DNA from: an uncultured Methanosarcinales archaeon
GTDB lineage: Archaea > Nanobdellota > Nanobdellia > Woesearchaeales > JAHJBD01
Direction: 5' to 3'
DNA length: 64,000 nucleotides
Assembly: GCA_964534665.1 (NCBI GenBank)
Contig: CAZHRT010000001.1
Location: 76,037 to 140,036, forward strand
Shown here: piece after piece, positions 1 to 64,000 of the stretch
Position numbering within the stretch: the stretch's first letter is position 1
Layout: each line of letters starts with the position of its first letter
Notes under the pieces: model-generated
What the model saw: the letters and a program-made list of their open reading frames with translations, nothing else
Database searches by the model: none
Told to the model about the DNA's origin: nothing
Made by a program: the position numbers and the translations under genes

Positions 1-956
1 ACCTTTTCACCATTCACAGGATTAATAACATATTTTCCAAGGAAACAACCAACCTTATCTTTTCCTTCAGGAGTTGTTCTTTCAATTTCAGATTGTTTTT
101 GAATTTCTTTTATTACTTTTAATGTTTCTTTTTCATATTTTGTTCCTTTAACTAATTCTTTAACCAAAGGATGTTCAGGAGCAATCACAATAAAAGTAAC
201 ACTGTGTATAGTATCGACCCTTGTGGTATAAGCAGGTAAAATTTTATCTGAATCTTCAAGTTTAAAATGAACCTCTACACCTTCACTTTTACCAATCCAA
301 TTCTTCTGCATTGTTCTAACACGTTCTGGCCAACCATCAAGCTTATCAATATCATTTAACAATTCTTCTGCATATTCCTTAATCTTAAAATACCATTGTT
401 CAAGCGGCTTTTGTTCAACTTCTGAATGGCATCGCCAACAAGTTCCATCTTCAACCTGTTCATTAGCAAGAACTGTATTACATTTTTTACACCAATTAAT
501 TATTCCTTCTTTTTTGTAAGCTAAACCTTTATCAAAAAATTTCAAAAAAATCCATTGATTCCATTTATAATATTCAGGTTCACAAGTAGGCATAGTTCTA
601 TCCCAATCATAACTAAAACCTAATGATTTTAACTGATCAACCATAGAAGCCATACATTTCTCAGTCCATTTCTTAGGATCTGATTTATTTTTTATAGCTG
701 CATTCTCAGCAGGTAAACCAAGAGCATCAAACCCAACAGGATACAAAAGATTAAAACCATTCATTCGCTTAAAACGTGCAACAGCATCACCAATAGAATA
801 ATTTCTAACATGACCCATATGAAGTTTCCCAGAAGGATAACTAAACATCTCTAAACAATAGAATTTTGGCTTCTTTTTATCCTGCTTAAACTTAAAAATA
901 CTACTTTCAGCCCATTTCTTCTGCCATTTATTTGATATTTTGTTTAAATCTAACAT
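1..956 (-). CDS. leuS: Leucyl-tRNA synthetase, bacterial-type, N-terminal ~318 aa (partial, runs off window start)
   Basis: Reverse-strand translation MLDLNKISNKWQKKWAES...YPSGKLHMGHVRNYSIGDAVARFKRMNGFNLLYPVGFDALGLPAENAAIKN...INWCKKCNTVLANEQV. HMGH (HIGH) motif and strong resemblance to bacterial LeuRS N-terminus. ATG is revcomp of cat at 954-956. Confidence 0.85.
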   Translation of the reverse strand, partial: MLDLNKISNKWQKKWAESSIFKFKQDKKKPKFYCLEMFSYPSGKLHMGHVRNYSIGDAVARFKRMNGFNLLYPVGFDALGLPAENAAIKNKSDPKKWTEKCMASMVDQLKSLGFSYDWDRTMPTCEPEYYKWNQWIFLKFFDKGLAYKKEGIINWCKKCNTVLANEQVEDGTCWRCHSEVEQKPLEQWYFKIKEYAEELLNDIDKLDGWPERVRTMQKNWIGKSEGVEVHFKLEDSDKILPAYTTRVDTIHSVTFIVIAPEHPLVKELVKGTKYEKETLKVIKEIQKQSEIERTTPEGKDKVGCFLGKYVINPVNGEK

Positions 957-1031
957 GTGTCTTAGAAAATAAGCGTGGCTTTAAATTATTTATGGTACAT
1001 TATATAATAAGAAAAAAAGTATTAAAAATAA

Positions 1032-1229
1032 TTAAAATTTCTTAAACTGAGCTGCAACATCAATCAAATCAACATGACCCATTAGCATAGCTCTGCAGCA
1101 ATACCTTTCTAGACCTAATTCGTCCATTGCTTTCTTTTTATCAGAGCCTTTCTCAACTTTTTTGTTGAAGTCATCCCATAAGTGTCCAATTGGTTTTCCA
1201 CAACTCCAGCATCTTATTGGTATAATCAT
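1032..1229 (-). CDS. rpoN: DNA-directed RNA polymerase subunit N (Rpb10)
   Basis: 65 aa, MIIPIRCWSCGKPIG...YCCRAMLMGHVDLID. Zn-binding CxxC...CC motif typical of RpoN. Position after S9 as in archaeal alpha operon. Confidence 0.85.
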   Translation of the reverse strand: MIIPIRCWSCGKPIGHLWDDFNKKVEKGSDKKKAMDELGLERYCCRAMLMGHVDLIDVAAQFKKF

Positions 1230-1238
1230 TTTTCAGTA

Positions 1239-1640
1239 TCACCTATAACTTTTTTGAACTTTTGCTCTTGCTTTACCATGCCTATTTGGTTTCACTTTTT
1301 CTTTTCTTCTAACATCAGCAACAACTAAAGTCCTATCATATATTGCAAATTGATCTTTTAATTTTGTACCTTTTGAAAGTGAAACTAAAGCTTTAGCAAT
1401 AGCTAAACGAGCAGCATCTGCTTGTGAAGATATTCCACCACCATTAACATTAACATCAATATCATTTCCCTTAATTAAATCCCCAGCAATTAACAAAGGT
1501 TCACGAATCTTCATCCTATACATACTTGGTTGATAAAGATCAATTAAAACATTATTAATTCTAACCTTGCCAGTTCCTTCCTTTAATGTTGCACGAGCTA
1601 TTGCTCTTTTACGTTTTCCTGAAGCATGTATTTGTTTCAT
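1239..1640 (-). CDS. rps9: 30S ribosomal protein S9 (uS9)
   Basis: GGGISSQADAARLAIAKAL and C-terminal KARAKVQKSYR signature. Confidence 0.9.
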   Translation of the reverse strand: MKQIHASGKRKRAIARATLKEGTGKVRINNVLIDLYQPSMYRMKIREPLLIAGDLIKGNDIDVNVNGGGISSQADAARLAIAKALVSLSKGTKLKDQFAIYDRTLVVADVRRKEKVKPNRHGKARAKVQKSYR

Positions 1641-2029
1641 AGTTCTTCACATATCCTCTTTACAGTTACATATTTTGATAATGGTAATTTTGAAACTTTA
1701 GCAGCTTCTATTGTTTCTGCTTTTCCATCTATTGGTTGACCAATATAACATTTAATATTTTTAAAAGCTTCCTTTCCTAATTCTTTCTTATAAGGCAACA
1801 TGCCCCTAATTGCTCGCTTAACAAAAGCATTTGGTTTTCTAAAAAGAAAAGGGCCCTTATAAGTTCCACGATCCCTTTTTTGTTTATATTTTGTTAAAAC
1901 AAACCTTTTATTACCAGAAACTACTGCTTTCTCACAATTAACAATATCCATTTTTTCACCTAATAAAGACTTCTTAGCAACAACTGTTGCCATTCTTCCC
2001 AATATTAAATCTGTTGCGTCTATTATCAT
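1637..2029 (-). CDS. rpl13: 50S ribosomal protein L13 (uL13)
   Basis: MIIDATDLILGRMATVVAKK N-terminus typical of uL13. Operon position. Confidence 0.9.
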   Translation of the reverse strand: MIIDATDLILGRMATVVAKKSLLGEKMDIVNCEKAVVSGNKRFVLTKYKQKRDRGTYKGPFLFRKPNAFVKRAIRGMLPYKKELGKEAFKNIKCYIGQPIDGKAETIEAAKVSKLPLSKYVTVKRICEEL

Positions 2030-2080
2030 TTTAAATTTCTCCTAAATTTAAAGCTTGAAAGTTTCTAATTTTCATTATTT

Positions 2081-2434
2081 TTATCCTAATATCCTAATAT
2101 TTTTACCCTTTGGACTTTCTTTAATAAGATCGTTAATGTCAATTATTTTTGAACCAGCTTCATTAATTTTATCAACAGCTGATTTTGAAAATTGATAAGC
2201 ACTAATTACTACTTTATGATCAAGTGTACCACTACCTAAAACTTTCCCAGGAACTATAATTACTTCGTTCTCTTTTGAATACTTACTGATTCTTGAAAGA
2301 TTAACAATCCTTCTTTGCCTACTTGGTTTTTCTAAATCTTCTGCAATCCTTTTCCAAATAGCAACTTGATGCTCAGAAGCATTCTTCTTCAGTTCCATAA
2401 TCAAGTCTTGTAAGACTTTATTGGTTGTTTTCAT
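2081..2434 (-). CDS. rpl18e: 50S ribosomal protein L18e
   Basis: KTTNKVLQDLIMELKK...IWKRIAEDLEKPSRQRRIVNLSRI...VPGKVLGSG matches L18e family. Confidence 0.85.
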   Translation of the reverse strand: MKTTNKVLQDLIMELKKNASEHQVAIWKRIAEDLEKPSRQRRIVNLSRISKYSKENEVIIVPGKVLGSGTLDHKVVISAYQFSKSAVDKINEAGSKIIDINDLIKESPKGKNIRILG

Positions 2435-2443
2435 TTTTTCTTA

Positions 2444-2569
2444 TGCGGGAGACGAGGTTCGAACTCGCGCATCCACTAAGGAACTAGGCCTTTGATGGCG
2501 AATAAACGCAACGCGTTTACTTTGCTTATATCCTCAACCTAGCGCATTTGACCACTCTGCCACTCCCGC
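2444..2569 (-). tRNA. tRNA-Leu (anticodon GAG) with ~40-nt intron in anticodon loop
   Basis: Revcomp GCGGGAG TG GCA GAGTGGTCAAA TGC G CTAGG TTGAGG[intron ATATAAGC...AAAGG]CCTAG, long variable arm, GCGAG TTCGAAC CTCGT, CTCCCGC A. Perfect 7-bp acceptor, class II variable arm. Confidence 0.75.
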
Positions 2570-2593
2570 AATGTTTAAACATTAACAGAAGGG

Positions 2594-3379
2594 TTACTTG
2601 AGGTCTTTAACAAGTGTAATAAACTCATCACACTTCTCATCAATAGCTTTTGAAGCTTCTTGAACTATTTTCTTAGGTTCAAGTTGACCCCATGACTCAA
2701 CTGTAAAAATATAATCATTATTCTTGTTAACCTTAACTTTGCCTTCTGATGCTTCTTCACATGCACCGCAAAGATGACATTTTAAGAGATTATCTTTATT
2801 AACAATTACTTTATTATCTTTAAGATCAAAAACATCTACTGGACACGATTCAACAACTTTAGCAGCGTCCTTCACATCTCCAATTTCAATTTCTGCTTTT
2901 TGTTTGTAAAAAGCTAAACCAGGACTCCATTTTGAATGTACTTTTCCTTTACCCAAAACTGCAGTAGCCTCAAGTTCAATTTGTTGACCTTTAAGCAATT
3001 TCGCAATAGGCATATTAGGATAAACGGGTTTAACTCCAGAATCTTTTGAATTTATTTCGGATGCTAAAACAACAGCTGGACCTTTAGCTTTCAATGTCAT
3101 ATTTAATTGACATCTAGCACAACCTTTACCTTCACATTTACATTCATCAGGTAAATTATAAGATTTCAGGTCTGTTGTTAAAGGCAACAAACCTAGTCTA
3201 TGTGCGATCATTTCATCGTATAATATTGAACTATTTTTTCGGATTTCAACTTCTTCAACAGCCATAACAGGAACATCTCCAAGGATTGCCCTTCTCAATG
3301 AGTTAACAAAAGCTGGTGTTGATTCTCTTACCAAAAACGAGATCTTATTCTCAGATTTATCTAGAGATCTTATTTCCAT
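2594..3379 (-). CDS. rpoD: DNA-directed RNA polymerase subunit D (Rpb3 homolog) with 4Fe-4S cysteine cluster
   Basis: [46 protein letters not shown]. CxC...CxxC clusters. Operon position between S11 and L18e. Confidence 0.9.
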   Translation of the reverse strand: MEIRSLDKSENKISFLVRESTPAFVNSLRRAILGDVPVMAVEEVEIRKNSSILYDEMIAHRLGLLPLTTDLKSYNLPDECKCEGKGCARCQLNMTLKAKGPAVVLASEINSKDSGVKPVYPNMPIAKLLKGQQIELEATAVLGKGKVHSKWSPGLAFYKQKAEIEIGDVKDAAKVVESCPVDVFDLKDNKVIVNKDNLLKCHLCGACEEASEGKVKVNKNNDYIFTVESWGQLEPKKIVQEASKAIDEKCDEFITLVKDLK

Positions 3380-3843
3380 TATACTCTCCTCCCTCTTTTT
3401 CCACCTTTTTTTCTACAACCATCATGAGGCATAGGTGTAACATCCTCAATTATTCCAATTCTCAAACCCATTCTTGAAAGTGCTCGAATTGCTGCTTGAG
3501 CTCCTGGACCAGGACTTGCAGGACCATTATGTCCACCTGGTGCTTTAATCTTTACATGAATTCCTGTGATTCCATGTTCTTTAGAAGCTTCGCCTGCTTT
3601 TTTTGCTGCAATCATTGCAGCTGTAGGAGAACTTTCCATTCTATCTTGCTTAACAACCATTCCACCTGATGCTAAAGCAATAGTTTCAGTTCCAGTAATA
3701 TCAGTAATATGAATTATTGTATTATTATAACTAGAATAAATATGTGCAACACCCCAAATCAAAGGTTGATTTCTTCTAACCGGCCTACTAATAGGTTTAC
3801 TAACGGGCCTACTAACAGGTTTACTAACAGGTTTATTTTCCAT
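3379..3843 (-). CDS. rps11: 30S ribosomal protein S11 (uS11) with N-terminal KPVS/RPVS tandem peptide repeat
   Basis: [37 protein letters not shown]... classic uS11. N-terminus [19 protein letters not shown] is encoded by a 12-nt tandem DNA repeat. Confidence 0.9.
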
Positions 3844-4615
3844 CTTCTTTTACCTTATCTTTTTTCTTATCATCTTTAGGTGCTTCGTCTTTTTTATCTT
3901 CTTTAGCAACCTTTTCTTCTTTAACAGGAGCATCTTCATTTTTATCAGTAGACTCTTTCTTAGGTTTTGTTTCTTTTTTATCTTTTTTAGGTGCTTTTTC
4001 TTTTTTATCTTCCTTAGCAACCTTTTCTTCTTTAACAGGAGCATCTTCGTTTTTATCAGTAGACTCTTTCTTAGGTTTTGTTTCTTTCTTAACTTCTACT
4101 TCAGGTTGAGCCCTTTCAGGATGATCTAAACTTGATAATTTTGAAGCTGGCCTAAATTTAATTGCTGCTTCTTCTTCAACTGTTACAAGATAAGAAGGGA
4201 TAGTCATTGGTTGTTCACCAATATAAATATGTTTATGTGTAATAAATTGTCTTGCTTGTTTCATTGATCTTGCTAGGTTTTTCTTAAAAACTAATGTTTG
4301 TAATCTTCTACCTAAAATTTCTTTAGTAGTTATTGACAAAATATCTTCGATTTTTCCGCCTTGTTCAAGCAAACCAAGAGAATTTACTTTAATTAGCAAT
4401 TGTTGCCTTTCAATCTCAGACTGTTTTGTTTGTTCTCTAATAACTCTCTTTATCTGAGCAAATAAACTTTTTAAGAAAGACTCCATCTTCCAAATTTCTT
4501 TTTTATTCTTAAGACCATAATCTCTAACAAAGGTCTTTTCAGTATCAATTCTTTCCTTTTGCCAAGGATGTGATGGTGTTGTATACTTCTTTCTTTTTTT
4601 TCTTGGATCGCCCAT
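3833..4615 (-). CDS. rps4: 30S ribosomal protein S4 (uS4) with duplicated K/E-rich C-terminal extension
   Basis: N-terminal [23 protein letters not shown] and S4 RNA-binding domain. C-terminal about 90 aa is low-complexity lysine/glutamate-rich with an exact 37-aa internal duplication. Confidence 0.9.
3862..4085. repeat. Tandem direct repeat, period 111 bp x2, inside rps4 3' end
   Basis: cttttcttctttaacaggagcatcttc... recurs at 3911 and 4022 (offset 111). Encodes [30 protein letters not shown] twice. Confidence 0.8.
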
Positions 4616-4625
4616 ATTAATTCAC

Positions 4626-5084
4626 TTACTTTTTCTTTTTAACTCCTAATGAAAGTTTACCTTTATTTTTTCTAAAATTAGATTTTGTTCTCTGACCCCT
4701 AACAGGTAATTTTGACATATGTCTAACACCTTTATAGGTTCTAATTTTCTTTAATTGTTTAATATCGTTATCACGTACATAAGAAACATCAGCTGAACTT
4801 AAATGCATATCTTCTCCTGTCTCAGGATCATTCCTTCTATTTAGCATCCAAACCGGAGCCCCAAGTTTTTGAGGATCTTTAATAAATTCTTCAATTTTCT
4901 TAACTTCAGCATCTGACAAATCTCCAGATTTTTTACTAACATCAAGACCTAAAGTATTACAAATAAGATTTCCAAACATAAAACCAACACCTTTAACCTT
5001 TTTTAATCCAATACCAATTGGCCTATTTCCATCAAGGTCGGTGCCCATTATACGAACAATGTGTTTAAATTCTGTTTCAACCAT
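4626..5084 (-). CDS. rps13: 30S ribosomal protein S13 (uS13)
   Basis: MVETEFKHIVRIMGTDLDGNRPIGIGLKKVKGVG typical uS13 N-terminus. Confidence 0.9.
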   Translation of the reverse strand: MVETEFKHIVRIMGTDLDGNRPIGIGLKKVKGVGFMFGNLICNTLGLDVSKKSGDLSDAEVKKIEEFIKDPQKLGAPVWMLNRRNDPETGEDMHLSSADVSYVRDNDIKQLKKIRTYKGVRHMSKLPVRGQRTKSNFRKNKGKLSLGVKKKK

Positions 5085-5222
5085 TTTAATTATTAATCCT
5101 AGAATATGAACCCTAGGAACGCCGTTTTGACTCGGGCTAATAGAATTAAGAAACTGAAGTCTGTTTATAAAGGTTGTGGTAAACGATAGATTTATAAGTT
5201 ATTTTTCAACTCTTGAGATTAT

Positions 5223-5350
5223 GGTGGCGATAGTATAACTTGGCTAGTACCCAGGACTGTGGACCAAGCTTTCGGGCAGGATAGATATCCTGGAGTCCGG
5301 GAAGATAGAAAATTTATTCTATCTCGGCAATTCAAATCCCGGTCGCCACC
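5223..5350 (+). tRNA. tRNA-His (anticodon GTG) with two introns (anticodon loop and T-arm)
   Basis: G(-1) GTGGCGA TA GTAT..GTAC C CAGGA CTGTGG[intron]A TCCTG GAGT CCGGG[intron AAGATAG...GGCAA]TTCAAAT CCCGG TCGCCAC C. G-1:C73 pair and GUG anticodon are His hallmarks. TTTATAA box about 25 nt upstream. Confidence 0.7.
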
Positions 5351-6051
5351 CTTCTTTTCATTATGTACCTTTCTAATAATTCTTTTTTATGATTTATAGC
5401 TATATATCGAATAACAAACTCACGAAAAAAGGTAATATTCTTAGAAGATAAACTAAATTCTGTAACACACCCTCTGCTATTGAAAGTATTTCCAACAAAC
5501 ACATTTTGTTTTTCTCTGGTTATGGAACTAACACCACACTTCAAGAAATTCTTAATACTCTCTTCTAATTTAAATAATCTTCTCCTGCTATGTACCCTTA
5601 TACAACATTGAGGATATTTTGGCCTCTTAATCCTCACATCACCGTCTCCATCAATTACTCCTGCCAAATATGAACCAAATAATGCAGAGTTCTTCAAAAT
5701 CCAATCCGGTGGATGAACTTGCTTAAAATCTATTTTTAATTTGCAAAATAATTTTAATAAATTTTTGCATCCAAACTTATAATCATATCTCAAAAATCCT
5801 TTTTTATCAGTTAATTTAAACAAACAGCCTTTTAAACCAAAGATCTTTTGCGTAATATTTCTAAATTTATCCTGCATCGAAAGTGATTTTTTCCCAACTC
5901 CTAAAACAACAAAATATCTTTTTCTATTAATGGACTGCACATGTTGCACTTTGAAATAACCATCACTCTGAACAACACCTACCCAATAAGCAAAATCAGG
6001 GCTATTAACGCATCTTTCATAGATTTCTTGATTTAATATCTTTGAATTCAT
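5332..6051 (-). CDS. LAGLIDADG-family homing endonuclease-like protein (two motifs, single-chain type), free-standing
   Basis: Motif 1 FAYWVGVVQSDGYF and motif 2 YLAGVIDGDGDV both keep the catalytic Asp. 3' end overlaps tRNA-His by 19 nt on the opposite strand. Confidence 0.75.
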   Translation of the reverse strand: MNSKILNQEIYERCVNSPDFAYWVGVVQSDGYFKVQHVQSINRKRYFVVLGVGKKSLSMQDKFRNITQKIFGLKGCLFKLTDKKGFLRYDYKFGCKNLLKLFCKLKIDFKQVHPPDWILKNSALFGSYLAGVIDGDGDVRIKRPKYPQCCIRVHSRRRLFKLEESIKNFLKCGVSSITREKQNVFVGNTFNSRGCVTEFSLSSKNITFFREFVIRYIAINHKKELLERYIMKRRVATGI

Positions 6052-6169
6052 TTTGCATTACAATGATCATCCAGATTAGATCTAAATAAATGATTTTCGC
6101 CTCAGCAAAAATAATAATTAAGTAGTGTAATCAATATTTAATGGTAATGTAAAAAAATTAGAAAATGGT

Positions 6170-6718
6170 TCAAGCGTTTTGAAAGGCTCGGTCCCCATCC
6201 TCTTTTACCCCACCTTTTTTCTCTAAAACTTTACTAACAACATAAGGTATAGTAAAAGCAATAACATAAACCAAACTAACAATAATTGGATTATGACTAA
6301 CTTCATTAATTCTAATTGTTCTATTAAGATGATTAGCAAAATTAACCATAAAATATACATTAACTAAAGCAAGTGAAGGTATAAAAACTCCTGCAACAAT
6401 ATGTTCTTTTCTTTCTAATTCTTTTAAATCATCAATTATTACAATAAACAAAAAACCAAAAGTCAATGCAATTACCGAGATAATCCCATACAAGAAAATA
6501 GCATGAAAAACCAATAAAAATGGAACCAATACAACAGAAACAATCAAATTACCTATAATCGCCACAATCAAAACAAACCAATAAATAAACTCGTCCAATA
6601 ATTTAACCATATGATGTTTTTTTTCTTGTGCAGATTGAAATATATTATTTGCTTTAATTAAATCTTCTCTAGACCAACCTTTTGAGCCTAATTTTGAATA
6701 AATACCTTCATTCATCAT
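6170..6718 (-). CDS. Small integral membrane protein (about 4 TM helices), hypothetical
   Basis: Hydrophobic stretches WFVLIVAIIGNLIVSVVLVPFLLVF, IISVIALTFGFLFIVII, IVSLVYVIAFTIPYVV. Start overlaps upstream gene by 11 nt. Confidence 0.5.
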   Translation of the reverse strand: MMNEGIYSKLGSKGWSREDLIKANNIFQSAQEKKHHMVKLLDEFIYWFVLIVAIIGNLIVSVVLVPFLLVFHAIFLYGIISVIALTFGFLFIVIIDDLKELERKEHIVAGVFIPSLALVNVYFMVNFANHLNRTIRINEVSHNPIIVSLVYVIAFTIPYVVSKVLEKKGGVKEDGDRAFQNA

Positions 6719-7187
6719 TCATTCTTTTATCATCATTCATTAATTCTTTTATATATTTAAAAAAACTTTTTGTATCATCAAAATAAATATTCAACTTATC
6801 AATATCAACTTCAAAGCTATTTCCATCTAAATCAGCAATCAATGTTACATGCCGCCTATATTCTTCCCGTCTAGTATATTCTGCCCTGCTAACTCTACGC
6901 ATTAAAGCATAAAATTCAAGATTTTTATTAATAACTTCATCATCTGCAAAATGTTTAAGTAACAATTCACATCGTAAAGCAGGAACATTTGGAGATTCAT
7001 CAGTCATCTTTTTCTCTTTTGCATAATCTAAAAGTGCAAGAATCATAAAATCATAAGCACTTATTAGTCTCAAAACAACGCTTTTAACAACATCTACTGT
7101 CCTACTATATTTTAAACTAACAAATATCAAATGATCAATTCTCTTCATTTCACCTACTGCATCTTCAAGATTTTCATTCATCGTCAA
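6708..7187 (-). CDS. Hypothetical alpha-helical protein, paralog of 7174..7752
   Basis: 159 aa. N-terminal block RIDHLIFVSLKYSRTVDVVKSVVLRLISAYDFMILALLDY resembles ADHMLTMTYPFVKDPKILLAVLENVFLAMINSMGSIL of the neighbour. No recognisable named domain. Confidence 0.5.
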   Translation of the reverse strand: MTMNENLEDAVGEMKRIDHLIFVSLKYSRTVDVVKSVVLRLISAYDFMILALLDYAKEKKMTDESPNVPALRCELLLKHFADDEVINKNLEFYALMRRVSRAEYTRREEYRRHVTLIADLDGNSFEVDIDKLNIYFDDTKSFFKYIKELMNDDKRMNDE

Positions 7188-7752
7188 TTATCCTCGAATT
7201 TAATTCTACAAATGATTTAGCACTAGAGATATAACCTTTAATCGAATCTAATGTTATTGTTCTAAGATCATATTCATTTGTGCAAATTACAAAACTATCT
7301 TTTCGAGAAAACTCAATTGGGCTTTCCCTATGTTCCTTAATAACTTCCCTAAGTTCCTGTATCGTATTAAGATAATGTCTTTCTATATTAAACTTTGGTG
7401 CACATTTCTGTTTAAATAGATTAAATTTTGATACAAAAGTATCTTGAAAAGGTGGGATTTTCTTATAAGTCCTTTCAAAATGAAGTATTGAACCCATACT
7501 ATTAATCATAGCCAAGAAAACATTCTCAAGAACAGCCAAAAGAATTTTTGGATCCTTAACAAAAGGATAAGTCATTGTTAGCATATGATCTGCAATTTGA
7601 ATTTTCTTTCTGGCTACGTCTCTAAGACCATCATAACGTTCCATAAGATATAATAGGTTATCAAAGTTAATAAAGTTTATTCTTTTACATGTCAAAATTT
7701 CACTATCATTTAGTATAAAAACATAAATTAATGAAATTCTGAGCATGCTCAA
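7174..7752 (-). CDS. Hypothetical alpha-helical protein (possibly HEPN-like fold), paralog of 6708..7187
   Basis: 192 aa, overlapping the downstream paralog by 14 nt. No recognisable catalytic motifs. Confidence 0.5.
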   Translation of the reverse strand: MSMLRISLIYVFILNDSEILTCKRINFINFDNLLYLMERYDGLRDVARKKIQIADHMLTMTYPFVKDPKILLAVLENVFLAMINSMGSILHFERTYKKIPPFQDTFVSKFNLFKQKCAPKFNIERHYLNTIQELREVIKEHRESPIEFSRKDSFVICTNEYDLRTITLDSIKGYISSAKSFVELNSRIIDDE

Positions 7753-7819
7753 AAATCATCTTAAAATCAAGAAATCTCAAATAAGTCACTAATTTTTATA
7801 AGATGATTTTTTACAGACG

Positions 7820-8158
7820 TTATTCCTTCAAAGACATTATTGCAGCTGCAAGATCGCCATTATGTTCAGAAATTGCTTTTTCAGCAGTTTCTTTATCAAC
7901 ACCTGCTTGTTCCATTACAGTATTAATATCATCTTCATTAATATCTGGTTCAGAAGATATTGCTCTTTCTTCAATCTCACCAACAACTTGAAAAGTTTCT
8001 TGACCACCCATATTAACTTTAGAAACATTTGGATTTGTTATAACAATCTCTTTTTCAGGAGTTCTAATTATAACTTCAGTAGCGTCTATCTCTTGTTGTT
8101 GAATACCAAGCCTTTTCATAGCTTGCTTCATCATCCGAGGATTCATTCCAGGTATCAT
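7820..8158 (-). CDS. nac: Nascent polypeptide-associated complex alpha subunit (NAC domain plus C-terminal UBA)
   Basis: MIPGMNPRMMKQAMKRLGIQQQEIDATEVIIRTPEKEIVI...ETFQVVGE and C-terminal TAEKAISEHNGDLAAAIMSL (UBA-like). Confidence 0.85.
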   Translation of the reverse strand: MIPGMNPRMMKQAMKRLGIQQQEIDATEVIIRTPEKEIVITNPNVSKVNMGGQETFQVVGEIEERAISSEPDINEDDINTVMEQAGVDKETAEKAISEHNGDLAAAIMSLKE

Positions 8159-8328
8159 AATCCTAAAAACCCATTGCCAAAAGTATAAAGAACAACCATA
8201 ATAATAATCACAGCTATAGATAATATAATAACTTGTCCAGGAGATAACTCTATTTTACTCTTGTACTCATCAAAGTACCTCATCAATCCGCCCATGCCGC
8301 TTGGCATGTTAACTTTATCTTTTGCCAT
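8155..8328 (-). CDS. secG: Preprotein translocase subunit Sec61-beta (SecG); 57 aa, absent from ORF track
   Basis: Reverse translation MAKDKVNMPSGMGGLMRYFDEYKSKIELSPGQVIILSIAVIIIMVVLYTFGNGFLGL. GLxRYFDE motif plus single C-terminal TM. TGA stop overlaps the NAC ATG (ATGA). Confidence 0.75.
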   Translation of the reverse strand: MAKDKVNMPSGMGGLMRYFDEYKSKIELSPGQVIILSIAVIIIMVVLYTFGNGFLGL

Positions 8329-8391
8329 GTTAAAAACCTCTTGGTTTTTTACACCCCAGAAATCTCTGATTTCTAAGGGTTTTCTTTTTAA

Positions 8392-8776
8392 TTATAAAGT
8401 GAGTAGGTCAGATAAGCCACCTTCTGTTAAGGTCCTTAATGATAGTCATTTTCAGCTATCGATGACCCCCTTAGCATTTAACTTAGCGTCATCCTGACTT
8501 GCACAAACCAGGGCTATCCGTTTCATCGTTTCCTTTGGTTAATGTCAACGGATTACCTCATCCCTGTCACCAGGAACTTCACCGCATCATTCCAAGCCCA
8601 AAGGCCGTGTCGTTTCTGAGATGTTGCCTTGAGTTTCCCCAACTCACTTCCGTGAGTGATTGCTCCACCTCATTTTTGGAGTTTAACCAAAAACAAAGGT
8701 TTCAGTGGGTGGACTTTCCTCAGCAATGCCTAAACATCACCGTCAGCTAAGCCTGACCATACCCAACATATAGGAG
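8392..8776 (-). ncRNA. rnpB: RNase P RNA (archaeal type A-like), approximate ends
   Basis: Minus strand contains P4 5' strand GAGGAAAGUCC (plus 8711-8721) and CR-V ACAGAAGGUGGCUUA (plus 8413-8427). GGUCAG/CUGACC terminal pairing. Region is locally GC-richer and all overlapping ORFs look spurious. Confidence 0.75.
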
Positions 8777-8813
8777 TAATTAGTGGTTTTTAAAGTTATC
8801 GCTTAGATAAGAA

Positions 8814-9875
8814 TTATTTACTAAAAACTAAAACTGCTAATTTCCCCTTACCAACACTAAGCTTTCTTTCCTCTTTTAATTTTAATTTATATTCAGAAGA
8901 AACTTTCTTTAACAAATCTAAGTTACTACCACAAACAACCATTACTCCACCATCTTTCAAGACAAACTCAACTTGATGTAAAAATTCATTATACAGTTTC
9001 TCAATCTGCTTAACATCAGACACCCTATTAACTTCTGGAACTTTTGTAACAATCCTATCAATAGATTTTTCTTTAAATTTAGTATCTAACCATTCTATAT
9101 CAACTTTTGAAAAAGTTATATTTTTATGAACACTTGCAATCTTAGCATTCTTCTTAGAATTGTTTAAATCTAACCATTCAGATGCATAACCATAAACTTC
9201 TAATTTTCCATCTTTGACATCATCTTTGAAATCAAATGAAAATAATTTATTAAAAGCTAATTTATCTTTATTATAATAATTAACACTTAAACCTAAACTA
9301 TAAAGTACTGCTTCAATCGGAATAAGGCCAGACCTACAAAAAGGGTCAACTAAAACATCACCAACTTTAAAACCAGATAATCTAACTAAGCCATAAGCAA
9401 TTGTTCCCCTTATAGAATCTTTATGTCCAAACAACTTATAACTTCTTTTTTGTAAGTCAATCCCAGAAAAATCAATTCCAATATAACATTGATCTTTAAC
9501 AAGATAAGCGAATATAATTGTATCTGGATTATTCAAATCAACCTTTCCCTCGATAAATTCACCAACTTTAGATTCTACTTCATCAAGATCGTTATCAATT
9601 TGAACAGAACTAACCCGAAAAGTACCCGTCAAAGAAAAATCAATATTTTTAACCTGTTTAAAATCATCAAGTGAACTAACTTTAAAATTATCTAATAATA
9701 ACAATACCTTATCTACGCTTTGACATTTATAACTCAACAAACAAAGTTCTTTCTCACTTTTAACATCAAGAATACAAAAACCTTCACCTAAAGAAGCACT
9801 AACACCAATCAATTCTTTAATTTCAAGAGCAGCAACATCTTCAAGGCCTTTAGAAACAATAACTAAACATTTCAT
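8814..9875 (-). CDS. THUMP-domain RNA methyltransferase (Trm11/Trm-G10-like, tRNA guanine-N2 methyltransferase family)
   Basis: N-terminal THUMP-like region, then class I MTase with [15 protein letters not shown] (compare DPMCGSGTIxIEA of UPF0020/PF01170). Confidence 0.7.
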
Positions 9876-12340
9876 TCTGTTACAATCTTAGCAGAAGCAA
9901 CTAACTCATCCCCTTCTGAAAGCCTCATCAACCTAACGCCCTGAGTTGCTCTCCCAATCATTGAAATCCCATTAACAGGAATCCTAATACATATACCTTC
10001 CCTGCTTATCATCATAATGTCATCTTCTTCAGAAACAGATCGAATAGCTCTAACCGGCCCATTCCTATCAGAACAAATAATATTCTTAACACCTACTCCA
10101 CCACGATTAGTTTCACGATATTCAGAAATCTTAGTTCGTTTACCAAAACCATTTTTAGTTACAGTTAACAAAGTTTTATTCTCTGATGCAAACACCATTT
10201 CAATAACTTTATCATCGCCTTTAAGAGTAATTCCCCTCACTCCACCAGCATTCCTACCCATTGCCCTAACCTTACTTTCATTAAATCTTATAGCCATTCC
10301 GTTTTTTGTGGCAATTATAACATCTTTTTTACCATCAGTTAATACAACATTAATTAATTCATCACCTTCGTGTAAAGTACAGGCAATTATCCCAGTGTTT
10401 CTTGGTCTACTAAATTGAGATAGATTAGTTTTCTTAACTACGCCAGTTCTAGTTGCCATAATTAAAAAATGCTCATCATCAAATTCTTTAACAGGAACAT
10501 ATGTACTAATTGTTTCATCATTTTCAAGATTCAATAAATTAACAATTGGTTTACCTTTAGCAATCCTACTGCCTTCAGGAATATTATAAACCTTTAACCA
10601 ATAAACCCTCCCCTTATTTGTAAAAAATAATAAATAAGAATGTGTATTAGCAACAAAAATATCTTCAACAAAATCCTCATCTTTTGTTCCTGCAGCAATA
10701 ACCCCTTTCCCACCACGTTTTTGTTGTTTATATGTTTCAACAGGAACTCTTTTGATATAACCTGAATGACTAATAGTGATTACCATTTCTTCAGGCTTAA
10801 TTAAATCTTCCATATCAATATCCTCATCGCCGTCTTCTGCAATACCTGTCCTTCTTTCATCACCATATTTCTCACGTATTTCAATTAATTCATTTTTTAT
10901 GATATCAAGAATCTTTTGTTCATCAGCTAATATGGTTGTTAATCTTTCAATAAGCTTAACTAATTCATCCAACTCATTTCTAATCTTATCTTGTTCTAAA
11001 GAAGTAATTTTTTGCAATTTCATATCCAAAATAGCATTAGCTTGTTTTTCAGATAATGAAAAATTAGCAATCAATGCTTGCCTAGCTTCTGCAACTGCTT
11101 TACTTTCTTTTAAGATTTTAATTGCTTGATCAATATTATCTAAAGCAATAACAATGCCTTTTAAGATATGCTCTTTATCTTTTGCAGCATTAAGATCAAA
11201 CTCTATCCTTTTCCTAACAACTTCTCTTCTATGATCAATAAAGTGTTGAAGCATCTGTTTTAAATTTAAAACACGTGGCTCATTATCAACCAAAGCAAGC
11301 ATGATAACACCAAAAGTGGTTTGCATTCTACTATGCTTATACAATTGATTCAACAAAACATCTGGATCAGCATTTTGCTTAAGTTCAATCACAACTCGCA
11401 TACCTTCTCTATCAGATTCATCTCTCAAATCAGAAATAGTATCAACTTTCTTATCTCGAACAAGGTTTGCTATTTCCTTTACCATCTCTGATTTATTAAC
11501 CATATAAGGAATTTCTGTAATAATAATTTTCTGCTTATTTTTAACCTCTTCAATATTGGTCTTAGCTCTTAAACGTAATTTACCCCTACCAGAAGTATAT
11601 GCACCAACAATCCCATTTCTACCACAAATTGTTGCACCAGTTGGAAAATCTGGTCCTGTGATACACTCCATTAACTCTCCAACAGTAATCTCAGGATTAT
11701 CCATCTGTTTAATAATACCTTCAACAATTTCATTCATGTTATGTGGAGGTATATTTGTTGCCATACCAACAGCAATACCAGAAGAACCATTTAATAACAA
11801 ATTAGGAAATTTAGCAGGAAGTACAGAAGGTTCTTTAAGACTACTATCAAAATTATCAACCATCTTAACAGTCTTTTTTTCAATGTCATGCAACATTTCC
11901 TCAGACAATTTGTTAAGTTTAGCTTCTGTATACCTCATTGCAGCAGCACGATCACCATCAATACTACCAAAATTACCTTGACCTTGAATTAAAGGATAAC
12001 GAAGAGACCAATTCTGAGCCATCCTAACCATTGAATCATAAACAGCAGAATCTCCATGTGGATGATACTTTCCCAAAACTTCCCCTACAATTCTAGCAGA
12101 CTTTCTAGAAGGCTTATTATGGAACATGCCCATATCATGCATAGCAAACAAAATTCTTCTGTGTACAGGCTTTAAACCGTCTCTAACATCAGGCAAAGCC
12201 CTTCCAACAATAACAGACATAGCATAATCTACATAACTTTGCCTCATTTCATCTTCGATTACACGAGGCACAATATTCTGCTTTTCAGGGGTATTTTCCT
12301 GATTAGATTCTTTGTTATTTTCAACCTGATTTTCATCCAT
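9872..12340 (-). CDS. gyrA: DNA gyrase subunit A
   Basis: [31 protein letters not shown], active-site Tyr region [11 protein letters not shown]-terminal beta-pinwheel repeats. 822 aa. Confidence 0.9.
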
Positions 12341-12492
12341 TTTATCGTCGAGAAAATAGTAATTCCCACATCAATTAGAATAGTGGTTTTCTTTATAAAT
12401 CTTATGGTTATGTTAGAAATAGCATTAGTGATTTCTAAGCATCCTAGAAATCTCTTTGAAATTGTAAAATTCTATAATTTAGAACTAAGAAA

Positions 12493-12624
12493 TTAACCAA
12501 TTATGTTATTTTTAACACTAAAATTCTTACCACAATAAACACATGCTTTTGATTTGCCTTTAATAATACTATTCCTACTTTCATACTTCATTTTATTATG
12601 ACATTTAGGACATCTAAGGATCAT
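12493..12624 (-). CDS. Small zinc-ribbon protein (43 aa), not in ORF track
   Basis: MILRCPKCHNKMKYESRNSIIKGKSKACVYCGKNFSVKNNIIG. CPxC...CxxC. ATG overlaps upstream ScpB TGA stop (ATGA). Confidence 0.4.
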   Translation of the reverse strand: MILRCPKCHNKMKYESRNSIIKGKSKACVYCGKNFSVKNNIIG

Positions 12625-13808
12625 TCTTCCTCTTTATCTATACTTTCAGAATCAGCTTCAAGCAAATCTTTCGCTCCTGGTTGGTCTTTTATAGGGATAC
12701 GATCATCAGGGTTTTCTTCTTTCTTTGGTTCTTGTATTTCTTCAGAAGGTTCTTCTTGGACTTCTTCTTTAACTTCTTCGCTAGATTCTTCTTTTGACTG
12801 TTCTAAACTCTCTTGTGCTTGGTCTTGTTCAGTTTCTTTTTCTGGTGTTTCTTCTACTTGTTCTTCTGGTTCAGGTCCTACTTCTTCTTTACCAGTAACT
12901 TCTTTATTATAATACCCAAAAACATGACTTACTTTATCATCAATCTTTTCTTCAGGTGCTTTAACTTCCGCTACAGCCTCAGTTCCTTCTTCAACTTCAT
13001 CTACATATTCTTCTTGATCAATTTGTTCTTCCTCAGCAACAGGTTTTTTTGGAACATCATAAACATTCATCCCATTAACTTCATCCTTAACAACTTCAGT
13101 ATGTGCTTCAGACTCTTTTGGTTTTTCTTCTTGTTGAATTTCTGACACATTAACAACATCAAGTTCTACTTCATTTCCTTCATTATCAATTAAATCAACT
13201 TCTTTATCATTTTCTTCAATTTCTTTCTTTTTCTTTGCTTCTTCTTTTAGTCTCTTTCGATGTTCTTCACGAATTTTTCTTATATCTTCTTCTTTATCTT
13301 CAATTGTTTTAGCAATAGACTCAAAATCTCTAAATTGGTCCTTTAAATTATCTTCTTTAAGATCAAAATATTCAAAAAATTTATCTGTTAACTTAATCAA
13401 CTTTGATCTACCATGTTTTTGCCTCGATATATAACCAAGTTCTTCAAGCTCCCTAAGATGATCATAAGCCTTATTACTCCTTATCCTAATCAAATCAGCT
13501 TGTTTTATAGGATATTTAAAAGCAATAACCGCTAAAGTCTCCATCAATGTTTTACTTAACTCAGTTTTAGAAACAATTTTCTTTATTAACTCCAAAAAAC
13601 TAGGTTTATTTGTTAATTTCCAATATATCCCATCATTAACAACTGTTAAAGCAGTATTTTCATTTTCAGCATAATCTTTACGTAACTCTTCTAAAGCAGG
13701 TTTTAAAGCATCTTGTTCAACCATTAACAAGTTTCCAAGCTCTTCAATAGACATTCTTCTACCAGAAGAAAACAATAGCGCCTCAACTTTCTTTTTAATC
13801 TCACTCAT
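12621..13808 (-). CDS. scpB: Segregation and condensation protein B (ScpB) with about 200-aa acidic disordered C-terminal tail
   Basis: MSEIKKKVEALLFSSGRRMSIEELGNLL...winged-helix ScpB N-terminus (EALLFaS, IRIRS...YDHLRELEELGYI). C-terminal half is E/K/D-rich low complexity. Confidence 0.75.
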   Translation of the reverse strand: MSEIKKKVEALLFSSGRRMSIEELGNLLMVEQDALKPALEELRKDYAENENTALTVVNDGIYWKLTNKPSFLELIKKIVSKTELSKTLMETLAVIAFKYPIKQADLIRIRSNKAYDHLRELEELGYISRQKHGRSKLIKLTDKFFEYFDLKEDNLKDQFRDFESIAKTIEDKEEDIRKIREEHRKRLKEEAKKKKEIEENDKEVDLIDNEGNEVELDVVNVSEIQQEEKPKESEAHTEVVKDEVNGMNVYDVPKKPVAEEEQIDQEEYVDEVEEGTEAVAEVKAPEEKIDDKVSHVFGYYNKEVTGKEEVGPEPEEQVEETPEKETEQDQAQESLEQSKEESSEEVKEEVQEEPSEEIQEPKKEENPDDRIPIKDQPGAKDLLEADSESIDKEEE

Positions 13809-14377
13809 TTGAGTGAATAGAAATCTTCTTCTTTTTTAATTTTTCCTTCTTTTTCAAGATTATCAAGCAAAGGTTTTAGTTCTTTATCAATAATCCCACT
13901 ATATTTTGAAATATCATCAGATGTACTATCACCTTTAACAGATAAAAGAACTAAAACTAAGTTTAATAGTGTTGTCCGCATATTTCTCTTTAAAAAACCG
14001 TTCTCTGCCCTTAATTGTTTGGCAACAGAATCAAGACCGTGTAATTTAGCTTGAAGATCATTTAACACACCTGCAACATCAAGATTGCTAAATTCCATTT
14101 TTTCTGGTTTTAAAACCTCAATAGATGAAGGCATATAACTAAAACAAAAACCAAACATTTCTTGAACATCCTTAACAACCATTTCTAATTCAACAAAAAC
14201 ACTCCACATCTTACCTTGCTCTTTAACATCTGAATATTCTTCTTTTAAGATAAGATAATCTGGGTTTTCCTTAATATCTTTAACATAATCCTTTATAGCT
14301 TTCTCTACGTGCTCTTTTGGTTTTCCTAAAACCTCAAGAATTGTAATAAATCTTACTTTTTTACCTTCTTCTACCAT
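13805..14377 (-). CDS. Hypothetical protein co-operonic with scpB (possible divergent kleisin/ScpA-like; unverified)
   Basis: 190 aa, 4-nt overlap with scpB start. No recognisable motif. Position suggests ScpA but sequence similarity not evident by eye. Confidence 0.4.
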   Translation of the reverse strand: MVEEGKKVRFITILEVLGKPKEHVEKAIKDYVKDIKENPDYLILKEEYSDVKEQGKMWSVFVELEMVVKDVQEMFGFCFSYMPSSIEVLKPEKMEFSNLDVAGVLNDLQAKLHGLDSVAKQLRAENGFLKRNMRTTLLNLVLVLLSVKGDSTSDDISKYSGIIDKELKPLLDNLEKEGKIKKEEDFYSLK

Positions 14378-14408
14378 TAAGTCATAGAATTAAACAGGAT
14401 TTATAAAA

Positions 14409-16178
14409 TTATTCCTTCTTTAGAATAAGATAAACAACAAACATACCCAATACAATAATTAAAAAACTTGTAATCATCTTTTTAGCTTTAAAATCATTTG
14501 ATTCATACACCAAATAAGGTTCTTTATACTTTACATAATTAGGATATAAAGAAGGTTGTATCTGTTCTTCTTTCAAAGATTCTGAATCCTTAACCTGAAC
14601 AATCTGCTTTTCTTCTTTTGTTTGAATTCCAATTACATTTATATCTTCTATTAACTGTTTATTTGTTTTCTGTTCATCTTTATTAATCAAAACTTTAAGC
14701 TTATAATCTCCTGGATCTGCATCTAAAACAATATTTCCGAGTTCAACTGTTGAAATACTCCCACCTTCCAAATAAAATGCCCTTTTATTATCCTCCCTAT
14801 CACCAGAATATGTTTTTGGTCCCCTATATACATAACTCCAAATTGCAACAGGAAACCCATCATCACCAGTATTTTCAAGCCTAACTTTAGTTACAAATTC
14901 TCTACCAAGATTAATAGATTTATCAATCTCAACAATTCGATAATCTAACTTTCCACTACTTGTTTTTTTCTCAACAACAACCTCTTCACACATTGATTTA
15001 GTGAAACCTGAAATGTCCATCTCCAAGCTATCCTCCAAATCTAACCCTTCCATAAATAATGTATATTGACCATCTTCATAATTCTGATCACAATTAGGTT
15101 TTAATTGAACAGGCAAAGTCAAAGTATAATTAGTATATTCTGAATAAACATTTGTTTTACTCTCTTTACTAACTCTCTCGTCTTCATTAGCAACCCATAA
15201 CGCAATACTATTTTTTGTTGTTTCACCTTTATGAATTTGTGCTTTAACCCTTATTGTTTGTCCAAATTTTGCTTTATTATCATTACCCAAATCATAAATT
15301 TTCTCAATCTTAAGTGAAGATTCAGAATTTCTTGCAGAACTATAAATCGCAAAAAGTTTTGTATCATAATTATTTGTTAAATCAGACTCATTACAACTTA
15401 TTTGTAAAGTTGCATTTATTAAATAAGCCATGCCTTTATCAAGATTAGGTGTATATTTTGAAGATGTCCTTTTTAAGGTAGCAGAACTGTTTGTCCAGGG
15501 TTTATATTCTTTAACAATATTACCGAAAAAATCACTGATATAAATTCTCCCAGTAATATTTGTTTTTTTATCATAAAGATTAGTTGCCCTTACTCTAAAA
15601 TCAAAATCTTCTCTATTAAACAAAGTTTTATTTAAAATAATTTCAATTTTCCAGTCACAAGTTCCATTTTCACGAATCATAAAACCAGAATTATCAAAAC
15701 CAGGGGTTGGATCTGCTAGATACCAACTATTATTCAATAAAGCCAAACTTTTTCCTGTTTCAGAACTTAAGTAACTAACATTATAAATCAACACAGAATC
15801 ATCATACAAATAAATATTTTCACCACTATTTCTTAAACCATTTCCAATTGAAGAATCTTCAACATACAATCTTACAACATCAGAATCCACATTAAAGTTA
15901 TTATAAACTCGTGTTGTATCATCAGTGATAATTGCATAACCTTTTGCAGGGATAACTGTGCCACCACCATTATATAATCCACCCTCAATAACATCTAATT
16001 CAGAATCATCACCAATCAACCAACCACTAACATCAACTTCAGAATCCCCATTATTGTAAAGTTCTATCCATTCATTTAATGATTCATCATACAAAGGATT
16101 AGGCATAATTTCATTTATTACAATATCTGCAGAAACAACTGGAATTAAGATTATAAACAATATCAAAGATATTTTCAA
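14409..16178 (-). CDS. Cell-surface protein: signal peptide, lamin-tail domain (LTD), large unknown region, C-terminal TM anchor
   Basis: N-terminal MKISLILFIILIPVVSA then DIVINEIMPNPLYDESLNEWIELYNNGDSEVDVSGWLIGDDS (LTD consensus INEim.NP...NEwIELyN.g...vdLsGW.l.D). C-terminal ITSFLIIVLGMFVVYLILKKE. Confidence 0.75.
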   Translation of the reverse strand: MKISLILFIILIPVVSADIVINEIMPNPLYDESLNEWIELYNNGDSEVDVSGWLIGDDSELDVIEGGLYNGGGTVIPAKGYAIITDDTTRVYNNFNVDSDVVRLYVEDSSIGNGLRNSGENIYLYDDSVLIYNVSYLSSETGKSLALLNNSWYLADPTPGFDNSGFMIRENGTCDWKIEIILNKTLFNREDFDFRVRATNLYDKKTNITGRIYISDFFGNIVKEYKPWTNSSATLKRTSSKYTPNLDKGMAYLINATLQISCNESDLTNNYDTKLFAIYSSARNSESSLKIEKIYDLGNDNKAKFGQTIRVKAQIHKGETTKNSIALWVANEDERVSKESKTNVYSEYTNYTLTLPVQLKPNCDQNYEDGQYTLFMEGLDLEDSLEMDISGFTKSMCEEVVVEKKTSSGKLDYRIVEIDKSINLGREFVTKVRLENTGDDGFPVAIWSYVYRGPKTYSGDREDNKRAFYLEGGSISTVELGNIVLDADPGDYKLKVLINKDEQKTNKQLIEDINVIGIQTKEEKQIVQVKDSESLKEEQIQPSLYPNYVKYKEPYLVYESNDFKAKKMITSFLIIVLGMFVVYLILKKE

Positions 16179-16248
16179 TATTACCCCTAAGAAAGCGAAT
16201 GAAAAAAACTATATAAAATTATTTATTAATTAGCTCATTAGAATTCAT

Positions 16249-16890
16249 CTAAAAATGTAGTAATATGTGTCTAAAAAGAGCTGTTCTAGCTCTCAATACT
16301 TTCTTTTTCACAACAGCTACATCAACTCTTTCAAAAAGTCTTGGACTATCTCTACGCATTCCAATTCGAGAAAATGCTGTTAATGCTTTTACATCATTAG
16401 AAAACGCAGGATTTTTATCCCTAAAAGCAATCAAAATATCCTTAAATGGTCTTGTGGGGATTTTTAATTTCTTAAGATAATTACCAATTCTAATTATACT
16501 AAAACCAAGCGAAGGATCTAATAAAAATAAGTAAAATACATCGGCATTAGCTGTACCAATGCCAAATTCAATACAAGCAACAAACTTTGAAAAAGCAAGA
16601 GCAAGTGCATGATCCCTTGTTTTAGGGGTAGTTATTTTATATCTTTCAGGTTCAAGTTCATATCCAATTAATCCAACACATTCTTCAATTGTTTTACCAA
16701 GAAAATTTCTATACGCATTCCTATTTTTAGGAAAATTTAATTGGCTAGAAAGCGTTTTAAACTGTGCAGCTATCTGTTGATAATCAGTAGCAATCAACTC
16801 ATCAAAATTATCTTCAATTTCTTCTTCTCTTTTTTCAATACTTTTTCTAGCTTTTGCAGCAAAATCCTGAACAAGACTTAAATGTTTCAT
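16249..16890 (-). CDS. Hypothetical protein
   Basis: 213 aa, no recognised motif. Good coding-like composition. Confidence 0.4.
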   Translation of the reverse strand: MKHLSLVQDFAAKARKSIEKREEEIEDNFDELIATDYQQIAAQFKTLSSQLNFPKNRNAYRNFLGKTIEECVGLIGYELEPERYKITTPKTRDHALALAFSKFVACIEFGIGTANADVFYLFLLDPSLGFSIIRIGNYLKKLKIPTRPFKDILIAFRDKNPAFSNDVKALTAFSRIGMRRDSPRLFERVDVAVVKKKVLRARTALFRHILLHF

Positions 16891-16927
16891 TTATAATGCT
16901 TAATAATCCCTTAATTTATATTATTTT

Positions 16928-17656
16928 CTATTCTATAAACTCCCATAAAACCGTAGCAATTGTATAATCTGGATCAGGTATAGAATCTACAAGCTCTAAC
17001 CTGATTGTCTGTTCATCCCCACTAAAATCAATAAGTACAGATTCGCTTTTCCTAATACCATCATTCTTAACTAAAATATCATCAGTTGTAAAAGTTCTAA
17101 CTGGTAAAGCGTCCTTAACTGATTGTGTCCACTCGTCATAAACCTTAACACCTACTTTAGGTTTAATAGCATGATCCCCCTGATTAATTATTGTATAATC
17201 AATTTTATCAATCCTTCCTTCGCCATCAAAATAAGAATAATCAACATCATCAATTGAAATTGTAATCCCATTTTCAGCACTCATATAAGTGGAAGTAATT
17301 TCTAACAATACGTCATCACATTGTATACTTTCATTAACAATTCTTCCATCTTCACAACGATAATAATAAGCAACAATTTCTTCAGTAATGTTACATGCAG
17401 GACATTTAACAGAAGGACACTCAATTTCTTCAAACTCTTCACAAATTTCACATTCAGTAGAATTAACATTTGGACATGGTTCAAATACAGGATCATTAAG
17501 GTTAGCAATATAAATTGCACCAAAAACAAAAGCACTCAACAAAACTAACAATCCAAACAAATTCATTCCAAATTTCTTAAAAAAAAGCCACTTTAAAATT
17601 TCACCAAAAGTAGGGTCCTTTTTCTCTTCATGTTGTAATGCTGAATCAGGGTCCAT
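16928..17656 (-). CDS. Membrane-anchored extracytoplasmic cysteine-rich protein, hypothetical
   Basis: N-terminal TM LFGLLVLLSAFVFGAIYIANL followed by CPNVNSTECEICEEFEEIECPSVKCPACN cluster (10 Cys). Confidence 0.5.
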   Translation of the reverse strand: MDPDSALQHEEKKDPTFGEILKWLFFKKFGMNLFGLLVLLSAFVFGAIYIANLNDPVFEPCPNVNSTECEICEEFEEIECPSVKCPACNITEEIVAYYYRCEDGRIVNESIQCDDVLLEITSTYMSAENGITISIDDVDYSYFDGEGRIDKIDYTIINQGDHAIKPKVGVKVYDEWTQSVKDALPVRTFTTDDILVKNDGIRKSESVLIDFSGDEQTIRLELVDSIPDPDYTIATVLWEFIE

Positions 17657-17712
17657 ATTAAAAAGTAAGATTTACTTATTTATATTTATGTCGGAAATTC
17701 AGTATATAATCT

Positions 17713-18708
17713 TTATTTCCATACACCAACAATCTTTTCTTTATTTAACATGCCTTGCTTAATATTATTTTTAACAATATTAAACCTGCCTCTTTCAATA
17801 GCAACCTTTTTACCTTTAGGAGAATATGTATTACTTGCTTCATTTGCCAAAACATTTCCAACATAGACATAATTTAAACCAGATTTTAAAGCAATTTCTC
17901 TTGACATCATTAAAGTAGAAGCAGGAGTAGGAATCTTATCTAACATTTTATTACAAGGATAAAATGCACTAAAATGAAGTGGAACATCTTTTCCAACATT
18001 CTCTTTGATCCATTCACACATTTCTTTAATTTGTTCTATATTATCATTTAATTTAGGGATTATCAAATTTGTAAGTTCTAACCAAACTCCTGCTTTCTTG
18101 ATAGTTTTTATTGATTCCAAAATAGGTTCAAGCCAAGCTGTTGTATATTTTCTATAAAATCTATCATCAAAACTCTTTAAATCAATATTTGCTGCATCAA
18201 TATATTTACACCATTCTTTAAGCGGTTCTTGATTAATAAATCCATTACATACAATAATATTCTTAATTCCTTCTTTTTTAGCAATTTTCATAATATCCAA
18301 AGCATATTCATAAAATACAATTGGATCATTATAGGTATAAGCAATTGATTTACAACCAGCTTGTTTAGCTTTTTCAACAACAGCTTTAGGAGAAATAAAC
18401 TCACAATCAAAATCATTTGCTTGAGAAATTTCCCAGTTCTGACAAAAATCACAATGTAAATTACATCCAATAGTACCAAAAGAAAAAACTTTTGATCCAG
18501 GTAAAAAATGATACAAAGGTTTTTTTTCAATAGGATCAACAGCTAAAGAACAAGGTTTACCATAAACTTTTGAATATAATTTACCTTTAACATTCTCCCT
18601 AACTCTACATTGTCCAACAGCCCCTTCTTTAATTACACATAATTTAGGACACAAAATACATTGTACAACAGATTTATTCTTACTATTCCAATACTTTGCT
18701 TGTTCCAT
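17713..18708 (-). CDS. amrS: AmmeMemoRadiSam-system radical SAM enzyme (AmrS-like)
   Basis: QCILCPKLCVIKEGAVGQCRVRENVKGKLYSKVYGKPCSLAVDPIEKKPLYHFLPGS...GCNLHCDFCQNW closely matches AmrS family (CxxxCxxC plus N-terminal Cys cluster). Confidence 0.8.
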   Translation of the reverse strand: MEQAKYWNSKNKSVVQCILCPKLCVIKEGAVGQCRVRENVKGKLYSKVYGKPCSLAVDPIEKKPLYHFLPGSKVFSFGTIGCNLHCDFCQNWEISQANDFDCEFISPKAVVEKAKQAGCKSIAYTYNDPIVFYEYALDIMKIAKKEGIKNIIVCNGFINQEPLKEWCKYIDAANIDLKSFDDRFYRKYTTAWLEPILESIKTIKKAGVWLELTNLIIPKLNDNIEQIKEMCEWIKENVGKDVPLHFSAFYPCNKMLDKIPTPASTLMMSREIALKSGLNYVYVGNVLANEASNTYSPKGKKVAIERGRFNIVKNNIKQGMLNKEKIVGVWK

Positions 18709-18767
18709 ATTATTAATATTCCAAATCCATTATATTAAAGTTTCCACAAATTAGTTACCATTATTTA

Positions 18768-19538
18768 ATGAACCTAAATATTTTTAAATGTACACTACAT
18801 AAAAAAATAAAAGGGGTGAATTTATTGAAATTATTCGAGAAGAAGAAGAAAGATTTCTCAACTGAAAAACTAGACGTTCCGCCAGCTCCGCCTCCAATGT
18901 ATGAACCTATTCCTGCTCCAAATGAGCTTCCAGTTGAACCAGCACCATTACCAGAATTACCTAAATTTGAAATGCCAGAAGCACCTAATTTATCACAATC
19001 ACTTAATCCTCCAAATATTCCTGAAAAAAAGAAGTTTAGTTTTTTCAAGAAAAAAGCACCAGCTTTACAACAACCATTGCCACATAATTTACCAGAACAA
19101 ACATTACCACCAATCGAAGAACTAAATGCTCCTAAAATACAACAACCAATATTACCACAAATTAACACACCAACTTTTCCAGAAATGCCTGAAGCACCAG
19201 CTATCGAACCAATTTTTCCTGAAATTCCTCAAGCTCCTATTGAACCAGCTTTACCACAAATGCCACAAGAACCTATTGTACAACAACCAGTTCCTCAAGC
19301 ACCAATTGCTCCTAAGATAGAATCAAAAGAAAAATACCTTGGAATTGAAAGTTTTAGAAGAATAATGGACAATGTAAAAGGAATAAAAAATACAGTTAAA
19401 TTAGTTGTTGGTATGCCTGTTGAAGTAGAACAAGAAGAAAAACAACTTAACAAAAATTTCGAATCATGGAAAGCTAGTATGAAAGACATACAAAAACAGC
19501 TTTCTTTCATTGATAAAATATTATTTGAAGGTGATTAA
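18768..19538 (+). CDS. Proline-rich protein with C-terminal coiled-coil domain homologous to the next two genes
   Basis: PEAP/PQAP-type repeats (EMPEAPNLS...PEMPEAPAIEPIFPEIPQAPIEPALPQMPQEP). C-terminus ...FESWKASMKDIQKQLSFIDKILFEGD aligns with ...IDWKTTIDEIEQRLEGIDNILFEPEA of 19539..19760. Likely true start TTG 18825 after GGGGTG RBS. Confidence 0.55.
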   Translation: MNLNIFKCTLHKKIKGVNLLKLFEKKKKDFSTEKLDVPPAPPPMYEPIPAPNELPVEPAPLPELPKFEMPEAPNLSQSLNPPNIPEKKKFSFFKKKAPALQQPLPHNLPEQTLPPIEELNAPKIQQPILPQINTPTFPEMPEAPAIEPIFPEIPQAPIEPALPQMPQEPIVQQPVPQAPIAPKIESKEKYLGIESFRRIMDNVKGIKNTVKLVVGMPVEVEQEEKQLNKNFESWKASMKDIQKQLSFIDKILFEGD

Positions 19539-19760
19539 ATGGAAGCTCCAGTATTTGTAAAAATTGATGAATATAAAGACGTGCTAGACACAATACAACT
19601 AGCTAAAGAAAAACTAGAAGATGCTAAGTCAACATTACAACAAATTGAAAGCATCAAACAAAAAGAAGACAACGAACTTATCGATTGGAAAACAACAATT
19701 GATGAAATTGAACAGCGGCTTGAAGGTATTGACAACATCTTATTTGAACCAGAAGCATAA
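19539..19760 (+). CDS. Small coiled-coil protein (73 aa), paralog family member
   Basis: VFVKIDEYKDVLDTIQLAKEKLEDAKSTL...IDNILFE. Immediately follows previous stop. Confidence 0.55.
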   Translation: MEAPVFVKIDEYKDVLDTIQLAKEKLEDAKSTLQQIESIKQKEDNELIDWKTTIDEIEQRLEGIDNILFEPEA

Positions 19761-19766
19761 ATAAAT

Positions 19767-20147
19767 ATGGCACAAACAAAAAAAGAATCATTATTTGTAA
19801 AGGTACCAGAACCTAAGAGTCTAAGAATTAATATTCTAGAAAGCTCTAAAGATATACTAGGTGCTCTAACAAAATATGAAGTTTATAAAAAAACTCGTGA
19901 AGAAAAAAAAGTATTGTTAGAAAAAGTAAGACATACATTAAAAGAAGTCTCAAAAACAATCACAGTATTAAGAAACTCATTACCTAAAATTAATATTAAA
20001 GAAGTTAAACCAATCAAACAAAAATTGCCAGCTATAAAACCTCAAGCACAAGCACCAATGGTAATTAAACCAAGAAAAAAATCAGAACTAGAAAGACTAG
20101 AATCTGAACTTGCTGCAATTGAAAGCAAAATCAATTCAATTGCTTAA
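19767..20147 (+). CDS. Coiled-coil protein (126 aa), third paralog with K/P-rich C-terminal extension
   Basis: LFVKVPEPKSLRINILESSKDILGALTKYEVYKK... shares the FVK[IV].E...I pattern. C-terminal KPIKQKLPAIKPQAQAPMVIKPRKK. Confidence 0.55.
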   Translation: MAQTKKESLFVKVPEPKSLRINILESSKDILGALTKYEVYKKTREEKKVLLEKVRHTLKEVSKTITVLRNSLPKINIKEVKPIKQKLPAIKPQAQAPMVIKPRKKSELERLESELAAIESKINSIA

Positions 20148-20213
20148 TTCTTTTGATTAAATTTAAATAATATGGTTTAATTCTATTTCTTATCCTATTG
20201 GCCATATTACAAT

Positions 20214-20352
20214 GCGGGGATGCCGGAGTGGCCAATCGGGGTAGACTCAAGGCAATTGAGTGCTGAGTGTTGCTTAGCAATGCGATGAAGAAACTATTTG
20301 TAAGTCATCTACTGGCTTAGTGCCTACGTGGGTTCGAATCCTACTCTCCGCA
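20214..20352 (+). tRNA. tRNA-Leu (anticodon CAA) with ~52-nt intron
   Basis: GCGGGGA TG CCG GAGTGGCCAAT CGG G GTAGA CTCAAG[intron GCAATTG...AAGTC]A TCTAC, class II variable arm TGGCTTAGTGCCTA, GTGGG TTCGAAT CCTAC, TCTCCGC A. Confidence 0.75.
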
Positions 20353-20453
20353 TTTTTTATTTTTCTCGGACTATTGTAATGTTGCACAATTCACCACTTA
20401 GGAGTAATAAATAACCCAAAGATTTATATACTAGTTATTCTTAATTTAAACAT

Positions 20454-20819
20454 ATGACTGAATATAAACCATTAAACCATGATACAATTGCAGAAGCAGT
20501 TAACGTTTACTATACTGCAGCTTTTGATTTGGATATTAATGAATCGCGAAGAAATCAAGATACTAGGGAGATTATCGCTAGCCTTGCAAAATCTCATGAA
20601 GCTGAACCGCGTTGTGGAATTCAAGAAGATCCACAAACAAAAATGACTTGGACCAAGGGACGTTCTTCAAACTTTCCAGGTGCAGATTATAGCATACAAG
20701 TTTGGAGCCCAACATATTATACACCGGGAACTAATGAAAAGTTAAAAGAAAGGATTGAACAAAGAATATGTAAAGTAGTAGAAAAATTAACTGAAGCTAA
20801 CTTTCCTGCCACTTCTTAA
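20454..20819 (+). CDS. Hypothetical protein (121 aa), atypical composition, directly downstream of tRNA-Leu
   Basis: MTEYKPLNHDTIAEAVNVYYTAAFDL... lower Lys/Ile content and locally higher GC than neighbours. Confidence 0.45.
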   Translation: MTEYKPLNHDTIAEAVNVYYTAAFDLDINESRRNQDTREIIASLAKSHEAEPRCGIQEDPQTKMTWTKGRSSNFPGADYSIQVWSPTYYTPGTNEKLKERIEQRICKVVEKLTEANFPATS

Positions 20820-20918
20820 AATAATTAATAAAGACAATAACATTTTTAAATCTCAAACTTTGTTTGAGTATTATAAAAACACAGTTTTTATATACATTCT
20901 TCACAATTTCTAATTAAA

Positions 20919-22244
20919 ATGATACAAATAACAGCAATCGGCGGTTACAATGAAGTTGGCAAGAATATGACTGCTGTAAAAATAGATGATGAAATAATTG
21001 TACTAGATATGGGCCTACACCTAGAATCCTATATTAAATTCAGTGATGAAGGTGGCGAAGACCTAATTAAAGTTTCAAGAAAACAACTTAGAACTATTGG
21101 AGCAATACCAGATGATACTGTTCTTAAAGATAAAAACAAAGTTAAAGCAATAATTCCAACTCACGCACATTTAGACCATGTTGGCGCCCTAATATTTATG
21201 GCTAAGAAATACAAAGCACCGATTATATGTACACCTTTTACTCATGAAGTTGTAAGACAAATCTCAGATGATGAAAAAATAAAAATCAATAACCAGTTTA
21301 AAATTCTAAATGTAAATTCCAAAATAAAACTCTCAAATAACATCACTATAGAATTCATCAACATGACCCACTCTACTCCACAAACAGTCATGGTAGCTAT
21401 CCATACAAAATATGGAATAATTATCTATGCAAATGATTTCAAATTTGACAATAATCCAATAATTGGTAAAAAACCTAATTACAAAAGATTAGAAGAACTC
21501 GGTGAAATTGGTGTTAAAGCACTAATATGCGATTCTACAAGGGCAAGAAGGATGGGAAAAACACCCTCAGAATTAATTGCAAGAGAAATGTTAAGAGATG
21601 TTATGTTGGGTGTAAATTCTGAAGGTAAATCAGTTATTGTAACAACTTTCTCATCACATATTGCAAGGCTCAAATCAATTGTAGAATTTGGCAAAAAAAT
21701 GAAACGGGAAGTTATCTTTCTTGGAAGATCATTAGCAAAATATTCAGAAGCTGCTGAAAACGTAGGAATTATTAATTTTTCAAAAGAAGTAGAAATTGTA
21801 AAATATGGTAATAAAATAAGAAAAAAACTAAAACAAATCAGTAAACAGCCTGACAAATATTTACTTGTCGTAACTGGACACCAAGGTGAACCTAAAGCTG
21901 CTTTATCAAAGATGGCAAAAAACCAAATGGATTTCAAATTTAAACCTGAAGATCACGTAATATTTTCATGTACAGTTATTCCATCAAAAACAAACTTGGA
22001 TAACAGAAAATTATTAGAAAAAGAACTTGAAAACAAAGGGATTAGAATATTCAAAGACATCCACGCATCAGGCCATGCTAGTAGAGAAGATCTAAGAGAC
22101 CTATTAAACCTTGTAAAACCAGAACATATCATCCCAGCTCATGGAGATGATAGCATGAAAGAAGCCTTAATCTCACTAGCAAAAGAAAAAGGAAATAGAA
22201 AAATCCACAAACTCCATAATGGAGACACAATAACTATAGAATAA
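20919..22244 (+). CDS. rnj: Beta-CASP ribonuclease (archaeal RNase J)
   Basis: Metallo-beta-lactamase motifs IPTHAHLDHVGAL, beta-CASP region, C-terminal HASGHAS. Confidence 0.85.
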   Translation: MIQITAIGGYNEVGKNMTAVKIDDEIIVLDMGLHLESYIKFSDEGGEDLIKVSRKQLRTIGAIPDDTVLKDKNKVKAIIPTHAHLDHVGALIFMAKKYKAPIICTPFTHEVVRQISDDEKIKINNQFKILNVNSKIKLSNNITIEFINMTHSTPQTVMVAIHTKYGIIIYANDFKFDNNPIIGKKPNYKRLEELGEIGVKALICDSTRARRMGKTPSELIAREMLRDVMLGVNSEGKSVIVTTFSSHIARLKSIVEFGKKMKREVIFLGRSLAKYSEAAENVGIINFSKEVEIVKYGNKIRKKLKQISKQPDKYLLVVTGHQGEPKAALSKMAKNQMDFKFKPEDHVIFSCTVIPSKTNLDNRKLLEKELENKGIRIFKDIHASGHASREDLRDLLNLVKPEHIIPAHGDDSMKEALISLAKEKGNRKIHKLHNGDTITIE

Positions 22245-22284
22245 TAAATTATTTAAATAGACTAATCATACCTATTTTGGGGGG

Positions 22285-23037
22285 ATGTACATGAAACTTA
22301 CTTTGGCAGAGCCAACTTATCTAAAAGAAAGCATATCAATCATTTCTGAATTAGTAAACGAAGCAAGATTTAAAGTTAGTAAAGAAGCAATTGAACTAGT
22401 TGCAATGGACCCAGCCAATGTGGCCATGGTTATATTTAAACTATTAAGCAGCTGCTTTACAGAATACAATGTTGAAGAAACAACAGAATTAGCAATAAAC
22501 CTTAACAATCTAAAACAGATATTAAGAAGAGCTAGTTCAAACGACATGGTTACTCTAGAACTTAGTGGAGACAACCAACTAAAAATTCAATTGAAAGGTA
22601 ACACAACTAGAACATTTAATCTACCTATAATTGAACTTGAAGATAAAGAACAAAAAATACCTGATTTATCTTTTCCAACAACAATTATGCTTGCATCAAC
22701 AATATTAAACAGCGCTATAGAAGATGCAGACATTGTTGGTGAATCTGTTTCTTTTGAGTCAGAACCTAAAAAGTTTACAATAAAAGCAGAAGGTGAATTA
22801 TCAGCTGCTAAGATAGAAATTGATGAAAGTGAAGATGTCAAAATCAGTGTTGAAGGAGATTCTAAGATAAAATCAAAATACAGTATTGAATATCTTAAAA
22901 AAATGATGAACGGCTCAAAATTATCTGAAAACGTTTCAATCTACTTTAACAAAGACTACCCATTAAAACTAGAATATAAAGCAATAGACAAAGTTATGTT
23001 AAGTTTTATTTTAGCACCAAGGGTAGAAAACGACTAG
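22285..23037 (+). CDS. pcn: DNA polymerase sliding clamp PCNA
   Basis: LKESISIISELVNEARFKVSKEAIELVAMDPANVAMV...NLNNLKQILRR matches archaeal PCNA N-terminus. 250 aa. Confidence 0.85.
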   Translation: MYMKLTLAEPTYLKESISIISELVNEARFKVSKEAIELVAMDPANVAMVIFKLLSSCFTEYNVEETTELAINLNNLKQILRRASSNDMVTLELSGDNQLKIQLKGNTTRTFNLPIIELEDKEQKIPDLSFPTTIMLASTILNSAIEDADIVGESVSFESEPKKFTIKAEGELSAAKIEIDESEDVKISVEGDSKIKSKYSIEYLKKMMNGSKLSENVSIYFNKDYPLKLEYKAIDKVMLSFILAPRVEND

Positions 23038-24407
23038 ATGGCTGTAAATTTTTCTAATTTTTTCTTTGTTTCTTCTAAATCTTTAGGCATCTTATCAGCA
23101 TAATACAAAGCTAATTGGGCAGCATCCTTATTATTAATTTTCCCTTCATTAACAAACCCCTTATTTTTTGCATAACTCAATATTCTATCAGACATAGACT
23201 TTTTATTATCAATCATATCATAAACTGGCCTTATAATTGGGGCGTATCTTTTAGGTGTAACAGACCTAGCAAAGTTAAAAAAACGTTTAACATAATTATA
23301 CATCTCTTTCTTAGAATAACCATCATAAGCACCCCAATATTGAAGTTTGTTTCTTACATAAGAATGTGGTGGTATGTATAAAACATCATTTTCAAGTTTA
23401 AACGCATCTTCTATTCCAAAATCAACAGGCATTACTTCAATAAATTCTCGTTGAATTTTTTTCAAACAAAATTTAAGAAGTACACCAACACCAATAAGAA
23501 TTGAAACAAAATTAACATCCATACCCCTTTGCTCTAACGTACCATGTTTATTAATTTTAATTGGATTCCACCCAATATCTAAATTATAAGGATATAGTTT
23601 AGAGAAATTAACATTAGGTGCTACTTTTTTTACTTCCCTTTTCCATCTATCCCATCTTTTATTTAAACTAGTAAGAATATCTGTTGCTGTTTGTTTATAT
23701 GGGGGTAAGCCACCAAGCTGTTGTAAATTCGCATACACCCCATCCATATACTTTAATTTCTTACCACCACGATAAACTAACATCCTTGTATCTTTTGCAA
23801 AATTTCTACCTTGATAAAATGGTGAAGATTGTGTGAATAATGTTAAAGCCGGGTCTGCCGCAATCTCAAAATTATAAGAAGAAACCATTGTTCGCTTTAA
23901 TTTGCTTTTTTTGTAAAACCTTAATTCTTTCTTTTTCTCATCAAAAACACTTTTAGGTAAAGTATAATGATTATGATACCCAGTAACCCTACAAGTTGTT
24001 TTTGTTTTTTCATCACCAAATATCTTTTGTTTTATCCTATATGTTTGACCATCTTGAATAATGGGATCAAACTTACCTGGATAAGTAGAAAAAGGAAACA
24101 AAGTTAATCCTTTTGATTCACAAATTTCTTGCGCTTTTTGAATGGAATCTATAATATTTAATGCAGGATTATAAGTTTTAATATCAGGATAACATCCAAA
24201 TTCAATCATATTCAAACCTATTTCTTTAGTAACAGGAATATCTGGATACTTTAATTTAAGTTCTGAAATAACTTCTAAAGCCTTATTAGACATTGTACCA
24301 TTAGAATTCAAAATATGAAACTCTGCTTCCTGTCCAGTTTTAGAACGTTTAAGCACTTTTTTCTTATCGCTAAACGATTTATTCACTAATTTCATCTTCA
24401 ATATCAA
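23034..24407 (-). CDS. Carboxylate-amine ligase, glutamate-cysteine ligase family 2 (GCS2/YbdK-like)
   Basis: QEAEFHILNSNG (compare GIELEMQVVN of YbdK), CRVTGYHNHYTL (compare FGQHVHVGC), SSPFYQGRNFAKDTRMLVYRG (compare [20 protein letters not shown]). Confidence 0.75.
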   Translation of the reverse strand: MILKMKLVNKSFSDKKKVLKRSKTGQEAEFHILNSNGTMSNKALEVISELKLKYPDIPVTKEIGLNMIEFGCYPDIKTYNPALNIIDSIQKAQEICESKGLTLFPFSTYPGKFDPIIQDGQTYRIKQKIFGDEKTKTTCRVTGYHNHYTLPKSVFDEKKKELRFYKKSKLKRTMVSSYNFEIAADPALTLFTQSSPFYQGRNFAKDTRMLVYRGGKKLKYMDGVYANLQQLGGLPPYKQTATDILTSLNKRWDRWKREVKKVAPNVNFSKLYPYNLDIGWNPIKINKHGTLEQRGMDVNFVSILIGVGVLLKFCLKKIQREFIEVMPVDFGIEDAFKLENDVLYIPPHSYVRNKLQYWGAYDGYSKKEMYNYVKRFFNFARSVTPKRYAPIIRPVYDMIDNKKSMSDRILSYAKNKGFVNEGKINNKDAAQLALYYADKMPKDLEETKKKLEKFTAI

Positions 24408-25479
24408 ATATTTGGGTTAAATCAGAAGATATCTTCTTTATAGACGTCTTTCTAGACCTTTTTGTCTTCTCAAACATATAAAGTTTCTTGTTAACTTCCA
24501 TAGAAAAAATAAATATATTTGGAAACTTTTGATTCAACCATTTAAGAATATATCCACCATGATAAGGTGTATCAAACATAACAGGAGAGTAACCCATAGA
24601 AACCATCTTAGTCTTCATACCCTTTACAATTGGTTTATAGAACTTAGGAATATACCTAGTTCCAAAACTAATGTTAGGTCGTCCTTTAAGATTTTTCATA
24701 GAATGCCCATCAAAAATAATATTAAAATTATAAGAATCAATTAATTTGGATAATGTAAAATAAAATTCTCTATAGCTCTTATACACATCTTCAGATTCAT
24801 GTTTTGTCAAATTTTCTTTCCAAACTATATCTAACCACTCCTCAGAATTATCAGCATATATTGCTCTATCTAACCCACGATTAAAATCAATAACAAACCT
24901 TGATTGTTTACTATCAATCCATATTCCACTTTTTTCTAACACAATTTTACTATAAATCTTATGAGTGTCAAGATCTTCTTCACCATGCCTTTTATTATCA
25001 GGTATACTAAGCTTTTTCTCAATAGATTTAGGAACCCATGTTCCTGAATGAACTGTTAACAATAAGGTATTAAACGAATTCTTTTTGTAATTATCATAAA
25101 TAATAACGCCCCTTTTTGTAATAGTCATCTTAATATCCTTATAATCAGGATAAAGAAACTCAAGATCTTCTTTAACAATAGAATACAACTTTCTATCTAC
25201 AAAGAAATTTTTAAAATACATTTTATTTCTATCACGATAGAATTCATATAATGTTCCTTGTAAAAATTTACCCAAAACCTTATAGCTCTTAAGCAACGCA
25301 ACAAAATTTAAGTAAGGATCTTCTTCAATAAGATTAACAATCCTATTCATCATCCTAAACAAAAAAAATCTTTTAGATAAACCTACAGTAATTGAAGAAT
25401 TTCCTGGCCTAATCAATATAGGACTTATATTCTCAATAACCTCTCTAATTTTATCCATTTTTCTTAAATATATTAGCAA
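24379..25479 (-). CDS. N-formylglutamate amidohydrolase (FGase)-family zinc hydrolase with about 100-aa N-terminal extension
   Basis: LTVHSGTWVP (compare cEHgg..vP) and IIFDGHSMKNLKGRPNISFGT (compare vDlHSM...dislGt). 29-nt overlap with GCS2 gene. Confidence 0.6.
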   Translation of the reverse strand: MLIYLRKMDKIREVIENISPILIRPGNSSITVGLSKRFFLFRMMNRIVNLIEEDPYLNFVALLKSYKVLGKFLQGTLYEFYRDRNKMYFKNFFVDRKLYSIVKEDLEFLYPDYKDIKMTITKRGVIIYDNYKKNSFNTLLLTVHSGTWVPKSIEKKLSIPDNKRHGEEDLDTHKIYSKIVLEKSGIWIDSKQSRFVIDFNRGLDRAIYADNSEEWLDIVWKENLTKHESEDVYKSYREFYFTLSKLIDSYNFNIIFDGHSMKNLKGRPNISFGTRYIPKFYKPIVKGMKTKMVSMGYSPVMFDTPYHGGYILKWLNQKFPNIFIFSMEVNKKLYMFEKTKRSRKTSIKKISSDLTQIFDIEDEISE

Positions 25480-27232
25480 AAAAACTTAGAATTTTCTTAA
25501 AAAACCCTTGCTTTTCTTGATTATCATCTAATTCAACATTATCTTCTATAACTTCTTCAGTTTCTAATTCTTCTGGTTTAGAATCATCAATATCACCAAC
25601 ATCTTCACCACCAATAGTAAGCGTCTTAACATCTTGAATCTTATATTCATCCCCTTCAAACTCAAAATTAACTAGTGTCTTTAACTCAAACTCATTCCCA
25701 TTATAATCTTCAGGAATAGTTATTGTGTAAGAATATGCTTTTTCTTCTCCAGCAGTATTAAGTGATAACTCAGCAATAAATTCCCCTTCCATCCCATGCC
25801 TTATTTCTGGAGGAATAACTTCAATAACATCAGTATCCACTTGTAAAGATTTAAGATTATTAACAAACACATCTACAGAAAGTTTACTTCCTTTTGATAC
25901 AACACCACTAACTTCTTTTCTAACTTCAAGAACTTTAGGAATAGGAATAACATTAATGGTTTTAACAGCATCAAAATTATACTCAATCTCACCATATATG
26001 TAAGACCCAAACACTTTAACTTCTAATTCCGTTTCAACATCCACTTGAACTGCAACAATGTTCTTAACAACATTATGATTGCTTCCAGGCTTTAATGACT
26101 TACCTTTAGTAATCTCAGACTCATAATTATCACTAACAATCGAAGAATCTATACCAGATATATGTTTATTACCCTTATTTTCTAATTCAATTTCAACATC
26201 AAATGAGTCCCCGCCTTTAATTTTCTCAGGCATTGTAATCTTCGCCCAAACTTCAGATATGCCCACACCAAATGATTCATAAACCTCCCCAGTAAAATCA
26301 CTTTTAAGAATTGTTAAATCAATATTAGAATTTATTTTATGCTCCCCTGCCTTTACAGATTTAATATTCACTATAAACTCTTTTATAGATTCTGAATTCA
26401 TAGTACCAGAATATACATAAGTTTTATCATCTTCTTTTGTAATATCTTGCGACCAACTAATACCTCGAACAAAACTAGGTAACTTAATCTCAAGTCGGTT
26501 AATTTTCATAACAGCAGTTTCTTTATTTTCAACAAAAACGGAATATTTAATCTCTTCACCTGGCGCAGGTGTATTAGTAGATAAGTTATTAGTTATTTCA
26601 TAAGGTACAAAAACAGAAATGGTCTCTAATTCAGATTTTTTTACTATTTTCTCACCTTCGTCCTTATAAGAAATTTCTGCTTTAGATTCAAATTCTGTTA
26701 AAATTAATGGTTTTATTACATAAGTGATTGTTTTTGTATCACCAGCAGTCAAAAAACCTTCAACAAAAATTTTATTACTTTTAGTATTACCCCTAACTAT
26801 CTTAAATTCACTTGGAAAAACATCTTCATAAACAAAATCTCTTGCTGTTGCATCACCTTCATTAGTTAATAAAACCTCTACAGTAACCTCTTCATTTATA
26901 GATGGACTAGTCTTACTAAAAGACCTTTCAATTAAAATATCCGGAGCTTTTGTTCTAACAATAACTTCAACCCCTTCGTCACTATATCCTAAAAAACAAG
27001 ATTTAATCTGACCATACATCTGACATTCATCTATTGCAAGATACCCTCCTGAATTATCTACTGTAACTAAAGCTTCTTCCCTACCAGAATCATATCTTAC
27101 ACCAATTGTAATTCCCTCAACTGTAACTTCATCTTTATTTTCAATTACCCCACTATAGAAAGTTTTTGCACTAACTGTTGATATCAACAATAAAAAAACA
27201 ATAAACAAAATCACCCTTTTCATAATAATCAT
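25451..27232 (-). CDS. Secreted protein with signal peptide and repeated CARDB/DUF11-like Ig-fold domains
   Basis: MKRVILFIVFLLLISTVSA signal. EEVTVEVLLTNEGDATARDFVYEDVF and similar beta-rich repeats. 29-nt overlap with FGase-like gene. Confidence 0.55.
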   Translation of the reverse strand: MIIMKRVILFIVFLLLISTVSAKTFYSGVIENKDEVTVEGITIGVRYDSGREEALVTVDNSGGYLAIDECQMYGQIKSCFLGYSDEGVEVIVRTKAPDILIERSFSKTSPSINEEVTVEVLLTNEGDATARDFVYEDVFPSEFKIVRGNTKSNKIFVEGFLTAGDTKTITYVIKPLILTEFESKAEISYKDEGEKIVKKSELETISVFVPYEITNNLSTNTPAPGEEIKYSVFVENKETAVMKINRLEIKLPSFVRGISWSQDITKEDDKTYVYSGTMNSESIKEFIVNIKSVKAGEHKINSNIDLTILKSDFTGEVYESFGVGISEVWAKITMPEKIKGGDSFDVEIELENKGNKHISGIDSSIVSDNYESEITKGKSLKPGSNHNVVKNIVAVQVDVETELEVKVFGSYIYGEIEYNFDAVKTINVIPIPKVLEVRKEVSGVVSKGSKLSVDVFVNNLKSLQVDTDVIEVIPPEIRHGMEGEFIAELSLNTAGEEKAYSYTITIPEDYNGNEFELKTLVNFEFEGDEYKIQDVKTLTIGGEDVGDIDDSKPEELETEEVIEDNVELDDNQEKQGFFKKILSFFANIFKKNG

Positions 27233-27268
27233 CCTGAATAAAAAAGTATATAAATATATTGATTAAAA

Positions 27269-27697
27269 ATGAGTGTATTGACAGATATAAATATTTTAAA
27301 GGAATGGGCATACAATTACATAAAAAATAAAGATGCTTTTCTAAAAAACATTATTTCAATAGATAATGCACCTACTGGACTACTTGTTAAATACAAAAAT
27401 AAAGACCAAATAATTATAACATCTGAGAAATTAGACATTAAATTATTAAAAAAGAAAAAAGAAAGTGATAATCTATTTATATTTACATACAATACTAAAA
27501 ACAATTTAGAATCATTAATTTCTATGTGGGATTCAATAATTAAATATAAGTCACTTTCAATTTGTTTTGTAAATCAAGAATCAAAACTTGAAAAAAGATG
27601 GATTATCCATCCATATACACATAATAAGATAAGTGAAAGATCAGCATTAAAACAAGGCCTAATGTCATTATTTCAAACAGTCGAAACAAAACATTAA
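27269..27697 (+). CDS. Hypothetical protein
   Basis: 142 aa, no recognised motif. Confidence 0.4.
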   Translation: MSVLTDINILKEWAYNYIKNKDAFLKNIISIDNAPTGLLVKYKNKDQIIITSEKLDIKLLKKKKESDNLFIFTYNTKNNLESLISMWDSIIKYKSLSICFVNQESKLEKRWIIHPYTHNKISERSALKQGLMSLFQTVETKH

Positions 27698-27838
27698 AAA
27701 ACCCTGTACTATCCCTTATCAAAGGCCGTACAGTATAAAGGTCTTGAAGGGAGCCCAAACTTTATAATAATGCGCTATGCGCACTTTGATTTTTAGTCTC
27801 CTGTGATCTTTATGTAAACAGGCCTAATCGTCAAGAAA

Positions 27839-28417
27839 TCAGAGTATTAAAAAAAGTACATGTCCAATTGCCCCAGAAAATAAGGGTACCAATAAATTAT
27901 CATCTAATTCTTCAGCAAAAACTTCAACAATAGTTGCAACAAAAGCCATCGCTAAGATTATATAAATATTATTTAAGATAATAAAACCAACAACCAAATT
28001 AATTATAAGTTCTGCTAATCCACCACTAAAAGTTTTATTTTTAAAAATAATTGTCTTACCATACCTTTTACCAATTAACGCTGCACCCATATCACCAAAC
28101 GTTGTCATTAATAAGGCTGCCAACGCAATATGAAACTCAAAAACTGCTAAAGCAATAATTGTACCAGAAATAAAATAAATAACACCATAAGGTCTATTCC
28201 TCTCTTTAGGTCTGATAAATTGTTCAAAAAACGGCGGACAAATTTCAAGCTCTAACCTAAAAAACTCAAATATTAAAAATATGATTAATAAAAAAACTAA
28301 TGCAAGTAACGCAGTAGACTTACCATAAGTTTGCTCAATAAAGAAATATCCAAACAATACAAATAAGATTAACAGATGTACTGCTTTTCTTCCAACTTCA
28401 TGAGCAAATGTCCACAT
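27839..28417 (-). CDS. CTP-dependent polyprenol/dolichol kinase-like or CdsA/CarS-superfamily membrane protein
   Basis: Multi-TM. Motif FGDMGAALIGKRYGKTIIFKNKTFSGG resembles GDxxAxxxGxxxGxxK...KTxEG of dolichol kinase/DUF92/cytidylyltransferase family. Confidence 0.55.
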   Translation of the reverse strand: MWTFAHEVGRKAVHLLILFVLFGYFFIEQTYGKSTALLALVFLLIIFLIFEFFRLELEICPPFFEQFIRPKERNRPYGVIYFISGTIIALAVFEFHIALAALLMTTFGDMGAALIGKRYGKTIIFKNKTFSGGLAELIINLVVGFIILNNIYIILAMAFVATIVEVFAEELDDNLLVPLFSGAIGHVLFLIL

Positions 28418-28472
28418 TCTAAAGAATAAGATTGCCCCTCTTTGTTTAAAAATGTTTTGAATTAAATAGATA

Positions 28473-28666
28473 TACGGCAGCCGGGACTTTCGACAGTTGG
28501 ATATACAACGTATATCCTAGCTTAGAATCTCTTGCAAGATTTTTGGGCTGTTCTGATTTGAACCCGGGTCCCAAGCTCTTTCCACGAAAGTGGAAAGCCC
28601 AAAAGCTTTGCTTCTCGTGTGGGAAGCTCAGATCATAGCCACTAGACCACTGCCGTATAAATAATT
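28473..28666 (-). tRNA. tRNA with two introns (anticodon-loop and T-loop); tentatively Gly(CCC), identity uncertain
   Basis: Minus strand ACGGCAG TG GTC TAGTGGCTAT GAT C TGAGC TTCCCA[intron about 42 nt]GCTTG GGAC CCGGG TTCAAAT[intron about 70 nt]CCCGG CTGCCGT A. 7-bp acceptor and 5-bp T-stem are perfect only if the about 70-nt insert is removed. Confidence 0.55.
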
Positions 28667-28723
28667 AATTATATTCACTTATATATTAAGTTTTATAAAA
28701 GCAAAATCATTATTGAGAATAAA

Positions 28724-30052
28724 ATGCCTAAAAAAGGAATTGTACCGTTATATTATGTTGTAATGGCACACCCAAATGATGGAACTGTTGTTCCAATGCC
28801 TCCATCACAGTTTGCTATTGCTGAAGTAGCTTCACGTACAAGACAAGAATTAACAGATTTATTAGCACAAATTAACACAAGATTCTTAGATGGTTCAAAC
28901 GATTTACCATTTCTAAAACAAGCATGGGAACAAGATTTCAGAGGTCAAAAAGCAGAAAGCGCTTTTACTATTGCAGACCTAGAACATGCAGTAAAATGTG
29001 AATTAAGACCTGCTGCAAGACATGTTGTTTATAGCGGAGAGAGTATTCCGTCTTATAATTTAGTTAGACAAGAAGCATTTGGTAATGGGGAATTAGAAAC
29101 AAGAAAAGGTATGATGAAATCAGCATCACATCACGACCAAGCATCATTATCTATAAAAGCAATTCAAAGTGGTGTAGGAAAAGAAGCAGGAAAGTATAGG
29201 GATGTTACATTTAGGGCACCATTCCTAATAGAAGATGGTGGTGAAGTATTCATTAATCCTGCATACCTTGCAGATTGCACTTGTAGGGCACACAGTAAAC
29301 AAGTTGCTAGAGATTTAAGAACACCACAAAGAAATACCTATTTAGTATGCCACCACATTGCTGCTGGAATAAGAGAATTATATCTAGAAAAAGAAAGAAT
29401 TGTTCCGATAAGAATTAAAGGGTTAAGCAATAGAAGTTTAAGAGGACAAAGAGGAGCAGTTCTTAACCCATATAACTTACATGAAAATCCAGAACTTGCT
29501 TTAGAAGCAGTTGTAAGAAGATTTGTATTTGGCCATAAACTTAGCGATATAGACAGATCATTAATGGATGAAGACATTTTCTCAACCCAATATCAAGATT
29601 TAAGAAATTCTAAACCTGGACAATTAAGAAGAGAAGTTGTTCAATCTACACAAAACTTTCCAGGAGTATATGGCAAAATTAAAGAAGAAATGATCTCTGC
29701 ACTTACAGAACATGGATATGAATATTTAGGAAATGCAATTTCATTTAGAGACACAGAATATGAAACAGTCTCAAAAGTATTCGGAAATAGGCATAGTGGC
29801 AAAATGATACATATACTATATGATCCTTCAGTTGGTATAAACAGCCCTCATTTCTTATTAAAACTCAGACCAGGACAAGTAGACACCCAATATGGTGATC
29901 CTTTAAATCAACTGCCAGACAACCCAGTAGCGTGTGTAAACAGGCCCTTTTTAGAAACAGATGATATGACTGGTGTTGATAGAGTATCTTTAGTAAAAAC
30001 ACCAGTTAGCATACTAACAGTAAATGCCAGAAAACAATTATATACAGAATAA
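28724..30052 (+). CDS. Hypothetical protein (442 aa), compositionally atypical (R/Q/H/A-rich, locally higher GC)
   Basis: MPKKGIVPLYYVVMAHPNDGTVVPMPPSQF... no recognised motif. Directly adjacent to a tRNA gene. Confidence 0.5.
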   Translation: MPKKGIVPLYYVVMAHPNDGTVVPMPPSQFAIAEVASRTRQELTDLLAQINTRFLDGSNDLPFLKQAWEQDFRGQKAESAFTIADLEHAVKCELRPAARHVVYSGESIPSYNLVRQEAFGNGELETRKGMMKSASHHDQASLSIKAIQSGVGKEAGKYRDVTFRAPFLIEDGGEVFINPAYLADCTCRAHSKQVARDLRTPQRNTYLVCHHIAAGIRELYLEKERIVPIRIKGLSNRSLRGQRGAVLNPYNLHENPELALEAVVRRFVFGHKLSDIDRSLMDEDIFSTQYQDLRNSKPGQLRREVVQSTQNFPGVYGKIKEEMISALTEHGYEYLGNAISFRDTEYETVSKVFGNRHSGKMIHILYDPSVGINSPHFLLKLRPGQVDTQYGDPLNQLPDNPVACVNRPFLETDDMTGVDRVSLVKTPVSILTVNARKQLYTE

Positions 30053-30057
30053 AAAAA

Positions 30058-30342
30058 TTATTCAGCAGCTTCTTCTTCAGAACTATGACTTGGTATAGCT
30101 GCTTTGCTAATAATCATTATATCACCAATACTCTTAACTAATTGATGAGGAACAATTACTCCTTTAGCAGAACCCAATACTTGTGATAAGAACGAATTCT
30201 TTGTTGCACGCACTCTCCACCCGAATACTTTTGTTTGTGTTAATATTGATTCTTCAATATCTCCAAAATATTCGCCTTGATCTGTAAATACGCGCATATC
30301 ATAAGTTCCGGAAATTCTTTTCATCTTTAGCATGCAAACCAC
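30058..30342 (-). CDS. PRC-barrel domain protein
   Basis: 94 aa, KRISGTYDMRVFTDQGEYFGDIEESIL...VKSIGDIMIISK pattern of small archaeal PRC-barrel proteins. Confidence 0.55.
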   Translation of the reverse strand: MVCMLKMKRISGTYDMRVFTDQGEYFGDIEESILTQTKVFGWRVRATKNSFLSQVLGSAKGVIVPHQLVKSIGDIMIISKAAIPSHSSEEEAAE

Positions 30343-30408
30343 CTTTTAAATTTATAATATGATAGTAAACGTTTAGATTTATATATCTTTTGATTTTCTA
30401 GTCTATAT

Positions 30409-31107
30409 ATGCAATACCAAAACTTAACTTTGATTGGAACAAGCCATATCGCAAAACAAAGCTTAAAAGACGTCAAAGACGCTATAGAACTTGGTAAACC
30501 AGACATTGTTTGCTTAGAATTAGATCCAAAAAGATATTATGCACTTTTACATAACAAAAAAGGTAAAATCAGAATATATGATATCAAAAGAATAGGCATA
30601 AAAGGGTTTATTTTTTCATTAATTGGTGCATGGGCAGAAAAAAAGTTAGGTGAAGCAGTGGGTGTTACCCCTGGTTCTGAGATGATAAAAGCTATTAAAT
30701 TATCTAAAAAGTACAAAATAAGGGTATCTTTAATAGATCAAGATATTGAACTTACACTTAAAAAATTAAACAAATCTATAACTTGGAAAGAAAGATGGAA
30801 TTTTGTTAAAGATATATTAAAAGCTATTATTTTCAGAAAAAAAGAAATTGAATTTGATCTTACAAAAGTTCCTGAGAAAAAGATAATTGATAAACTAATA
30901 AAAGAAGTTAAACAAAAATATCCTAACATATACAGGGTTTTGGTAAAAGAAAGAAACGAATTCATGGCTAAAAATCTAGCAAACCTACTAAATAATAACC
31001 CAGATAAAAAGATATTAGCAATAGTTGGTGCAGGACATGAAGAAGAAATGATTAAGATTATTAAAAAAACTAAACAAGATATAACATACTCTTATAGTCT
31101 TGGCTAA
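30409..31107 (+). CDS. TraB/GumN family protein
   Basis: LIGTSHIAKQSLKDVKDAIELGKPDIVCLELDPKRY and C-terminal VGAGHEE match TraB family (PF01963). Confidence 0.7.
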   Translation: MQYQNLTLIGTSHIAKQSLKDVKDAIELGKPDIVCLELDPKRYYALLHNKKGKIRIYDIKRIGIKGFIFSLIGAWAEKKLGEAVGVTPGSEMIKAIKLSKKYKIRVSLIDQDIELTLKKLNKSITWKERWNFVKDILKAIIFRKKEIEFDLTKVPEKKIIDKLIKEVKQKYPNIYRVLVKERNEFMAKNLANLLNNNPDKKILAIVGAGHEEEMIKIIKKTKQDITYSYSLG

Positions 31108-31154
31108 ACTAAAAAACAAAATTCTTATATATCTGAATAGCAAATAAAACTAAT

Positions 31155-31922
31155 ATGGGCGAATTCATAGATATGGGAGCTAAACTTAAGAAATATTACA
31201 AGTTTACTCCTTCAGAACTTAGAGGAATTATTGTATCAATAATAGTATTAGCATTTATAGTATCTTTTGCAAAATGGGGTCCTGGAAATGAAATTGATGT
31301 AGGGTTTGGTTTATTCAATCTAATAAATGCAACATTAATATTTACTCTTGCTTTCATTATACATTATAGTGCACAAAAGGTTGCAGCTTTAAGCGTAGGT
31401 TATAACATTGAATACAAAGTTTGGAGTTATGGTTTATTAATAGCTTTATTACTTGCTTTCTTAACAAAAGGTTTTATTTGGTTTTTAATCCCAGGTGGAA
31501 TAATACACCACCATCTTGCAGGACACAAATTAGGTTTTTTTAGATATGGGTTAAATTATTTCGCTGTTGGCGTTACATCATTAATGGGGGCAGTTGCAAA
31601 CATATTATTTGCAATTATGCTAAGAATAATAAATATAGCCTTAAACAGTACAATTATTGATTACGCAATTATCATAAATCTTTGGTATGCTGTATGGAGT
31701 GTTTTACCAATTCCTCCAGCAGATGGAAGCAGAATGTTCTTTGGTAGTAGAATGGTTTATATATTTGGACTTGTAGCAATAGTAGCAGGCGCAGGATTGC
31801 TTCATCCAGCATTTAATATACCAATCTGGTTTGCAGTTATTGGATCGCTGTTAATAGCTTTAATTGCCTGGCTATTATATTATATATTTTGGGAAAAAGG
31901 CTTTTGGAAAGGACCATACTAA
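31155..31922 (+). CDS. Site-2 protease (M50)-like membrane protein with degenerate HExxH
   Basis: VLPIPPADGSRMF matches M50 NxxPxxPxDGG motif. Expected HExxH position reads IIHYSAQKV (E to Y, H to Q), plus an unusual HHHLAGH stretch. Confidence 0.55.
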   Translation: MGEFIDMGAKLKKYYKFTPSELRGIIVSIIVLAFIVSFAKWGPGNEIDVGFGLFNLINATLIFTLAFIIHYSAQKVAALSVGYNIEYKVWSYGLLIALLLAFLTKGFIWFLIPGGIIHHHLAGHKLGFFRYGLNYFAVGVTSLMGAVANILFAIMLRIINIALNSTIIDYAIIINLWYAVWSVLPIPPADGSRMFFGSRMVYIFGLVAIVAGAGLLHPAFNIPIWFAVIGSLLIALIAWLLYYIFWEKGFWKGPY

Positions 31923-31923
31923 A

Positions 31924-32244
31924 ATGAGTTACCAAAAAAAGTGGGCTGAAGTTTTATTTTTCACATTGTTAGTTATAGGTTTTATCATATCATTATTTTC
32001 AGGTAGCGCAGTAATCAGTTATTTAATCATTTTTATAACTGGTATGATGGCTGGCCGCCTAATATTCGAAAGAAAAGGTAAATTAAAGTTTGCTTATTAT
32101 TTAATCATTATAGGTTTTCTTATTGGATACATCCTTGGAGCTTTTTACGGTAACAGAAACATTACAATTATATTATTTATATTGGGCGCTTTATTAAGTT
32201 ATTATTTACATGATAGGAAAATAATAAAAACAACCCAATATTAG
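31924..32244 (+). CDS. Small membrane protein (106 aa, 3 TM)
   Basis: ATG at 31924 directly after upstream stop. Hydrophobic helices. Confidence 0.45.
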   Translation: MSYQKKWAEVLFFTLLVIGFIISLFSGSAVISYLIIFITGMMAGRLIFERKGKLKFAYYLIIIGFLIGYILGAFYGNRNITIILFILGALLSYYLHDRKIIKTTQY

Positions 32245-32252
32245 TTATTTCT

Positions 32253-32813
32253 ATGAAAATTGCTGAAAATGTATGGAAAGTGAATGTTGACAGTAATATC
32301 TATTTCATTGATGAAGATGAAAAGATAATCATTGATGCTGGACCTAAAACACATAGAGAAGATGTAATCAGTGAATTAAGTAAATTTGTTGACGTAAACA
32401 AAATTGATAAAGTTATCTTCACTCATTTACACTATGATCATATGGGCAATTTTGATTTATTCCCTAATGCAAGATTCTTTGCATCTGAACAAGAAATTAA
32501 AGATTTTGAAGAAAACGCTCTAGGCGCAACCGTAGGTCTAGACCCATTACTACTTTCTAAATTTAAAAAAATCAAATTAGAACCTCTAGAAGACATGAAT
32601 GGTCTAAAAATAATCCCTACACCAGGCCATACAAAAGGTTCAATTTGTTTATACTACGAAAAAGAAAAGGTCTTATTTACAGGGGACACAAAATTTGAGA
32701 ACGGTATGGGTAGAATTGACTTGCCTACATCCTCTCCAGAAGAAATGCAAAACTCTCTGAATAAAATTGAAGAAATTGATTATGTTGTTCTAGCACCAGG
32801 CCATGATTATTAA
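32253..32813 (+). CDS. Metallo-beta-lactamase fold hydrolase
   Basis: THLHYDHMGN (HxHxDH), PTPGHTKGS, GDT. Confidence 0.75.
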   Translation: MKIAENVWKVNVDSNIYFIDEDEKIIIDAGPKTHREDVISELSKFVDVNKIDKVIFTHLHYDHMGNFDLFPNARFFASEQEIKDFEENALGATVGLDPLLLSKFKKIKLEPLEDMNGLKIIPTPGHTKGSICLYYEKEKVLFTGDTKFENGMGRIDLPTSSPEEMQNSLNKIEEIDYVVLAPGHDY

Positions 32814-32855
32814 GAAAATATATAAACAAACTTAGCTTCCTTCTAAAGTGATTAA

Positions 32856-35063
32856 ATGATAAAATTTCAGCCTAGGCTTTACCAACAAACAATATTTAAT
32901 TCTTGTACCTCGAAAAACACCTTAGTTGTACTTCCAACAGGCATGGGCAAAACAAACATTTTCTTAATGTTAGCAGCACATAGAATTAAACTTTACCCAA
33001 ATTCAAAGATTCTATTCATTGGTCCAACTAGGCCTTTAATCGACCAATACCTAGAAAGTTTCAAAAAAGACTTTGAAATTAAAGAAGAAGAAATGGCAGT
33101 ATTTACTGGTCATGTTAAACCAGAAAAACGTGAAGAACTTTGGAAATCCTCAAAAATCATATTCTCAACTCCACAAGGACTTGAAAATGACATTATCTCA
33201 AGAAGAATTAAATTAGAAGAGGTTTCACTTTTAGGAGTTGATGAAGCACATAGGGCTGTTGGAGACTATGCTTATGTTTTTGTTGCAAAACAATATCAAC
33301 AAAAAGCACAATACCCAAGAATATTAGCGTTAACAGCATCTCCAGGTTCAGACATAGAAAAAATTTCAGAAGTTTGTCAAAATCTTTATATTGAAGATAT
33401 AGAAGTTAGAACTGATGAAGATCCAGATGTAAAACCATACGTCCAAGAAGTAAATATTAGTTGGGTTAAAGTGACACTTTCTCAAGATCTTCTAGAGGTT
33501 CATAAATATCTAAAAGATTTCTTAAAAAGTCGACTTGAAAAACTTAAACAGCAAGGAGTTTTACATAGAGCAGACGTAAAATATGTTAGTAAATCAGATT
33601 TGTTACAATTACAAGGTCAATTAAGAGGTCGAGCTACAGCCGAACAAGATTTCACAATATGGGCTGCAATATCTGTATTAGCAGAAATTATGAAAATGCA
33701 ACATGCACTTGAATTATTAGAAACTCAAGGTGTTACTTCCCTACATAATTATCTACAAAAACTTAACCAAGAAGGATTTAAAGGAAAAACCAAAGCAATC
33801 AAAAATATTGTAAAAGATCTAAATTTCAGAACTGCTTTAATCAAAGCAGAAAGGATGTATGAAGAAAAAATAGAACATCCTAAACTTATCGAACTCCAAA
33901 AGATTATTAGTACAGAAGTTAAAAAAAATCCTAATTTAAAATTAATAGTTTTTAATCAATACAGGGACAACGCAGCAGATATTGCTGAAAAATTAAACAA
34001 TTTAGAGAACCTAAAAGCGCAATTATTTGTTGGTCAAACAAAAAAAGGCGAAACAGGCATGACTCAAAAAAAACAAAAAGAAGTTCTAGATGATTTTAGA
34101 GCAGGAGGATTTAATGTTTTAGTTGCAACTTCTGTTGCTGAAGAAGGTCTTGATATTCCCAGTGTAGATTTAGTAATATTTTACGAGCCAATACCTTCTG
34201 CAATAAGGCATATTCAACGTCGTGGAAGAACAGGACGTCAAGAAAAAGGTAAATGTATTATTTTAATGACAAAAGACACGCGAGATGAAGGTTACAGATG
34301 GAGTGCACACCACAAAGAAAAAAGAATGCATCGAACATTAAAGGATCTAAAAAGTAATTTATCAAAAGTCATCTCACCAAAATCAAATGGGTTAAACAAA
34401 TACATAGAAAAATCAACAGAAACAGTTATATTTGCTGACCACCGTGAAAAAGCCTCAGGAGTTATTAAAGAATTAATTAATAATGGAATTAAATTAAACC
34501 TAGAAAAACTAGATTCTGCAGATTATCTTCTTTCTTCAAGAGTAGGTGTTGAATTTAAAACAAATGAAGACTTTGTTAATTCTATTATCGACGGAAGATT
34601 ATTAATGCAAGTTAAACAACTAAAAAGAAACTTTGAAAGGCCATTAATCATTATTGAAGGTACAGAAGACATATACTCAATAAGAAATATTCATTCAAAC
34701 GCAATCATGGGAATGTTATCTATGATTGCTATAAGCTATGGTATCCCAATAATATCAACAAAAAATCACAAAGAAACAGCCTCTTTAATGCAAATCATTG
34801 CTAAAAGAGAACAAGAAGAAACAGGTAAGAACTTTACACCACATTCAGAAAAACGAGTTTCAACATTAAAAGAACAACAAGAATATTTTGTTTCTTCCTT
34901 ACCAGGCATTGGCATGACACTAGCTAAACCATTACTTAAAGAATTCAAGTCTGTTAAGAATCTTATTAACGCTAAAAAAGAAGATTTAGAAAAAGTTGAA
35001 AAGATAGGACCAAAAAAAGCCGAAGAATTAAAAAAAGTCTTCGACGGTGAATATTTACCTTAA
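32856..35063 (+). CDS. hef: Hef (helicase-associated endonuclease for fork-structured DNA): SF2 helicase plus ERCC4 nuclease plus HhH2
   Basis: LVVLPTGMGKT (Walker A), DEAH (VDEAHRA), helicase C motifs (QRRGRTGR), ERCC4-like ADHRE...DYLLS region, C-terminal HhH (LPGIGMTLAKPLL). Confidence 0.85.
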   Translation: MIKFQPRLYQQTIFNSCTSKNTLVVLPTGMGKTNIFLMLAAHRIKLYPNSKILFIGPTRPLIDQYLESFKKDFEIKEEEMAVFTGHVKPEKREELWKSSKIIFSTPQGLENDIISRRIKLEEVSLLGVDEAHRAVGDYAYVFVAKQYQQKAQYPRILALTASPGSDIEKISEVCQNLYIEDIEVRTDEDPDVKPYVQEVNISWVKVTLSQDLLEVHKYLKDFLKSRLEKLKQQGVLHRADVKYVSKSDLLQLQGQLRGRATAEQDFTIWAAISVLAEIMKMQHALELLETQGVTSLHNYLQKLNQEGFKGKTKAIKNIVKDLNFRTALIKAERMYEEKIEHPKLIELQKIISTEVKKNPNLKLIVFNQYRDNAADIAEKLNNLENLKAQLFVGQTKKGETGMTQKKQKEVLDDFRAGGFNVLVATSVAEEGLDIPSVDLVIFYEPIPSAIRHIQRRGRTGRQEKGKCIILMTKDTRDEGYRWSAHHKEKRMHRTLKDLKSNLSKVISPKSNGLNKYIEKSTETVIFADHREKASGVIKELINNGIKLNLEKLDSADYLLSSRVGVEFKTNEDFVNSIIDGRLLMQVKQLKRNFERPLIIIEGTEDIYSIRNIHSNAIMGMLSMIAISYGIPIISTKNHKETASLMQIIAKREQEETGKNFTPHSEKRVSTLKEQQEYFVSSLPGIGMTLAKPLLKEFKSVKNLINAKKEDLEKVEKIGPKKAEELKKVFDGEYLP

Positions 35064-35378
35064 CCCTTCAATACAACTAATCTTAGTATTCCTTTGCAAC
35101 CACTCTCTAAACTTATGATCTACTTTTACTCCAACATTTTGCAACCCAGAATTTAACTTACCATACAATTCCTTACCCTTTTTATCAAAATCAGTTAAAA
35201 TTACAACTTCCATTCCAGATAATTCTTCAACAACCTCAAATATGGCCATTCTTGAAAGAGAAACAATATCATTCTTAACACCAATTCTTCGCAAAGCCCG
35301 AATATCATTAATACCTTCAACAAGTATCACTTTACCAGATTCATTAATATCCTCAACCCACTCGTCTAAAGAACTCAT
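35055..35378 (-). CDS. Small Toprim-domain protein
   Basis: ILVEGINDIRAL ... VVILTDFDKKGKEL (conserved E and DxD of Toprim). Confidence 0.7.
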   Translation of the reverse strand: MSSLDEWVEDINESGKVILVEGINDIRALRRIGVKNDIVSLSRMAIFEVVEELSGMEVVILTDFDKKGKELYGKLNSGLQNVGVKVDHKFREWLQRNTKISCIEGLR

Positions 35379-35578
35379 TTTTTCTTTTTTCTCTTAAGAT
35401 ATTTCTTTAATTTATCTAATGTTTTCTTTTCTTTATGCCTTTCTAATATTGCAATCCCACCCAAAATCATAAATATACCCTGTAATATAGGTAAAAATAA
35501 TCCAAGAATACCTAATCCAATCAAACTCCAGCCTGCAAAATCCTTAAGCAGTTCCTTAAACTTACCTTCTTTTACCAT
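35375..35578 (-). CDS. Small membrane protein (67 aa)
   Basis: WSLIGLGILGLFLPILQGIFMILGGIAIL hydrophobic hairpin. Overlaps neighbours at both ends. Confidence 0.35.
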   Translation of the reverse strand: MVKEGKFKELLKDFAGWSLIGLGILGLFLPILQGIFMILGGIAILERHKEKKTLDKLKKYLKRKKKK

Positions 35579-35957
35579 TAAAATAATCCTCTAAAATTTT
35601 TTTATGATCAAATGCAAGTTCAGGTAAATTGTCTTTATTAAATACTTTAGCTTGCTTAGCATCATCTAAACCTTTCAGTTCTCCAAAACCTTTAGCAGTA
35701 AATACAATAGACACTGTATGTCCCCTAGGATCCCGAGAAGCTTCTGAATAAGTATGAAACTGCTTTAAATCAGATACATCAAGATTAGTTTCTTCTTTAG
35801 CTTCCCGAGTTGCGGCATCTTCAACACTTTCACCAATATCAACAAACCCTCCAGGTATAGCCCAACCCAATGGTTCAAACTTTCTTTCAACTAATACAAT
35901 CCCGCCTTCAAACTCAATAATAGTATCTGCAGCTATTGAGGGTGTTTTTGGTCTCAT
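35562..35957 (-). CDS. NUDIX hydrolase
   Basis: Nudix box GGFVDIGESVEDAATREAKEETNL. Confidence 0.8.
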   Translation of the reverse strand: MRPKTPSIAADTIIEFEGGIVLVERKFEPLGWAIPGGFVDIGESVEDAATREAKEETNLDVSDLKQFHTYSEASRDPRGHTVSIVFTAKGFGELKGLDDAKQAKVFNKDNLPELAFDHKKILEDYFNGKRR

Positions 35958-36036
35958 AATTAATAAAGTAATCTAGAAATATATAAATCTGTAGGAAAAC
36001 AATATAAACTTCATTAACATACTTCTTCAGGGGGAA

Positions 36037-37521
36037 ATGCTAGATAAAGAGACTGCTTTAAAATATTATGGAAGAGAAGATGTTCAAAAAGCAATAGTTA
36101 AACATGCAAAAAATAAAGAAATTGCTGTTAGATTTAACGATTTCTTTGGAAAAAGACCAGACACCCTCAAATACCCTCGTGATGTATTAGAATTAGCAAA
36201 ACAAGGTGCAACTTCTTTTCACTGTTCAGAAGAATTATGGGAAAATCCATTACATATTACCTCAAGTATGAAAAAAAAAGATGTAGAGGAACTCAGAATT
36301 GGTTGGGACATTGTTCTCGACATTGACTGCCCATATTGGAACCTTGCTAAAATTACAACTTGGTTATTAATAAAAACATTAAAAGACCTCCATGTTAATT
36401 CAATTGCAGTTAAATTTTCAGGTAACAAAGGATTCCATATTGGGGTTCCATTCGAAGCATTACCTCAAACAATAGGAGAAATAAAAACAAAAGATATGTT
36501 TCCTGAAGCTGCAAGAAACATTGCAAGTTATTTATTAGACTACATTAAAAATAAACAAATACAAGTTAAAGATGACGGCAACATAATTTTCGGAAACAAA
36601 TTTAAAATTTCTTTTCAAAAATTAAAAGAATCCACAGGTAAAGATATCGACGAACTAACTGAAAAATTCTGTTCTGATTGTAACAACAAAGTAAAAGGCA
36701 ACATAACTGACTCTTCAACAGAATTTGTATGTAAACATTGCGAATCAAGAATAAGTAGCAAAGAAGATTATGTAAAATGTCCAAAATGTAATATTTTTAT
36801 GGAAAAGTTTCAAGAAAAAAAATCATTATGTAAATGTGGCTCAAATTCATATTACAGAACATTTAATCCTTTATCAATAATCGAAGTGGATACCATACTA
36901 ATTTCAAGTAGACACCTTTATAGAATGCCATTTTCTTTACATGAAAAGTCTGGTTTAGCGTCAATACCAATAGATCCAGACAAGATCTTAACTTTTGATA
37001 AAAAATTAGCAAAACCAGAATATGTAATAACAAATAAAGAATTTATTGATAGAAATATTGAATCTTCAAATGCATTGGAGGCTGCAATCGCTTATCAACA
37101 AGAAAAACCAAAAGAAGAAGCAACTAAGAACTTTGAAGCACCAGAAGAAGCTGTTCCTGAAGATTTATTTCCACCTTGTATAAAAAAAGTGTTAGGTGGA
37201 GTAGAAGACGGAAGAAAACGTGCAGTGTTTATTTTAACTAATTTCTTAGTAAGTGTTGGATGGAGTTATGATATGATTGACACTCGACTAAAAGAATGGA
37301 ATGAAAATAATTCCGAGCCTTTAAGAGAAGTATACATTAATGGTCAAACAAGATATCACAAACAAAATCAAAAAAAGATTCTTCCACCAAACTGTGCTAA
37401 CCAAATGTATTACAAAGACCTTTTGATATGCCTACCTGATAATTTATGTAAAAGTATCAAGAATCCTGTAAATTATGCTATTAGAAAAGCAAGATATCTA
37501 AACAAAAAGGCAAAATCATGA
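36037..37521 (+). CDS. priS: DNA primase, catalytic small subunit PriS with C-terminal Cys-rich extension (probable PriS-PriL-CTD fusion)
   Basis: Archaeo-eukaryotic primase motifs: IVLDIDC (DxD), SGNKGFHIG, Zn knuckle CSDCNNK...CKHC. C-terminal about 130 aa has 4 spaced Cys (CIKK...CANQ...C..C) like the PriL Fe-S domain. Confidence 0.75.
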   Translation: MLDKETALKYYGREDVQKAIVKHAKNKEIAVRFNDFFGKRPDTLKYPRDVLELAKQGATSFHCSEELWENPLHITSSMKKKDVEELRIGWDIVLDIDCPYWNLAKITTWLLIKTLKDLHVNSIAVKFSGNKGFHIGVPFEALPQTIGEIKTKDMFPEAARNIASYLLDYIKNKQIQVKDDGNIIFGNKFKISFQKLKESTGKDIDELTEKFCSDCNNKVKGNITDSSTEFVCKHCESRISSKEDYVKCPKCNIFMEKFQEKKSLCKCGSNSYYRTFNPLSIIEVDTILISSRHLYRMPFSLHEKSGLASIPIDPDKILTFDKKLAKPEYVITNKEFIDRNIESSNALEAAIAYQQEKPKEEATKNFEAPEEAVPEDLFPPCIKKVLGGVEDGRKRAVFILTNFLVSVGWSYDMIDTRLKEWNENNSEPLREVYINGQTRYHKQNQKKILPPNCANQMYYKDLLICLPDNLCKSIKNPVNYAIRKARYLNKKAKS

Positions 37522-37690
37522 CTGTCTAATAGCAATGTTTATAAATAAACCAGAGTTTCTTTTATAAGTGTTTAAATAACGGTTTTAAACATTGTACACT
37601 GCCTGGGAAGAAACTTCTACAGTACAACTTTATTCTAGAAGAAATTATCTAACAGCGCATTGTTATAAACGAGGTTTTTAAAGCAAACAA

Positions 37691-38656
37691 ATGCCAAATA
37701 TTCGAAATCCAAGAAGTGGAAGTATGCAGTTTTGGCCTAGAAAAAGGTCAAAGAGAGTTTATGCTAGAGTTAAATCTTGGGCTAAAGTCAAAGATGCAAA
37801 ACTACTTGGTTTTGCAGGCTACAAAGTTGGCATGACACATGCAATAATCATTGATAATAAACAAAAATCAATCACAAAAGGTCAAGAAATTTCTTGTCCA
37901 ATAACAGTGATTGAATGTCCACCTTTAAAATCTGCTTCTATTCGTTTCTACAAAAAAACAATTGATGGCTTAAAAGTCGTTTCTGAAATCTTTGCTGAAA
38001 ATCTTGATAAAGAACTTAAAAGAAAAATTATTATGCCAAAAAGTGTTAAGAAAAAGATTGAAGATATTAAAGAATATGATGACATTACCCTTCTTGTTTA
38101 CACTCAACCAAAACTTACAGGTATTGGAAGGAAAAAACCTGAAATTTTTGAAATAGGTTTAGGCGGAAACAAAGAAGATAAACTAAAATTTGCTCAAGAA
38201 AAACTGGGTAAAGAAATCCCTATTACAGAAGTATTCGAACCAGGTCAACAAATGGATATCCATGCAGTTACTACAGGAAAAGGTTTTCAAGGTCCTGTTA
38301 AACGATTTGGTATTTCTTTAAGACAAAAAAAGTCTGAAAAATCTGTTAGAAACCCAGGTTCATTAGGTGGCTGGAGTGCACAAGGTCATGTTATGTATCG
38401 AGTAGCTCACGCAGGAAAAATGGGTTATCATAAAAGAACTGATTATAATAAGATCCTTCTTCAAATTAATGATAAACCTGAGGAAGTTAATAGAAAAGGT
38501 GGCTTTGGTAAATACGGCCTTGTTAAAAATACATATATATTAGTAAGTGGAAGTGTTGCAGGACCTAAAAAAAGAATAATTAGATTTAATACTGCAATTA
38601 GACCAAATAAAAATATGCCAAATGAGGCACCAACAATATCATACTTAAGCAAATGA
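37691..38656 (+). CDS. rpl3: 50S ribosomal protein L3 (uL3)
   Basis: GYKVGMTHAI..., W...QGHVMYR. Confidence 0.9.
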   Translation: MPNIRNPRSGSMQFWPRKRSKRVYARVKSWAKVKDAKLLGFAGYKVGMTHAIIIDNKQKSITKGQEISCPITVIECPPLKSASIRFYKKTIDGLKVVSEIFAENLDKELKRKIIMPKSVKKKIEDIKEYDDITLLVYTQPKLTGIGRKKPEIFEIGLGGNKEDKLKFAQEKLGKEIPITEVFEPGQQMDIHAVTTGKGFQGPVKRFGISLRQKKSEKSVRNPGSLGGWSAQGHVMYRVAHAGKMGYHKRTDYNKILLQINDKPEEVNRKGGFGKYGLVKNTYILVSGSVAGPKKRIIRFNTAIRPNKNMPNEAPTISYLSK

Positions 38657-39456
38657 AACTAAAAATAGTTGATCAAACAAAAAAAGAAATTGGAGAAAAA
38701 GAATTACCTAACCAATTTAAAGAACCAATTAGAAAAGATATCATAAAAAGGTCTGTACTAGCAATCCAAAGTCATGATAGACAACCTTACGGTGCATCTA
38801 AAAGGGCAGGTATGAGAGCTTCAGCAGAATTATCAAGGAGACGTAATAATTATAGGGGCTCATACGGTCACGGAATCTCAAGAGTTCCTAGAAAAATCAT
38901 GTCAAGTTCTGGAACAAGATTCAATTGGGTTGGAGCAGTAGCACCAGGAACAGTTGGAGGAAGAAGAGCACACCCACCTAAAGCATCTAAAATTTGGGAT
39001 CAAAAAGTCAATATAAAAGAAAACAGAAAAGCTATAAGGAGTGCTATGGCAGCAACATTATCAAAAGAAACTGTTAAAGAACGGGGACATGAAGCACCAG
39101 AAAATTATCCATTTATAATCACATCAGATATTGAAAAAATATCAAAAACTAAAGAAGTAAAACAAATGCTTGAATCAATTGGATTAAAAAACGAACTTCA
39201 AAGATTAACTAAAAAAGTTAGGGCTGGAAAAGGTAAAACCAGAGGAAGAAAGTATAAAATTACAAAAGGTCCACTAATTGTTGTTTCAAGCGACTGTAAA
39301 CTAAAGAAATCAGCATGTAACATCTCAGGAATTGATATTATTGAAGCAAAAAAACTTAACGCTCAATTACTTGCTCCAGGAGCACATCCAGGAAGGCTAA
39401 CATTATGGACTGATAAAGCAATTGATATAATCACAAAGGAGAATTTATTTAAGTAA
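38653..39456 (+). CDS. rpl4: 50S ribosomal protein L4 (uL4)
   Basis: QPYGASKRAGMRASAE, GGRRAHPPK. Confidence 0.9.
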   Translation: MKLKIVDQTKKEIGEKELPNQFKEPIRKDIIKRSVLAIQSHDRQPYGASKRAGMRASAELSRRRNNYRGSYGHGISRVPRKIMSSSGTRFNWVGAVAPGTVGGRRAHPPKASKIWDQKVNIKENRKAIRSAMAATLSKETVKERGHEAPENYPFIITSDIEKISKTKEVKQMLESIGLKNELQRLTKKVRAGKGKTRGRKYKITKGPLIVVSSDCKLKKSACNISGIDIIEAKKLNAQLLAPGAHPGRLTLWTDKAIDIITKENLFK

Positions 39457-39457
39457 A

Positions 39458-39718
39458 ATGGAACCACTAAACATAATCAAATATCCATTATCAACAGAAA
39501 AAAGCATTCGATTAATGGAAGCAGAAAACAAATTAGAATTTGTTGTAGATAAAAAAGCAACAAAAAGTGACATTAAAAAAGCAATTGAAACTGCATTTAA
39601 CGTCAAAATCATAAAAGTTCAAACTTTAATATCACAAACAGGAGAAAAAAGAGCATATGTTCGATTTTCAGATGAAACTCCTGCAATTGATGTAGCAACT
39701 AAATTAGGGTTAATGTAA
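39458..39718 (+). CDS. rpl23: 50S ribosomal protein L23 (uL23)
   Basis: IKYPLSTEKSIRLMEAENKLEFVVD. Confidence 0.9.
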   Translation: MEPLNIIKYPLSTEKSIRLMEAENKLEFVVDKKATKSDIKKAIETAFNVKIIKVQTLISQTGEKRAYVRFSDETPAIDVATKLGLM

Positions 39719-39722
39719 TAAA

Positions 39723-40430
39723 ATGGGAAAAAATCTAGTTCAACAAGCAAGAGGAAAAGGATCACCAAGGTATAAGGCACCTAGCTTTAGATATAAAGGC
39801 GATGCAAGATTTGGTAAATTAAAAGAAGGCGTTGGTAAAATTACAGACATTTTCACAAGTCAAGGCCATTCACCCTTAATGAAGATTATTTGTAAAGACG
39901 GAGAAGAAATACTAATTCAAGCTCCAGAAGGAATTCATGTAGGTCAAGAAATTGCAATTGGTAAAAATGCTGAACCAAAAACTGGCAATATCATACCTCT
40001 TAAAGATATTCCAGAAGGTAGCTTAATATTTAATATTGAAATGAAACCAGGAGATGGTGGCAAACTAGTTAGAAGTTGCGGTACTTCTGCAAGAATTGTT
40101 AGCAAAACAAAAGACAAAGTTTCTGTCTTATTACCTTCAAACAAAACTAAAGTTTTCCATATAAACTGTAGAGCCATGATCGGAACTGTTGCTGCTGGTG
40201 GAATTAAAGAAAAACCTTTCCTTAAAGCAGGTAACAAATTTCACGCAATGAAAGCTAAAAATAAACTTTATCCTCACGTTTGTGGAGTTAGCATGAATTC
40301 AGTAGACCATCCATTCGGTGGAAAATCATCTAACACAAAAGGTAGACCTACACAATCATCAAGAAATGCACCTCCTGGAAGAAAAGTTGGAAAGATAGCT
40401 CCAAAAAGAACAGGTAGGAAAAAGAGGTAA
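39723..40430 (+). CDS. rpl2: 50S ribosomal protein L2 (uL2)
   Basis: GGKLVRSCGTSARIV, HPFGGKSS. Confidence 0.9.
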   Translation: MGKNLVQQARGKGSPRYKAPSFRYKGDARFGKLKEGVGKITDIFTSQGHSPLMKIICKDGEEILIQAPEGIHVGQEIAIGKNAEPKTGNIIPLKDIPEGSLIFNIEMKPGDGGKLVRSCGTSARIVSKTKDKVSVLLPSNKTKVFHINCRAMIGTVAAGGIKEKPFLKAGNKFHAMKAKNKLYPHVCGVSMNSVDHPFGGKSSNTKGRPTQSSRNAPPGRKVGKIAPKRTGRKKR

Positions 40431-40432
40431 AA

Positions 40433-40816
40433 ATGGCAAGAAAAGAATATTCATATAGGGGAAAAAGTCTTGAAGAACTTAAAAATATGGACCTTAAAGA
40501 ATTTGCAGAACTTTTACCATCAAGATTAAGAAGAACAATCAAAAGAGGATTTACAGAACAACAAAAAATCCTTTTAAAAAAGATAAAAAATCAAGAAAAA
40601 GATCTTAAAACACATTGTAGAACAATGATTATCCTACCAGAAATGATTGGTATACAAATCAAAATATATAATGGTAAATCCTTCGAAAACTTAGCTATCG
40701 AAGAAGAAATGATAGGACATGTTTTTGGAGAATTCGTATCAACAAGAAAAAGATTAGCACATTCAGCACCAGGAGTAGGTGCAACTAAATCAAGTTCAAA
40801 TTTATCAGTGAAATAA
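40433..40816 (+). CDS. rps19: 30S ribosomal protein S19 (uS19)
   Basis: YRGKSLEEL..., CRTMIILPEMIGIQIKIYNGK, GEFVSTRK. Confidence 0.9.
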   Translation: MARKEYSYRGKSLEELKNMDLKEFAELLPSRLRRTIKRGFTEQQKILLKKIKNQEKDLKTHCRTMIILPEMIGIQIKIYNGKSFENLAIEEEMIGHVFGEFVSTRKRLAHSAPGVGATKSSSNLSVK

Positions 40817-40817
40817 A

Positions 40818-41399
40818 ATGGATGAATATAATAAAGAACATATGGCAAAAGTCACTGGCAGGTCACTGTCAATCTCAACAAAAATATCTATTGAGATATG
40901 TAATTTTATTAGAAATAAAAAGCTTAGTTGGGCAAAAGCTGAATTAGAAAAAATATCTAAAAAAGAAAAGCCATTGAGACTTACAAGATTTAACAATGAT
41001 AGGGGTCATAAAAAAGGTATGATGGCTGGAGCATATCCAATAAAAGCATCAACCGAAATTTTATCATTATTAAACTCTGTTGAAGCAAACGCACAATTTT
41101 TAGGACTTAACACATCAAACTTAATAATCAAAAAAATTATTGCAACTCAAGGAGCTGGGCAATGGCATTACGGCCGACAAAGAAGAAGAAGAATGAAACG
41201 TACAAACATAGAACTTGTCGTTGAAGAAACTGCTGCAAAAAAAGAAACAAAAATTACAAATAAAAAAGAAACAGTAAAACCTAAAGTTGAAAATAAACCA
41301 GCAATAAAGAAAAAGCTTGATGTTACTGATAATCCTACCAAAGACGTTAAAAAAGTAATTACAGAAGAAAAAATTGTCAAAGAGGAACCTAAAAAATGA
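40818..41399 (+). CDS. rpl22: 50S ribosomal protein L22 (uL22) with K-rich C-terminal extension
   Basis: AKVTGRSLSISTKISIEICNFIRNKKL... L22 fold plus about 60-aa K/E-rich tail. Confidence 0.85.
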   Translation: MDEYNKEHMAKVTGRSLSISTKISIEICNFIRNKKLSWAKAELEKISKKEKPLRLTRFNNDRGHKKGMMAGAYPIKASTEILSLLNSVEANAQFLGLNTSNLIIKKIIATQGAGQWHYGRQRRRRMKRTNIELVVEETAAKKETKITNKKETVKPKVENKPAIKKKLDVTDNPTKDVKKVITEEKIVKEEPKK

Positions 41400-42178
41400 T
41401 TGAAAGAAAATTCGTTGCTCAAAAAATTCAAGAACTTCAAATTCAAGAATATATTACAAATAAAATGAGAAATATTGGTCATAGTAATACTAAACTACAA
41501 AAAACCCCTCTTGGAGAAAAAATTATTGTATATGCATCAAGGCCTGGATTAATCGTAGGTAAAAAAGGGGCAAATATAAGGTCACTTACTAAAAGTCTAA
41601 AAGCAAAATTTAATCTTGAAAATCCAACAATCGAAATTTCAGAAGTTGAAAATATTAATTTAGATGCTAATATTGTCGCTGAAAAAATTGCTGATTCAAT
41701 AGAAAGATTTGGAACATCAAAATTCAAAGCAATAGGTCACAAAGTAATGCAAAACGTAATGGACTCTGGAGCATTAGGTATTGAAATACTAATTGGTGGA
41801 AAAATCCCTAGTAGTAGAGCAAGAACATGGAGATTTTACACAGGTTACCTTAAAAAATGTGGAGACATTGCATTAACAGGTGTTAAATCTGCACAAAGAA
41901 AAGCAAACATAAAAACTGGTACAGTTGGAATAAAAGTTAAAATAATGCCACCAGATATTGAATTGCCTGATAGAATCCAATTAAAAGAAGAAAAAGAAGA
42001 AGTTATTGAAGAAATTCCTGTAGATCAGAAAAAAGAAGAAACTGCTTCAGAAAAGAAAACAGAAAAAGAAGAAGCTAAAGAACAAAAATCTTCCGAAGAA
42101 AAAACTAAAGAAGACGTAAAAGAAAAACCAAAGGAAGAAATTAAAGATCAACCTGAAGAAAAGAAAAAAGATGAGTAA
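41396..42178 (+). CDS. rps3: 30S ribosomal protein S3 (uS3) with K/E-rich C-terminal extension
   Basis: KH domain LIVGKKGANIRSLTKSLKAKF. C-terminal KKEETASEKKTEKEEAKEQKSSEEK. Confidence 0.9.
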   Translation: MIERKFVAQKIQELQIQEYITNKMRNIGHSNTKLQKTPLGEKIIVYASRPGLIVGKKGANIRSLTKSLKAKFNLENPTIEISEVENINLDANIVAEKIADSIERFGTSKFKAIGHKVMQNVMDSGALGIEILIGGKIPSSRARTWRFYTGYLKKCGDIALTGVKSAQRKANIKTGTVGIKVKIMPPDIELPDRIQLKEEKEEVIEEIPVDQKKEETASEKKTEKEEAKEQKSSEEKTKEDVKEKPKEEIKDQPEEKKKDE

Positions 42179-42386
42179 AACAAAAGAACTTAGAGGAATG
42201 CCAAAAGAAGAACTTGAGAAAAGGTTAGATGAGTTACGAAAAGATTTACTAAAAGATAATTCACAAATTGCAACTGGAACAGCACCAAAAAATCCAGGAA
42301 ATCTTAAAAAAAACAAAAAAAGTATTGCTAGAATATTAACCATAATCAATGAAAAAAATAAAGAGGTAAAGAAAAAGGATGAGTGA
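42171..42386 (+). CDS. rpl29: 50S ribosomal protein L29 (uL29)
   Basis: ELRGMPKEELEKRLDELRKDLLK. Confidence 0.85.
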   Translation: MSKTKELRGMPKEELEKRLDELRKDLLKDNSQIATGTAPKNPGNLKKNKKSIARILTIINEKNKEVKKKDE

Positions 42387-42687
42387 AGTATGCCCAACAT
42401 GTGGTCTCCAAAAAGAACTATGTGTTTGTGAAACAATAGCCAAAGAAAGCCAAAAGATAACTATTAAGCTCGATAAAAAAAAGTTTGGTAAGGTATATAC
42501 CATTATCGAAGGTATCGACACAAAAGAGATTGACATAAAAGGTCTTGCAAAAAAATTAAAGAACAAATTCGCTTGTGGAGGAACATACAAAAATGGAAGA
42601 ATCGAACTCCAAGGTGGCCACATGCAAAAAGTCAAAGAAATATTATTAGAAATGGGATTTCCTCCTGAAACAATCGAAACCAAATGA
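42379..42687 (+). CDS. sui1: Translation initiation factor SUI1 (aSUI1/eIF1 homolog)
   Basis: CPTCGLQKELCVCE...KITIKLDKKKFGKVYTIIEGI...CGGT. Confidence 0.85.
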   Translation: MSEVCPTCGLQKELCVCETIAKESQKITIKLDKKKFGKVYTIIEGIDTKEIDIKGLAKKLKNKFACGGTYKNGRIELQGGHMQKVKEILLEMGFPPETIETK

Positions 42688-42920
42688 ACAAACAAAGGAA
42701 ACTAATTCGTGGCGAATTAATCGGCCTCGTAATAGAAGTTCCAAGTGATGGTCTCAAAGGAAAAATCATTGATGAAACAAAAAACACAATAATCATTGAC
42801 GTAAATGGTAAGAAAAAAACCATAATAAAAAACAAAGAAATCAAATTCAAAGATCAAAAAATAACAATAAACAGTGAAAAACTAAGAGTAAAACCAGAAG
42901 AGAGGATAAAATTAAGATGA
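42684..42920 (+). CDS. rnp1: RNase P protein component 1 (Rpp29/Pop4)
   Basis: ELIGLVIEVPSDGLKGKIIDETKNTIII and position between sui1 and rps17 typical for archaea. Confidence 0.8.
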   Translation: MNKQRKLIRGELIGLVIEVPSDGLKGKIIDETKNTIIIDVNGKKKTIIKNKEIKFKDQKITINSEKLRVKPEERIKLR

Positions 42921-43297
42921 CTAACAAAATCAATTTACGGGGAAGGTCCTTTGTATGTGTAGTAGTATCAACAAAAATGCATAAAACTGCAGTAGTTGAA
43001 TGGGAAAGAAGATACTACATGCCAAAATATGAAAGATACGAAAAGAGAAGAACCAGAATAAAAGTTCATATCCCAGATTCAATCAAAATTAAAGACGGAG
43101 ACATAGTTAAAATATCAGAATGTCGACCATTAAGTAAAACTAAAAACTTTACAATTATATGCAAAGTCGGAAAAGAAGAAGGCTTCAAAGAACGTATGGA
43201 AGCTGAAGAAGAAGGCAAAGTAAAAGATAAAGAAATATTAAAAGAAAAGCCAACAGAAAAAGAAGAAAATGAAAGCGATAAAAGCGAAAGTAACTAG
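42917..43297 (+). CDS. rps17: 30S ribosomal protein S17 (uS17) with K/E-rich tail
   Basis: RGRSFVCVVVSTKMHKTAVVEWERRYYMPKYERYEKR. Confidence 0.9.
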   Translation: MTNKINLRGRSFVCVVVSTKMHKTAVVEWERRYYMPKYERYEKRRTRIKVHIPDSIKIKDGDIVKISECRPLSKTKNFTIICKVGKEEGFKERMEAEEEGKVKDKEILKEKPTEKEENESDKSESN

Positions 43298-43670
43298 GGG
43301 ACTTCCAGTAGGTAGTGTTGTTGATACTTGTGACAATTCAGGTGCAAGAGTAGTTAGAATATTTGGAGTAATCCAAAAAAAGACAGTAAAAGGTAGAAGA
43401 TCTGCTGCCGGAGTTGGGGATTTAGTAATGGTTGCAGTAAAAAAAGGTAGACCTGACATGAGAAAACAAACAACTTTTGCTATTGTAGTAAGACAAAAAA
43501 AAGAATACCGAAGAAGAAACGGAATGAGAATCAAATTTGAAGATAATGCTGTTGTTGTACTTAAGGACGAAAAAGGAAATCCAAAAGGAACAATTTTCAA
43601 AGGCCCAATTGCTAAAGAAGCAACTGAAAGATGGCCAGGAATTGCAAAAGTTGCAAAAATAGTTGTATAA
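43269..43670 (+). CDS. rpl14: 50S ribosomal protein L14 (uL14)
   Basis: VDTCDNSGARVVRIFGV..., GDLVMVAVKKGRPDMRK. Confidence 0.9.
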   Translation: MKAIKAKVTRGLPVGSVVDTCDNSGARVVRIFGVIQKKTVKGRRSAAGVGDLVMVAVKKGRPDMRKQTTFAIVVRQKKEYRRRNGMRIKFEDNAVVVLKDEKGNPKGTIFKGPIAKEATERWPGIAKVAKIVV

Positions 43671-43671
43671 A

Positions 43672-44046
43672 ATGAAAAAAATCGTAAAAAGTTGGAAGAG
43701 TAGTATTCAGCCAAGAAAGCAAAGAAAATATAGGTATAACTCTCCACTACACAAAAAACAAAAACTTGTTTCATCACACTTATCAAAAGAACTAAAACAA
43801 AAATACAATAAAAGAAGCATTGGAATAAAACTTGGTGATAAAGTAATAATCGCAAGAGGACAATTTAAAAATAAAACAGGAAAAATCGAAAAAGTTGACC
43901 TAAAGAAATCAAAAGTTATTGTATCAGGAATTGAAATCGAAAGAAAAGATGGAACAAAAACTAAACCATTAATTGAACCATCAAATTTAATTATCACTGA
44001 ACTTATAATTGAAGACAAAAAAAGAAAGAAAATACTCGACAGGTGA
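43672..44046 (+). CDS. rpl24: 50S ribosomal protein L24 (uL24)
   Basis: KOW motif IKLGDKVIIARGQFKNKTGKIEKV. ATG at 43672 just after rpl14 stop (track start 43663 is a TTG). Confidence 0.85.
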   Translation: MKKIVKSWKSSIQPRKQRKYRYNSPLHKKQKLVSSHLSKELKQKYNKRSIGIKLGDKVIIARGQFKNKTGKIEKVDLKKSKVIVSGIEIERKDGTKTKPLIEPSNLIITELIIEDKKRKKILDR

Positions 44047-44050
44047 AAAA

Positions 44051-44728
44051 ATGCATCATTTAAGAAGACTAAACGCACCAAAAAGCTGGCCAATAAAAAG
44101 AAAAAGTAACAAATATCTTAAAAGGCCAAATCCCGGAGCACACCCCATTAAATTAGGTATACCAATAACTATTTTACTAAGGGACGTTATACAAGTTGCA
44201 AAATCAAATAAAGAAGTTAAAAAAATTCTTTATAACAAAGAAGTCTTAGTAGATCAAAAAAGAGTAAAAGATCCAAAATTTATTGTAGGATTATTCGACA
44301 CAATCACCTTACTAAAAGATAATTATAGAATTATAATTGGTAAAAACAAAAAAATCTCTGTAATTGAAATAAAAAATGAAGAATCAAAATTAAAACTATT
44401 AAAAGTAATTGGAAAAACTAAAATTAAAGGAAAAACTCAATTAAATCTTTTCGATTCAAGAAATATTTTGATAGATAAAGACGATTACAAAACAGCAGAT
44501 AGTATATTAATTGATTTACCAAAACAAACAATCAAAGAACATATCAAATTTGATAAGGGTGTCTCAATAATTCTTACTGGTGGAAAACATATGGGTGACC
44601 AAGGTACAATTGAAGATATTTCATCAAATAAAATTATTTACAAAAATAAAGAAAGCGAAAAAATTGAAACATTGAAAAAATACGCTTTTGTTATAGGAAA
44701 ACAAAAACCTTTGATTAAGATAGAATGA
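44051..44728 (+). CDS. rps4e: 30S ribosomal protein S4e
   Basis: MHHLRRLNAPKSWPIKRKSNKYLKRPNPGAH. Confidence 0.85.
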   Translation: MHHLRRLNAPKSWPIKRKSNKYLKRPNPGAHPIKLGIPITILLRDVIQVAKSNKEVKKILYNKEVLVDQKRVKDPKFIVGLFDTITLLKDNYRIIIGKNKKISVIEIKNEESKLKLLKVIGKTKIKGKTQLNLFDSRNILIDKDDYKTADSILIDLPKQTIKEHIKFDKGVSIILTGGKHMGDQGTIEDISSNKIIYKNKESEKIETLKKYAFVIGKQKPLIKIE

Positions 44729-45237
44729 ATAAAATGAGAAATGTTCGGATTGAGAAAATCACACTAAATATTGGTGCAGGTAAAGAACAGGCTAAACTTG
44801 AAAAAGGCCTTCAATTATTAAAAAATATAGTTGGACTTACCCCAGTAAAAACATTCACTAGTAAAAGAATTCCTACATGGGGCATTAGGCCAGGATTACC
44901 AATTGGTTGTAAAATTACCCTTAGAAAAGAAAAAGCTAAAGATATTTTAAAAAGATTACTTGCTGCTAAAGAAAACAGATTAAAACCAAAACAATTTGAT
45001 AAAGGTGGAAATCTTGCTTTTGGAATTCATGAATACATTGACATACCAGAAGTAAAATACGATCCAAAAATTGGTATTATGGGTCTTGAAGTTTGTGTTA
45101 CACTTGAAAGAGCAGGTTTTAGAATCAAAAAAAGATCAATACAACAAAAGAAACTTCCAAAAAGGCAAACTATCTCACAAGAAGAAGCAATGGAATTTTT
45201 CAAAAAAGAATTTAACATTCAAATAGGTGAAGAATAA
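44725..45237 (+). CDS. rpl5: 50S ribosomal protein L5 (uL5)
   Basis: [11 protein letters not shown]..., [24 protein letters not shown]. Confidence 0.9.
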
Positions 45238-45467
45238 TGACTTATAGTAATTATGAAAAAGCGTTTAAACAATTAAATGCAAAAGGTGCAATAAAAAAGA
45301 AATATATCAAACATAATGCACCAAAAGAAAGATCATGTGGTAAAGCAACAAAACGTTGTATAAGATGTGGCAGAATTGGTGCACATATTTCAAAATATGG
45401 CCTACATGTATGCAGACAATGCTTTAGAGAAATTGGACCAAAAATAGGGTTCAAAAAATTCGGGTGA
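45237..45467 (+). CDS. rps14: 30S ribosomal protein S14 type Z (uS14, zinc-binding)
   Basis: [25 protein letters not shown]. Confidence 0.85.
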
Positions 45468-45471
45468 TAAA

Positions 45472-45864
45472 ATGTCTTTAAACGATCCATTATCAAATGC
45501 ACTCTCATTAATATTAAATGCTGAGAGGGTAGGGAAAAAGGAATGCACTATTAGGCCTGTATCTAAGGTTATAGAACAAGTACTTAATGTTATGAAAGAC
45601 AACCTCTTTTTAGGCGAAGTAAACAGAGTAAAAGACGAACGAGGAGATTATATCAAATTAAGTTTACTTGGTAAGATAAACAAATGTGGTACAATCAAAC
45701 CAAGATACCCTATGAAAAAAACAGAGTATGAAAAATTCGAAAAAAGGTTTTTACCTGCAAAAGATTTTGGAATAATCATAATCTCAACACCATTAGGAAT
45801 TACTATCCATACAGAAGCTAAGAAAAAAGCAATTGGTGGAAGACTATTAGCTTATTGTTATTAA
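45472..45864 (+). CDS. rps8: 30S ribosomal protein S8 (uS8)
   Basis: [28 protein letters not shown]. Confidence 0.9.
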
Positions 45865-45865
45865 T

Positions 45866-46417
45866 ATGGAAAAAACAAAAAAAATTATCGGAGAAATAGA
45901 AATTCCTGAAGGAATAACCCTTGAAGTAAAGGGTAATTTAGTATCAGCAAAAGGTCCAAAAGGGGAGACATCTTTAACAACAAATGAAAAAGCTGCAGAA
46001 GTTAAAGTAGATGGTAATAAAATTATTGTAACGTCAAAAAATATTGGTAAAAAATATAAAAAACAAGTTAATACAATTATTGCAAACATAAAGAACATAA
46101 TCTTGGGTGTAAATGAAGGTTTCGCATACAAACTAAAAGTGTGCTCAGGCCACTTTCCAATGAATGTTTCAATTGGAAACGGCGAATTAGTTGTGAAAAA
46201 TTATTTTGGTGAAAAAATTCCTAGAAATTTAAAATTAAAACCTGGCGTTGAAGTCAAACTTGAAGGAGATATCATAAATGTTACAGGCACAAACAAAAAC
46301 TTATGTGGACAAGTAGCTGCAGATATTGAAAAATTAGCTAGTAGAAGAAGCTTTGACAGAAGAATATTTCAAGATGGCATATACATAATTGAGAAAGCAG
46401 GTAAAAAGATACAATGA
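45866..46417 (+). CDS. rpl6: 50S ribosomal protein L6 (uL6)
   Basis: Two-domain L6 pattern GNLVSAKGPKGE... and GHFPMNVSIGNGELVVKNYFGEK. Confidence 0.85.
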   Translation: MEKTKKIIGEIEIPEGITLEVKGNLVSAKGPKGETSLTTNEKAAEVKVDGNKIIVTSKNIGKKYKKQVNTIIANIKNIILGVNEGFAYKLKVCSGHFPMNVSIGNGELVVKNYFGEKIPRNLKLKPGVEVKLEGDIINVTGTNKNLCGQVAADIEKLASRRSFDRRIFQDGIYIIEKAGKKIQ

Positions 46418-46983
46418 AAAAACTATTAGAATTACGTAAGAAAATCAAACAAAGAAAACCTGAATTCATTAGACAGGATGCTCATAAAAAAGCTAAACTT
46501 AAAAGAAAATGGGTACGTCCAAGAGGAATTGATTCAAAGATTCGTTTAGGACTAAAAGGGTATGGTAAAAAACCAAGTACTGGTTGGAGTTCACCAAAAG
46601 GAACAAAAGGCCTAACAGCTGAAGGACTTATCCCAAAAGTAATCTGTACAGTTAAAGATATACAAAATTTAAATCCTGAAAAAGAAGGTTTAATTATTTC
46701 AAAAACAGTAGGAAAAAAGAAAAAACTTGAAATAATAAAATCAGCTAAAGAAAAATCAATTAAGATTTTAAATATTAAAGATACAGAAAAATATGTAAAA
46801 TCTGTTGAAGAATCACTTGCTTCAAGAAAAGCTAAGAAAAAAGCTATTGAAAAAGCTAAACAAGAAAAGAAAATAGAAAAAGCTAAGAAAGAAGAAAAAA
46901 AGACTGAAGAAAAAGTTGATGAAGACAAAAAAGATTCTGAAAAAAAAGAAAAAGATAAGTTACTAACAAAAAAAGAGATATAA
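46414..46983 (+). CDS. rpl32e: 50S ribosomal protein L32e with K/E-rich C-terminal extension
   Basis: KPEFIRQDAHKKAKLKRKWVRPRGIDSKIRLGLKGYG. Confidence 0.85.
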   Translation: MKKLLELRKKIKQRKPEFIRQDAHKKAKLKRKWVRPRGIDSKIRLGLKGYGKKPSTGWSSPKGTKGLTAEGLIPKVICTVKDIQNLNPEKEGLIISKTVGKKKKLEIIKSAKEKSIKILNIKDTEKYVKSVEESLASRKAKKKAIEKAKQEKKIEKAKKEEKKTEEKVDEDKKDSEKKEKDKLLTKKEI

Positions 46984-46984
46984 A

Positions 46985-47446
46985 ATGAAAGATTTGACTA
47001 CACAAAAAAGATTGGCGGCTAGAATCCTGAAATGTTCAAAAAAGAAGATTTGGTTAGATCCAGAACAATCAGATGATATAAAAGAAGCAATCACTAATAT
47101 AGATGTTAAATCTTTAATCAAAAAGAAAACAATAAAGAAAAAAGGTTCAAACGAAAGTTCAAGAGTTAGAGCAAGAGCAATAAAAATTCAAAAAAGTAAA
47201 GGAAGAAGAAAAGGTCAAGGCTCAAGAAAAGGAAAGAAAAAAGCAAGAACTCCAAAAAAAGAAAAATGGATAAATCATATAAGATCACAAAGAAATTTAC
47301 TAAAACAATTAAAAGAAAATAATAAAATTGAAAATAAAACCTACCGTGACCTTTACTTAAAAGCTAAAGGTGGATTTTTCAGAAGTAAAAGACACTTAAA
47401 ATTATACATAGAAGAACATAACCTAATAAAAAATGAGAATAAATAA
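46985..47446 (+). CDS. rpl19e: 50S ribosomal protein L19e
   Basis: QKRLAARILKCSKKKIWLDPEQSDDIKEAIT. Confidence 0.85.
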   Translation: MKDLTTQKRLAARILKCSKKKIWLDPEQSDDIKEAITNIDVKSLIKKKTIKKKGSNESSRVRARAIKIQKSKGRRKGQGSRKGKKKARTPKKEKWINHIRSQRNLLKQLKENNKIENKTYRDLYLKAKGGFFRSKRHLKLYIEEHNLIKNENK

Positions 47447-47948
47447 AAGAACCTCGGTGCCTTACAAAAGAAAAAGGCAAGGAAAAACAAATTATAAGAA
47501 AAGGTTAAAGCTATTAATGGCAAAAAGACCTAGACTTTGTGTGAGAATCTCACTTAATAGTGTTAAAGCTCAAATAATTGAATATTCACCTGATGGAGAC
47601 AAAATTATTTGTGCAGCAGATTCAAAAACAATACAAAAATTAGGCTCAAAACTTAGCCCATCAAACACTTCAACAGCATATCTTGTTGGTTTAATGGCAG
47701 CTAAATTAGCACAAGAAAAAGGTGTAAAAAGATTAATACTTGATATTGGATTCAAAAAGCCAGTTAAAGGCTCAAAAGTTTATGCAGCATTAAAAGGTGC
47801 TGTTGATGCTGGAATAGAAATTCCTCATAGTGAAGAAGTTCTTCCAACTGAAGACAGAATCAATGGAAAACACATAAAGGGTTTACCTGAAAATCATGTT
47901 AATGAAATCAAAAATAAAATTTTAGGTGCAAAAGATGAAAAAGAATAA
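47433..47948 (+). CDS. rpl18: 50S ribosomal protein L18 (uL18)
   Basis: KRKRQGKTNYKKRLKLLMAKRPRLCVRISLNSVKAQII. Confidence 0.85.
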   Translation: MRINKRTSVPYKRKRQGKTNYKKRLKLLMAKRPRLCVRISLNSVKAQIIEYSPDGDKIICAADSKTIQKLGSKLSPSNTSTAYLVGLMAAKLAQEKGVKRLILDIGFKKPVKGSKVYAALKGAVDAGIEIPHSEEVLPTEDRINGKHIKGLPENHVNEIKNKILGAKDEKE

Positions 47949-48711
47949 TAGAAGGCCGCCAAGGAAACCACAAAAACCTGAAGAAAAAGTTCCTAAAGAT
48001 TGGAAACCTAAAACAGAAATAGGTAGAAAAGTCTTAAGTGGTGAAATTAACAAAATTGATCAAATACTAGATAACGGTTTAAAGATATTAGAACCTGAAG
48101 TTGTAGATCTTCTTATTCCAGAACTAGAAACAGACCTTATGCTTATAGGACAATCAAAAGGTAAATTTGGTGGCGGACAAAGAAGAGTTTTTAAACAAAC
48201 TCAGAAAAAAACTCAAGAAGGTAATAAACCAAAATTCGCAACATTTGCAGTTAGCGGAAACAGAAATGGCTTTGTTGGTGTTGGTTATGGTAAAGCTAAA
48301 GAAACAGTCCCTGCAAGAGAAAAAGCTATAAGAAATTCAAAACTTGATATTATTAAGATTGTAAGAGGAAATGGTTCATGGGAAGATACAGGCAAAGAAC
48401 CAAACACAATCCCTTTTGCAGTTGAAGGCAAATGCGGTTCAGTTAGAATCAAACTTATGCCTGCTCCTCGTGGAACAAGATTATGTGTTGAACCAGAATG
48501 TCAAAGAATCCTAAAATTAGCAGGAATTAAAGATATATGGTCAAAAACACAAGGCCAAACAAAAAGCAAGATAAACCTAATCAAGGCTTGTATAGAAGCA
48601 CTAAAACAGCTTTCAACAATGAAAATCAATCCTAATTATAAAGAAACATTAGGAATAGTTGAAGGTAAAATTGCAAAGGTTGAAGAAAATGTCGAAAATA
48701 GCGATAATTAG
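47926..48711 (+). CDS. rps5: 30S ribosomal protein S5 (uS5)
   Basis: ATFAVSGNRNGFVGVGYGKAKETVPA. dsRBD-like N-domain. Confidence 0.9.
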   Translation: MQKMKKNNRRPPRKPQKPEEKVPKDWKPKTEIGRKVLSGEINKIDQILDNGLKILEPEVVDLLIPELETDLMLIGQSKGKFGGGQRRVFKQTQKKTQEGNKPKFATFAVSGNRNGFVGVGYGKAKETVPAREKAIRNSKLDIIKIVRGNGSWEDTGKEPNTIPFAVEGKCGSVRIKLMPAPRGTRLCVEPECQRILKLAGIKDIWSKTQGQTKSKINLIKACIEALKQLSTMKINPNYKETLGIVEGKIAKVEENVENSDN

Positions 48712-49096
48712 AATTAGAGGAAGTGTAAAACTCAAGAAGGAAATTAAGGATACTTTAAGTATGCTTAAATTATATAGAAAACATTACTGTACAGTCTATG
48801 AATCAACACCTTCAATAATCGGCATGATAAAAAGAGTACATGATTACGTTACTTATGGTGAAATTGATGATAATACTGCAAAAGAACTTATCGAAAAAAG
48901 AGGGGAAGAATATACTGGCCCTGACAATGAAAGAACAAAAAGAAAATTTATTGTTATAGGAGATAAGAAATATAAAGCATATTTTAGATTAAGTCCTCCA
49001 AAAGGTGGTTTGGGTAGCATTAAGAAATCAGTTAATGTTGGTGGTGCTCTTGGTCTTAGAAAAGACATAACGGAATTAATTAAGAGGATGTTATAA
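48689..49096 (+). CDS. rpl30: 50S ribosomal protein L30 (uL30)
   Basis: MSKIAIIRIRGSVKLKKEIKDTLSMLKL. ATG 48689 preferred over track start. Confidence 0.85.
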   Translation: MSKIAIIRIRGSVKLKKEIKDTLSMLKLYRKHYCTVYESTPSIIGMIKRVHDYVTYGEIDDNTAKELIEKRGEEYTGPDNERTKRKFIVIGDKKYKAYFRLSPPKGGLGSIKKSVNVGGALGLRKDITELIKRML

Positions 49097-49512
49097 TGGT
49101 TACAAATATTCGTAAAAAAAATAGCAGGCAAAAAGGAACCCATACACATGGTTGGGGCTCTAAAAAGAAACACCGTGGCGCAGGTAATCGTGGTGGTAGA
49201 GGTCTTGCTGGTAGTGGTAAAAGGTGTGGTGCAAATGCACCAACACATTGGAAAGAAAGATATTTTGGTAAACACGGATTCAAGAAAAAAGGTCAAAAAA
49301 TCAATTTTATAACTTTCAATGTAGGCGACATTGAAAAACTATCAAAAACAGAAATTAATCTTTCAGATTTAAAATTTAATAAACTGCTAGGCAACGGAAA
49401 AATTAACACAAAAGTTAAAATTACTGTTGATTATGCTTCTAAAAAAGCTATAGAAAAAGTAACCGCAGCTGGCGGAGAAATAATATTAAATAAAGAAGAA
49501 TCTAAAGGTTAA
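49096..49512 (+). CDS. rpl15: 50S ribosomal protein L15 (uL15)
   Basis: HTHGWGSKKKHRGAGNRGGRGLAGSGKR. Confidence 0.9.
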   Translation: MVTNIRKKNSRQKGTHTHGWGSKKKHRGAGNRGGRGLAGSGKRCGANAPTHWKERYFGKHGFKKKGQKINFITFNVGDIEKLSKTEINLSDLKFNKLLGNGKINTKVKITVDYASKKAIEKVTAAGGEIILNKEESKG

Positions 49513-49514
49513 CT

Positions 49515-50933
49515 ATGGGTCTATGGCAAAACATTTTATCAAATTTACCAGAAGTCGCGTCTCCTACTCAGAAACGTCTTGCGTTTAAAGAAAAACTGAA
49601 ATGGACGCTAATTACACTATTAATTTACTTTGTATTGGGTCTTTTACCATTATTTGGTCTTGGGGACAATGCATTACAAAGATTCGAATATTTATCAATT
49701 ATTCTTGGAGCAAAATTTGGTTCAATTATCTCTTTAGGTATAGGGCCTTTAGTTACATCATCAATTGTATTACAACTTTTAAATGGGTCAGGTATTGTTA
49801 AATTTGATCTAAATTCACACGAAGGTAAAAGAAATTTTCAAGGTGTCCAAAAATTATTAAGTATCTTCTTCATTATATTTGAAGCTGCTATTTATGTATT
49901 TATGGGTGGACTTGCACCAGCAGCTGCTTTGAAAGGTACACCAATCTTCTTCCAACTACAATTAATCTTAATATTTCAATTAATATTGGGTGGTATCCTA
50001 ATCATGTTTATGGATGAAGTTGTCTCAAAATGGGGCTTTGGTTCAGGAATATCCTTATTTATTGCAGCTGGTGTTTCACAAGGAATATTTGTTCAAGCAT
50101 TTAATTGGTTACCTGGTCCAAGTGGAATAGGTGGCATCACATATTCTTCAGGAGCAATACCTGCTATGTTTCAAGCTTTAGCATCAAGTGATCCAACAAC
50201 TGCTGGAATCAAACTTGGAGCGATATTGTCAACCTTAATTGTCTTTGCAGTAGTTGTTTATGTACAAGCAATGAAAGTTGAAATTCCATTAAGCTTTGGC
50301 AGAATACGTGGACACGGTATTAGATGGCCCTTAAGTTTTATGTATACTTCAAACATACCAGTTATTCTAGTTGCTGCTTTACTTGCAAACTTTCAATTAT
50401 GGGGAAGACTCCTCCAAAATTGGGGATTACCTATTTTAGGAGTATTTAGTGAACAAACAGGTGCACCAATTTCTGGATTAATCTACTGGGTTCAAGCACC
50501 AAACATTGTTAAAACAATTATTGAACAACAAACTTTCTCTATTGGTGGTGCAATTTATTTACAAGCAGCAGTCTATGCCCTATTCATGATGCTTGGTTCT
50601 GTTATTTTTGCTTTATTTTGGGTACAAACTTCTGGTATGGATGCCAGGTCACAAGCAAAACAAATGATGTCTTCTGGACTTCAAATTCCTGGATTTAGAA
50701 AAGATGAAAGAGTATTAGAAAGACTATTAAACAGATATATTTGGCCTTTAACAGTAATGGGTGGATTATCAGTTGGTTTCTTAGCTGCGCTTGCAGATCT
50801 AACTGGTGCTTTATCAAGAGGTACAGGTATATTATTAGCTGTTATGATTATTTACAAACTATATGAAGAAATTGCAAAACAACATATGATGGATATGAAT
50901 CCAATGATGCGTAAGTTCATGGGGGGCTTTTAA
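49515..50933 (+). CDS. secY: Preprotein translocase subunit SecY (Sec61 alpha)
   Basis: 10 TM, 472 aa. KRLAFKEKLKWTLITLLIYFVL, plug and hinge regions. Follows rpl15. Confidence 0.9.
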   Translation: MGLWQNILSNLPEVASPTQKRLAFKEKLKWTLITLLIYFVLGLLPLFGLGDNALQRFEYLSIILGAKFGSIISLGIGPLVTSSIVLQLLNGSGIVKFDLNSHEGKRNFQGVQKLLSIFFIIFEAAIYVFMGGLAPAAALKGTPIFFQLQLILIFQLILGGILIMFMDEVVSKWGFGSGISLFIAAGVSQGIFVQAFNWLPGPSGIGGITYSSGAIPAMFQALASSDPTTAGIKLGAILSTLIVFAVVVYVQAMKVEIPLSFGRIRGHGIRWPLSFMYTSNIPVILVAALLANFQLWGRLLQNWGLPILGVFSEQTGAPISGLIYWVQAPNIVKTIIEQQTFSIGGAIYLQAAVYALFMMLGSVIFALFWVQTSGMDARSQAKQMMSSGLQIPGFRKDERVLERLLNRYIWPLTVMGGLSVGFLAALADLTGALSRGTGILLAVMIIYKLYEEIAKQHMMDMNPMMRKFMGGF

Positions 50934-51695
50934 ATGGTATTTGGTAATCTTTTAAATCCAGTATTTTCACCACTATTAGCACTACATCCTGCATGGATAG
51001 TGTTCATCATTTCTGCTATTGTATCCATATTAATCACAGTAATCTATAAGCTAACAACAAACCAAAGTCTTATGAAAGATCTTAAATCTGAATTAAAAGA
51101 ATTTCAAAAAGAGATGAAAGAACTTAGAGACAATCCTAAAGAAATGATGGCTGTTCAGAAAAAAGCTATGCAAACAAATATGAAATATATGAGCCATTCA
51201 ATGAAATCTACATTATTCACTTTTATACCAGTTATCTTAATCTTTGGGTGGATGAATGCAAATGTTGCATTTGAACCAGTATTTCCTGGACAAGAATTTA
51301 GTATAACTGCTCAATTTGATAAAGATACTGCTGGAACAATAGACTTAATATTCCCAGAAGGTATTGATATTATTGGTAATAATCTTAAAGATATAGAAAA
51401 TAATCAAGCAACCTGGACATTAAAAGGTCAAAAAGGAGATTATTTAGATGGAAATTCTCTACAATTAGTCTATAAAGATGATACATATTACAAAGATTTA
51501 ATAATAGACAATAAACAACGTTATTCAGAACCAATTAAATCAATTAAAAACAGTGACTTAAAATCCATTAAAATAAACAACAAAGAAATGAAGATTCTAA
51601 AAGTCTTCGGCCTAGAAATTGGGTGGCTCTGGTCATACATTATATTTTCAATTATATTCAGTATGACTTTAAGAAAATGGATGAAAGTTTACTAG
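50934..51695 (+). CDS. DUF106-family membrane protein (archaeal YidC/Oxa1/EMC3-like insertase) with C-terminal extension
   Basis: TM1, coiled-coil MKDLKSELKEFQKEMKELRDNPKEMMAVQKKAMQTNMKYM, TM2/TM3 LFTFIPVILIFGWM. Occupies post-secY slot. Confidence 0.7.
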   Translation: MVFGNLLNPVFSPLLALHPAWIVFIISAIVSILITVIYKLTTNQSLMKDLKSELKEFQKEMKELRDNPKEMMAVQKKAMQTNMKYMSHSMKSTLFTFIPVILIFGWMNANVAFEPVFPGQEFSITAQFDKDTAGTIDLIFPEGIDIIGNNLKDIENNQATWTLKGQKGDYLDGNSLQLVYKDDTYYKDLIIDNKQRYSEPIKSIKNSDLKSIKINNKEMKILKVFGLEIGWLWSYIIFSIIFSMTLRKWMKVY

Positions 51696-51704
51696 GAGGC
51701 AAAA

Positions 51705-51968
51705 ATGAAAGTTCCAAAATCCAAATCAAAAAGAAAAGTGTTTGTAAAAACCCCTGGTGGAAAGACCATAGTACATTATAAACCTAAAAAACCAAAAGTA
51801 GCACATTGTAGTAATTGTGGTGATAGTTTAAAAGGTGTTATAAGGGGAACATCAGCACAAATTAAGAATGCAACAAAGACACAAAAAAGGCCAACAAGAC
51901 CATATGGTGGCGTTCTTTGTAGTAAATGCACACGTGAAACAATCAAAAACAAAGCAAGATCTCAATAG
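51705..51968 (+). CDS. rpl34e: 50S ribosomal protein L34e
   Basis: KRKVFVKTPGGKTIVHYKPKKPKVAHCSNCGDSLKGV. Confidence 0.85.
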   Translation: MKVPKSKSKRKVFVKTPGGKTIVHYKPKKPKVAHCSNCGDSLKGVIRGTSAQIKNATKTQKRPTRPYGGVLCSKCTRETIKNKARSQ

Positions 51969-52001
51969 GTATGTGGTGACAATACCTGATTAAATCTGAG
52001 G

Positions 52002-52475
52002 TTGGAGGAAAAAATGATAGAAGTAGGAAGAAAATGTATAAAACTTGCTGGTAGAGACGCAGGTAAAAAAGCAATTATAGTAGAAATCCAAGATGATACT
52101 TATGTTCTAATTGATGGTGAAGTTAGAAGAAAAAAATGTAATATTAACCATCTAGAATTATTAAATGAAGTAGTTAAGATATCAAAAGGCGCATCTTCAG
52201 AAGAAGTTGCTAAAGCATTAGGCATAGACTTAAAGAAAACAAAACCTAAACCAAAAGTAGAAAGACCAAAAAAAGTTAGGGGAAAGAAAAAATTATTAGA
52301 AGAAAAGTCTAAAGAAAAACCTAAGAAAAAAGCAGAAACTAAGACTAAACCTACTCAAAAAGAAGAAACTTTAGAAACTTTAGCAGATGAAGGTAAAGAA
52401 ACAAAAGAAGGGCAAAGCTCTTCTGAGTCTCAAAAATCTCCAATTTCAGATAAGCCTAAACCTAAAAAAGAATAA
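52002..52475 (+). CDS. rpl14e: 50S ribosomal protein L14e with K/E-rich tail
   Basis: KOW-like IEVGRKCIKLAGRDAGKKAIIVEIQDDTYVLIDGEVRRKKCNINHLE. Confidence 0.8.
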   Translation: MEEKMIEVGRKCIKLAGRDAGKKAIIVEIQDDTYVLIDGEVRRKKCNINHLELLNEVVKISKGASSEEVAKALGIDLKKTKPKPKVERPKKVRGKKKLLEEKSKEKPKKKAETKTKPTQKEETLETLADEGKETKEGQSSSESQKSPISDKPKPKKE

Positions 52476-52484
52476 TTTTATTTC

Positions 52485-52637
52485 TTATCTTTCTTTTATT
52501 ATTAAATACACCCCAGCAGCTACAGCAGCCAAAGACAATAAAGATCTACTTATATAAATAAAAGGTATTTGTATATATTGCAATACTGCTAAAATTAATA
52601 AAATTACACCTAACCAAAAACCAATTCCTCTTTTCAT
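52485..52637 (-). CDS. Small membrane protein (50 aa), not in ORF track
   Basis: MKRGIGFWLGVILLILAVLQYIQIPFIYISRSLLSLAAVAAGVYLIIKER. ATG overlaps pheT TGA (ATGA). Confidence 0.35.
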   Translation of the reverse strand: MKRGIGFWLGVILLILAVLQYIQIPFIYISRSLLSLAAVAAGVYLIIKER

Positions 52638-54286
52638 TGTATCACCTTATATATTTCTGTTAAATTAATCTCAAATGCAACCGCAGGCATTTCTAATCCA
52701 CAATTGTCCAAAACAATTGGTATAATTTCACCAATAAAACCTACTTTTTTTCCATCAACAATAACTCTTCCAACCCTACCAGGAATAAATGTATCATGAT
52801 CTACTTCTTCAATTTCATATTGAACATTTAACATTCTCAATAAATAATCAAGTGCTTGTTTAGCTTCAGTATAATCTGCTTTTTCATTAGCAGAAACATA
52901 TGCCAATCTTTCATAATCAATAACCCATTCACCCTTCTTAACAGTAACAAGTCCTTGCTCAAATATTTTCTGAGGATATTCAACATGCTTATTCTTAGAT
53001 AAACAATCCATTAATATAGGAATTAACCATGTTCGAACAACAGAATAGCTTTCTGACATATATGCTTTAATTTCAACAGTTCCAAAATCTTTAAGATTCA
53101 TTTTGTTATACAATACCTCTTTGCTAGATAATATTGGGCTCATTATCTCTTGACAGCCAAGACCTGCCATTACATCCCTTGCTTTATCAATAAGTTTCAC
53201 AATAGGTAAACTGTTACCAATAGTAAAACTAGTCAATGGTTTTTCATCAATATTATCATACCCATACATTATTCCAATATCTTCAATAACGTCAACTTGA
53301 TGTAAAATATCTTTTCTATAATGTGGGATAGAAACCTTCCCATTTGTATAATTATAACCTGCTTTTTCAACTAGCTTCTTCATATCAGATTCTTTTAATT
53401 CTAAACCTAACAAAGACTTAATCTTAGAATTATCAACTTTAATAGTCTCATTAAACATATGAGGTGTAGTTATTTTTTTATCTGGATAATTTATATCAAC
53501 AGATTCTATTTTAAATCCTCTTTCAAAAAAGGCTTGTGCAAATATATTAGTTGCTAAATTTAATGAATCTGAATCAAGACCAGTTGCTTCAAAGAATAAA
53601 TCTTCTTCACCTTCATCAACCCTACCAGTATTATTTGAATTAATAACTGGTGGAAAACTTAAAACTTCACCATTGTCATCAATTAATATTGGATATTTCT
53701 TAAAGCCTTCAAGAATCCAAGCATATTCCTTACCCTTAGGATGACTTTCTAAAATCTCTCCAGGAGTCATTTCACGTTTAAAATCTAAAGGTGTAAAAGA
53801 AATAGATTCTGGATCTATAGCCTTATAATATACTGGAAACTTAATTTTCTTGTATGAATATATCCCAATTGCAACCTTCTGTCTTTTTCTGCCATAATTA
53901 TCACAAAGTTTTTCTTGTAATTGTATTAATTGTTTTATTAAATAATCGTCAATCTTCTTACCTTTAGCAATAAACGCAGAGATGTATGGCCTAACCTTAC
54001 TAACAGAACTATCAACCTTAACACTATATCCTGATTTCTTAAAATCAAGTTTTGCAATACCTTTATCTAAACCAAGTATCCTTCTAAATAACCTTGCAAC
54101 CCCTTCAATACTCCAAAGATAAGGTAAATTAGTATCACCAAAATCAATCTTAATTTCATCTGTTTTTTCATTATAACCTTCATAGTCACCCTTACCATAA
54201 GCTGCTAATTCTTCTACTTGCTCTAGTTTAAGCTTCTTTCCAACTAGCTTTTCTAAATCCTTTAATGCAAATGTTATTGTTGGCAT
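52634..54286 (-). CDS. pheT: Phenylalanyl-tRNA synthetase beta subunit (archaeal type)
   Basis: MPTITFALKDLEKLVGKKL...B3/4 and B5 domains. Adjacent to pheS. Confidence 0.85.
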   Translation of the reverse strand: MPTITFALKDLEKLVGKKLKLEQVEELAAYGKGDYEGYNEKTDEIKIDFGDTNLPYLWSIEGVARLFRRILGLDKGIAKLDFKKSGYSVKVDSSVSKVRPYISAFIAKGKKIDDYLIKQLIQLQEKLCDNYGRKRQKVAIGIYSYKKIKFPVYYKAIDPESISFTPLDFKREMTPGEILESHPKGKEYAWILEGFKKYPILIDDNGEVLSFPPVINSNNTGRVDEGEEDLFFEATGLDSDSLNLATNIFAQAFFERGFKIESVDINYPDKKITTPHMFNETIKVDNSKIKSLLGLELKESDMKKLVEKAGYNYTNGKVSIPHYRKDILHQVDVIEDIGIMYGYDNIDEKPLTSFTIGNSLPIVKLIDKARDVMAGLGCQEIMSPILSSKEVLYNKMNLKDFGTVEIKAYMSESYSVVRTWLIPILMDCLSKNKHVEYPQKIFEQGLVTVKKGEWVIDYERLAYVSANEKADYTEAKQALDYLLRMLNVQYEIEEVDHDTFIPGRVGRVIVDGKKVGFIGEIIPIVLDNCGLEMPAVAFEINLTEIYKVIQ

Positions 54287-55812
54287 TATATTATCCTCAC
54301 ATTTCTCATAAAATCAAGATCATGACTAAACAATTTTCTAATATCTTTAATTCCTAATTTAAACATACCCAATCTATCAATACCAAGTCCCCAAGCCAAA
54401 ACTGATACATCTTTTCCAAGCAAAGGTTTAACAAGTTCTGGCCTAAATATCCCTGAACCACCAAGTTCAATCCACCCTAAATCTGGATGTTTAGCAAATA
54501 ACTCAGCAGATGGTTCTGTAAACGGAAAATAAGCTGGCTTAATCTTAATTTGCTCTGTTTCTGCAAATTCTTCTGCAAACATTTTAAGTAACCCTTTCAA
54601 ATGCCTAAAATCTAACCCTTCTTCAACTACAATACCTTCTGTTTGATAAAAATCACAATTATGTGTGGCGTCAATTACATCAGATCTAAAACATCTAGTA
54701 ACACCAAAATATTTACCAGGAATTTTTAGATCAGGTGAACTTAACATTCTTGCAGAACATGCAGTCCCTTGCGTCCTTAACAAAGTATTGTGTGTTCTTT
54801 TAACATCAAATTCATATTGCCACCCTTTTGATCCGGTTCCAAATCCTTTTTCATGTGCTTCTTTAACATTCTTAACCAACTTAGGATCAAGTTTCAAACT
54901 TGCCGGATCTTTAACATAATAAGCATCATGAATATCTCGTGCACTATGAAATTGTGGCATAAACAAAGAATCCATATTCCAAAATTCTGTTTCTACTATT
55001 GGACCAGTCATCTCACTAAACCCCATTGAAATAAATTTTTGTCTAACTTGATCCAAAAACCTTCTATAATGTTGTTTTTTACCTGCCCAAATCTTAGGCA
55101 CATTAATTTTAACATCATATCTTCTAAACTTAGTTTTTTTCCAACTTCCTTTAGAAATCATTTCTTTTGTTAATCTATCAAGAACATTCCCTATCTTAAT
55201 TCCTGATTCAATTATTTCCTTACCAAGATCTGTTAATTCTGCTTCCTTTTCTTTATCAATAACAATCTTAACAATATCTTTTCTTTTCCTAAGATTATCT
55301 AAACAAAACTTTTCTTCATCTTTTAAAGATTCAAGTTCAATAGGAAAATCCTTTGCAAGAAAATCTTCTTCTAAGAAACCTTTTTCTAAAAGTTTCTTTC
55401 CTTGGTCTAATATTTTAACTTTAATATCTCCACGTTCTTTAGATATTAAAACAGCAGCCTTACTTCGAAGTACACCCAAACAAATACTTAATTCATCTTT
55501 AGCAAGACCAGACTTCTTCATTATTTCACTAAAACCTAATGTTTTAATCTTAACCGATTCAAGAAATCTCTTCTCAGGTAACCCAATTTTAGCATATTTA
55601 ATTCCGTTATCTCCCAATTCTATTAATTCTTTAACTTCCTCAGATAACTTAATTATTTCTTTATTTTGTAGCCATTGTAAAGCGCGCATAACTTCAACTT
55701 CTTTTAACCCAGATGCTTTAACAATATCTGCAAAAACAGAACATTTGTCTAATACTGGAAGAACCTTTTGTTCTAACGGATGTAATCCATCAATAATCTT
55801 ATTTAAGTCCAT
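54286..55812 (-). CDS. pheS: Phenylalanyl-tRNA synthetase alpha subunit
   Basis: Class II core: FRPELVKPLLG, GLGIDRLGM, N-terminal winged-helix repeats. Confidence 0.85.
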   Translation of the reverse strand: MDLNKIIDGLHPLEQKVLPVLDKCSVFADIVKASGLKEVEVMRALQWLQNKEIIKLSEEVKELIELGDNGIKYAKIGLPEKRFLESVKIKTLGFSEIMKKSGLAKDELSICLGVLRSKAAVLISKERGDIKVKILDQGKKLLEKGFLEEDFLAKDFPIELESLKDEEKFCLDNLRKRKDIVKIVIDKEKEAELTDLGKEIIESGIKIGNVLDRLTKEMISKGSWKKTKFRRYDVKINVPKIWAGKKQHYRRFLDQVRQKFISMGFSEMTGPIVETEFWNMDSLFMPQFHSARDIHDAYYVKDPASLKLDPKLVKNVKEAHEKGFGTGSKGWQYEFDVKRTHNTLLRTQGTACSARMLSSPDLKIPGKYFGVTRCFRSDVIDATHNCDFYQTEGIVVEEGLDFRHLKGLLKMFAEEFAETEQIKIKPAYFPFTEPSAELFAKHPDLGWIELGGSGIFRPELVKPLLGKDVSVLAWGLGIDRLGMFKLGIKDIRKLFSHDLDFMRNVRII

Positions 55813-55855
55813 TTTTATTATTCAATAAATCAATTATAACATTTATATATTTTTC

Positions 55856-56665
55856 TTAATAAACTCTAGGATAAGACCCTAAAATCCTCAAATATGCGAC
55901 TTTCTTAATTTTTTCAAATGATTCCTTAACAGATTCGTCTTCTTCGTGCCCTTCAAAATCTATATAGAATACATAATCACCTAATTTTCCTTTTGATGGC
56001 CTTGATTCTATCTTTGTAAGATTGATCTTATTATTTGCAAATTCTCCAAGCAAACTATACAATAGTCCTGGTTTATCAGATTGTGGATAAATTGTAACAC
56101 TTGTCCTATCTTTCCCAGTTTTTTTAGCCTTACCCCTACTTATAACAATAAACCTAGTTACATTATGACTACTATCTTGGATATTCTTTTTTATTATATC
56201 CAAAGAATATATCTTCGCAGCTGCGTTTGGTATTATTGCAGCTCTTGTAGGGTCATTTTTCCTAGATACAGTCTCTGCAGACTTTGAATTTGAACTTGTT
56301 CTAGATATGTCTGCGTTCGGAAAATATTTTCTAATGAACTTTTCACATTGTGACAAGGTTTGTGGATGAGCATATATCTTCCGTATTTGGTCAACTTTTC
56401 CAATTCCTGCAAGATTATGTTTAATTGGTAGCAAAAGCTCAGCAATAATATTAAAATCAAATTCCATTAAGGAATCTAATGTCGAACTTACTGGTCCAGA
56501 TACTGAATTCTCAATAGGTACAATACCAATATCAGCTTCCAAATTCTTAATTGCATCAAAAACATACCAAATAGTTTTCTTAAAAACTAATTCAGCATCT
56601 TTATCATACTTTAATGCAGCTTCGTTACTAAAAGAACCTTTTGGACCTAAAACTGCAACCTTCAT
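55856..56665 (-). CDS. pheA: Prephenate dehydratase (PDT plus ACT domains)
   Basis: MKVAVLGPKGSFSNEAA... PDT fold with TRF (TRFIVI) ligand-binding region and ACT domain. Confidence 0.8.
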   Translation of the reverse strand: MKVAVLGPKGSFSNEAALKYDKDAELVFKKTIWYVFDAIKNLEADIGIVPIENSVSGPVSSTLDSLMEFDFNIIAELLLPIKHNLAGIGKVDQIRKIYAHPQTLSQCEKFIRKYFPNADISRTSSNSKSAETVSRKNDPTRAAIIPNAAAKIYSLDIIKKNIQDSSHNVTRFIVISRGKAKKTGKDRTSVTIYPQSDKPGLLYSLLGEFANNKINLTKIESRPSKGKLGDYVFYIDFEGHEEDESVKESFEKIKKVAYLRILGSYPRVY

Positions 56666-57498
56666 TTCTTCACCATTTTCTCTATTAAATAATCCGATTC
56701 TTTCTCAGCTTCTTTTTTAAAATCTCCAAGATAATCAGCTGACTCTTTAAAATAATTAATAAAACCTTCTCTATCCTTTTTAACAATTGTTTTTAACAAT
56801 TTCTCAGAAGAATCTAAATATGCTTTAATCGCATTCTTAACTTCAGGATTTAATATTTCTATATCTGCATAAAGCTCAGGATCTTGATTAAGAATTCTTC
56901 CTAACATATCTAACCTTAATTTATAGATTGGCGATGCGTAATCAAGACTATCCTTAATATCTATTTCCATCTCTTTTAATGCATGTGAAACAGTAATCGT
57001 ACTAAAATGTACCAAGCCTTGAATAACAGCCATCATCTTATCATGTTTTTCAGGTGTAGCAACCTTAATCTTGGCTCCATTTTTATCTAATAAGTCCTTT
57101 AACCAGGGCAACCATTTTTTTCCTCTAGCAGGACACAATACTATAGACTGCCCTTTAATTGAACCAACACCTGGCCCAAAAACAGGGTGTGTTCCAATAA
57201 CTTCACACTTAGAATGATTTAACATTGCTTCAACAGGCGCAATCTTAATTGAAGTAAGATCTATTAACAAAGATTCTTCTTTAACTAGGGGACCTATTTT
57301 CTTTATTACATCAACAGTAGATTTAATTGGAACTGTAATAACAACAACATCTGATTGTGAAACACAATCCTCAACAGAAAGTTCTGTTGATCTGCTAGCT
57401 ATCAAAACCTTACAATTATTTTGTTCAAATAATCTCTTGAAGAACTGGCCCATTCCGCCAGTACCTCCAATGATTCCAATAGTTACTTTATTTTTCAT
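56662..57498 (-). CDS. tyrA: Prephenate dehydrogenase
   Basis: Rossmann IGIIGGTGGMGQFF, PDH C-domain. Confidence 0.75.
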   Translation of the reverse strand: MKNKVTIGIIGGTGGMGQFFKRLFEQNNCKVLIASRSTELSVEDCVSQSDVVVITVPIKSTVDVIKKIGPLVKEESLLIDLTSIKIAPVEAMLNHSKCEVIGTHPVFGPGVGSIKGQSIVLCPARGKKWLPWLKDLLDKNGAKIKVATPEKHDKMMAVIQGLVHFSTITVSHALKEMEIDIKDSLDYASPIYKLRLDMLGRILNQDPELYADIEILNPEVKNAIKAYLDSSEKLLKTIVKKDREGFINYFKESADYLGDFKKEAEKESDYLIEKMVKK

Positions 57499-57546
57499 TT
57501 TCCTTTAATTTCTTTGAAAATCAAAGATTTTTAAAGCCTTCAAAAT

Positions 57547-58707
57547 CTAATCATTAGATTTCAAAGACGTCCATTTATCATCTAACTTTACAATGCCATC
57601 ATAAGCCCTTGACATATATAATGAATCAAGAACTGCACAAGCAGCCATTGCTTCAGCTACAACATATATCCTTGCAAGTAATGTAGGATCTCTTCTTGTA
57701 ACTGGATCAAGTTCTTCTTCTTTCATTTTTTTCATATTAACTGTAGTCTGTTTAACAGATACTGTTGGTGTTGGTTTAATTGCAATACGCATTACAATAT
57801 CTTCACCTATTGTCATGCCACCAAGTGTTCCACCACAATTATTTGTCTTAAACCTTATTTTACCATCTTCTCTTAAATAAGGTTGATCATTAAATTCTGA
57901 GCCTTTCATATTTCCGCATTTGAAACCTACACCAAATTCAATGCCTTTAACAGCACCAATTCCCATTATTGCTGAACTTAAGGTTGCTGAAATCTTATCA
58001 AAAACAGGTTCACCTAATCCGCCTGGAAGATTATGAATCCTTAATTCAATTATTCCTCCTGCTGTATCCCCTTCTTTTTTTATTTCTAAGACTCTTTCTT
58101 CCATTTTTTCTGCAGCTTCTAGGTCTGGACAGTTAATTTCTGTCTTTCTATAGTTTTTCTTTGCTTCTTCATACGTAATATTTTCTTTAGCCTTAATATC
58201 CATACATTGAACTGTATATGCTAAGACATCTATTCCTTCATTAGCAAGTATATGTTTTGCAACTGCACCTGCTGCTACTCTTGTTACTGTTTCTCTTCCA
58301 GATGCTCTTCCTGCTCCGCACCAATCTTGAGATTCACCATACTTATAGAAGAATGGTAATGTTGCGTGTCCTGGTCTAAAAAGGTCTTTATATTGTCCAT
58401 ATTGGTCAATATGTACTTTTTGAGTATCAACATTATAAATCATTATTCCTAAGGGTGCACCAGTTGTAACACCATCTTGCCCATATCCTGCAAATATTTC
58501 ACATTGGTCAAGTTCTTTTCTTGGACTGTTTAATTTCCCAACACCAGGTTTTCTTTTATCTAACTCTGCTTGAATATCCTCTCTTGTTATTTTTAATCCA
58601 GCTGGAACACCATCAACAATTACTGAAAGTCCAGATCCTTTGCCTTTCCCGTAAGATTCACCACAAGTAGTAATTCTAAATAGTCTTCCAAATGTATTTC
58701 CCATCAT
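57547..58707 (-). CDS. aroC: Chorismate synthase
   Basis: MMGNTFGRLFRITTCGESYGKGKG..., GRASGRETV. Confidence 0.9.
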   Translation of the reverse strand: MMGNTFGRLFRITTCGESYGKGKGSGLSVIVDGVPAGLKITREDIQAELDKRKPGVGKLNSPRKELDQCEIFAGYGQDGVTTGAPLGIMIYNVDTQKVHIDQYGQYKDLFRPGHATLPFFYKYGESQDWCGAGRASGRETVTRVAAGAVAKHILANEGIDVLAYTVQCMDIKAKENITYEEAKKNYRKTEINCPDLEAAEKMEERVLEIKKEGDTAGGIIELRIHNLPGGLGEPVFDKISATLSSAIMGIGAVKGIEFGVGFKCGNMKGSEFNDQPYLREDGKIRFKTNNCGGTLGGMTIGEDIVMRIAIKPTPTVSVKQTTVNMKKMKEEELDPVTRRDPTLLARIYVVAEAMAACAVLDSLYMSRAYDGIVKLDDKWTSLKSND

Positions 58708-60080
58708 TTTTTTTCTTCCTCCATATTTGCTCCTATACTCTTCATAAATTCCAAGTAATTAGGAAATGTAACACTTACAGCCTCGGCTGTTGTCACCTCT
58801 GTTTTTCCTTCTGCAATTAGCCCTGCTAAACTTAGTGCCATTACAACTCTATGATCATGATGGCCCTGAACTTTTGCCCCTTTAAGTTGGCTTTGCATTA
58901 TTTGTAAACCATCGTGCAATTCTAAAACATCTACACCCATTTTAGATAGTTCCTTAGCCATAACTTTAATCCTATCTGTTTCCTTAATTCTTGCATGCGC
59001 AACATTCTTTATAATAGTTTTCCCTTTAGCAAAACAGCCTAATATTGATACTGCAGGTAATGCATCAGGGGTTTGATTTAAATCTAATTCACAACCCACT
59101 AATTCTTTCCCTTTAATTCTAATACCTTGTTCTTCAATAGTAATATCTGCGCCCATCTTTCTCAAATATTCAATAATTTGCTTATCACCTTGGATATCTT
59201 CTAAATCTAAACCCTTAAGCAATACATTTGATTTTGTAATTGCTGCAGCAACTAATGGAAAAGCAGCTGAACTCCAATCAGACGGAATTATAATTTCCAT
59301 TGGCTTGTACTTTTGTCCCCCCTTTATTTTAAAATGTCTTAACCCATCTGCTTCATAATTAATTTCTTGTTGATTAAGATATTTAAGAGTCATTTCAACA
59401 TAAGGTTCCTCACATAAATTGAGCACAATAATCTCAGTATCATTCTCAACTAACGGACAACTTATCAATAAACTAGACAGATATTGTGAAGACCTACAAT
59501 CTATTTCAGTCTTACCACCTTTCATTGGACCAGTTACTTCTATTGGTGGACACCCATCATTATTTTGTGATAAAACACTTGCCCCTAAATTATTTAATGC
59601 ATTTAGTAAAGGTTGTACTGGCCTAGTCCTTAATGAATCATCCCCATCTAAAATAACTTGAAAATCTCCTAAAGCAACAACTGAAGTTAACAAATTAATT
59701 GATGTTCCACTATTTAACATGTCAAGAACTATCTGATTAGGAGGGTCTTGAGCATTCTCAGAAATCAGCTCGTCAGATTCAGATGAAACAGGTGTTTTGT
59801 TAGTGCCGATTTCAGATGTGTTAAGTGGTTCTTCTGGTTTTTTGGGTTTACTTCCAAAACCTTCAATAATTAACTTCCCATCAAGTTCTTCTATCTTTGC
59901 TCCAAGTGCTTTACACCCTTCAATTGCAGCTTTTGTATCTGCAGACATTAAAGGATTCTCTAAAACAGATTTTCCTTCAGCAAGTGAAGCAATTATCACA
60001 GATCTAATTGTATGAGACTTAGAACTAGGTATAACAACTTCCCCGTTCAATTCTTCTGTTTTTTTAATTACTAATTTCAT
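58704..60080 (-). CDS. aroA: 3-phosphoshikimate 1-carboxyvinyltransferase (EPSP synthase) with low-complexity insertion
   Basis: VIPSSKSHTIR, LRTRPV, C-terminal RIKETDR. About 45-aa S/E/P-rich insert (SKPKKPEEPLNTSEIGTNKTPVSSESDE...). Confidence 0.85.
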   Translation of the reverse strand: MKLVIKKTEELNGEVVIPSSKSHTIRSVIIASLAEGKSVLENPLMSADTKAAIEGCKALGAKIEELDGKLIIEGFGSKPKKPEEPLNTSEIGTNKTPVSSESDELISENAQDPPNQIVLDMLNSGTSINLLTSVVALGDFQVILDGDDSLRTRPVQPLLNALNNLGASVLSQNNDGCPPIEVTGPMKGGKTEIDCRSSQYLSSLLISCPLVENDTEIIVLNLCEEPYVEMTLKYLNQQEINYEADGLRHFKIKGGQKYKPMEIIIPSDWSSAAFPLVAAAITKSNVLLKGLDLEDIQGDKQIIEYLRKMGADITIEEQGIRIKGKELVGCELDLNQTPDALPAVSILGCFAKGKTIIKNVAHARIKETDRIKVMAKELSKMGVDVLELHDGLQIMQSQLKGAKVQGHHDHRVVMALSLAGLIAEGKTEVTTAEAVSVTFPNYLEFMKSIGANMEEEKK

Positions 60081-61471
60081 TTTAACCAGATATTAAATTG
60101 TTCCATAGCTTGATTAACAAACATTTCTTCTCCTGAAATTACTTTACACCTATTGGCCTGTGCGTCCTTTAATAATTTTGTATACTTTGGATTATATATC
60201 ACATCCATAACAACCATACCTTTCAATAATTTCTTATCAATAGGTGATTTACTTGTTTTCGGTGCCATCCCAACTGATGTTGTATTGATTAAACAATCAA
60301 CATTAAGATGTGTAATATTTAATCCATCATATGCACAATGCAGTTGTTTAGCTAAAAGTCTAGCTTTTTCTAAGGTCCTATTTAAGATTATTAAACTTCC
60401 ACCTTTTTTCTTAATCCCAAAAGCAATAGCTTTAGCTGCACCACCTGCACCAATTATTACAAAATCTTTATTCTTAATTTTGATACGTTTTTCAATTGCT
60501 TTTACAGCGCCAACCGAATCTGTATTGTAACCAATCAACTGATTACCTTTTTTAACAACTGTATTAACAGCATCAATCTGCTTTGCAGTACTTGAAACTT
60601 TATCAAGTTGTTTCATGATCGTTTTTTTATGTGGCATAGTTATACTCAACCCATTAATAATTGATTTAAACCCATTAACAAAACCGCCAACATCATCTAC
60701 TAAAAAATTAACATAAACTGCATTAATTCTTCTCTTATCAAACATATTATTATGAATCAAATAACCTTTAGATTTTGAAACAGGATTTCCAACTAACCCA
60801 AAGATTTTTGTTTTACTATTAAGTTTATCAACTTTGTAAACATTTTTTAATTTATCAACTGTTATTTGACCAGAGGCTGATTCTTTCCCTTCTTCCAAAC
60901 TACCAAAAGTAAGTAAAGCACCTAAAGCAGGAGATAAAATTCTACTAATTTCACCTTTTTCACCCATACACAACCCTATTATCTTTTTCTTATCTTTTAC
61001 AGCTTTTTTAATAAGGTCAAATATAATCAAGTTATCATTAATTGTGTTTGCAAAAGCTACAATCTTAATAATATCTGGATTTAATCTCTTAATTTTCTTA
61101 TAAGTCTCTTGAATCTGTTTCTTATCTGTTCTCTTAAAATTATGCCATGAAACAATAATCTTAGATTTCCCTTTAATCAAACTTTTAATTACATTCTCAT
61201 TAGTTCTTGCCTCAACATCAACATACTCAACACCTAAATCAACAGCTTTTCTTAACAATTCAATCCTTTTCTTTTCATCAAGCTTATACTTACCACCTTC
61301 ATCTTTTCTTCTAATGGTAATAATTTTTTTATTTGGAATTGCAATCAACTGTTCTAACTTTTTTTCATTTAAATTTTGAATGTAATCCAGTCTTAACTCT
61401 ATTAAACCTGCTTTTCGCGCTTGTTTTTTCGCTTCTTCAACACTTGAAGCAATTATTGGTACTGCTATCAT
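60077..61471 (-). CDS. aroDE: Bifunctional 3-dehydroquinate dehydratase (type I) / shikimate 5-dehydrogenase fusion
   Basis: N-terminal AroD-I (IAVPIIASSVEEA...ELRLDY). C-terminal AroE (IIGAGGAAKAIAF Rossmann). Confidence 0.8.
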   Translation of the reverse strand: MIAVPIIASSVEEAKKQARKAGLIELRLDYIQNLNEKKLEQLIAIPNKKIITIRRKDEGGKYKLDEKKRIELLRKAVDLGVEYVDVEARTNENVIKSLIKGKSKIIVSWHNFKRTDKKQIQETYKKIKRLNPDIIKIVAFANTINDNLIIFDLIKKAVKDKKKIIGLCMGEKGEISRILSPALGALLTFGSLEEGKESASGQITVDKLKNVYKVDKLNSKTKIFGLVGNPVSKSKGYLIHNNMFDKRRINAVYVNFLVDDVGGFVNGFKSIINGLSITMPHKKTIMKQLDKVSSTAKQIDAVNTVVKKGNQLIGYNTDSVGAVKAIEKRIKIKNKDFVIIGAGGAAKAIAFGIKKKGGSLIILNRTLEKARLLAKQLHCAYDGLNITHLNVDCLINTTSVGMAPKTSKSPIDKKLLKGMVVMDVIYNPKYTKLLKDAQANRCKVISGEEMFVNQAMEQFNIWLK

Positions 61472-61473
61472 AT

Positions 61474-62547
61474 TTATTCCAATACTTTTAATACCATTTT
61501 TTCATCAACTTTCTTATTGTAAACTGCTTTTCCAATTCCGTCCAAAAGCACATATTCAGCAACTCCATCTCTAGCTTTTTTATCTAAAGTAGTTGCTTTA
61601 ATTATTTCTTGAGCCAAAATTCCTTTAGGAACATCAATTGGAAGTTTAGCACTTTTAATCACTGATTTAATCATATCTAAATCATCTTGACTTAACATAC
61701 CTAATTCTAATGATATCTCAGCCTCAGCAACCATACCAATCGCAACCGCCTCACCATGATTTAATTTAAAATTGCTTAAATTTTCAACTGCGTGCCCAAT
61801 TGTATGTCCAAAATTAACTATTTTTCTTAATCCACCTTCTTTTTCATCAAGCTCAACAATTTTTCCTTTGATTTCACAATTTCTTTTAATCAATTCTGAT
61901 AAAACTGTTTCATCTTTACTATAAATCCTATCAACATTTTTTTTAATAAAATCTAACAAATCTTTATCCCTAATTAAAGCGTGCTTAATTATTTCAGCCA
62001 TTCCATTTGCCATTTGTCTTTCTGGTAAAGATTTCAATACAGAAACATCTATCAAAACTAACTTTGGTTGATGAAAAGCACCAATTAAATTCTTTCCAAG
62101 TGAATGATCAATTGCTGTTTTTCCACCAACAGAGCTATCTACATCAGCTAACAAAGTTGTAGGCACTTGAACATAAGGAATTCCCCTAAATAATGTAGCT
62201 GCAACAAAACCGGCAATATCTCCAACAACACCCCCACCTAAAGCGATTATTGCTGAATCTCTACCTGCACCAAGTGAAATGAGTTTGTCTTCAAGTTCTG
62301 CTTTAACCTTTCTGGATTTACTTTTCTCACCAGCTATAAAACTAATTAATTCTGCTTGTAATCCTGACTTTCTTAAATCTTTTAATAAGCCTTCACCAAA
62401 AAGTTTTCTAGTAGTTTCATCAGTAATCACAAAATACTTTTCAGCAATTTTTCTCTTAACTAATTCATCAGCCAAACTTAGTTTACTACCTATCAAAATA
62501 TCATACGAGTTATCAATCTGTTTTTTTAGATTAACCTTAACTTTCAT
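61474..62547 (-). CDS. aroB: 3-dehydroquinate synthase (bacterial-type AroB)
   Basis: [46 protein letters not shown]. Confidence 0.85.
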
Positions 62548-63557
62548 AGTTTCCTCCCAACAGCTTCTGCTATAGGTTTTAATTCTTTCATTAATTTATC
62601 AAATTCTTCAGTTGACAATGTTTGATCTGCATCTGAGACTGCTTTATCTGGGTGTGGGTGAACTTCAATTATAATCCCATCTGCTCCAGCAGCAACTGAT
62701 GCTTTTGTAACCGGTCCAACAAGACTCTTTTTTCCTGTTGCATGGCTTGGGTCAACAATAACTGGAAGATGTGTTAATTCTTTTAATACGGGAATTGCAT
62801 TAATATCCAAAGTATTTCTAGTGTAAGTCTCAAATGTTCTTATTCCTCGTTCACATAACATTACTTCCCTATTGCCTTCTGACATAATATATTCAGCAGC
62901 AAGCAAAAGTTCCTTGTAAGTTGCCCACATGCCTCTTTTAAGCAAAACAGGTTTTTTTACTTTTCCTACTTCTTTTAATAAAGGATAATTTTGCATATTT
63001 CTAGTTCCAATCTGTAAAATATCTGCATATTTTGCAACTAATTCTACATCTCTAACATCCATTACTTCTGTTGCAATCTTTAACCCTGTTGCATCTCTTG
63101 CTTTTGCAAGCAACTTAAGACCTTTTTCACCGAGACCTTGGAATGAATATGGTCCTGTCCTTGGTTTAAATGCTCCACCCCTCAATATTTGAGCACCAGA
63201 TTTTTTAACAGCTTTTGCAGTTGCCATTATTTGTTCTTCATCTTCAACAGCACAAGGTCCAGCCATAACAATAACCTTATCTCCACCAATAATCAAATCT
63301 CCAACCCTAACTTTACTTGGTTTCTCCTTAGCCTCTTTACTAACTAATTTGTAAGGTTGTAAGACTTCCATAACTTTCTCAACACTATCCATTGCCTTAA
63401 GAGAAGCAATAGGTAATACCCTTTCATCTCCAATAATCGCTATAACTGTTCTTTCTGTACCATGCAATGGAACAGGCTTTAATTTAGCACCTTCTATTTT
63501 TTTCAATACATCATCAATTTCTTGTTTTTTTGCGTTTTTCTTCATTACAACTATCAT
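62544..63557 (-). CDS. aroF: DAHP synthase (class I-beta, KDO8PS-like TIM barrel) with N-terminal regulatory domain
   Basis: N-terminal about 80-aa ferredoxin-like domain ([17 protein letters not shown]...) then [33 protein letters not shown]. Confidence 0.8.
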
Positions 63558-63871
63558 TTTATCCCTCGCTTTTTCTGATTTTTTATCTTTTTAGATTTTT
63601 CTTATATTTTCTCTTTTTATGTAGAGATTTGTCTCTATTATTTTTAAACTTAGTGGTCTCCCCTGTATTAAAACCGGGAGACTAACAAAAATAAAAGAAA
63701 CTTACATCTAGAAAAAACTCTTTTAACATAACTATATTTGTTCTTTCTAATGCTATCATAATAATATAGTAATGGGCTTTAATATTTAAAGTTTTTGTGT
63801 TTTTTACAGTAAATAATCTATTTTTTAAGAGAAAAGTATATAAATGTCTAGCCGCCTCATTAATCGTGCAA

Positions 63872-64000
63872 ATGATATCAAAATTTCCAATAGACATAAG
63901 CGGTTATAAACCACTAAAATTTAATATTTCTAAAGAATCATATGATAAAAAACAATTAGAAACAAATATCCAGATAGTTAGAGATGTAATTGTATTCTTT
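63872..64000 (+). CDS. Hypothetical protein, N-terminal fragment (runs off window)
   Basis: MISKFPIDISGYKPLKFNISKESYDKKQLETNIQIVRDVIVFF... open to window end. Confidence 0.3.
   Translation, partial: MISKFPIDISGYKPLKFNISKESYDKKQLETNIQIVRDVIVFF

Follow-up and report, generated by a model that had tools for sequence, protein, structure and literature searches.

Three minus-strand open reading frames lie head to tail in the window, the whole 64-kb stretch of DNA analysed here, and encode a repeat-containing surface protein, an FGase-fold amidohydrolase and a carboxylate-amine ligase (Table 1). Their outer coordinates agree with the original prediction, which had also described them as chained by two overlaps of 29 nt; the three frames do overlap, by 17 nt and 8 nt instead. 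The two 29-nt overlaps are a product of longest-ORF calling and arise because the most upstream TTG codons, at 24407 and 25479, were taken as starts. In the sequence, the ligase starts at the ATG that opens MKLVNKS... and the hydrolase at the one that opens MDKIREV...; both starts agree with the N-termini of homologues and are supported by the gene calls on identical public contigs (453, 359 and 590 aa), and the overlaps therefore shorten to ordinary tight operon-style junctions.

Table 1 Features of the ligase–hydrolase locus, in window coordinates
Feature	Coordinates	Strand	Start or placement	Basis
Divergent YbdK/GCS2-class ATP-dependent carboxylate-amine ligase, 453 aa	23034..24395	-	ATG 24395	ORF, public gene call
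Hydrolase stop/ligase start overlap, 17 nt	24379..24395	-		Sequence, gene calls on identical contigs
FGase-fold amidohydrolase, 359 aa	24379..25458	-	ATG 25458	
Family-specific N-terminal domain of hydrolase, residues 1–128	25075..25458	-		Conservation, searches, structure
Secreted-protein stop/hydrolase start overlap, 8 nt (ATGGATAA)	25451..25458	-		Sequence, gene calls
Signal-peptide DUF11/CARDB-like repeat surface protein, 590–593 aa	25451..27232	-		Pfam
Intergenic region, 36 nt, common to divergent 142-aa gene	27233..27268	-		Sequence
TATA-like TTTATATA	27247-27254	-	~27 nt upstream of ATG 27223	Sequence

The secreted protein matches DUF11 in Pfam (E 2e-11) and, at the borderline, CARDB (23.5 bits versus 22.7); its N-terminus is signal-peptide-like by inspection, and the likely start of its gene is the second ATG (27223), which is also where the public call of 590 aa begins. 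The intergenic region upstream, with its TATA-like element (such boxes were read by eye), is a putative promoter of a leaderless transcript, and in this strain the three genes may be co-transcribed. At the other end, the ligase gene runs into a convergent PCNA gene: its stop codon (23034-23036) and the 3′ end of the latter overlap by 4 nt. Neighbours of the locus also include RNase J and a membrane protein, and no hut genes are among them.

The ligase sequence alone gave nothing usable against Pfam, NCBIfam or PDB sequences. It has no Pfam match even at E<0.1 and reaches 12–13 bits in NCBIfam against cut-offs of 176–427, below every curated threshold, and it fails the family-HMM thresholds of both PF04107 and TIGR02050. 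As there is no Pfam match, the GCS2 assignment rests on profile and structural evidence. A profile of the ligase family matches YbdK 1R8G (E 2e-5), hhalign aligns the ligase to Escherichia coli YbdK (86.7% probability, E 4e-6), and among 27 homologues 13 match PF04107 weakly (best E 8e-8) and 23 match TIGR02050 weakly (best E 8e-11), the latter far below the NCBIfam cut-offs. The AF2 model (pLDDT 92.5) has a GCL/glutamine-synthetase-type catalytic fold, with plant glutamate-cysteine ligase 2GWC, Salmonella 1TT4 and 1R8G as its top Foldseek matches in the PDB (E 1e-10, probability 1.0, TM 0.57–0.72). Invariant across 27 ligase sequences are E23, E25, E58, E65, H141, H143, E288 and R290, and the invariant motifs ExE, E58/E65, HxH and GTLEQRGMD align to the YbdK core, giving the conserved acidic, His and Arg motifs of metal, ATP and acyl-phosphate chemistry; the roles of these residues are those generally known for the superfamily. 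The family shares GxExE, E...E, HxH, SSP..G and GT(L/V)ExRxMD with YbdK at about 10–15% identity to YbdK and GCL, and the window ligase exceeds YbdK by ~80 residues and has a C-terminal region that is helical. Its 285 homologues, nearly all labelled DPANN, form a separate clade. The GCS2/YbdK assignment of the original prediction thus stands at the level of profile and fold and falls short of a direct Pfam match, and we regard the ligase, on its alignments and model, as a divergent relative of GCS2/YbdK and not a threshold-passing member.

The hydrolase was assigned more directly, scoring 71.5 bits against the PF05013 gathering cut-off of 28.9 (E 1.5e-19). Sequence and profile searches of the PDB returned no significant match; a fold search succeeded and placed it with the FGases 2ODF (Atu2144) and 2Q7S, and together the two results confirm the FGase assignment made earlier. 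The protein carries invariant His, Asp and Glu positions, and the next tier of its structural matches includes CCP5, MpaA and poly-gamma-glutamate hydrolase, all of which cleave glutamyl bonds. A true HutG of histidine catabolism was considered and rejected, with 20.7 bits against the TIGR02017 cut-off of 278.75 and no hut genes nearby.

The solved FGases (2Q7S, 2ODF) do not have the 128-aa N-terminal domain of the window hydrolase, and structural matches to solved FGases leave it uncovered. This domain has 25 invariant positions across 12 diverse members and belongs to no Pfam family. It matches only 18 clusters among 1.84 billion representative proteins; these matches lie over the N-terminal part of proteins that are either short or of full-length size, the one exception being a weak multi-stretch match (E 1e-5). 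The hydrolase model is confident for residues 60–128 and not for residues 1–45. The N-terminal extension noticed earlier is therefore real, although nearer 128 aa than the ‘about 100 aa’ first given, and by these searches it appears to be a new protein domain restricted, bar the one weak match, to this hydrolase family.

Ligase and hydrolase genes are linked well beyond the window. Of 52 informative ligase-anchored loci, 33 have an FGase-like gene next to the ligase, with four arrangements represented; of 27 informative FGase-anchored loci, 22 have a ligase next to the FGase-like gene. Among ligases with 55% or more identity to that of the window, adjacency is complete (16/16), and it drops to 6/19 among distant homologues; in roughly one-third of the informative ligase loci, the examined flanks contain no FGase-like gene. 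Counting both sets, 38 of the 55 loci that hold both genes have the order hydrolase then ligase with a gap of at most 300 nt. Lineages with the pair are labelled Woesearchaeota, Nanoarchaeota, Iainarchaeum and Aenigmatarchaeota. Such adjacency, kept across DPANN in several orientations, supports the earlier suggestion that the two enzymes work together, and judging by gene order they constitute a conserved two-gene DPANN module. The window ligase family is systematically paired in this way; a search of the accessible literature found no description of a GCS2/carboxylate-amine ligase (YbdK or GCL) paired with an FGase, and the conserved DPANN pair is previously uncharacterised.

All-against-all clustering of neighbours from 111 loci identified no third gene in more than eight anchored loci, and no ORF of at least 60 aa is conserved besides the pair. 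Sporadic neighbours are amide-bond enzymes too, including a RimK-like ATP-grasp and an M20 peptidase; in eight loci an ATP-grasp matching the GSP_synth, CP_ATPgrasp_2 and GSH_synth_ATP families lies beside the ligase. Amidohydro_2 occurs near the ligase only in loci that have no FGase-like gene (6 versus 0; Fisher p 0.011), which hints that it may replace the FGase-like hydrolase in some loci. The 64-kb window holds no glutathione-synthase-like ATP-grasp, M20 or Amidohydro_2 partner. Among ORFs of 18–59 aa that lie up to 600 nt from the pair, none is conserved beyond identical ones in two or three contigs, and hence there is no adjacent conserved small tag gene of the Pup type.

Known systems resemble the pair in part. 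Ethanolamine gamma-glutamylation combines a GS-fold ligase with a PF05013 gamma-glutamylglycine amidohydrolase whose role is predicted (PMC9397018; PMC6529630). In the gamma-glutamylation systems compared (Streptomyces coelicolor GlnA4 with SCO1615, the Chromohalobacter salexigens ethanolamine pathway and E. coli PuuA/PuuD), an ATP-dependent ligase of the GS superfamily gamma-glutamylates an amine and is joined to an amidohydrolase, as the window ligase is, which takes the glutamate off at a later step. Their ligases, however, are of the PF00120 glutamine-synthetase type whereas the window ligase is GCS2-like, their clusters hold dehydrogenases between ligation and hydrolysis whereas none is conserved in the 111 neighbourhoods, and their hosts are free-living amine-catabolising bacteria; the PF05013 hydrolase is the sole component that matches a PuuA/GlnA4-type pathway. 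PafA and Dop likewise act as ligase and hydrolase on the same glutamyl amide bond, with a GS/GCL-type ligase fold, and Dop is among the weak structural matches of the window ligase. In pupylation, though, both enzymes have one fold and an adjacent Pup gene, whereas the fold of the window hydrolase, that of the FGases, is unrelated and no conserved small ORF accompanies the pair. GshA–GshB shares a GCL-class ligase, to which eight related loci add the ATP-grasp, but canonical glutathione synthesis needs no hydrolase and the regular partner of the window ligase family is one.

We propose a two-gene cytoplasmic module, a reading to which we give even chances: one enzyme would form, and the other take off or recycle, amides of a single class carried by a short peptide or small molecule. 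By analogy, the ligase would spend ATP on turning a carboxylate into an acyl-phosphate, the gamma-carboxyl of glutamate being the likeliest candidate, and then link it to an amine; the hydrolase, as an FGase-fold metallo-amidohydrolase, would cleave an N-acyl- or gamma-glutamyl-type amide. The overall logic would be like that of bacterial gamma-glutamylation, or of the synthesis and turnover of a gamma-glutamyl compound. Like co-transcription, the gamma-glutamyl chemistry and the small-molecule substrate are points that we infer. Against making and breaking, the two enzymes would run a futile cycle on a shared bond if no others act in between, unless they were regulated or used different molecules. 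The ligase loci that lack an FGase-like gene, the drop in linkage among distant ligases, the sub-threshold family scores and the lack of an ATP-grasp or other partner in the window also weigh against this reading.

The original prediction suggested that the secreted DUF11/CARDB protein is modified or matured by the two enzymes encoded with it, or that the system synthesises a compound for the surface or the host. Head-to-tail genes, short overlaps and a single promoter-like element would suit that reading, as would a sister-strain contig (L115) with the identical arrangement, where the secreted gene precedes an FGase-like gene 94% identical to that of the window and overlaps the hydrolase start as in the window strain; there the secreted protein is 83% identical and flanking genes 94–97%. 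Yet the secreted gene was found in none of the 111 non-identical loci recovered with a ligase or FGase-like query, so that the co-occurrence expected of a dedicated secreted-protein modification system is missing from the anchored loci. L004, the closest relative with conserved synteny, has a ligase 78% identical to that of the window and keeps the TATA-like element at 86% identity upstream of an intact FGase–ligase pair; this putative promoter and a 28-codon remnant stand in place of the secreted gene, and window positions 27181-25429 have no counterpart. The secreted protein has one close homologue (83%, on L115) and one distant one (24%) among 5.8 billion proteins, and in a related genome (L116) a distant DUF11 homologue adjoins a homologue of the 142-aa gene with neither ligase nor hydrolase nearby. 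In most genomes varied genes lie upstream of the pair and a TATA-like box stands directly before the hydrolase; the enzymes, moreover, have no visible signal peptide, yet their proposed substrate is exported. Comparative genomics largely refutes maturation of the secreted protein, which we consider very improbable, and corrects the earlier view in that it gives no support for a surface protein non-ribosomally modified by its operon partners. The secreted gene, which co-occurs with the pair only in the sister strain, is better described as a fast-evolving, lineage-specific neighbour that lies between the putative promoter and the pair in this strain, outside the conserved module, and not as the substrate of the pair; by the refutation criterion of the original prediction its linkage appears local and coincidental, which that of the widely co-occurring ligase and hydrolase does not. 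A local functional tie between the secreted gene and the hydrolase could still conceivably exist, given the start overlap in both strains.

Sequential salvage would avoid the futile cycle: an N-acyl amino acid or peptide would be scavenged, the hydrolase would free its glutamate or amine, and the ligase would then use the product. In an organism that relies on its host for metabolites, the ligase could for example form a gamma-glutamyl compound, such as gamma-glutamylcysteine, that serves for storage or as a low-molecular-weight thiol. The prevailing hydrolase-then-ligase order and the eight loci with a glutathione-synthase/GSP-synthase-like ATP-grasp favour this, as does the fact that in haloarchaea and plants the gamma-glutamylcysteine ligases are GCS2 enzymes; GshA-family matches have been reported in DPANN (PMC7278568). 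We nevertheless hold salvage to be unlikely, since neither thiol-related nor transporter genes are conserved near the pair, the ATP-grasp is rare and missing from the window, the hydrolase lies far under the HutG equivalog cut-off and the identity of the substrate is pure conjecture. A writer and eraser of a reversible amide modification such as glutamylation, acting on an unlinked cytoplasmic protein that the N-terminal domain would recognise as target or partner, would have analogues in PafA/Dop and in the tubulin TTLL ligases with CCP deglutamylases. Such systems are classically laid out as a ligase plus a hydrolase, uninterrupted by metabolic enzymes. Carboxypeptidases, among them the deglutamylase CCP5, are related in fold to the hydrolase, which bears a conserved extra domain, and PafA and Dop also have the GS/GCL fold. 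This proposal seems distinctly doubtful, however, as no conserved tag gene or candidate target adjoins the pair and the closest sequence and structure relatives of both enzymes use small molecules.

The genomes of DPANN archaea are very small, and few biosynthetic enzymes can be recognised in them. The putative amide module is kept across several of their lineages, and it therefore likely serves a function that cannot be obtained from hosts. More speculatively, and as something of a long shot, the pair could be a DPANN-specific gamma-glutamyl-type amide system, either a new route by which these host-dependent archaea make a low-molecular-weight gamma-glutamyl compound (for example the thiol gamma-glutamylcysteine) or a reversible glutamylation-like protein modification, with the N-terminal domain docking the hydrolase to the ligase or a target. 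The pair is a well-defined target for biochemistry: both enzymes are soluble, their structural models are good and their catalytic motifs are intact. Anti-phage defence or a viral origin was rejected: the three proteins had no PADLOC match at E<0.1 and no relatives in viral contigs. Two hydrolase homologues gave a marginal match to NCBIfam DS1_2 (E 0.003).

The divergent GCS2/YbdK-class ligase and the FGase-fold amidohydrolase form a conserved pair. Sampling one genome per species, we collected 65 non-identical loci with a ligase homologue and treated a locus as informative if an FGase-like gene was found or if each of its flanks ran to 1,500 nt or more. An FGase-like gene adjoins the ligase in 33 of the 52 informative genome loci, arranged as hydrolase then ligase with a gap of ≤300 nt (19 loci), ligase then hydrolase (6), divergently (4) or with one gene inserted between them (4). 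This adjacency, conserved through rearrangement, argues for a functional link between the two enzymes. It also tracks ligase relatedness to the window protein, from 16/16 loci at ≥55% identity through 11/17 at 45–55% to 6/19 below 45%. When metagenome contigs were scanned in turn with the hydrolase, 22 of the 27 informative loci had a ligase close by. Save for a few contigs with other taxonomic labels, the pair is confined to DPANN-labelled genomes, and the closest public relatives carry Nanoarchaeota or Woesearchaeota labels, which places the window's source among the DPANN archaea. Several contigs with a DPANN-type ligase are labelled as bacterial (Aminicenantes, Patescibacteria, Sulfurovum, Gammaproteobacteria) or Methanosarcinales; the loci concerned are L009, L030, L046, L054 and L056, together with the many titled 'uncultured Methanosarcinales'. 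Such labels are more likely to reflect mis-binning or mislabelling than a true distribution.

The family of the ligase numbers at least 285 proteins, nearly all DPANN-labelled. The GCS2 assignment predicted for the ligase held on profile and structure evidence: the window protein has no direct Pfam match, but PF04107 is matched by 13/27 sampled homologues and the YbdK-family model TIGR02050 by 23/27, all weakly, and YbdK is recovered by both profile and fold. The family profile matched YbdK in the PDB (E 2e-5), and hhalign aligned the ligase to E. coli YbdK with 86.7% probability across 228 columns, bringing together the motifs GxExE, E..E, HxH, SSP..G and GT(L/V)ExRxMD. Among known structures, those closest to the predicted model (pLDDT 92.5) are plant glutamate-cysteine ligase and YbdK (TM 0.57–0.72). 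By alignment and predicted fold, the ligase falls in the GCL/YbdK class of carboxylate-amine ligases, as a divergent member whose catalytic apparatus looks intact.

Profile searches bore out the FGase assignment of the hydrolase, which covers the whole of PF05013 (E 1.5e-19); orthology to HutG was rejected (TIGR02017, 20.7 bits versus 278.75). Nine positions are invariant across 29 hydrolase sequences (H137, D162, R187, D191, N193, R194, D250, H252 and E321), and from the family's general motif pattern we take these to be metal-binding and catalytic. Because the PF05013 alignment spans only ~220 residues, residues 1–128 are extra; this N-terminal extension, claimed earlier at ~100 aa, is real and strongly conserved. 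It has no Pfam family, and an exhaustive search of 1.84 billion representative proteins with its profile returned only 18 clusters, in which the matches cover the N-termini of full-length-sized (336–388 aa) or short proteins, with the exception of one weak, multi-stretch match (E 1e-5). The extension is therefore a family-restricted domain.

Coordinates of features in the window and in related loci
Feature	Locus	Coordinates	Strand	Details
Ligase gene	window	23034-24395	-	ATG at 24395 (MKLVNKS); 453 aa
Hydrolase gene	window	24379-25458	-	ATG at 25458 (MDKIREV); 359 aa
Secreted DUF11/CARDB-like protein gene	window	25451-27232	-	probable start ATG at 27223; 590 aa
Ligase/hydrolase overlap	window	24379-24395	-	17 nt
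Hydrolase/secreted gene overlap	window	25451-25458	-	8 nt, ATGGATAA
T6 and T7 runs, then AATATATTTAA	window	25459-25510	-	putative terminator and promoter
Segment reduced to ~70 nt in L004	window	27181-25429	-	1.75 kb, coding
142-aa protein gene	window	27269-27697	+	
142-aa protein gene	L116	5527-5952		
442-aa ORF	window	28724-30052	+	no Pfam match
28-codon ORF	L004	5632-5718		MKVLVLFLLLIILICLVYSSLGVKNGKD, then stop
ATP-grasp gene	L039	9329-10663		also in L006, L008, L018, L022, L036, L058, L072

The window has ~31% G+C, and genes for PCNA and an archaeal RNase J-type beta-CASP nuclease are among the neighbours. All three predicted minus-strand ORFs are present, but the 29-nt overlaps said to chain them were an artefact of choosing the most upstream TTG. 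The ligase and hydrolase ATGs agree with the N-termini of homologues and with gene calls on identical public contigs, and leave the shorter overlaps listed in the table; a further overlap, of 4 nt, joins the ligase stop to the 3' end of the convergent PCNA gene. Between the secreted gene and the divergent 142-aa gene lies a spacer of just 36 nt, which holds a TTTATATA element ~27 nt 5' of the secreted gene's ATG, a position that would fit an archaeal promoter and a leaderless transcript. The T-runs and AATATATTTAA lie in the final 50 nt of the secreted gene, just 5' of the hydrolase ATG, and could be an internal archaeal terminator and promoter that decouple the pair from the secreted gene. 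In most genomes, the genes 5' of the hydrolase vary in identity and orientation, and a TATA-like box is visible by eye ~25–35 nt 5' of the hydrolase.

The secreted protein, in which inspection shows an N-terminus resembling a signal peptide and which carries DUF11/CARDB-type repeats, had been proposed as the substrate of a hard-wired modification system, a claim that the comparison of loci does not support; its gene lies outside the module. Its gene occurs in none of the 111 other ligase- or hydrolase-anchored loci, which, with its state in the closest syntenic relative, L004, argues against that proposal. L004, whose ligase and hydrolase share 78% and 76% identity with those of the window, has the order 192-aa membrane protein, 142-aa gene homologue, hydrolase, ligase, PCNA and RNase J in common with it, and retains the putative promoter sequence (86% identity across 50 nt, and 94% across a further 17 nt just downstream). 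The 590-aa DUF11 gene is replaced there by a 28-codon ORF that begins like a signal peptide and ends in "KNGKD"; it looks like a remnant left by the loss of 1.7 kb of the gene body, with the promoter and first ~50 nt kept. The intact pair is thus kept in L004 without the surface protein. Among 5.8 billion proteins, the secreted protein has one close (83%) and one distant (24%) homologue. The close one lies on a sister-strain contig of the same layout, where identity reaches 94% for the flanking hydrolase and 97% for the 192-aa protein; of the genes in the block, that for the surface protein therefore evolves fastest. The distant one adjoins a 142-aa gene homologue in the related genome L116, with neither enzyme encoded close by. 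In both the window and L116, a distant relative, the 142-aa gene adjoins a DUF11 surface protein gene, divergently in the former and co-directionally (27% identity) in the latter. The partner of the DUF11 gene may be this small gene and not the two enzymes.

When all neighbouring ORFs were clustered against one another, no third gene proved common to more than 8 loci. The recurrent extra neighbours are amide-bond enzymes, namely an ATP-grasp protein (~445 aa), a RimK-type ATP-grasp, an M20 peptidase and an Amidohydro_2 protein, none of which is encoded within the window. The ~445-aa ATP-grasp, found in 8 loci, matches the GSP_synth, CP_ATPgrasp_2 and GSH_synth_ATP (eukaryotic glutathione-synthase ATP-binding) families and lies beside or between ligase and hydrolase in 7 of them and three genes off in L036, which suggests that some lineages make a peptide-like product in several steps. 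Amidohydro_2 (PF04909) occurs near the ligase only in loci without an FGase-like gene (6 versus 0, Fisher p 0.011; L022, L039, L047, L049, L058 and L063), a small sample hinting that it may replace the FGase-like hydrolase as ligase partner.

Both enzymes of the pair, an ATP-dependent carboxylate-amine ligase and a metallo-amidohydrolase by class, are apparently cytoplasmic. The ligase's nearest relatives couple the gamma-carboxyl of glutamate to an amine, and the hydrolase family cuts N-acyl- or gamma-glutamyl amides. A precedent is the ethanolamine gamma-glutamylation pathway, in which a GS-type ligase catalyses the first step and a proposed PF05013 gamma-glutamylglycine amidohydrolase the last, the hydrolase role having been assigned from bioinformatic and transcriptional analysis (PMC9397018; PMC6529630); its likeness to the present pair lies in the hydrolase, its ligase being of the GS type. 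Because of this chemistry and precedent, we favour, at an even chance, a module in which the ligase would form a gamma-glutamyl-type amide on a small molecule or short peptide and the hydrolase would later remove or recycle it. Sequential salvage, with the hydrolase acting first and the ligase second to yield possibly a gamma-glutamylcysteine-like compound, appears unlikely, and a writer/eraser pair for protein modification appears more doubtful still. Near the pair, we found no conserved small ORF fit to encode a tag or precursor, and the genes gave no defence-system or viral signals.

Both enzyme superfamilies and the ligase-plus-hydrolase logic are already known; new are the GCS2-class/FGase-class combination, its restriction to DPANN-labelled genomes and the family-specific N-terminal domain of the hydrolase. 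No description of such a pair was found in the searchable literature, outside which lies the 2009 amidoligase survey, so an earlier prediction of this neighbourhood may exist.

Elsewhere, the 64-kb window contains no tRNA genes. Its GC skew is strongly negative to ~28 kb and beyond ~52 kb and positive at ~36–52 kb, which may reflect blocks of co-oriented genes. The 442-aa ORF, also present in the identical contigs, has a local G+C of 0.34 versus about 0.29 and a CxC...CxH (SWIM-like) cysteine/histidine motif; L004 carries two other ORFs (226 and 245 aa) in its place, 5' of the 192-aa gene.

Follow-up and report, generated by a model that had tools for sequence, protein, structure and literature searches.

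A probable resident gene for a SWIM-like finger protein between a core PRC-barrel gene and tRNA-Gly(CCC) in a Woesearchaeota-type archaeon

A gene for a 442-aa protein (28724..30052, plus strand; ATG start, 49.7 kDa, pI 7.7) was analyzed in a 64,000-nucleotide stretch of archaeal DNA, in the following called the window. In our assessment it is probably a functional, long-resident gene on the chromosome of a Woesearchaeota-type (DPANN) archaeon, a lineage-specific filler of the interval between a PRC-barrel gene and tRNA-Gly(CCC), whose product belongs to a SWIM-finger family and acts as a non-catalytic binder. An earlier interpretation made from the letters of the DNA, here called the sequence-only reading, had correctly noted the 442-aa ORF from 28724 and had proposed that its unusual composition next to a tRNA gene marks either the remnant of an integrated element or a laterally acquired gene. 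The first of these proposals failed every test that was run, whereas the second, weaker one keeps some support.

The compositional argument was assessed separately for amino acids and for synonymous sites. Compared to the rest of the window, the protein is enriched in His (2.2-fold), Gln (1.7-fold), Arg (1.7-fold) and Ala (1.3-fold) and depleted of Lys (0.42-fold) and Ile (0.56-fold), and its R/(R+K) ratio of 0.59 is the highest of 71 ORFs. The GC content of the gene is modestly elevated (0.351 versus 0.310 ± 0.027, z=1.5), a value reached by six further ORFs of the window. Thus, the amino acid bias and the modest GC excess described before stand, but the synonymous sites are not foreign-like. 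In its choice among synonymous codons the gene behaves like the rest of the window (z=+0.11, rank 38 of 72) and GC3 amounts to 0.163 as compared to 0.180 ± 0.035, so that the foreign nucleotide or codon signature of an integrative element is missing and the extra GC stems from the amino acid content only. The sequence-only reading had itself named indistinguishable codon usage as an outcome that would speak against it. The same split recurs in the members of the protein family from the window, the relatives L007 (two copies), L089, L093 and L094, all of which have less K+I+N and a higher R/(R+K) ratio than their own neighbours at a GC3 equal to or below the host mean. The odd amino acid composition is common to family members in hosts that differ in GC. 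Because nothing at the synonymous sites departs from the host, the scarcity of Lys and Ile and the abundance of Arg, His and Gln belong to the protein family and do not record a foreign genome.

Furthermore, the gene order of relatives was compared, as the sequence-only reading had advised. In the divergent relative L007 the order is PCNA, p142, mem192, tRNA-Gly, a paralog, the ortholog, PRC, TraB and p255. The ortholog (L007:6703-8025), next to which the tandem paralog is found, is 44% identical to the 442-aa protein, a value within the 39-82% range of the flanking genes of the two loci. The position of the gene among its neighbours is thus conserved in this relative, where no mobile signature is present, an outcome that the sequence-only reading had likewise named as speaking against it. 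Both the order and the degree of identity would be explained by vertical inheritance within the clade. A comparison with the 91.5%-identical strain L001 yielded a dN/dS of 0.118 (dS 0.32), and the gene is under purifying selection. The L001 copy carries an in-frame stop at codon 318. L001 matches the window from position 28674 onward, and all sequence upstream differs and contains a different neighbour. The stop codon together with the different upstream neighbour suggests a dispensable gene next to a recombinogenic junction.

On its downstream side the gene faces a convergent gene for a small PRC-barrel protein, which had already been recognized in the earlier interpretation. The ORF spans 30058..30342 on the minus strand, and the start conserved in L007 is the ATG at 30333, resulting in a protein of 91 aa (30058..30333). 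Its match to Pfam PRC (PF05239) covers 62 of 78 profile positions and falls just under the threshold (E 7.8e-4, 19.8 bits versus a cut-off of 21.2). The search for relatives of this protein returned 493 sequences, with 78-96% identity in the best 80 loci; the gene belongs to the core of Woesearchaeota and not to any element. In Haloferax, the small archaeal PRC-barrel proteins CdpB1-3 are connected to cell division (bioRxiv 10.1101/2023.03.28.534520). The neighbour, which is extremely conserved across Woesearchaeota, resembles CdpB in its small size of about 91 aa and in consisting mostly of a single PRC barrel. It differs in its sub-threshold Pfam match and is not regularly associated with the 442-aa family at other loci; the comparison is one of size and PRC barrel. 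A functional link between the 442-aa family and the PRC-barrel protein was rejected, as the two are adjacent at one gene-order place only.

The upstream neighbour, described before as a multi-intron tRNA, proved to be a genuine tRNA-Gly(CCC) gene with two introns (28473..28656, minus strand). Its exons lie at 28656-28620, 28577-28556 and 28485-28473. They are separated by a 42-nt intron at position 37/38 (28619-28578) and a 70-nt intron in the T-loop at about 60/61 (28555-28486), with an uncertainty of 1 nt at the junction. Neither ARAGORN at default settings nor Rfam detects the gene in its unspliced form, and ARAGORN calls a tRNA-Gly(ccc) cloverleaf once both introns are removed in silico, in the window as well as in L007. 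Default tRNA finders thus overlook multi-intron tRNAs in such genomes. Between the two loci, pair 6:67 has changed in a compensatory manner on both sides and pair 27:43 from U-G to C-G on one side. A review (PMC4090602) covers archaeal tRNA genes in which bulge-helix-bulge (BHB) introns are multiple or non-canonical, and a broad-specificity endonuclease of ultrasmall archaea has been described (PMC3239211). With a canonical intron at 37/38 and a second one in the T-loop, tRNA-Gly(CCC) resembles the multi-intron tRNAs of Crenarchaeota and DPANN-type archaea and shows nothing unusual for this class, the BHB geometry of the junctions having been read by eye. The tRNA gene keeps its position among the neighbouring genes in at least 17 Woesearchaeota loci and is a fixed syntenic anchor, intact in all lineages. 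The gene for a 192-aa membrane protein on its 3' side (mem192; 27839..28417, minus strand), with orthologs that follow PRC and tRNA-Gly downstream in many loci, is the conserved anchor that bounds the variable interval on its opposite side. Close adjacency of tRNA and ORF was confirmed, but the distance from the tRNA 5' end to the ATG is 67 bp and not 58 bp. This AT-rich divergent spacer (28657..28723) contains putative TATA-like promoter elements for tRNA-Gly(CCC) and for the 442-aa gene, and the adjacency would thus come from a compact genome in which the two genes share one divergent promoter spacer, and not from an integration event.

The content of the interval itself is highly variable. 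A family member was found at the PRC/tRNA-Gly site in 3 of about 80 Woesearchaeota loci (the best ~80 of the 493 PRC relatives), namely in the window, in L007 and, remotely, in L035. In the closest GTDB representative, L009, an unrelated 331-aa ORF takes the slot, and about 77 other loci likewise have other cargo or none, a picture of gene turnover without a bounded element. Across Woesearchaeota the cargo includes Fic/DOC, LAGLIDADG and zinc-ribbon genes as well as other ORFans. As the cargo differs in this way, the 442-aa gene is an accessory gene that occupies a hot spot of turnover, and it would be one of several lineage-specific genes that fill the interval between the core PRC-barrel gene and tRNA-Gly(CCC).

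The designation as an ORFan had to be given up. An exhaustive HMMER search among 1.8 billion sequences identified 15 cluster representatives related to the 442-aa protein, and 17 family sequences share a conserved N-terminus and many conserved columns. The exhaustive search was needed to define the family; a word-indexed protein search recovers merely a near-identical fragment. The full-family alignment is too divergent for building search patterns, and the PRC-barrel neighbour therefore served as bait for the loci of relatives. No family member was found in a first metagenome scan, and a second one with subgroup A7 as query recovered L096 and L097. A scan of GTDB genomes with the 442-aa protein as query gave no match, and neither single-sequence nor profile searches of the PDB by sequence matched it. 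Nothing meaningful was obtained from Pfam, NCBIfam, PHROGs or PADLOC for the 442-aa protein or any other family member. So far, the family occurs on archaeal (DPANN-type) contigs only. The 442-aa protein is a member of a very small, undescribed and unannotated family from DPANN (Woesearchaeota-type) archaea, in which the proteins measure about 450 aa. Public records label it solely as a hypothetical protein.

The earlier statement that the protein has no recognisable motif does not hold either, as a conserved SWIM-like metal-binding signature, C185-x-C187-x21-C209-x-H211, is encoded at 29276..29356 on the plus strand. The SWIM domain was reportedly described by Makarova, Aravind and Koonin in 2002 (Pfam PF04434; CxCxnCxH). 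SWIM domains elsewhere are binders or adaptors of nucleic acid or protein. The signature has been restated in PMC6130280, and the domain also occurs in Shu2 (PMC5727457). All four ligands (C185, C187, C209 and H211), in the CxCxnCxH order, are present in 12 of the 16 full-length family members. They are absent from three members, the L007 paralog among them, and zinc binding is therefore not essential family-wide. In the AlphaFold2 model of the 442-aa protein, which is confident (pLDDT 81.8, pTM 0.86) except for the low-confidence loop 191-201, CxC is predicted to end a strand (182-185) and CxH to start a helix (210-223), in agreement with the strand-then-helix arrangement of SWIM domains. With full-length proteins Pfam SWIM gives no match, and its gathering threshold (19.6 bits) was not reached in any case. 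Of seven excised segments, two gave sub-threshold scores (P0015, 16.3 bits, E 0.007; P0010, 12.1 bits, E 0.15), while the segment of the window protein itself gave none. SWIM was the sole Pfam family that recurred on these segments. Both the sub-threshold scores and the members without ligands count against our preferred explanation.

The sequence-only reading had asked for a structural comparison that could expose a capsid-like protein or an enzyme. Foldseek was run with the full model on both PDB and BFVD, and with a separate model of the C-terminal half on PDB, and gave no significant experimental or viral match. The best E values of 0.07-0.24, for Ran-binding/PH domains, meganucleases and a T3SS chaperone, are at noise level, and capsid, RNase-H/MULE transposase and known enzyme folds were rejected on this basis. 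No residue of catalytic type is invariant across the family. The proposed architecture would comprise a central SWIM-type C-x-C...C-x-H finger, built from a beta-strand region followed by a helix, with a hairpin-plus-helix module on its N-terminal side and an alpha/beta domain on its C-terminal side, neither of which has a detectable relative. The finger would bind zinc and, by analogy to SWIM proteins, the 442-aa protein probably functions through finger-mediated binding without catalysis, as an adaptor or binder of nucleic acid or of another protein. The likeness to SWIM proteins lies in the order of the ligands, in the position of CxC on a beta-strand and of CxH at the opening of a helix, in a local consensus (CQCP...CYHxAxAL) that resembles the classical pattern and in binding as the expected role. 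The family differs by scores under the Pfam gathering threshold and the loss of ligands in three members, by a spacer that has 21 aa in the window protein and is far longer in some members, by the lack of MULE transposase, SNF2 helicase, MEKK or Rad51-paralog partners, and by two flanking domains without sequence or structural relative.

The strongest alternative, which we nevertheless regard as rather unlikely, is that the family moves among DPANN genomes as accessory cargo, perhaps on integrase-bearing elements, and landed in the hot spot, where synonymous sites drifted towards those of the host and amino acids lagged behind. Lateral acquisition in this sense is consistent with the rarity of the family, its occurrence in few of the loci examined and the presence of selfish genes in the same slot. 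The genomic contexts of family members vary between hosts. The abrupt divergence of L001 upstream of 28674 points in the same direction, as does the GC3 of both L007 copies, about 3 sd under that of their seven neighbours. Two Phage_integrase (tyrosine-recombinase) genes adjoin the distant member L097 at 0.5 kb and 3 kb. These integrase neighbours and the patchy distribution count against a resident gene. On the other hand, the surroundings of most other members, archaeal housekeeping genes (aIF5B, NDK, L24e, S28e, L7Ae, Nop5, HIT, Drg, ScpA/B, Dph2), speak for a resident gene. Moreover, the codon usage of the 442-aa gene is host-typical, the divergence of the L007 ortholog matches that of the flanking core genes, the composition is shared by members in hosts of different GC, and the locus of the window has neither repeats nor an integrase nor viral or plasmid homologs.

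A role of the protein in the processing or modification of tRNA or tRNA introns, for instance as a cofactor whose expression is tied to that of the intron-bearing tRNA by the divergent promoter they share, appears very unlikely. Two independent divergent adjacencies to an intron-containing tRNA, to tRNA-Gly(CCC) in the window and L007 and to tRNA-Met(CAT) in L092, would fit such a role, but seven other family contexts have no adjoining tRNA, and two of about nine is near chance by an estimate that assumes ~45 tRNA genes per 1000 genes. Moreover, most Woesearchaeota with the same multi-intron tRNA do without the family, and no likeness to any known RNA-processing fold was found. With two independent cases only, the link to tRNA genes was rejected as a trait of the family.

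Integrative elements and genomic islands that target tRNA genes are known in archaea and bacteria. Integrated elements generally sit on the 3' side of the tRNA. The locus recalls them in that the gene adjoins a tRNA, has an atypical amino acid composition and lies in a region where relatives differ in their genes, some lineages having selfish ones (Fic, LAGLIDADG). A decayed virus or plasmid remnant, integrated site-specifically into the tRNA gene as first proposed, is nevertheless highly improbable. The 5' end of tRNA-Gly(CCC) (28656) faces the 442-aa ORF and its 3' end the conserved mem192, so that the presumed cargo lies on the wrong side. The tRNA body has no recurrence of 12 nt or more anywhere in the 64-kb window, in which only AT-rich 12-mers from the spacers recur, at chance level. 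The search for att repeats was likewise negative for tRNA-Leu(CAA) (20213..20353), which exists as described together with the 121-aa ORF at 20454..20819. No integrase lies within ~10 kb on either side (precomputed Pfam list of the identical contig L002, flanking ORFs scanned directly), as had been noted before. No matches were found in phage and plasmid records by tblastn, in three scans of IMG/VR or in PHROG and PADLOC. The host-like codons, the purifying selection, the intact tRNA anchor and the same arrangement in a relative whose flanking genes are 39-82% identical also argue against such a remnant. A spurious ORF or dead pseudogene, for which the stop codon in L001 and the bare database label could be cited, is refuted by the dN/dS of 0.12, the 17 homologs with conserved columns, the confident model and the identical protein on 23 contigs from several samples.

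Overall, the main value of this analysis is a correction. An odd amino acid content beside a tRNA gene resembled a trace of horizontal transfer, and the split of GC by codon position together with the gene order of relatives reveals a resident, selected gene instead. Furthermore, a small unannotated family from DPANN-type archaeal contigs is defined, whose predicted domains have no match apart from a SWIM-like finger. More speculatively, and with distinctly low confidence, the 442-aa protein might be the founding member of an undescribed archaeal (DPANN-type) family whose confidently predicted fold beyond the SWIM-type finger has no solved or viral predicted counterpart, and might reside in a fast-turnover island used by Woesearchaeota for conflict or host-interaction genes such as Fic toxins, homing endonucleases and odd ORFans. 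If true, it would represent a new kind of symbiont accessory factor and not a housekeeping protein. The PRC-barrel/tRNA-Gly(CCC) interval of Woesearchaeota is a gene-turnover hot spot that could be mined for accessory, conflict and host-interaction genes of these poorly understood symbionts.

The window is an AT-rich segment of an archaeal chromosome (GC about 31%) with genes for PCNA, Hef and RNase J. Also present are an RNase P RNA of archaeal type (8403-8762, minus strand, 107.8 bits) and a tRNA-Leu(GAG) gene with an intron (2443-2570, minus strand). The 442-aa ORF (28724..30052, plus strand) is followed, 5 bp past its stop codon, by a convergent PRC-barrel gene (30058..30342, minus strand), which scores just under threshold against Pfam PRC (E 7.8e-4) and likely starts with ATG at 30333 rather than with GTG at 30342. 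With its product as bait, 493 relatives were retrieved from GTDB genomes. The best 80 of these 493, each from a species-representative genome, show 78-96% amino-acid identity; their loci are nearly all labelled Woesearchaeota, Nanoarchaeota or Nanobdellota and have the gene order Hef, MBL, p255, TraB, PRC in common. Thus, the host is a Woesearchaeota-type DPANN archaeon in which the PRC gene belongs to the core. The conservation of the PRC-barrel protein (30058-30333, minus strand) is exceptional, and it may be the counterpart of CdpB-type cell-division PRC-barrel proteins. Woesearchaeota gene order is also displayed by many contigs (L017, L020, L023 and others) titled 'uncultured Methanosarcinales archaeon ... 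binchicken', whose PRC proteins are 78-90% identical; the Methanosarcinales label of these contigs appears to be either a placeholder or erroneous.

The GC content of the 442-aa ORF is 0.351 vs 0.310 +/- 0.027 in the other ORFs of the window (z=1.5), six of which have a GC content as high. The excess resides wholly at codon positions 1 and 2 (GC1+2 0.445 vs 0.375), while GC3 is 0.163 vs 0.180 +/- 0.035 for the window. Synonymous usage, assessed as the leave-one-out likelihood of codon choice for the given amino-acid sequence, places the ORF at z=+0.11 (rank 38 of 72), and its favoured codons (AGA, TTA, GCA/GCT) are those of the host. The GC signal is therefore due to amino-acid content only. 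This content deviates from the window (chi-square 60.9; His x2.2, Gln and Arg x1.7, Lys x0.42, Ile x0.56), R/(R+K) being the window maximum (0.59), and the total chi-square is larger in ten other ORFs. The same shift relative to neighbouring genes was found in family members from five other host backgrounds, with GC3 no higher than the host mean; the member on contig L097 is of ordinary composition. Thus, in most hosts examined, composition follows the protein family and carries no donor-genome signal. Of all ORFs in the window, 43238-43774 (minus strand) is the most extreme in amino-acid composition, and its codon usage is very atypical (z=-3.7); it is probably a spurious antisense ORF, since both its ends overlap plus-strand ORFs (42917..43297 and 43672..44046).

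The sequence-only reading had taken the protein for an ORFan without a recognisable motif, neither of which holds. A word-indexed search returned a single match, a 93%-identical fragment; an exhaustive HMMER search through 1.84 billion representatives yielded 15 homologs (E 4e-198 to 5.5e-4), and further members come from the divergent relative L007 and from L096 and L097. In the family alignment, an N-terminal motif (GIxP...PPSxFAEA), a central motif (CQCP...CYHxAxAL) and a C-terminal pattern (GYxFxGFAxxFxGTxYET...HIxYD...P...DDRT) are conserved. The putative ligands C185, C187, C209 and H211 form the SWIM signature, CxCxnCxH, and all four are kept in 12 of the 16 full-length members. SWIM was also the sole recurring Pfam family when excised segments were searched, at 16.3 and 12.1 bits vs a cut-off of 19.6. 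Because these scores are under threshold, we term the putative finger SWIM-like, and the protein is not counted among confirmed SWIM members. F341 and P375 are invariant across the family, and no catalytic-type residue is invariant in the alignment, which points to a binding protein rather than an enzyme. An AlphaFold2 model built from a 15-sequence alignment (pLDDT 81.8, pTM 0.86) places CxC where a six-strand region ends and CxH where helix 210-223 begins. Foldseek found nothing significant for the full model against PDB (best E 0.24) or BFVD (best E 0.07), nor for the C-terminal half modelled alone (pLDDT 83.7) against PDB (best E 0.15). In these comparisons with PDB and BFVD, the fold of a capsid, of an RNase-H-like transposase or of a known enzyme would have shown up, and none was significantly matched.

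Upstream of the ORF, the multi-intron tRNA noticed earlier was correctly recognised. In the window, default ARAGORN reports no tRNA and Rfam a single one, located elsewhere. Manual reading of 28473..28656 (minus strand) gave an acceptor stem, D arm, anticodon arm (UUCCCA) and T arm with two interruptions; after in-silico removal of introns of 42 nt at position 37/38 and 70 nt in the T-loop, the spliced sequence was called tRNA-Gly(CCC) by ARAGORN, as was its counterpart in L007 (5073-5228). When the window and L007 sequences are compared, acceptor pair 6:67 has changed on both sides in a compensatory manner, and anticodon-stem pair 27:43 on one side only (U-G to C-G). Multi-intron tRNAs are already known in archaea (PMC4090602, PMC3239211). 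An AT-rich spacer of 67 bp separates the 5' end of tRNA-Gly(CCC) from the 442-aa ORF, and on its 3' side lies a conserved gene for a 192-aa membrane protein (mem192; 27839..28417, minus strand). At least 17 Woesearchaeota loci have tRNA-Gly(CCC) placed between PRC and mem192. It carries 0, 1 or 2 introns, positioned at 37/38 and/or in the T-loop, across the window, L007 and loci L013-L088. Neither default ARAGORN nor Rfam, whether at gathering or E-value thresholds, detects the two-intron forms.

The PRC-to-mem192 distance varies from 22 bp to 3 kb across Woesearchaeota loci, and the cargo of this slot is lineage-dependent and lies chiefly on the 5' side of tRNA-Gly. The commonest occupants are two zinc-ribbon genes side by side, each of about 95-99 aa, with weak HypA/Zn_ribbon matches (L075 10285-10868, minus strand; equivalents in L045, L047, L015, L043, L020, L023, L054 and L016). 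Other cargo comprises a Na/Ca exchanger, Fic/DOC proteins, a LAGLIDADG+HTH ORF, TrmB-type regulators and ORFans; slot ORFs including Fic/DOC are found at L054 10683-11531 (minus strand) and 12565-13329 (plus strand) and at L023 960-1835 (minus strand). A conserved 74-aa basic ORF often stands between the tRNA and mem192. The LAGLIDADG+HTH ORF of L054 sits roughly at the expected position of tRNA-Gly, for which an anticodon-arm pattern search of this locus was negative; it might encode a homing endonuclease that is carried by an intron or disrupts the tRNA gene. L009, the closest GTDB representative, has ~72% nucleotide identity over p255, TraB and PRC; its homology to the window breaks off precisely with the stop codon of PRC, and its slot holds an unrelated 331-aa ORF convergent to PRC (2142-3137, minus strand) of similar composition (Arg/Gln/Asp-rich, not Lys/Ile-rich) and without a Pfam match. 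The only other locus with a family member near PRC is L035, whose member is remote.

In L007, the order is PCNA, p142, mem192, two-intron tRNA-Gly(CCC), a 453-aa paralog, a 440-aa ortholog, PRC, TraB, p255. Identities to the window are 82% for PRC, 71% for PCNA, 65% for RNase J, 59% for TraB, 50% for mem192, 48% for p255, 44% for the ortholog and 39% for p142. Thus, the gene has diverged about like its less conserved neighbours, which fits inheritance from the common ancestor of both lineages. The tandem paralog (5305-6666, plus strand) is 36% identical to the adjoining ortholog and lacks all four putative zinc ligands; GC3 of both copies is about 0.27 vs 0.36 in seven neighbours. Comparison with L001, a contig of a 91.5%-identical strain, gave a dN/dS of 0.118 (dS 0.32), and the gene is under selection. 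The L001 copy has a single in-frame stop, located at codon 318 (L001 2034-2036) and found in three samples. Homology between L001 and the window starts only at 28674; upstream, directly before the conserved putative promoter region of the gene, the place of the tRNA is taken by an unrelated 300-aa ORF of similar composition (L001 125-1027, plus strand; K+I+N 0.16, GC3 0.19), without homologs in any of the loci compared. A total of 23 contigs, which come from several samples, encode the identical 442-aa protein with constant gene order.

The neighbourhoods of the other family members are chromosomal archaeal except for L097: aIF5B on one side and NDK, L24e, S28e and L7Ae on the other in L089; Nop5 and an intron-containing tRNA-Met on one side and HIT on the other in L092; AsnC and a methyltransferase on one side in L093; Drg GTPase on one side and radical SAM and ScpA/B on the other in L094; Dph2 alongside in L096; and a divergent TrmB-type regulator upstream in both L091 and L097. 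In L097, the distant member (9971-11344) is followed by a 135-aa ORF and two Phage_integrase-family genes 0.5 kb and 3 kb downstream (11859-12632, plus strand; 14287-14823, minus strand), and no att repeat was found at this locus. That the 442-aa gene is the remnant of an integrated element, as had been suggested from its place beside a tRNA, is very unlikely in view of its host-like codon usage and its corresponding place in the gene order of L007, a relative that shows no mobile signature; these are the two findings that the sequence-only reading had itself named as refuting. The cargo lies on the 5' side of tRNA-Gly, repeats of the tRNA-Gly body of at least 12 nt are absent from the entire window, no integrase was found within about 10 kb of the gene, and phage and plasmid records, IMG/VR, PHROGs and PADLOC gave zero matches for the protein or family. 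A 121-aa ORF (20454..20819, plus strand) does lie 100 bp 3' of the intron-containing tRNA-Leu(CAA) (20213..20353), and its codon usage is typical (z=-1.4). No att repeat of tRNA-Leu(CAA) was found, and a word-indexed search with this ORF returned only itself. At that sensitivity it is still a true ORFan, and it bears no mark of mobility.

Overall, what had been observed at the 442-aa gene is largely real; the ORFan and motif statements are wrong, and the GC signal stems from amino-acid content alone. We consider it probable that the gene encodes a SWIM-like zinc-finger protein, is resident, under selection and restricted to its lineage, and sits in a gene-turnover slot between two core features. 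The main rival explanation, that the family is exchanged laterally and reached this site long ago, appears rather unlikely to us. Judged from the motif and the absent catalytic-type conservation, its biochemical role would be a zinc-dependent binding or adaptor function. As DPANN genomes are rich in uncharacterised families, the overall interest of this family is low to moderate.

Follow-up and report, generated by a model that had tools for sequence, protein, structure and literature searches.

In Thermococcus kodakarensis, the aro operon (TK0271-TK0262) encodes the path from F6P and GAP to chorismate, with erythrose-4-phosphate (E4P) and DAHP as intermediates; a palindrome (the Tar site) situated upstream of BRE/TATA serves in its regulation (PMC6737238). 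The DAHP synthase (DAHPS) of Thermococcales lacks an FXD domain, and their Tyr/Phe genes form a separate tyr-phe operon with a similar logic (PMC6737238). Thus, the DAHPS route is not alien to Archaea, for which DAHPS structures are also on record (1ZCO, 1VS1), and the original prediction over-generalized in stating that Archaea typically use the ADH-synthase/DHQS-II route. In a survey of archaeal proteomes, 45 of 46 lacked one or two pathway enzymes, mostly DAHP synthase or shikimate kinase (PMC3018139); DPANN pathways are often gapped, and most Woesearchaeota MAGs have no shikimate pathway according to an ODZ survey (PMC10936187).

The 64,000-nucleotide stretch analyzed here (the window) comes from a DPANN archaeon of Woesearchaeales type and carries a supra-operon for aromatic amino acids that is probably functional and vertically inherited. 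This supra-operon shares with the Thermococcales aro operon an archaeal host, an entry through E4P and an I-beta DAHPS, and chorismate as end point; it differs in joining aro, tyr/phe and pheST genes in one string without a kinase gene, whereas Thermococcales have separate aro and tyr-phe operons. We take the Thermococcales aro order to be transketolase-DAHPS-aroB-aroD-aroE-kinase-aroA-aroC, with unfused aroD and aroE and a GHMP kinase within the operon. Such a cluster had been regarded as unexpected in a reduced DPANN genome; it is real, nearly complete, and uncommon (PMC10936187).

Gene content and control region

The seven contiguous minus-strand aro, tyrA and pheA ORFs of the original prediction proved intact at their coordinates, with matching families (Pfam, NCBIfam). 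DAHPS I-beta (aroF/aroG; 62544-63557, 337 aa; PF00793, PF18152) bears an N-terminal ferredoxin-like FXD regulatory domain and scores 513.6 bits with NF006421 (cut-off 335). It is followed by a classical 3-dehydroquinate synthase (aroB; 61474-62547, 357 aa; PF01761, PF24621; TIGR01357, 381.5 vs. 305) and an aroD-aroE fusion (60077-61471, 464 aa; PF01487, PF08501, PF01488; TIGR01093, 171.6 vs. 139.3; TIGR00507, 229.4 vs. 200.2), comprising a type I dehydroquinase (residues 1-212) and a shikimate dehydrogenase (residues 222-462); this fusion is also present in Woesearchaeota and one Micrarchaeota MAG. EPSP synthase (aroA; 58704-60080, 458 aa; TIGR01356, 430 vs. 287) and chorismate synthase (aroC; 57547-58707, 386 aa; TIGR00033, 378 vs. 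212) come next, and then prephenate dehydrogenase (tyrA; 56662-57498, 278 aa; PF02153, PF20463) and a prephenate dehydratase with C-terminal ACT domain (pheA; 55856-56665, 269 aa; PF00800, PF01842; NF008865, 284.6 vs. 219). TyrA has no ACT or CM domain in Pfam; in NCBIfam it comes closest to PRK08655-type models and PRK11199, each under its cut-off, and its best PDB match is 2PV7, the dehydrogenase domain of the H. influenzae T-protein. The string continues, as had been proposed, on the same strand into the archaeal-type Phe-tRNA ligase genes pheS (alpha subunit; 54286-55812; NF003210, 546 vs. 350), 43 nt downstream of pheA, and pheT (beta subunit; 52634-54286; TIGR00471 pheT_arch, 529 vs. 283); the pheA-pheS adjacency recurs in the relatives L007 and L087. 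Successive spacings from DAHPS to PheT (-4, +2, -4, -4, +48, -4, +43 and -1 nt) include four 4-nt overlaps and a 1-nt overlap, and bear out the overlapping or near-abutting boundaries. Identical cluster proteins are present on 22-23 independent contigs, the longest of 262 kb.

Divergent from DAHPS lies the 5' end of a transketolase gene (63872-64000, plus strand), whose full length of 635 aa runs past the window; domains PF00456, PF02779 and PF02780 are found on the identical contigs L001-L003, and the NCBIfam transketolase models are matched under cut-off. A search for chorismate mutase, suggested in the original prediction, found an archaeal-type gene just beyond the window (about window-equivalent 65772-66035) that exceeds the cut-off of TIGR01791 (CM_archaeal); chorismate mutase and transketolase are sited about 0.3-2.5 kb past the window end. 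With steps assigned by family membership, the transketolase would deliver E4P to the FXD-bearing DAHPS; AroB, the AroD-AroE fusion, AroA and AroC would lead to chorismate; the small AroQ chorismate mutase of archaeal type, encoded some 2.2 kb upstream, would yield prephenate; and TyrA together with the ACT-regulated PheA would provide the keto-acids of Tyr and Phe, while transcription of the operon would run on into pheS-pheT. Aromatic aminotransferase and trp genes were not seen.

The DAHPS of Thermotoga maritima is inhibited by Tyr and Phe, and the window enzyme is, by analogy, probably feedback-inhibited in the same way. Both proteins (PDB 1RZM/3PG9 for T. maritima) have the same domain layout, being collinear over the full length, N-terminal ferredoxin-like domain included (1RZM, 363 bits), and the Cys/His/Glu/Asp metal-ligand positions are conserved. 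The FXD domains have nonetheless diverged, those of the Woesearchaeal clade being merely 13-46% identical to sampled bacterial ones.

The intergenic region between transketolase and DAHPS contains a GC-rich palindrome, GTCTCCC-N13-GGGAGAC (63656-63682, minus strand), which occurs once in the window (0 expected by chance) and is kept, with a wobble-compatible change, in an 87% relative (L006). A putative TATA-like element read from the sequence, TTTAAAAATAATA (63636-63648, minus strand), precedes the ATG of DAHPS by about 80-90 nt and is also conserved in L006; a Shine-Dalgarno-like GAGGG (about 63565-63569) precedes DAHPS. The palindrome is a candidate operator, with a position resembling that of the Tar site of T. 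kodakarensis aro promoters (PMC6737238). Control through a palindrome ahead of the promoter would be a feature in common with the Thermococcales aro operon; no Tar homologue was seen here.

The AroA-AroC pair and the shikimate kinase slot

Sister Woesearchaeota carry an AroK/SKI-type kinase gene between aroA and aroC; instead of this aroA-aroK-aroC arrangement, the window genome and one marine relative have a different aroA-aroC pair. The window AroA belongs to a "type Y" subfamily, which is neither canonical class I nor CP4-like; its best PDB match, E. coli 1G6S, gives 210 bits, whereas the class I AroA of L007 obtains 342. Identities to other Woesearchaeota are 32-35% for AroA and 43-44% for AroC, vs. 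55-58% and 67-76%, respectively, to Halobacteriota, Micrarchaeota and Omnitrophota; for AroC, both Woesearchaeota GCA_030750365 and one Omnitrophica MAG give 75-76%. In neighbor-joining (NJ) trees the type-Y clade, which besides the window includes Halobacteriota, Micrarchaeota, Omnitrophota, Elusimicrobiota, Ratteibacteria and Nitrospinota, has bootstraps of 90 for AroA and 100 for AroC, and monophyly of all Woesearchaeota receives 0. In the Halobacteriota MAG L089, too, members of this subfamily (AroA, 55%, and AroC, 67% identity) lie side by side with no kinase between them; there the pair adjoins DHQS-II (PF01959), the entry enzyme of the ADH-synthase/DHQS-II route, whereas the window relies on DAHPS and classical AroB. 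AroC is conserved at 83-93% in close relatives and at 75-93% among relatives lacking shikimate kinase (SK), and the window AroA keeps all invariant alignment positions, which at the level of alignments implies apparent purifying selection on aroA/aroC.

Shikimate kinase is the sole absent step of the chorismate/Phe/Tyr operon, in line with the earlier observation that it lies outside the cluster. None of the cluster proteins has a PF01202 or GHMP domain (Pfam), and the end of aroA and the beginning of aroC overlap by 4 nt at the slot holding the kinase gene in relatives, so there is no space for it in between. Searches of the window plus 10 kb on each side (~84 kb), tblastn with AroK and GHMP probes included, detected neither type of shikimate kinase, and the contig of the cluster is absent among the best 120 AroK-profile matches. 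The archaeal GHMP-type shikimate kinase is usually unclustered in Archaea; with none in the ~84 kb, we infer that the gene is most likely encoded elsewhere in the genome and of GHMP type.

Synteny and origin of the cluster

Even Woesearchaeota with PheS/PheT identities of only 38-65% keep the cluster in synteny at pheST. Variant-A Woesearchaeota (UBA9638, L007; NC_groundwater_258, L008; UBA10200, L009; RIFCSP 37_9, L015) share with the window the locus, the order, the AroDE fusion and a DAHPS of 66-74% identity, but they differ in having class I AroA, an AroK-type kinase and another AroC. The order of L007 is DAHPS-AroB-AroDE-AroA-SK-AroC-TyrA-PheA-PheS-PheT; L012 keeps it with an AroC::CM fusion, and L008, L009 and L015 maintain it with toxin-antitoxin insertions, some variant-A members carrying, unlike the window, both such inserts and a HAD::AroA fusion. 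L087 and L088 have the order of the window, SK absent, and the L092 locus is eroded to a single kinase adjoining pheST. The aro clusters of CPR (Gottesmanbacteria/Microgenomates) are, like that of the window, compact, DAHPS-containing, pheS-linked and found in ultra-small organisms, but their order differs (DAHPS-PheA-(CM)-AroB-AroA-SK-AroE-AroC), AroE is unfused or SK-fused, PheS is bacterial, and, DAHPS aside, the enzymes do not form sister groups to those of the archaea.

All trees are NJ, from a sample biased by locus retrieval (8-mer seeds, best-120 lists). Woesearchaeota form a single clade in the trees of DAHPS (bootstrap 94), TyrA (100) and PheA (67), the AroB tree having bootstraps of just 2-22. 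The trees thus separate AroA/AroC from DAHPS, TyrA and PheA, and do not bear out the original prediction of en-bloc acquisition, with the enzymes branching together within Bacteria. The cluster is probably an old mosaic inheritance, not a fresh block transfer from bacteria. Judging from sequence comparison, the common ancestor of several Woesearchaeota would already have had it at the pheST locus, and DAHPS, AroB, AroD-AroE, TyrA and PheA would derive from there; in the window lineage, aroA-aroK-aroC would have been exchanged for aroA-aroC of the other subfamily, the AroK gene being lost from its slot. An ancient inter-domain contribution is suggested because, among the sequences sampled, DAHPS and the sister-lineage AroK have their closest relatives outside Woesearchaeota in bacteria. 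The label "bacterial-type" is thus supported for some parts; the AroA/AroC pair is shared with Halobacteriota, Micrarchaeota and Omnitrophota.

There is only a very slim chance that a reduced DPANN genome gained the whole DAHPS-to-PheA block from a bacterium, possibly recently. The closest sampled non-Woesearchaeal DAHPS are indeed bacterial (59-69% identity; WOR-1, 69% in the barrel), as are the labelled representatives of the DAHPS clusters; the Woesearchaeal DAHPS have a CPR clade as their sister group (bootstrap 93), CPR clusters are comparably compact, and the sister-lineage AroK is closest, among the best 120 matches, to Nitrospirota and anammox bacteria. However, AroA and AroC have a history of their own, and the best models for TyrA and chorismate mutase appear, in part from their names, to be of archaeal or T-protein type. 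Furthermore, GC, GC3 and codon preference of the cluster are indistinguishable from those of the remaining window genes, leaving a recent gain unsupported, and the cluster is conserved at pheST among Woesearchaeota with PheS/PheT as low as 38-46% identical, so any transfer must be older than their split. An archaeal origin from a Thermococcales-like aro operon, with CPR, Omnitrophota and others as recipients and the sister AroK as a secondary bacterial insertion, is unlikely, even though the palindrome-regulated T. kodakarensis operon (PMC6737238), the split transketolase genes immediately upstream of DAHPS in L087, the type-Y pair beside DHQS-II in a Halobacteriota MAG, and an AroC tree in which Omnitrophica and Ratteibacteria interleave with Woesearchaeota would suit it. 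The DAHPS of P. furiosus, the sole non-DPANN archaeal sequence in that tree (the trees of the other enzymes were built without Thermococcales sequences), is outside the 29 closest sampled sequences (barrel identities of 60% or more) and clusters with T. maritima, at a wide distance from the Woesearchaeota; the missing FXD domain of Thermococcales DAHPS also argues against this origin.

Vertical inheritance of a functional operon is also to be weighed against a broken pathway, in which kinase loss left a decaying cluster or one fed by host-derived shikimate-3-phosphate or other intermediates. The lack of a kinase hit in ~84 kb, the gapped pathways common in DPANN (PMC10936187) and the worn-down L092 locus would agree with this highly improbable alternative, but every ORF is intact and well over family cut-offs, translational coupling is kept, and the whole set is retained in two SK-less lineages merely 51-76% identical. 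Moreover, conservation is highest in AroA and AroC, which without shikimate-3-phosphate would serve no purpose.

The AroA insertion

The EPSP synthase had been described as carrying a 45-aa low-complexity insertion. The insertion exists, but it comprises 33 aa by comparison with 49 homologues, and its S/T/E/N/P-rich composition is not strictly low-complexity: LNTSEIGTNKTPVSSESDELISENAQDPPNQIV (59727-59825, minus strand; residues 86-118) lies directly ahead of the conserved LDMLNSGTS loop, is missing from 49/49 aligned homologues, and is thus species-specific, being also found in the independent assemblies L001 and L004. In an AF2 model of AroA (mean pLDDT 91.8), residues 89-112 have pLDDT <50 and no secondary structure, and the insertion is accordingly a predicted disordered loop.

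Anatomy of the cluster and its proposed pathway

DPANN archaea are usually regarded as host-dependent amino-acid auxotrophs, and for such an organism the cluster, which is genuine and well preserved, is somewhat unusual. Translation and profile searches (Pfam and NCBIfam) give nine intact open reading frames on the minus strand (63557..52634), in the order type I-beta DAHPS with an N-terminal ferredoxin-like regulatory domain (FXD), AroB, AroD(type I)-AroE, AroA, AroC, prephenate dehydrogenase (TyrA), prephenate dehydratase with an ACT domain (PheA), archaeal PheS and PheT; the successive spacers measure -4, +2, -4, -4, +48, -4, +43 and -1 nt. Intact frames, family identities and spacers thus bear out the gene identities, tight packing and run into pheS-pheT described in the original prediction.

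Every biosynthetic enzyme but TyrA exceeds a curated NCBIfam equivalog or subfamily cut-off. The DAHPS barrel (PF00793, E=1e-83; NF006421, 513.6 bits vs. a cut-off of 335) is accompanied by an FXD on residues 1-67 (PF18152, 73.6 bits vs. 27), which also align with residues 1-67 of the T. maritima enzyme (1RZM). In the same alignment, the motifs holding the metal-binding Cys, His, Glu and Asp match the established T. maritima ligand positions; barrel, FXD and metal ligands together place the protein in the type I-beta, FXD-regulated subclass. AroB contains both DHQS domains (PF01761 and PF24621; TIGR01357, 381.5 bits vs. an equivalog cut-off of 305). AroD and AroE form one polypeptide, each domain above its own cut-off (TIGR01093, 171.6/139.3; TIGR00507, 229.4/200.2) and the whole outside the curated bifunctional equivalog NF006802 (252.7 bits vs. 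598); it is an independent DPANN-type fusion clade. AroC passes both TIGR00033 (378.3/212.2) and NF003793 (383.4/321), and PheA combines PDT and ACT domains (PF00800 and PF01842; NF008865, 284.6 bits vs. 219). TyrA has PDH_N and PDH_C domains above cut-off (PF02153, PF20463) and reaches no NCBIfam equivalog cut-off, so that its preferred substrate may be prephenate or arogenate.

AroA (TIGR01356, 430 bits vs. 287) keeps all invariant columns (K21, S22, R26, N123, G125, R153, D339, K366, E367, R370, H410 and R411), and with them the catalytic N-terminal Lys/Ser/Arg motif, Asp, Lys-Glu and His-Arg. It does not belong to class I, the E. coli type, scoring 210 bits to 1G6S vs. 342 bits for the canonical class I AroA of the Woesearchaeota locus L007, and its loop reads MLNSGTSINL vs. 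LGNAGTAMR in class I. The proposed low-complexity insertion is real and shorter than the 45 residues first given: comparison with 49 homologues delimits 33 aa (residues 86-118; 59727-59825), missing from 49 of 49, including the closest (71% identity). An assembly artefact is rejected because independent assemblies carry the insertion. The AlphaFold2 model of AroA (mean pLDDT 91.8, pTM 0.89) has pLDDT <50 and no secondary structure at residues 89-112, and thus points to a disordered loop linking two strands, immediately ahead of the conserved NSGTS loop.

The region beyond the window end was read from identical contigs. Diverging from the cluster lies a full-length transketolase gene (first 43 codons at 63872-64000), and farther out are genes for a membrane protein, TruD, Dus, a TrmB-family regulator, ACS, Pta and AckA. 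The chorismate mutase (CM), which the original prediction had left to be sought elsewhere in the genome, is thus found ~2.2 kb upstream of the cluster as an 87-aa AroQ protein passing TIGR01791 (“CM_archaeal”). The acetate kinase, phosphotransacetylase and ACS genes are all upstream of the cluster and no more than 10 kb from it (positions 1-3807 of the identical contig L002); ack-pta pairs are uncommon in Archaea.

From family membership, a route to both amino acids may be proposed. Transketolase would supply E4P, and DAHPS would catalyze the committed step, probably feedback-controlled through its FXD (putatively by Tyr/Phe). AroB, AroD-AroE, a kinase presumably encoded elsewhere, AroA and AroC would lead to chorismate; CM, TyrA and the ACT-regulated PheA would yield the keto-acids, and some aminotransferase would finish Phe and Tyr. 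A conserved, intact chorismate/Phe/Tyr operon means that some marine Woesearchaeales have not given up this costly capacity, which bears on their dependence and on possible exchange with partners. The understanding of the shikimate pathway itself is unchanged, as these are standard enzymes with clear precedents, and comparable operons are known from Thermococcales and bacteria. The most interesting aspects of the cluster are a module swap and the missing kinase.

The missing shikimate kinase

As originally noted, shikimate kinase (SK) is missing from the cluster: aroC begins before the end of aroA, and no kinase gene intervenes. Neither the AroK/AroL nor the archaeal GHMP type was found in the window plus 10 kb on each side (~84 kb in total), leaving the seven-step pathway incomplete within this region at the SK step. 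P-loop and GHMP motif expressions run over all open reading frames of the ~84 kb returned no SK. The outcome was the same for tblastn of this region, in which the queries were three Woesearchaeal AroK proteins and a GHMP kinase of M. jannaschii (356 bits to TIGR01920 when this probe was validated), for Pfam scans covering 20 window frames without assignment, and for inspection of both 10-kb flanks. A 160-aa frame adjoining CM was considered as a candidate and discarded, being a multi-pass membrane protein.

In five other Woesearchaeota loci (L007, L008, L009, L012 and L015), the gene for an AroK/SKI-type kinase (168-175 aa, PF01202) fills the slot between aroA and aroC; the nearest non-Woesearchaeal relatives of this kinase among the best 120 of 4,411 AroK-profile matches are bacterial (Nitrospirota, Scalindua and Loosdrechtia, 45-48% identity). 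The marine Woesearchaeon GCA_030750365.1 (L087/L088) has an SK-less layout identical to the window's. In a further Woesearchaeota genome (GCA_016177615.1, locus L092), an AroK-like kinase gene (10001-10510) stands alone immediately ahead of pheS-pheT. No further aro gene occurs within 10 kb of it, and the neighbourhood is the SecY-EMC3-L34e-L14e one also seen in the window; either the gene is left over from an aro cluster since lost, or the kinase has been repurposed. The protein also scores, below threshold, against a “homoserine kinase” exception model.

It is conceivable, though we regard it as improbable, that the SK-less Woesearchaeota (the window species and the GCA_030750365-like marine lineage) lack AroK- and GHMP-type kinases throughout their genomes while aroA and aroC stay under strong selection. 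If so, these lineages would possess a third, unrecognised SK, or take up shikimate-3-phosphate, or an intermediate after it, from a host, and the exchange of aroA-aroK-aroC for aroA-aroC would date the loss of the known SK.

Probable module replacement and the origin of the cluster

Identities between the window proteins and those of L007 (with kinase) or the SK-less marine locus L087 split the cluster into two parts. DAHPS (74% to L007, 76% to L087), AroB (49%, 51%), AroDE (45%, 53%; 51% to a Micrarchaeota MAG), TyrA (54%, 56%) and PheA (53%, 58%) track the housekeeping PheS (46%, 65%) and PheT (38%, 64%), whereas AroA (32%, 63%) and AroC (44%, 75%) do not. These two proteins are also close to those of Omnitrophica (58% for AroA, 76% for AroC), Micrarchaeota (57%, 67%) and Halobacteriota (55%, 67%); in the Halobacteriota MAG the AroA-AroC pair adjoins DHQS-II. 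A further comparison comes from neighbour-joining trees (100 bootstraps), for which the sampling is skewed by the 8-mer seeds and by best-120 lists and includes almost no non-DPANN archaeal sequences. Woesearchaeal monophyly is recovered for DAHPS (94), TyrA (100) and PheA (67), AroD-AroE forms a DPANN-wide fusion clade, and AroB has no resolved placement in its tree; for AroA and AroC Woesearchaeal monophyly receives 0% support, and the window proteins fall in a separate clade, type Y (bootstrap 90 and 100, respectively).

The original prediction proposed that a bacterial-type pathway in one block had been acquired horizontally en bloc. A recent island is rejected on composition: every cluster gene (GC 0.29-0.35, GC3 0.16-0.22, codon-preference correlation 0.92-0.97) matches the reference genes of the window, and the cluster is syntenic in relatives, instead of patchily present as expected of such an island. 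The cluster proteins recur unchanged on 22-23 contigs, up to 262 kb long, in several metagenomes. Since the nearest species-representative genomes are MAGs named Nanoarchaeota or Candidatus Woesearchaeota, the host is a Woesearchaeales-type DPANN archaeon. The nearest outside DAHPS in the sample are bacterial (WOR-1, 69% barrel identity; others, 60-65%), every named member of the best 50%-identity clusters is bacterial (few of these clusters carry organism names, which limits the use of this result), and a CPR (Gottesmanbacteria/Microgenomates) clade is the sister group of the Woesearchaeal DAHPS (bootstrap 93); the P. furiosus enzyme (1ZCO) groups with T. maritima and is absent from the 29 closest sampled sequences, all of at least 60% barrel identity. 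Together with the AroK of sister lineages, these DAHPS neighbours support an old bacterial contribution. Other observations count against a purely bacterial origin. The CM is archaeal-type, and TyrA best matches T-protein-type and PRK08655-type models, the latter presumably archaeal. Further, the window shares its AroA-AroC pair with an archaeon on the DHQS-II route, possession of DAHPS and AroB is well documented in Archaea, DAHPS structures exist for two species (P. furiosus and A. pernix), and the characterised aro operon of T. kodakarensis makes chorismate out of F6P and GAP, with E4P and DAHP as intermediates (PMC6737238). The step from bacterial type to en-bloc transfer is therefore only partly right.

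The data are best read as a Woesearchaeal cluster that stood ancestrally at the pheST locus. In the window lineage aroA-aroC then took the place of aroA-aroK-aroC, a concrete case of in-place module replacement within an operon, and in others the cluster was eroded or lost; such loss agrees with the published statement that the shikimate pathway is lacking from most Woesearchaeota MAGs (PMC10936187). The pheST linkage conserved in Woesearchaeota is paralleled in CPR clusters (L037, L048, L051, L054, L082, L083 and L029), compactly arranged as DAHPS-PheA-(CM)-AroB-AroA-SK-AroE-AroC with pheS next in line; in some of them SK and AroE are fused. Four further MAGs that group with these clusters (L027, L059, L072 and L075) bear the label “uncultured Gammaproteobacteria”.

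The Omnitrophica pair (GCA_023819225.1, L091, 8001-10440) lies on a bacterial contig with LigA and type IV pilus genes, and is as close to the window's as that of the nearest Woesearchaeal relative. This similarity points to inter-domain exchange among ultra-small lineages, in either direction; the comparison as a whole is a concrete case of gene sharing between such lineages (DPANN, CPR, Omnitrophota). Groundwater Woesearchaeota have an AroA of 670-682 aa with an N-terminal HAD-phosphatase domain (L008, 15185-17233; L009, 14283-16319; L015, 3745-5757), and in the same three loci toxin-antitoxin pairs (NTase/HEPN; UPF0175/PIN-like) are inserted within the aro cluster.

Promoter region and other features of the window

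The intergenic region between the divergent transketolase and DAHPS genes contains a GC-rich palindrome, GTCTCCC-N13-GGGAGAC (63656-63682; 7-bp arms, 13-nt spacer), just upstream of a TATA-like box (63636-63648). It is unique in the window, with 0 occurrences expected, is retained in an 87% relative (L006), and has a position like that of the Tar operator in the aro promoters of Thermococcales; as a candidate operator it is a lead, not a result. No Rfam family matches the DAHPS leader/intergenic region. A TrmB-family regulator gene recurs near the locus (L002, L087 and L092).

Elsewhere in the window, an Rfam tRNA match of 126 nt (2444-2569, minus strand, 45.9 bits), not called by ARAGORN, presumably contains an intron, and a free-standing LAGLIDADG-like frame (5332-6051, minus strand) adjoins ribosomal protein genes. 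A 442-aa frame without Pfam match (28724-30052, plus strand) occupies a locally GC-richer stretch (0.343 vs. ~0.31). The primase subunits PriS and PriL are fused in a single polypeptide (36037-37521, plus strand), and the window also holds an archaeal RNase P RNA, ribosomal protein operons, SecY, gyrase A and PCNA.
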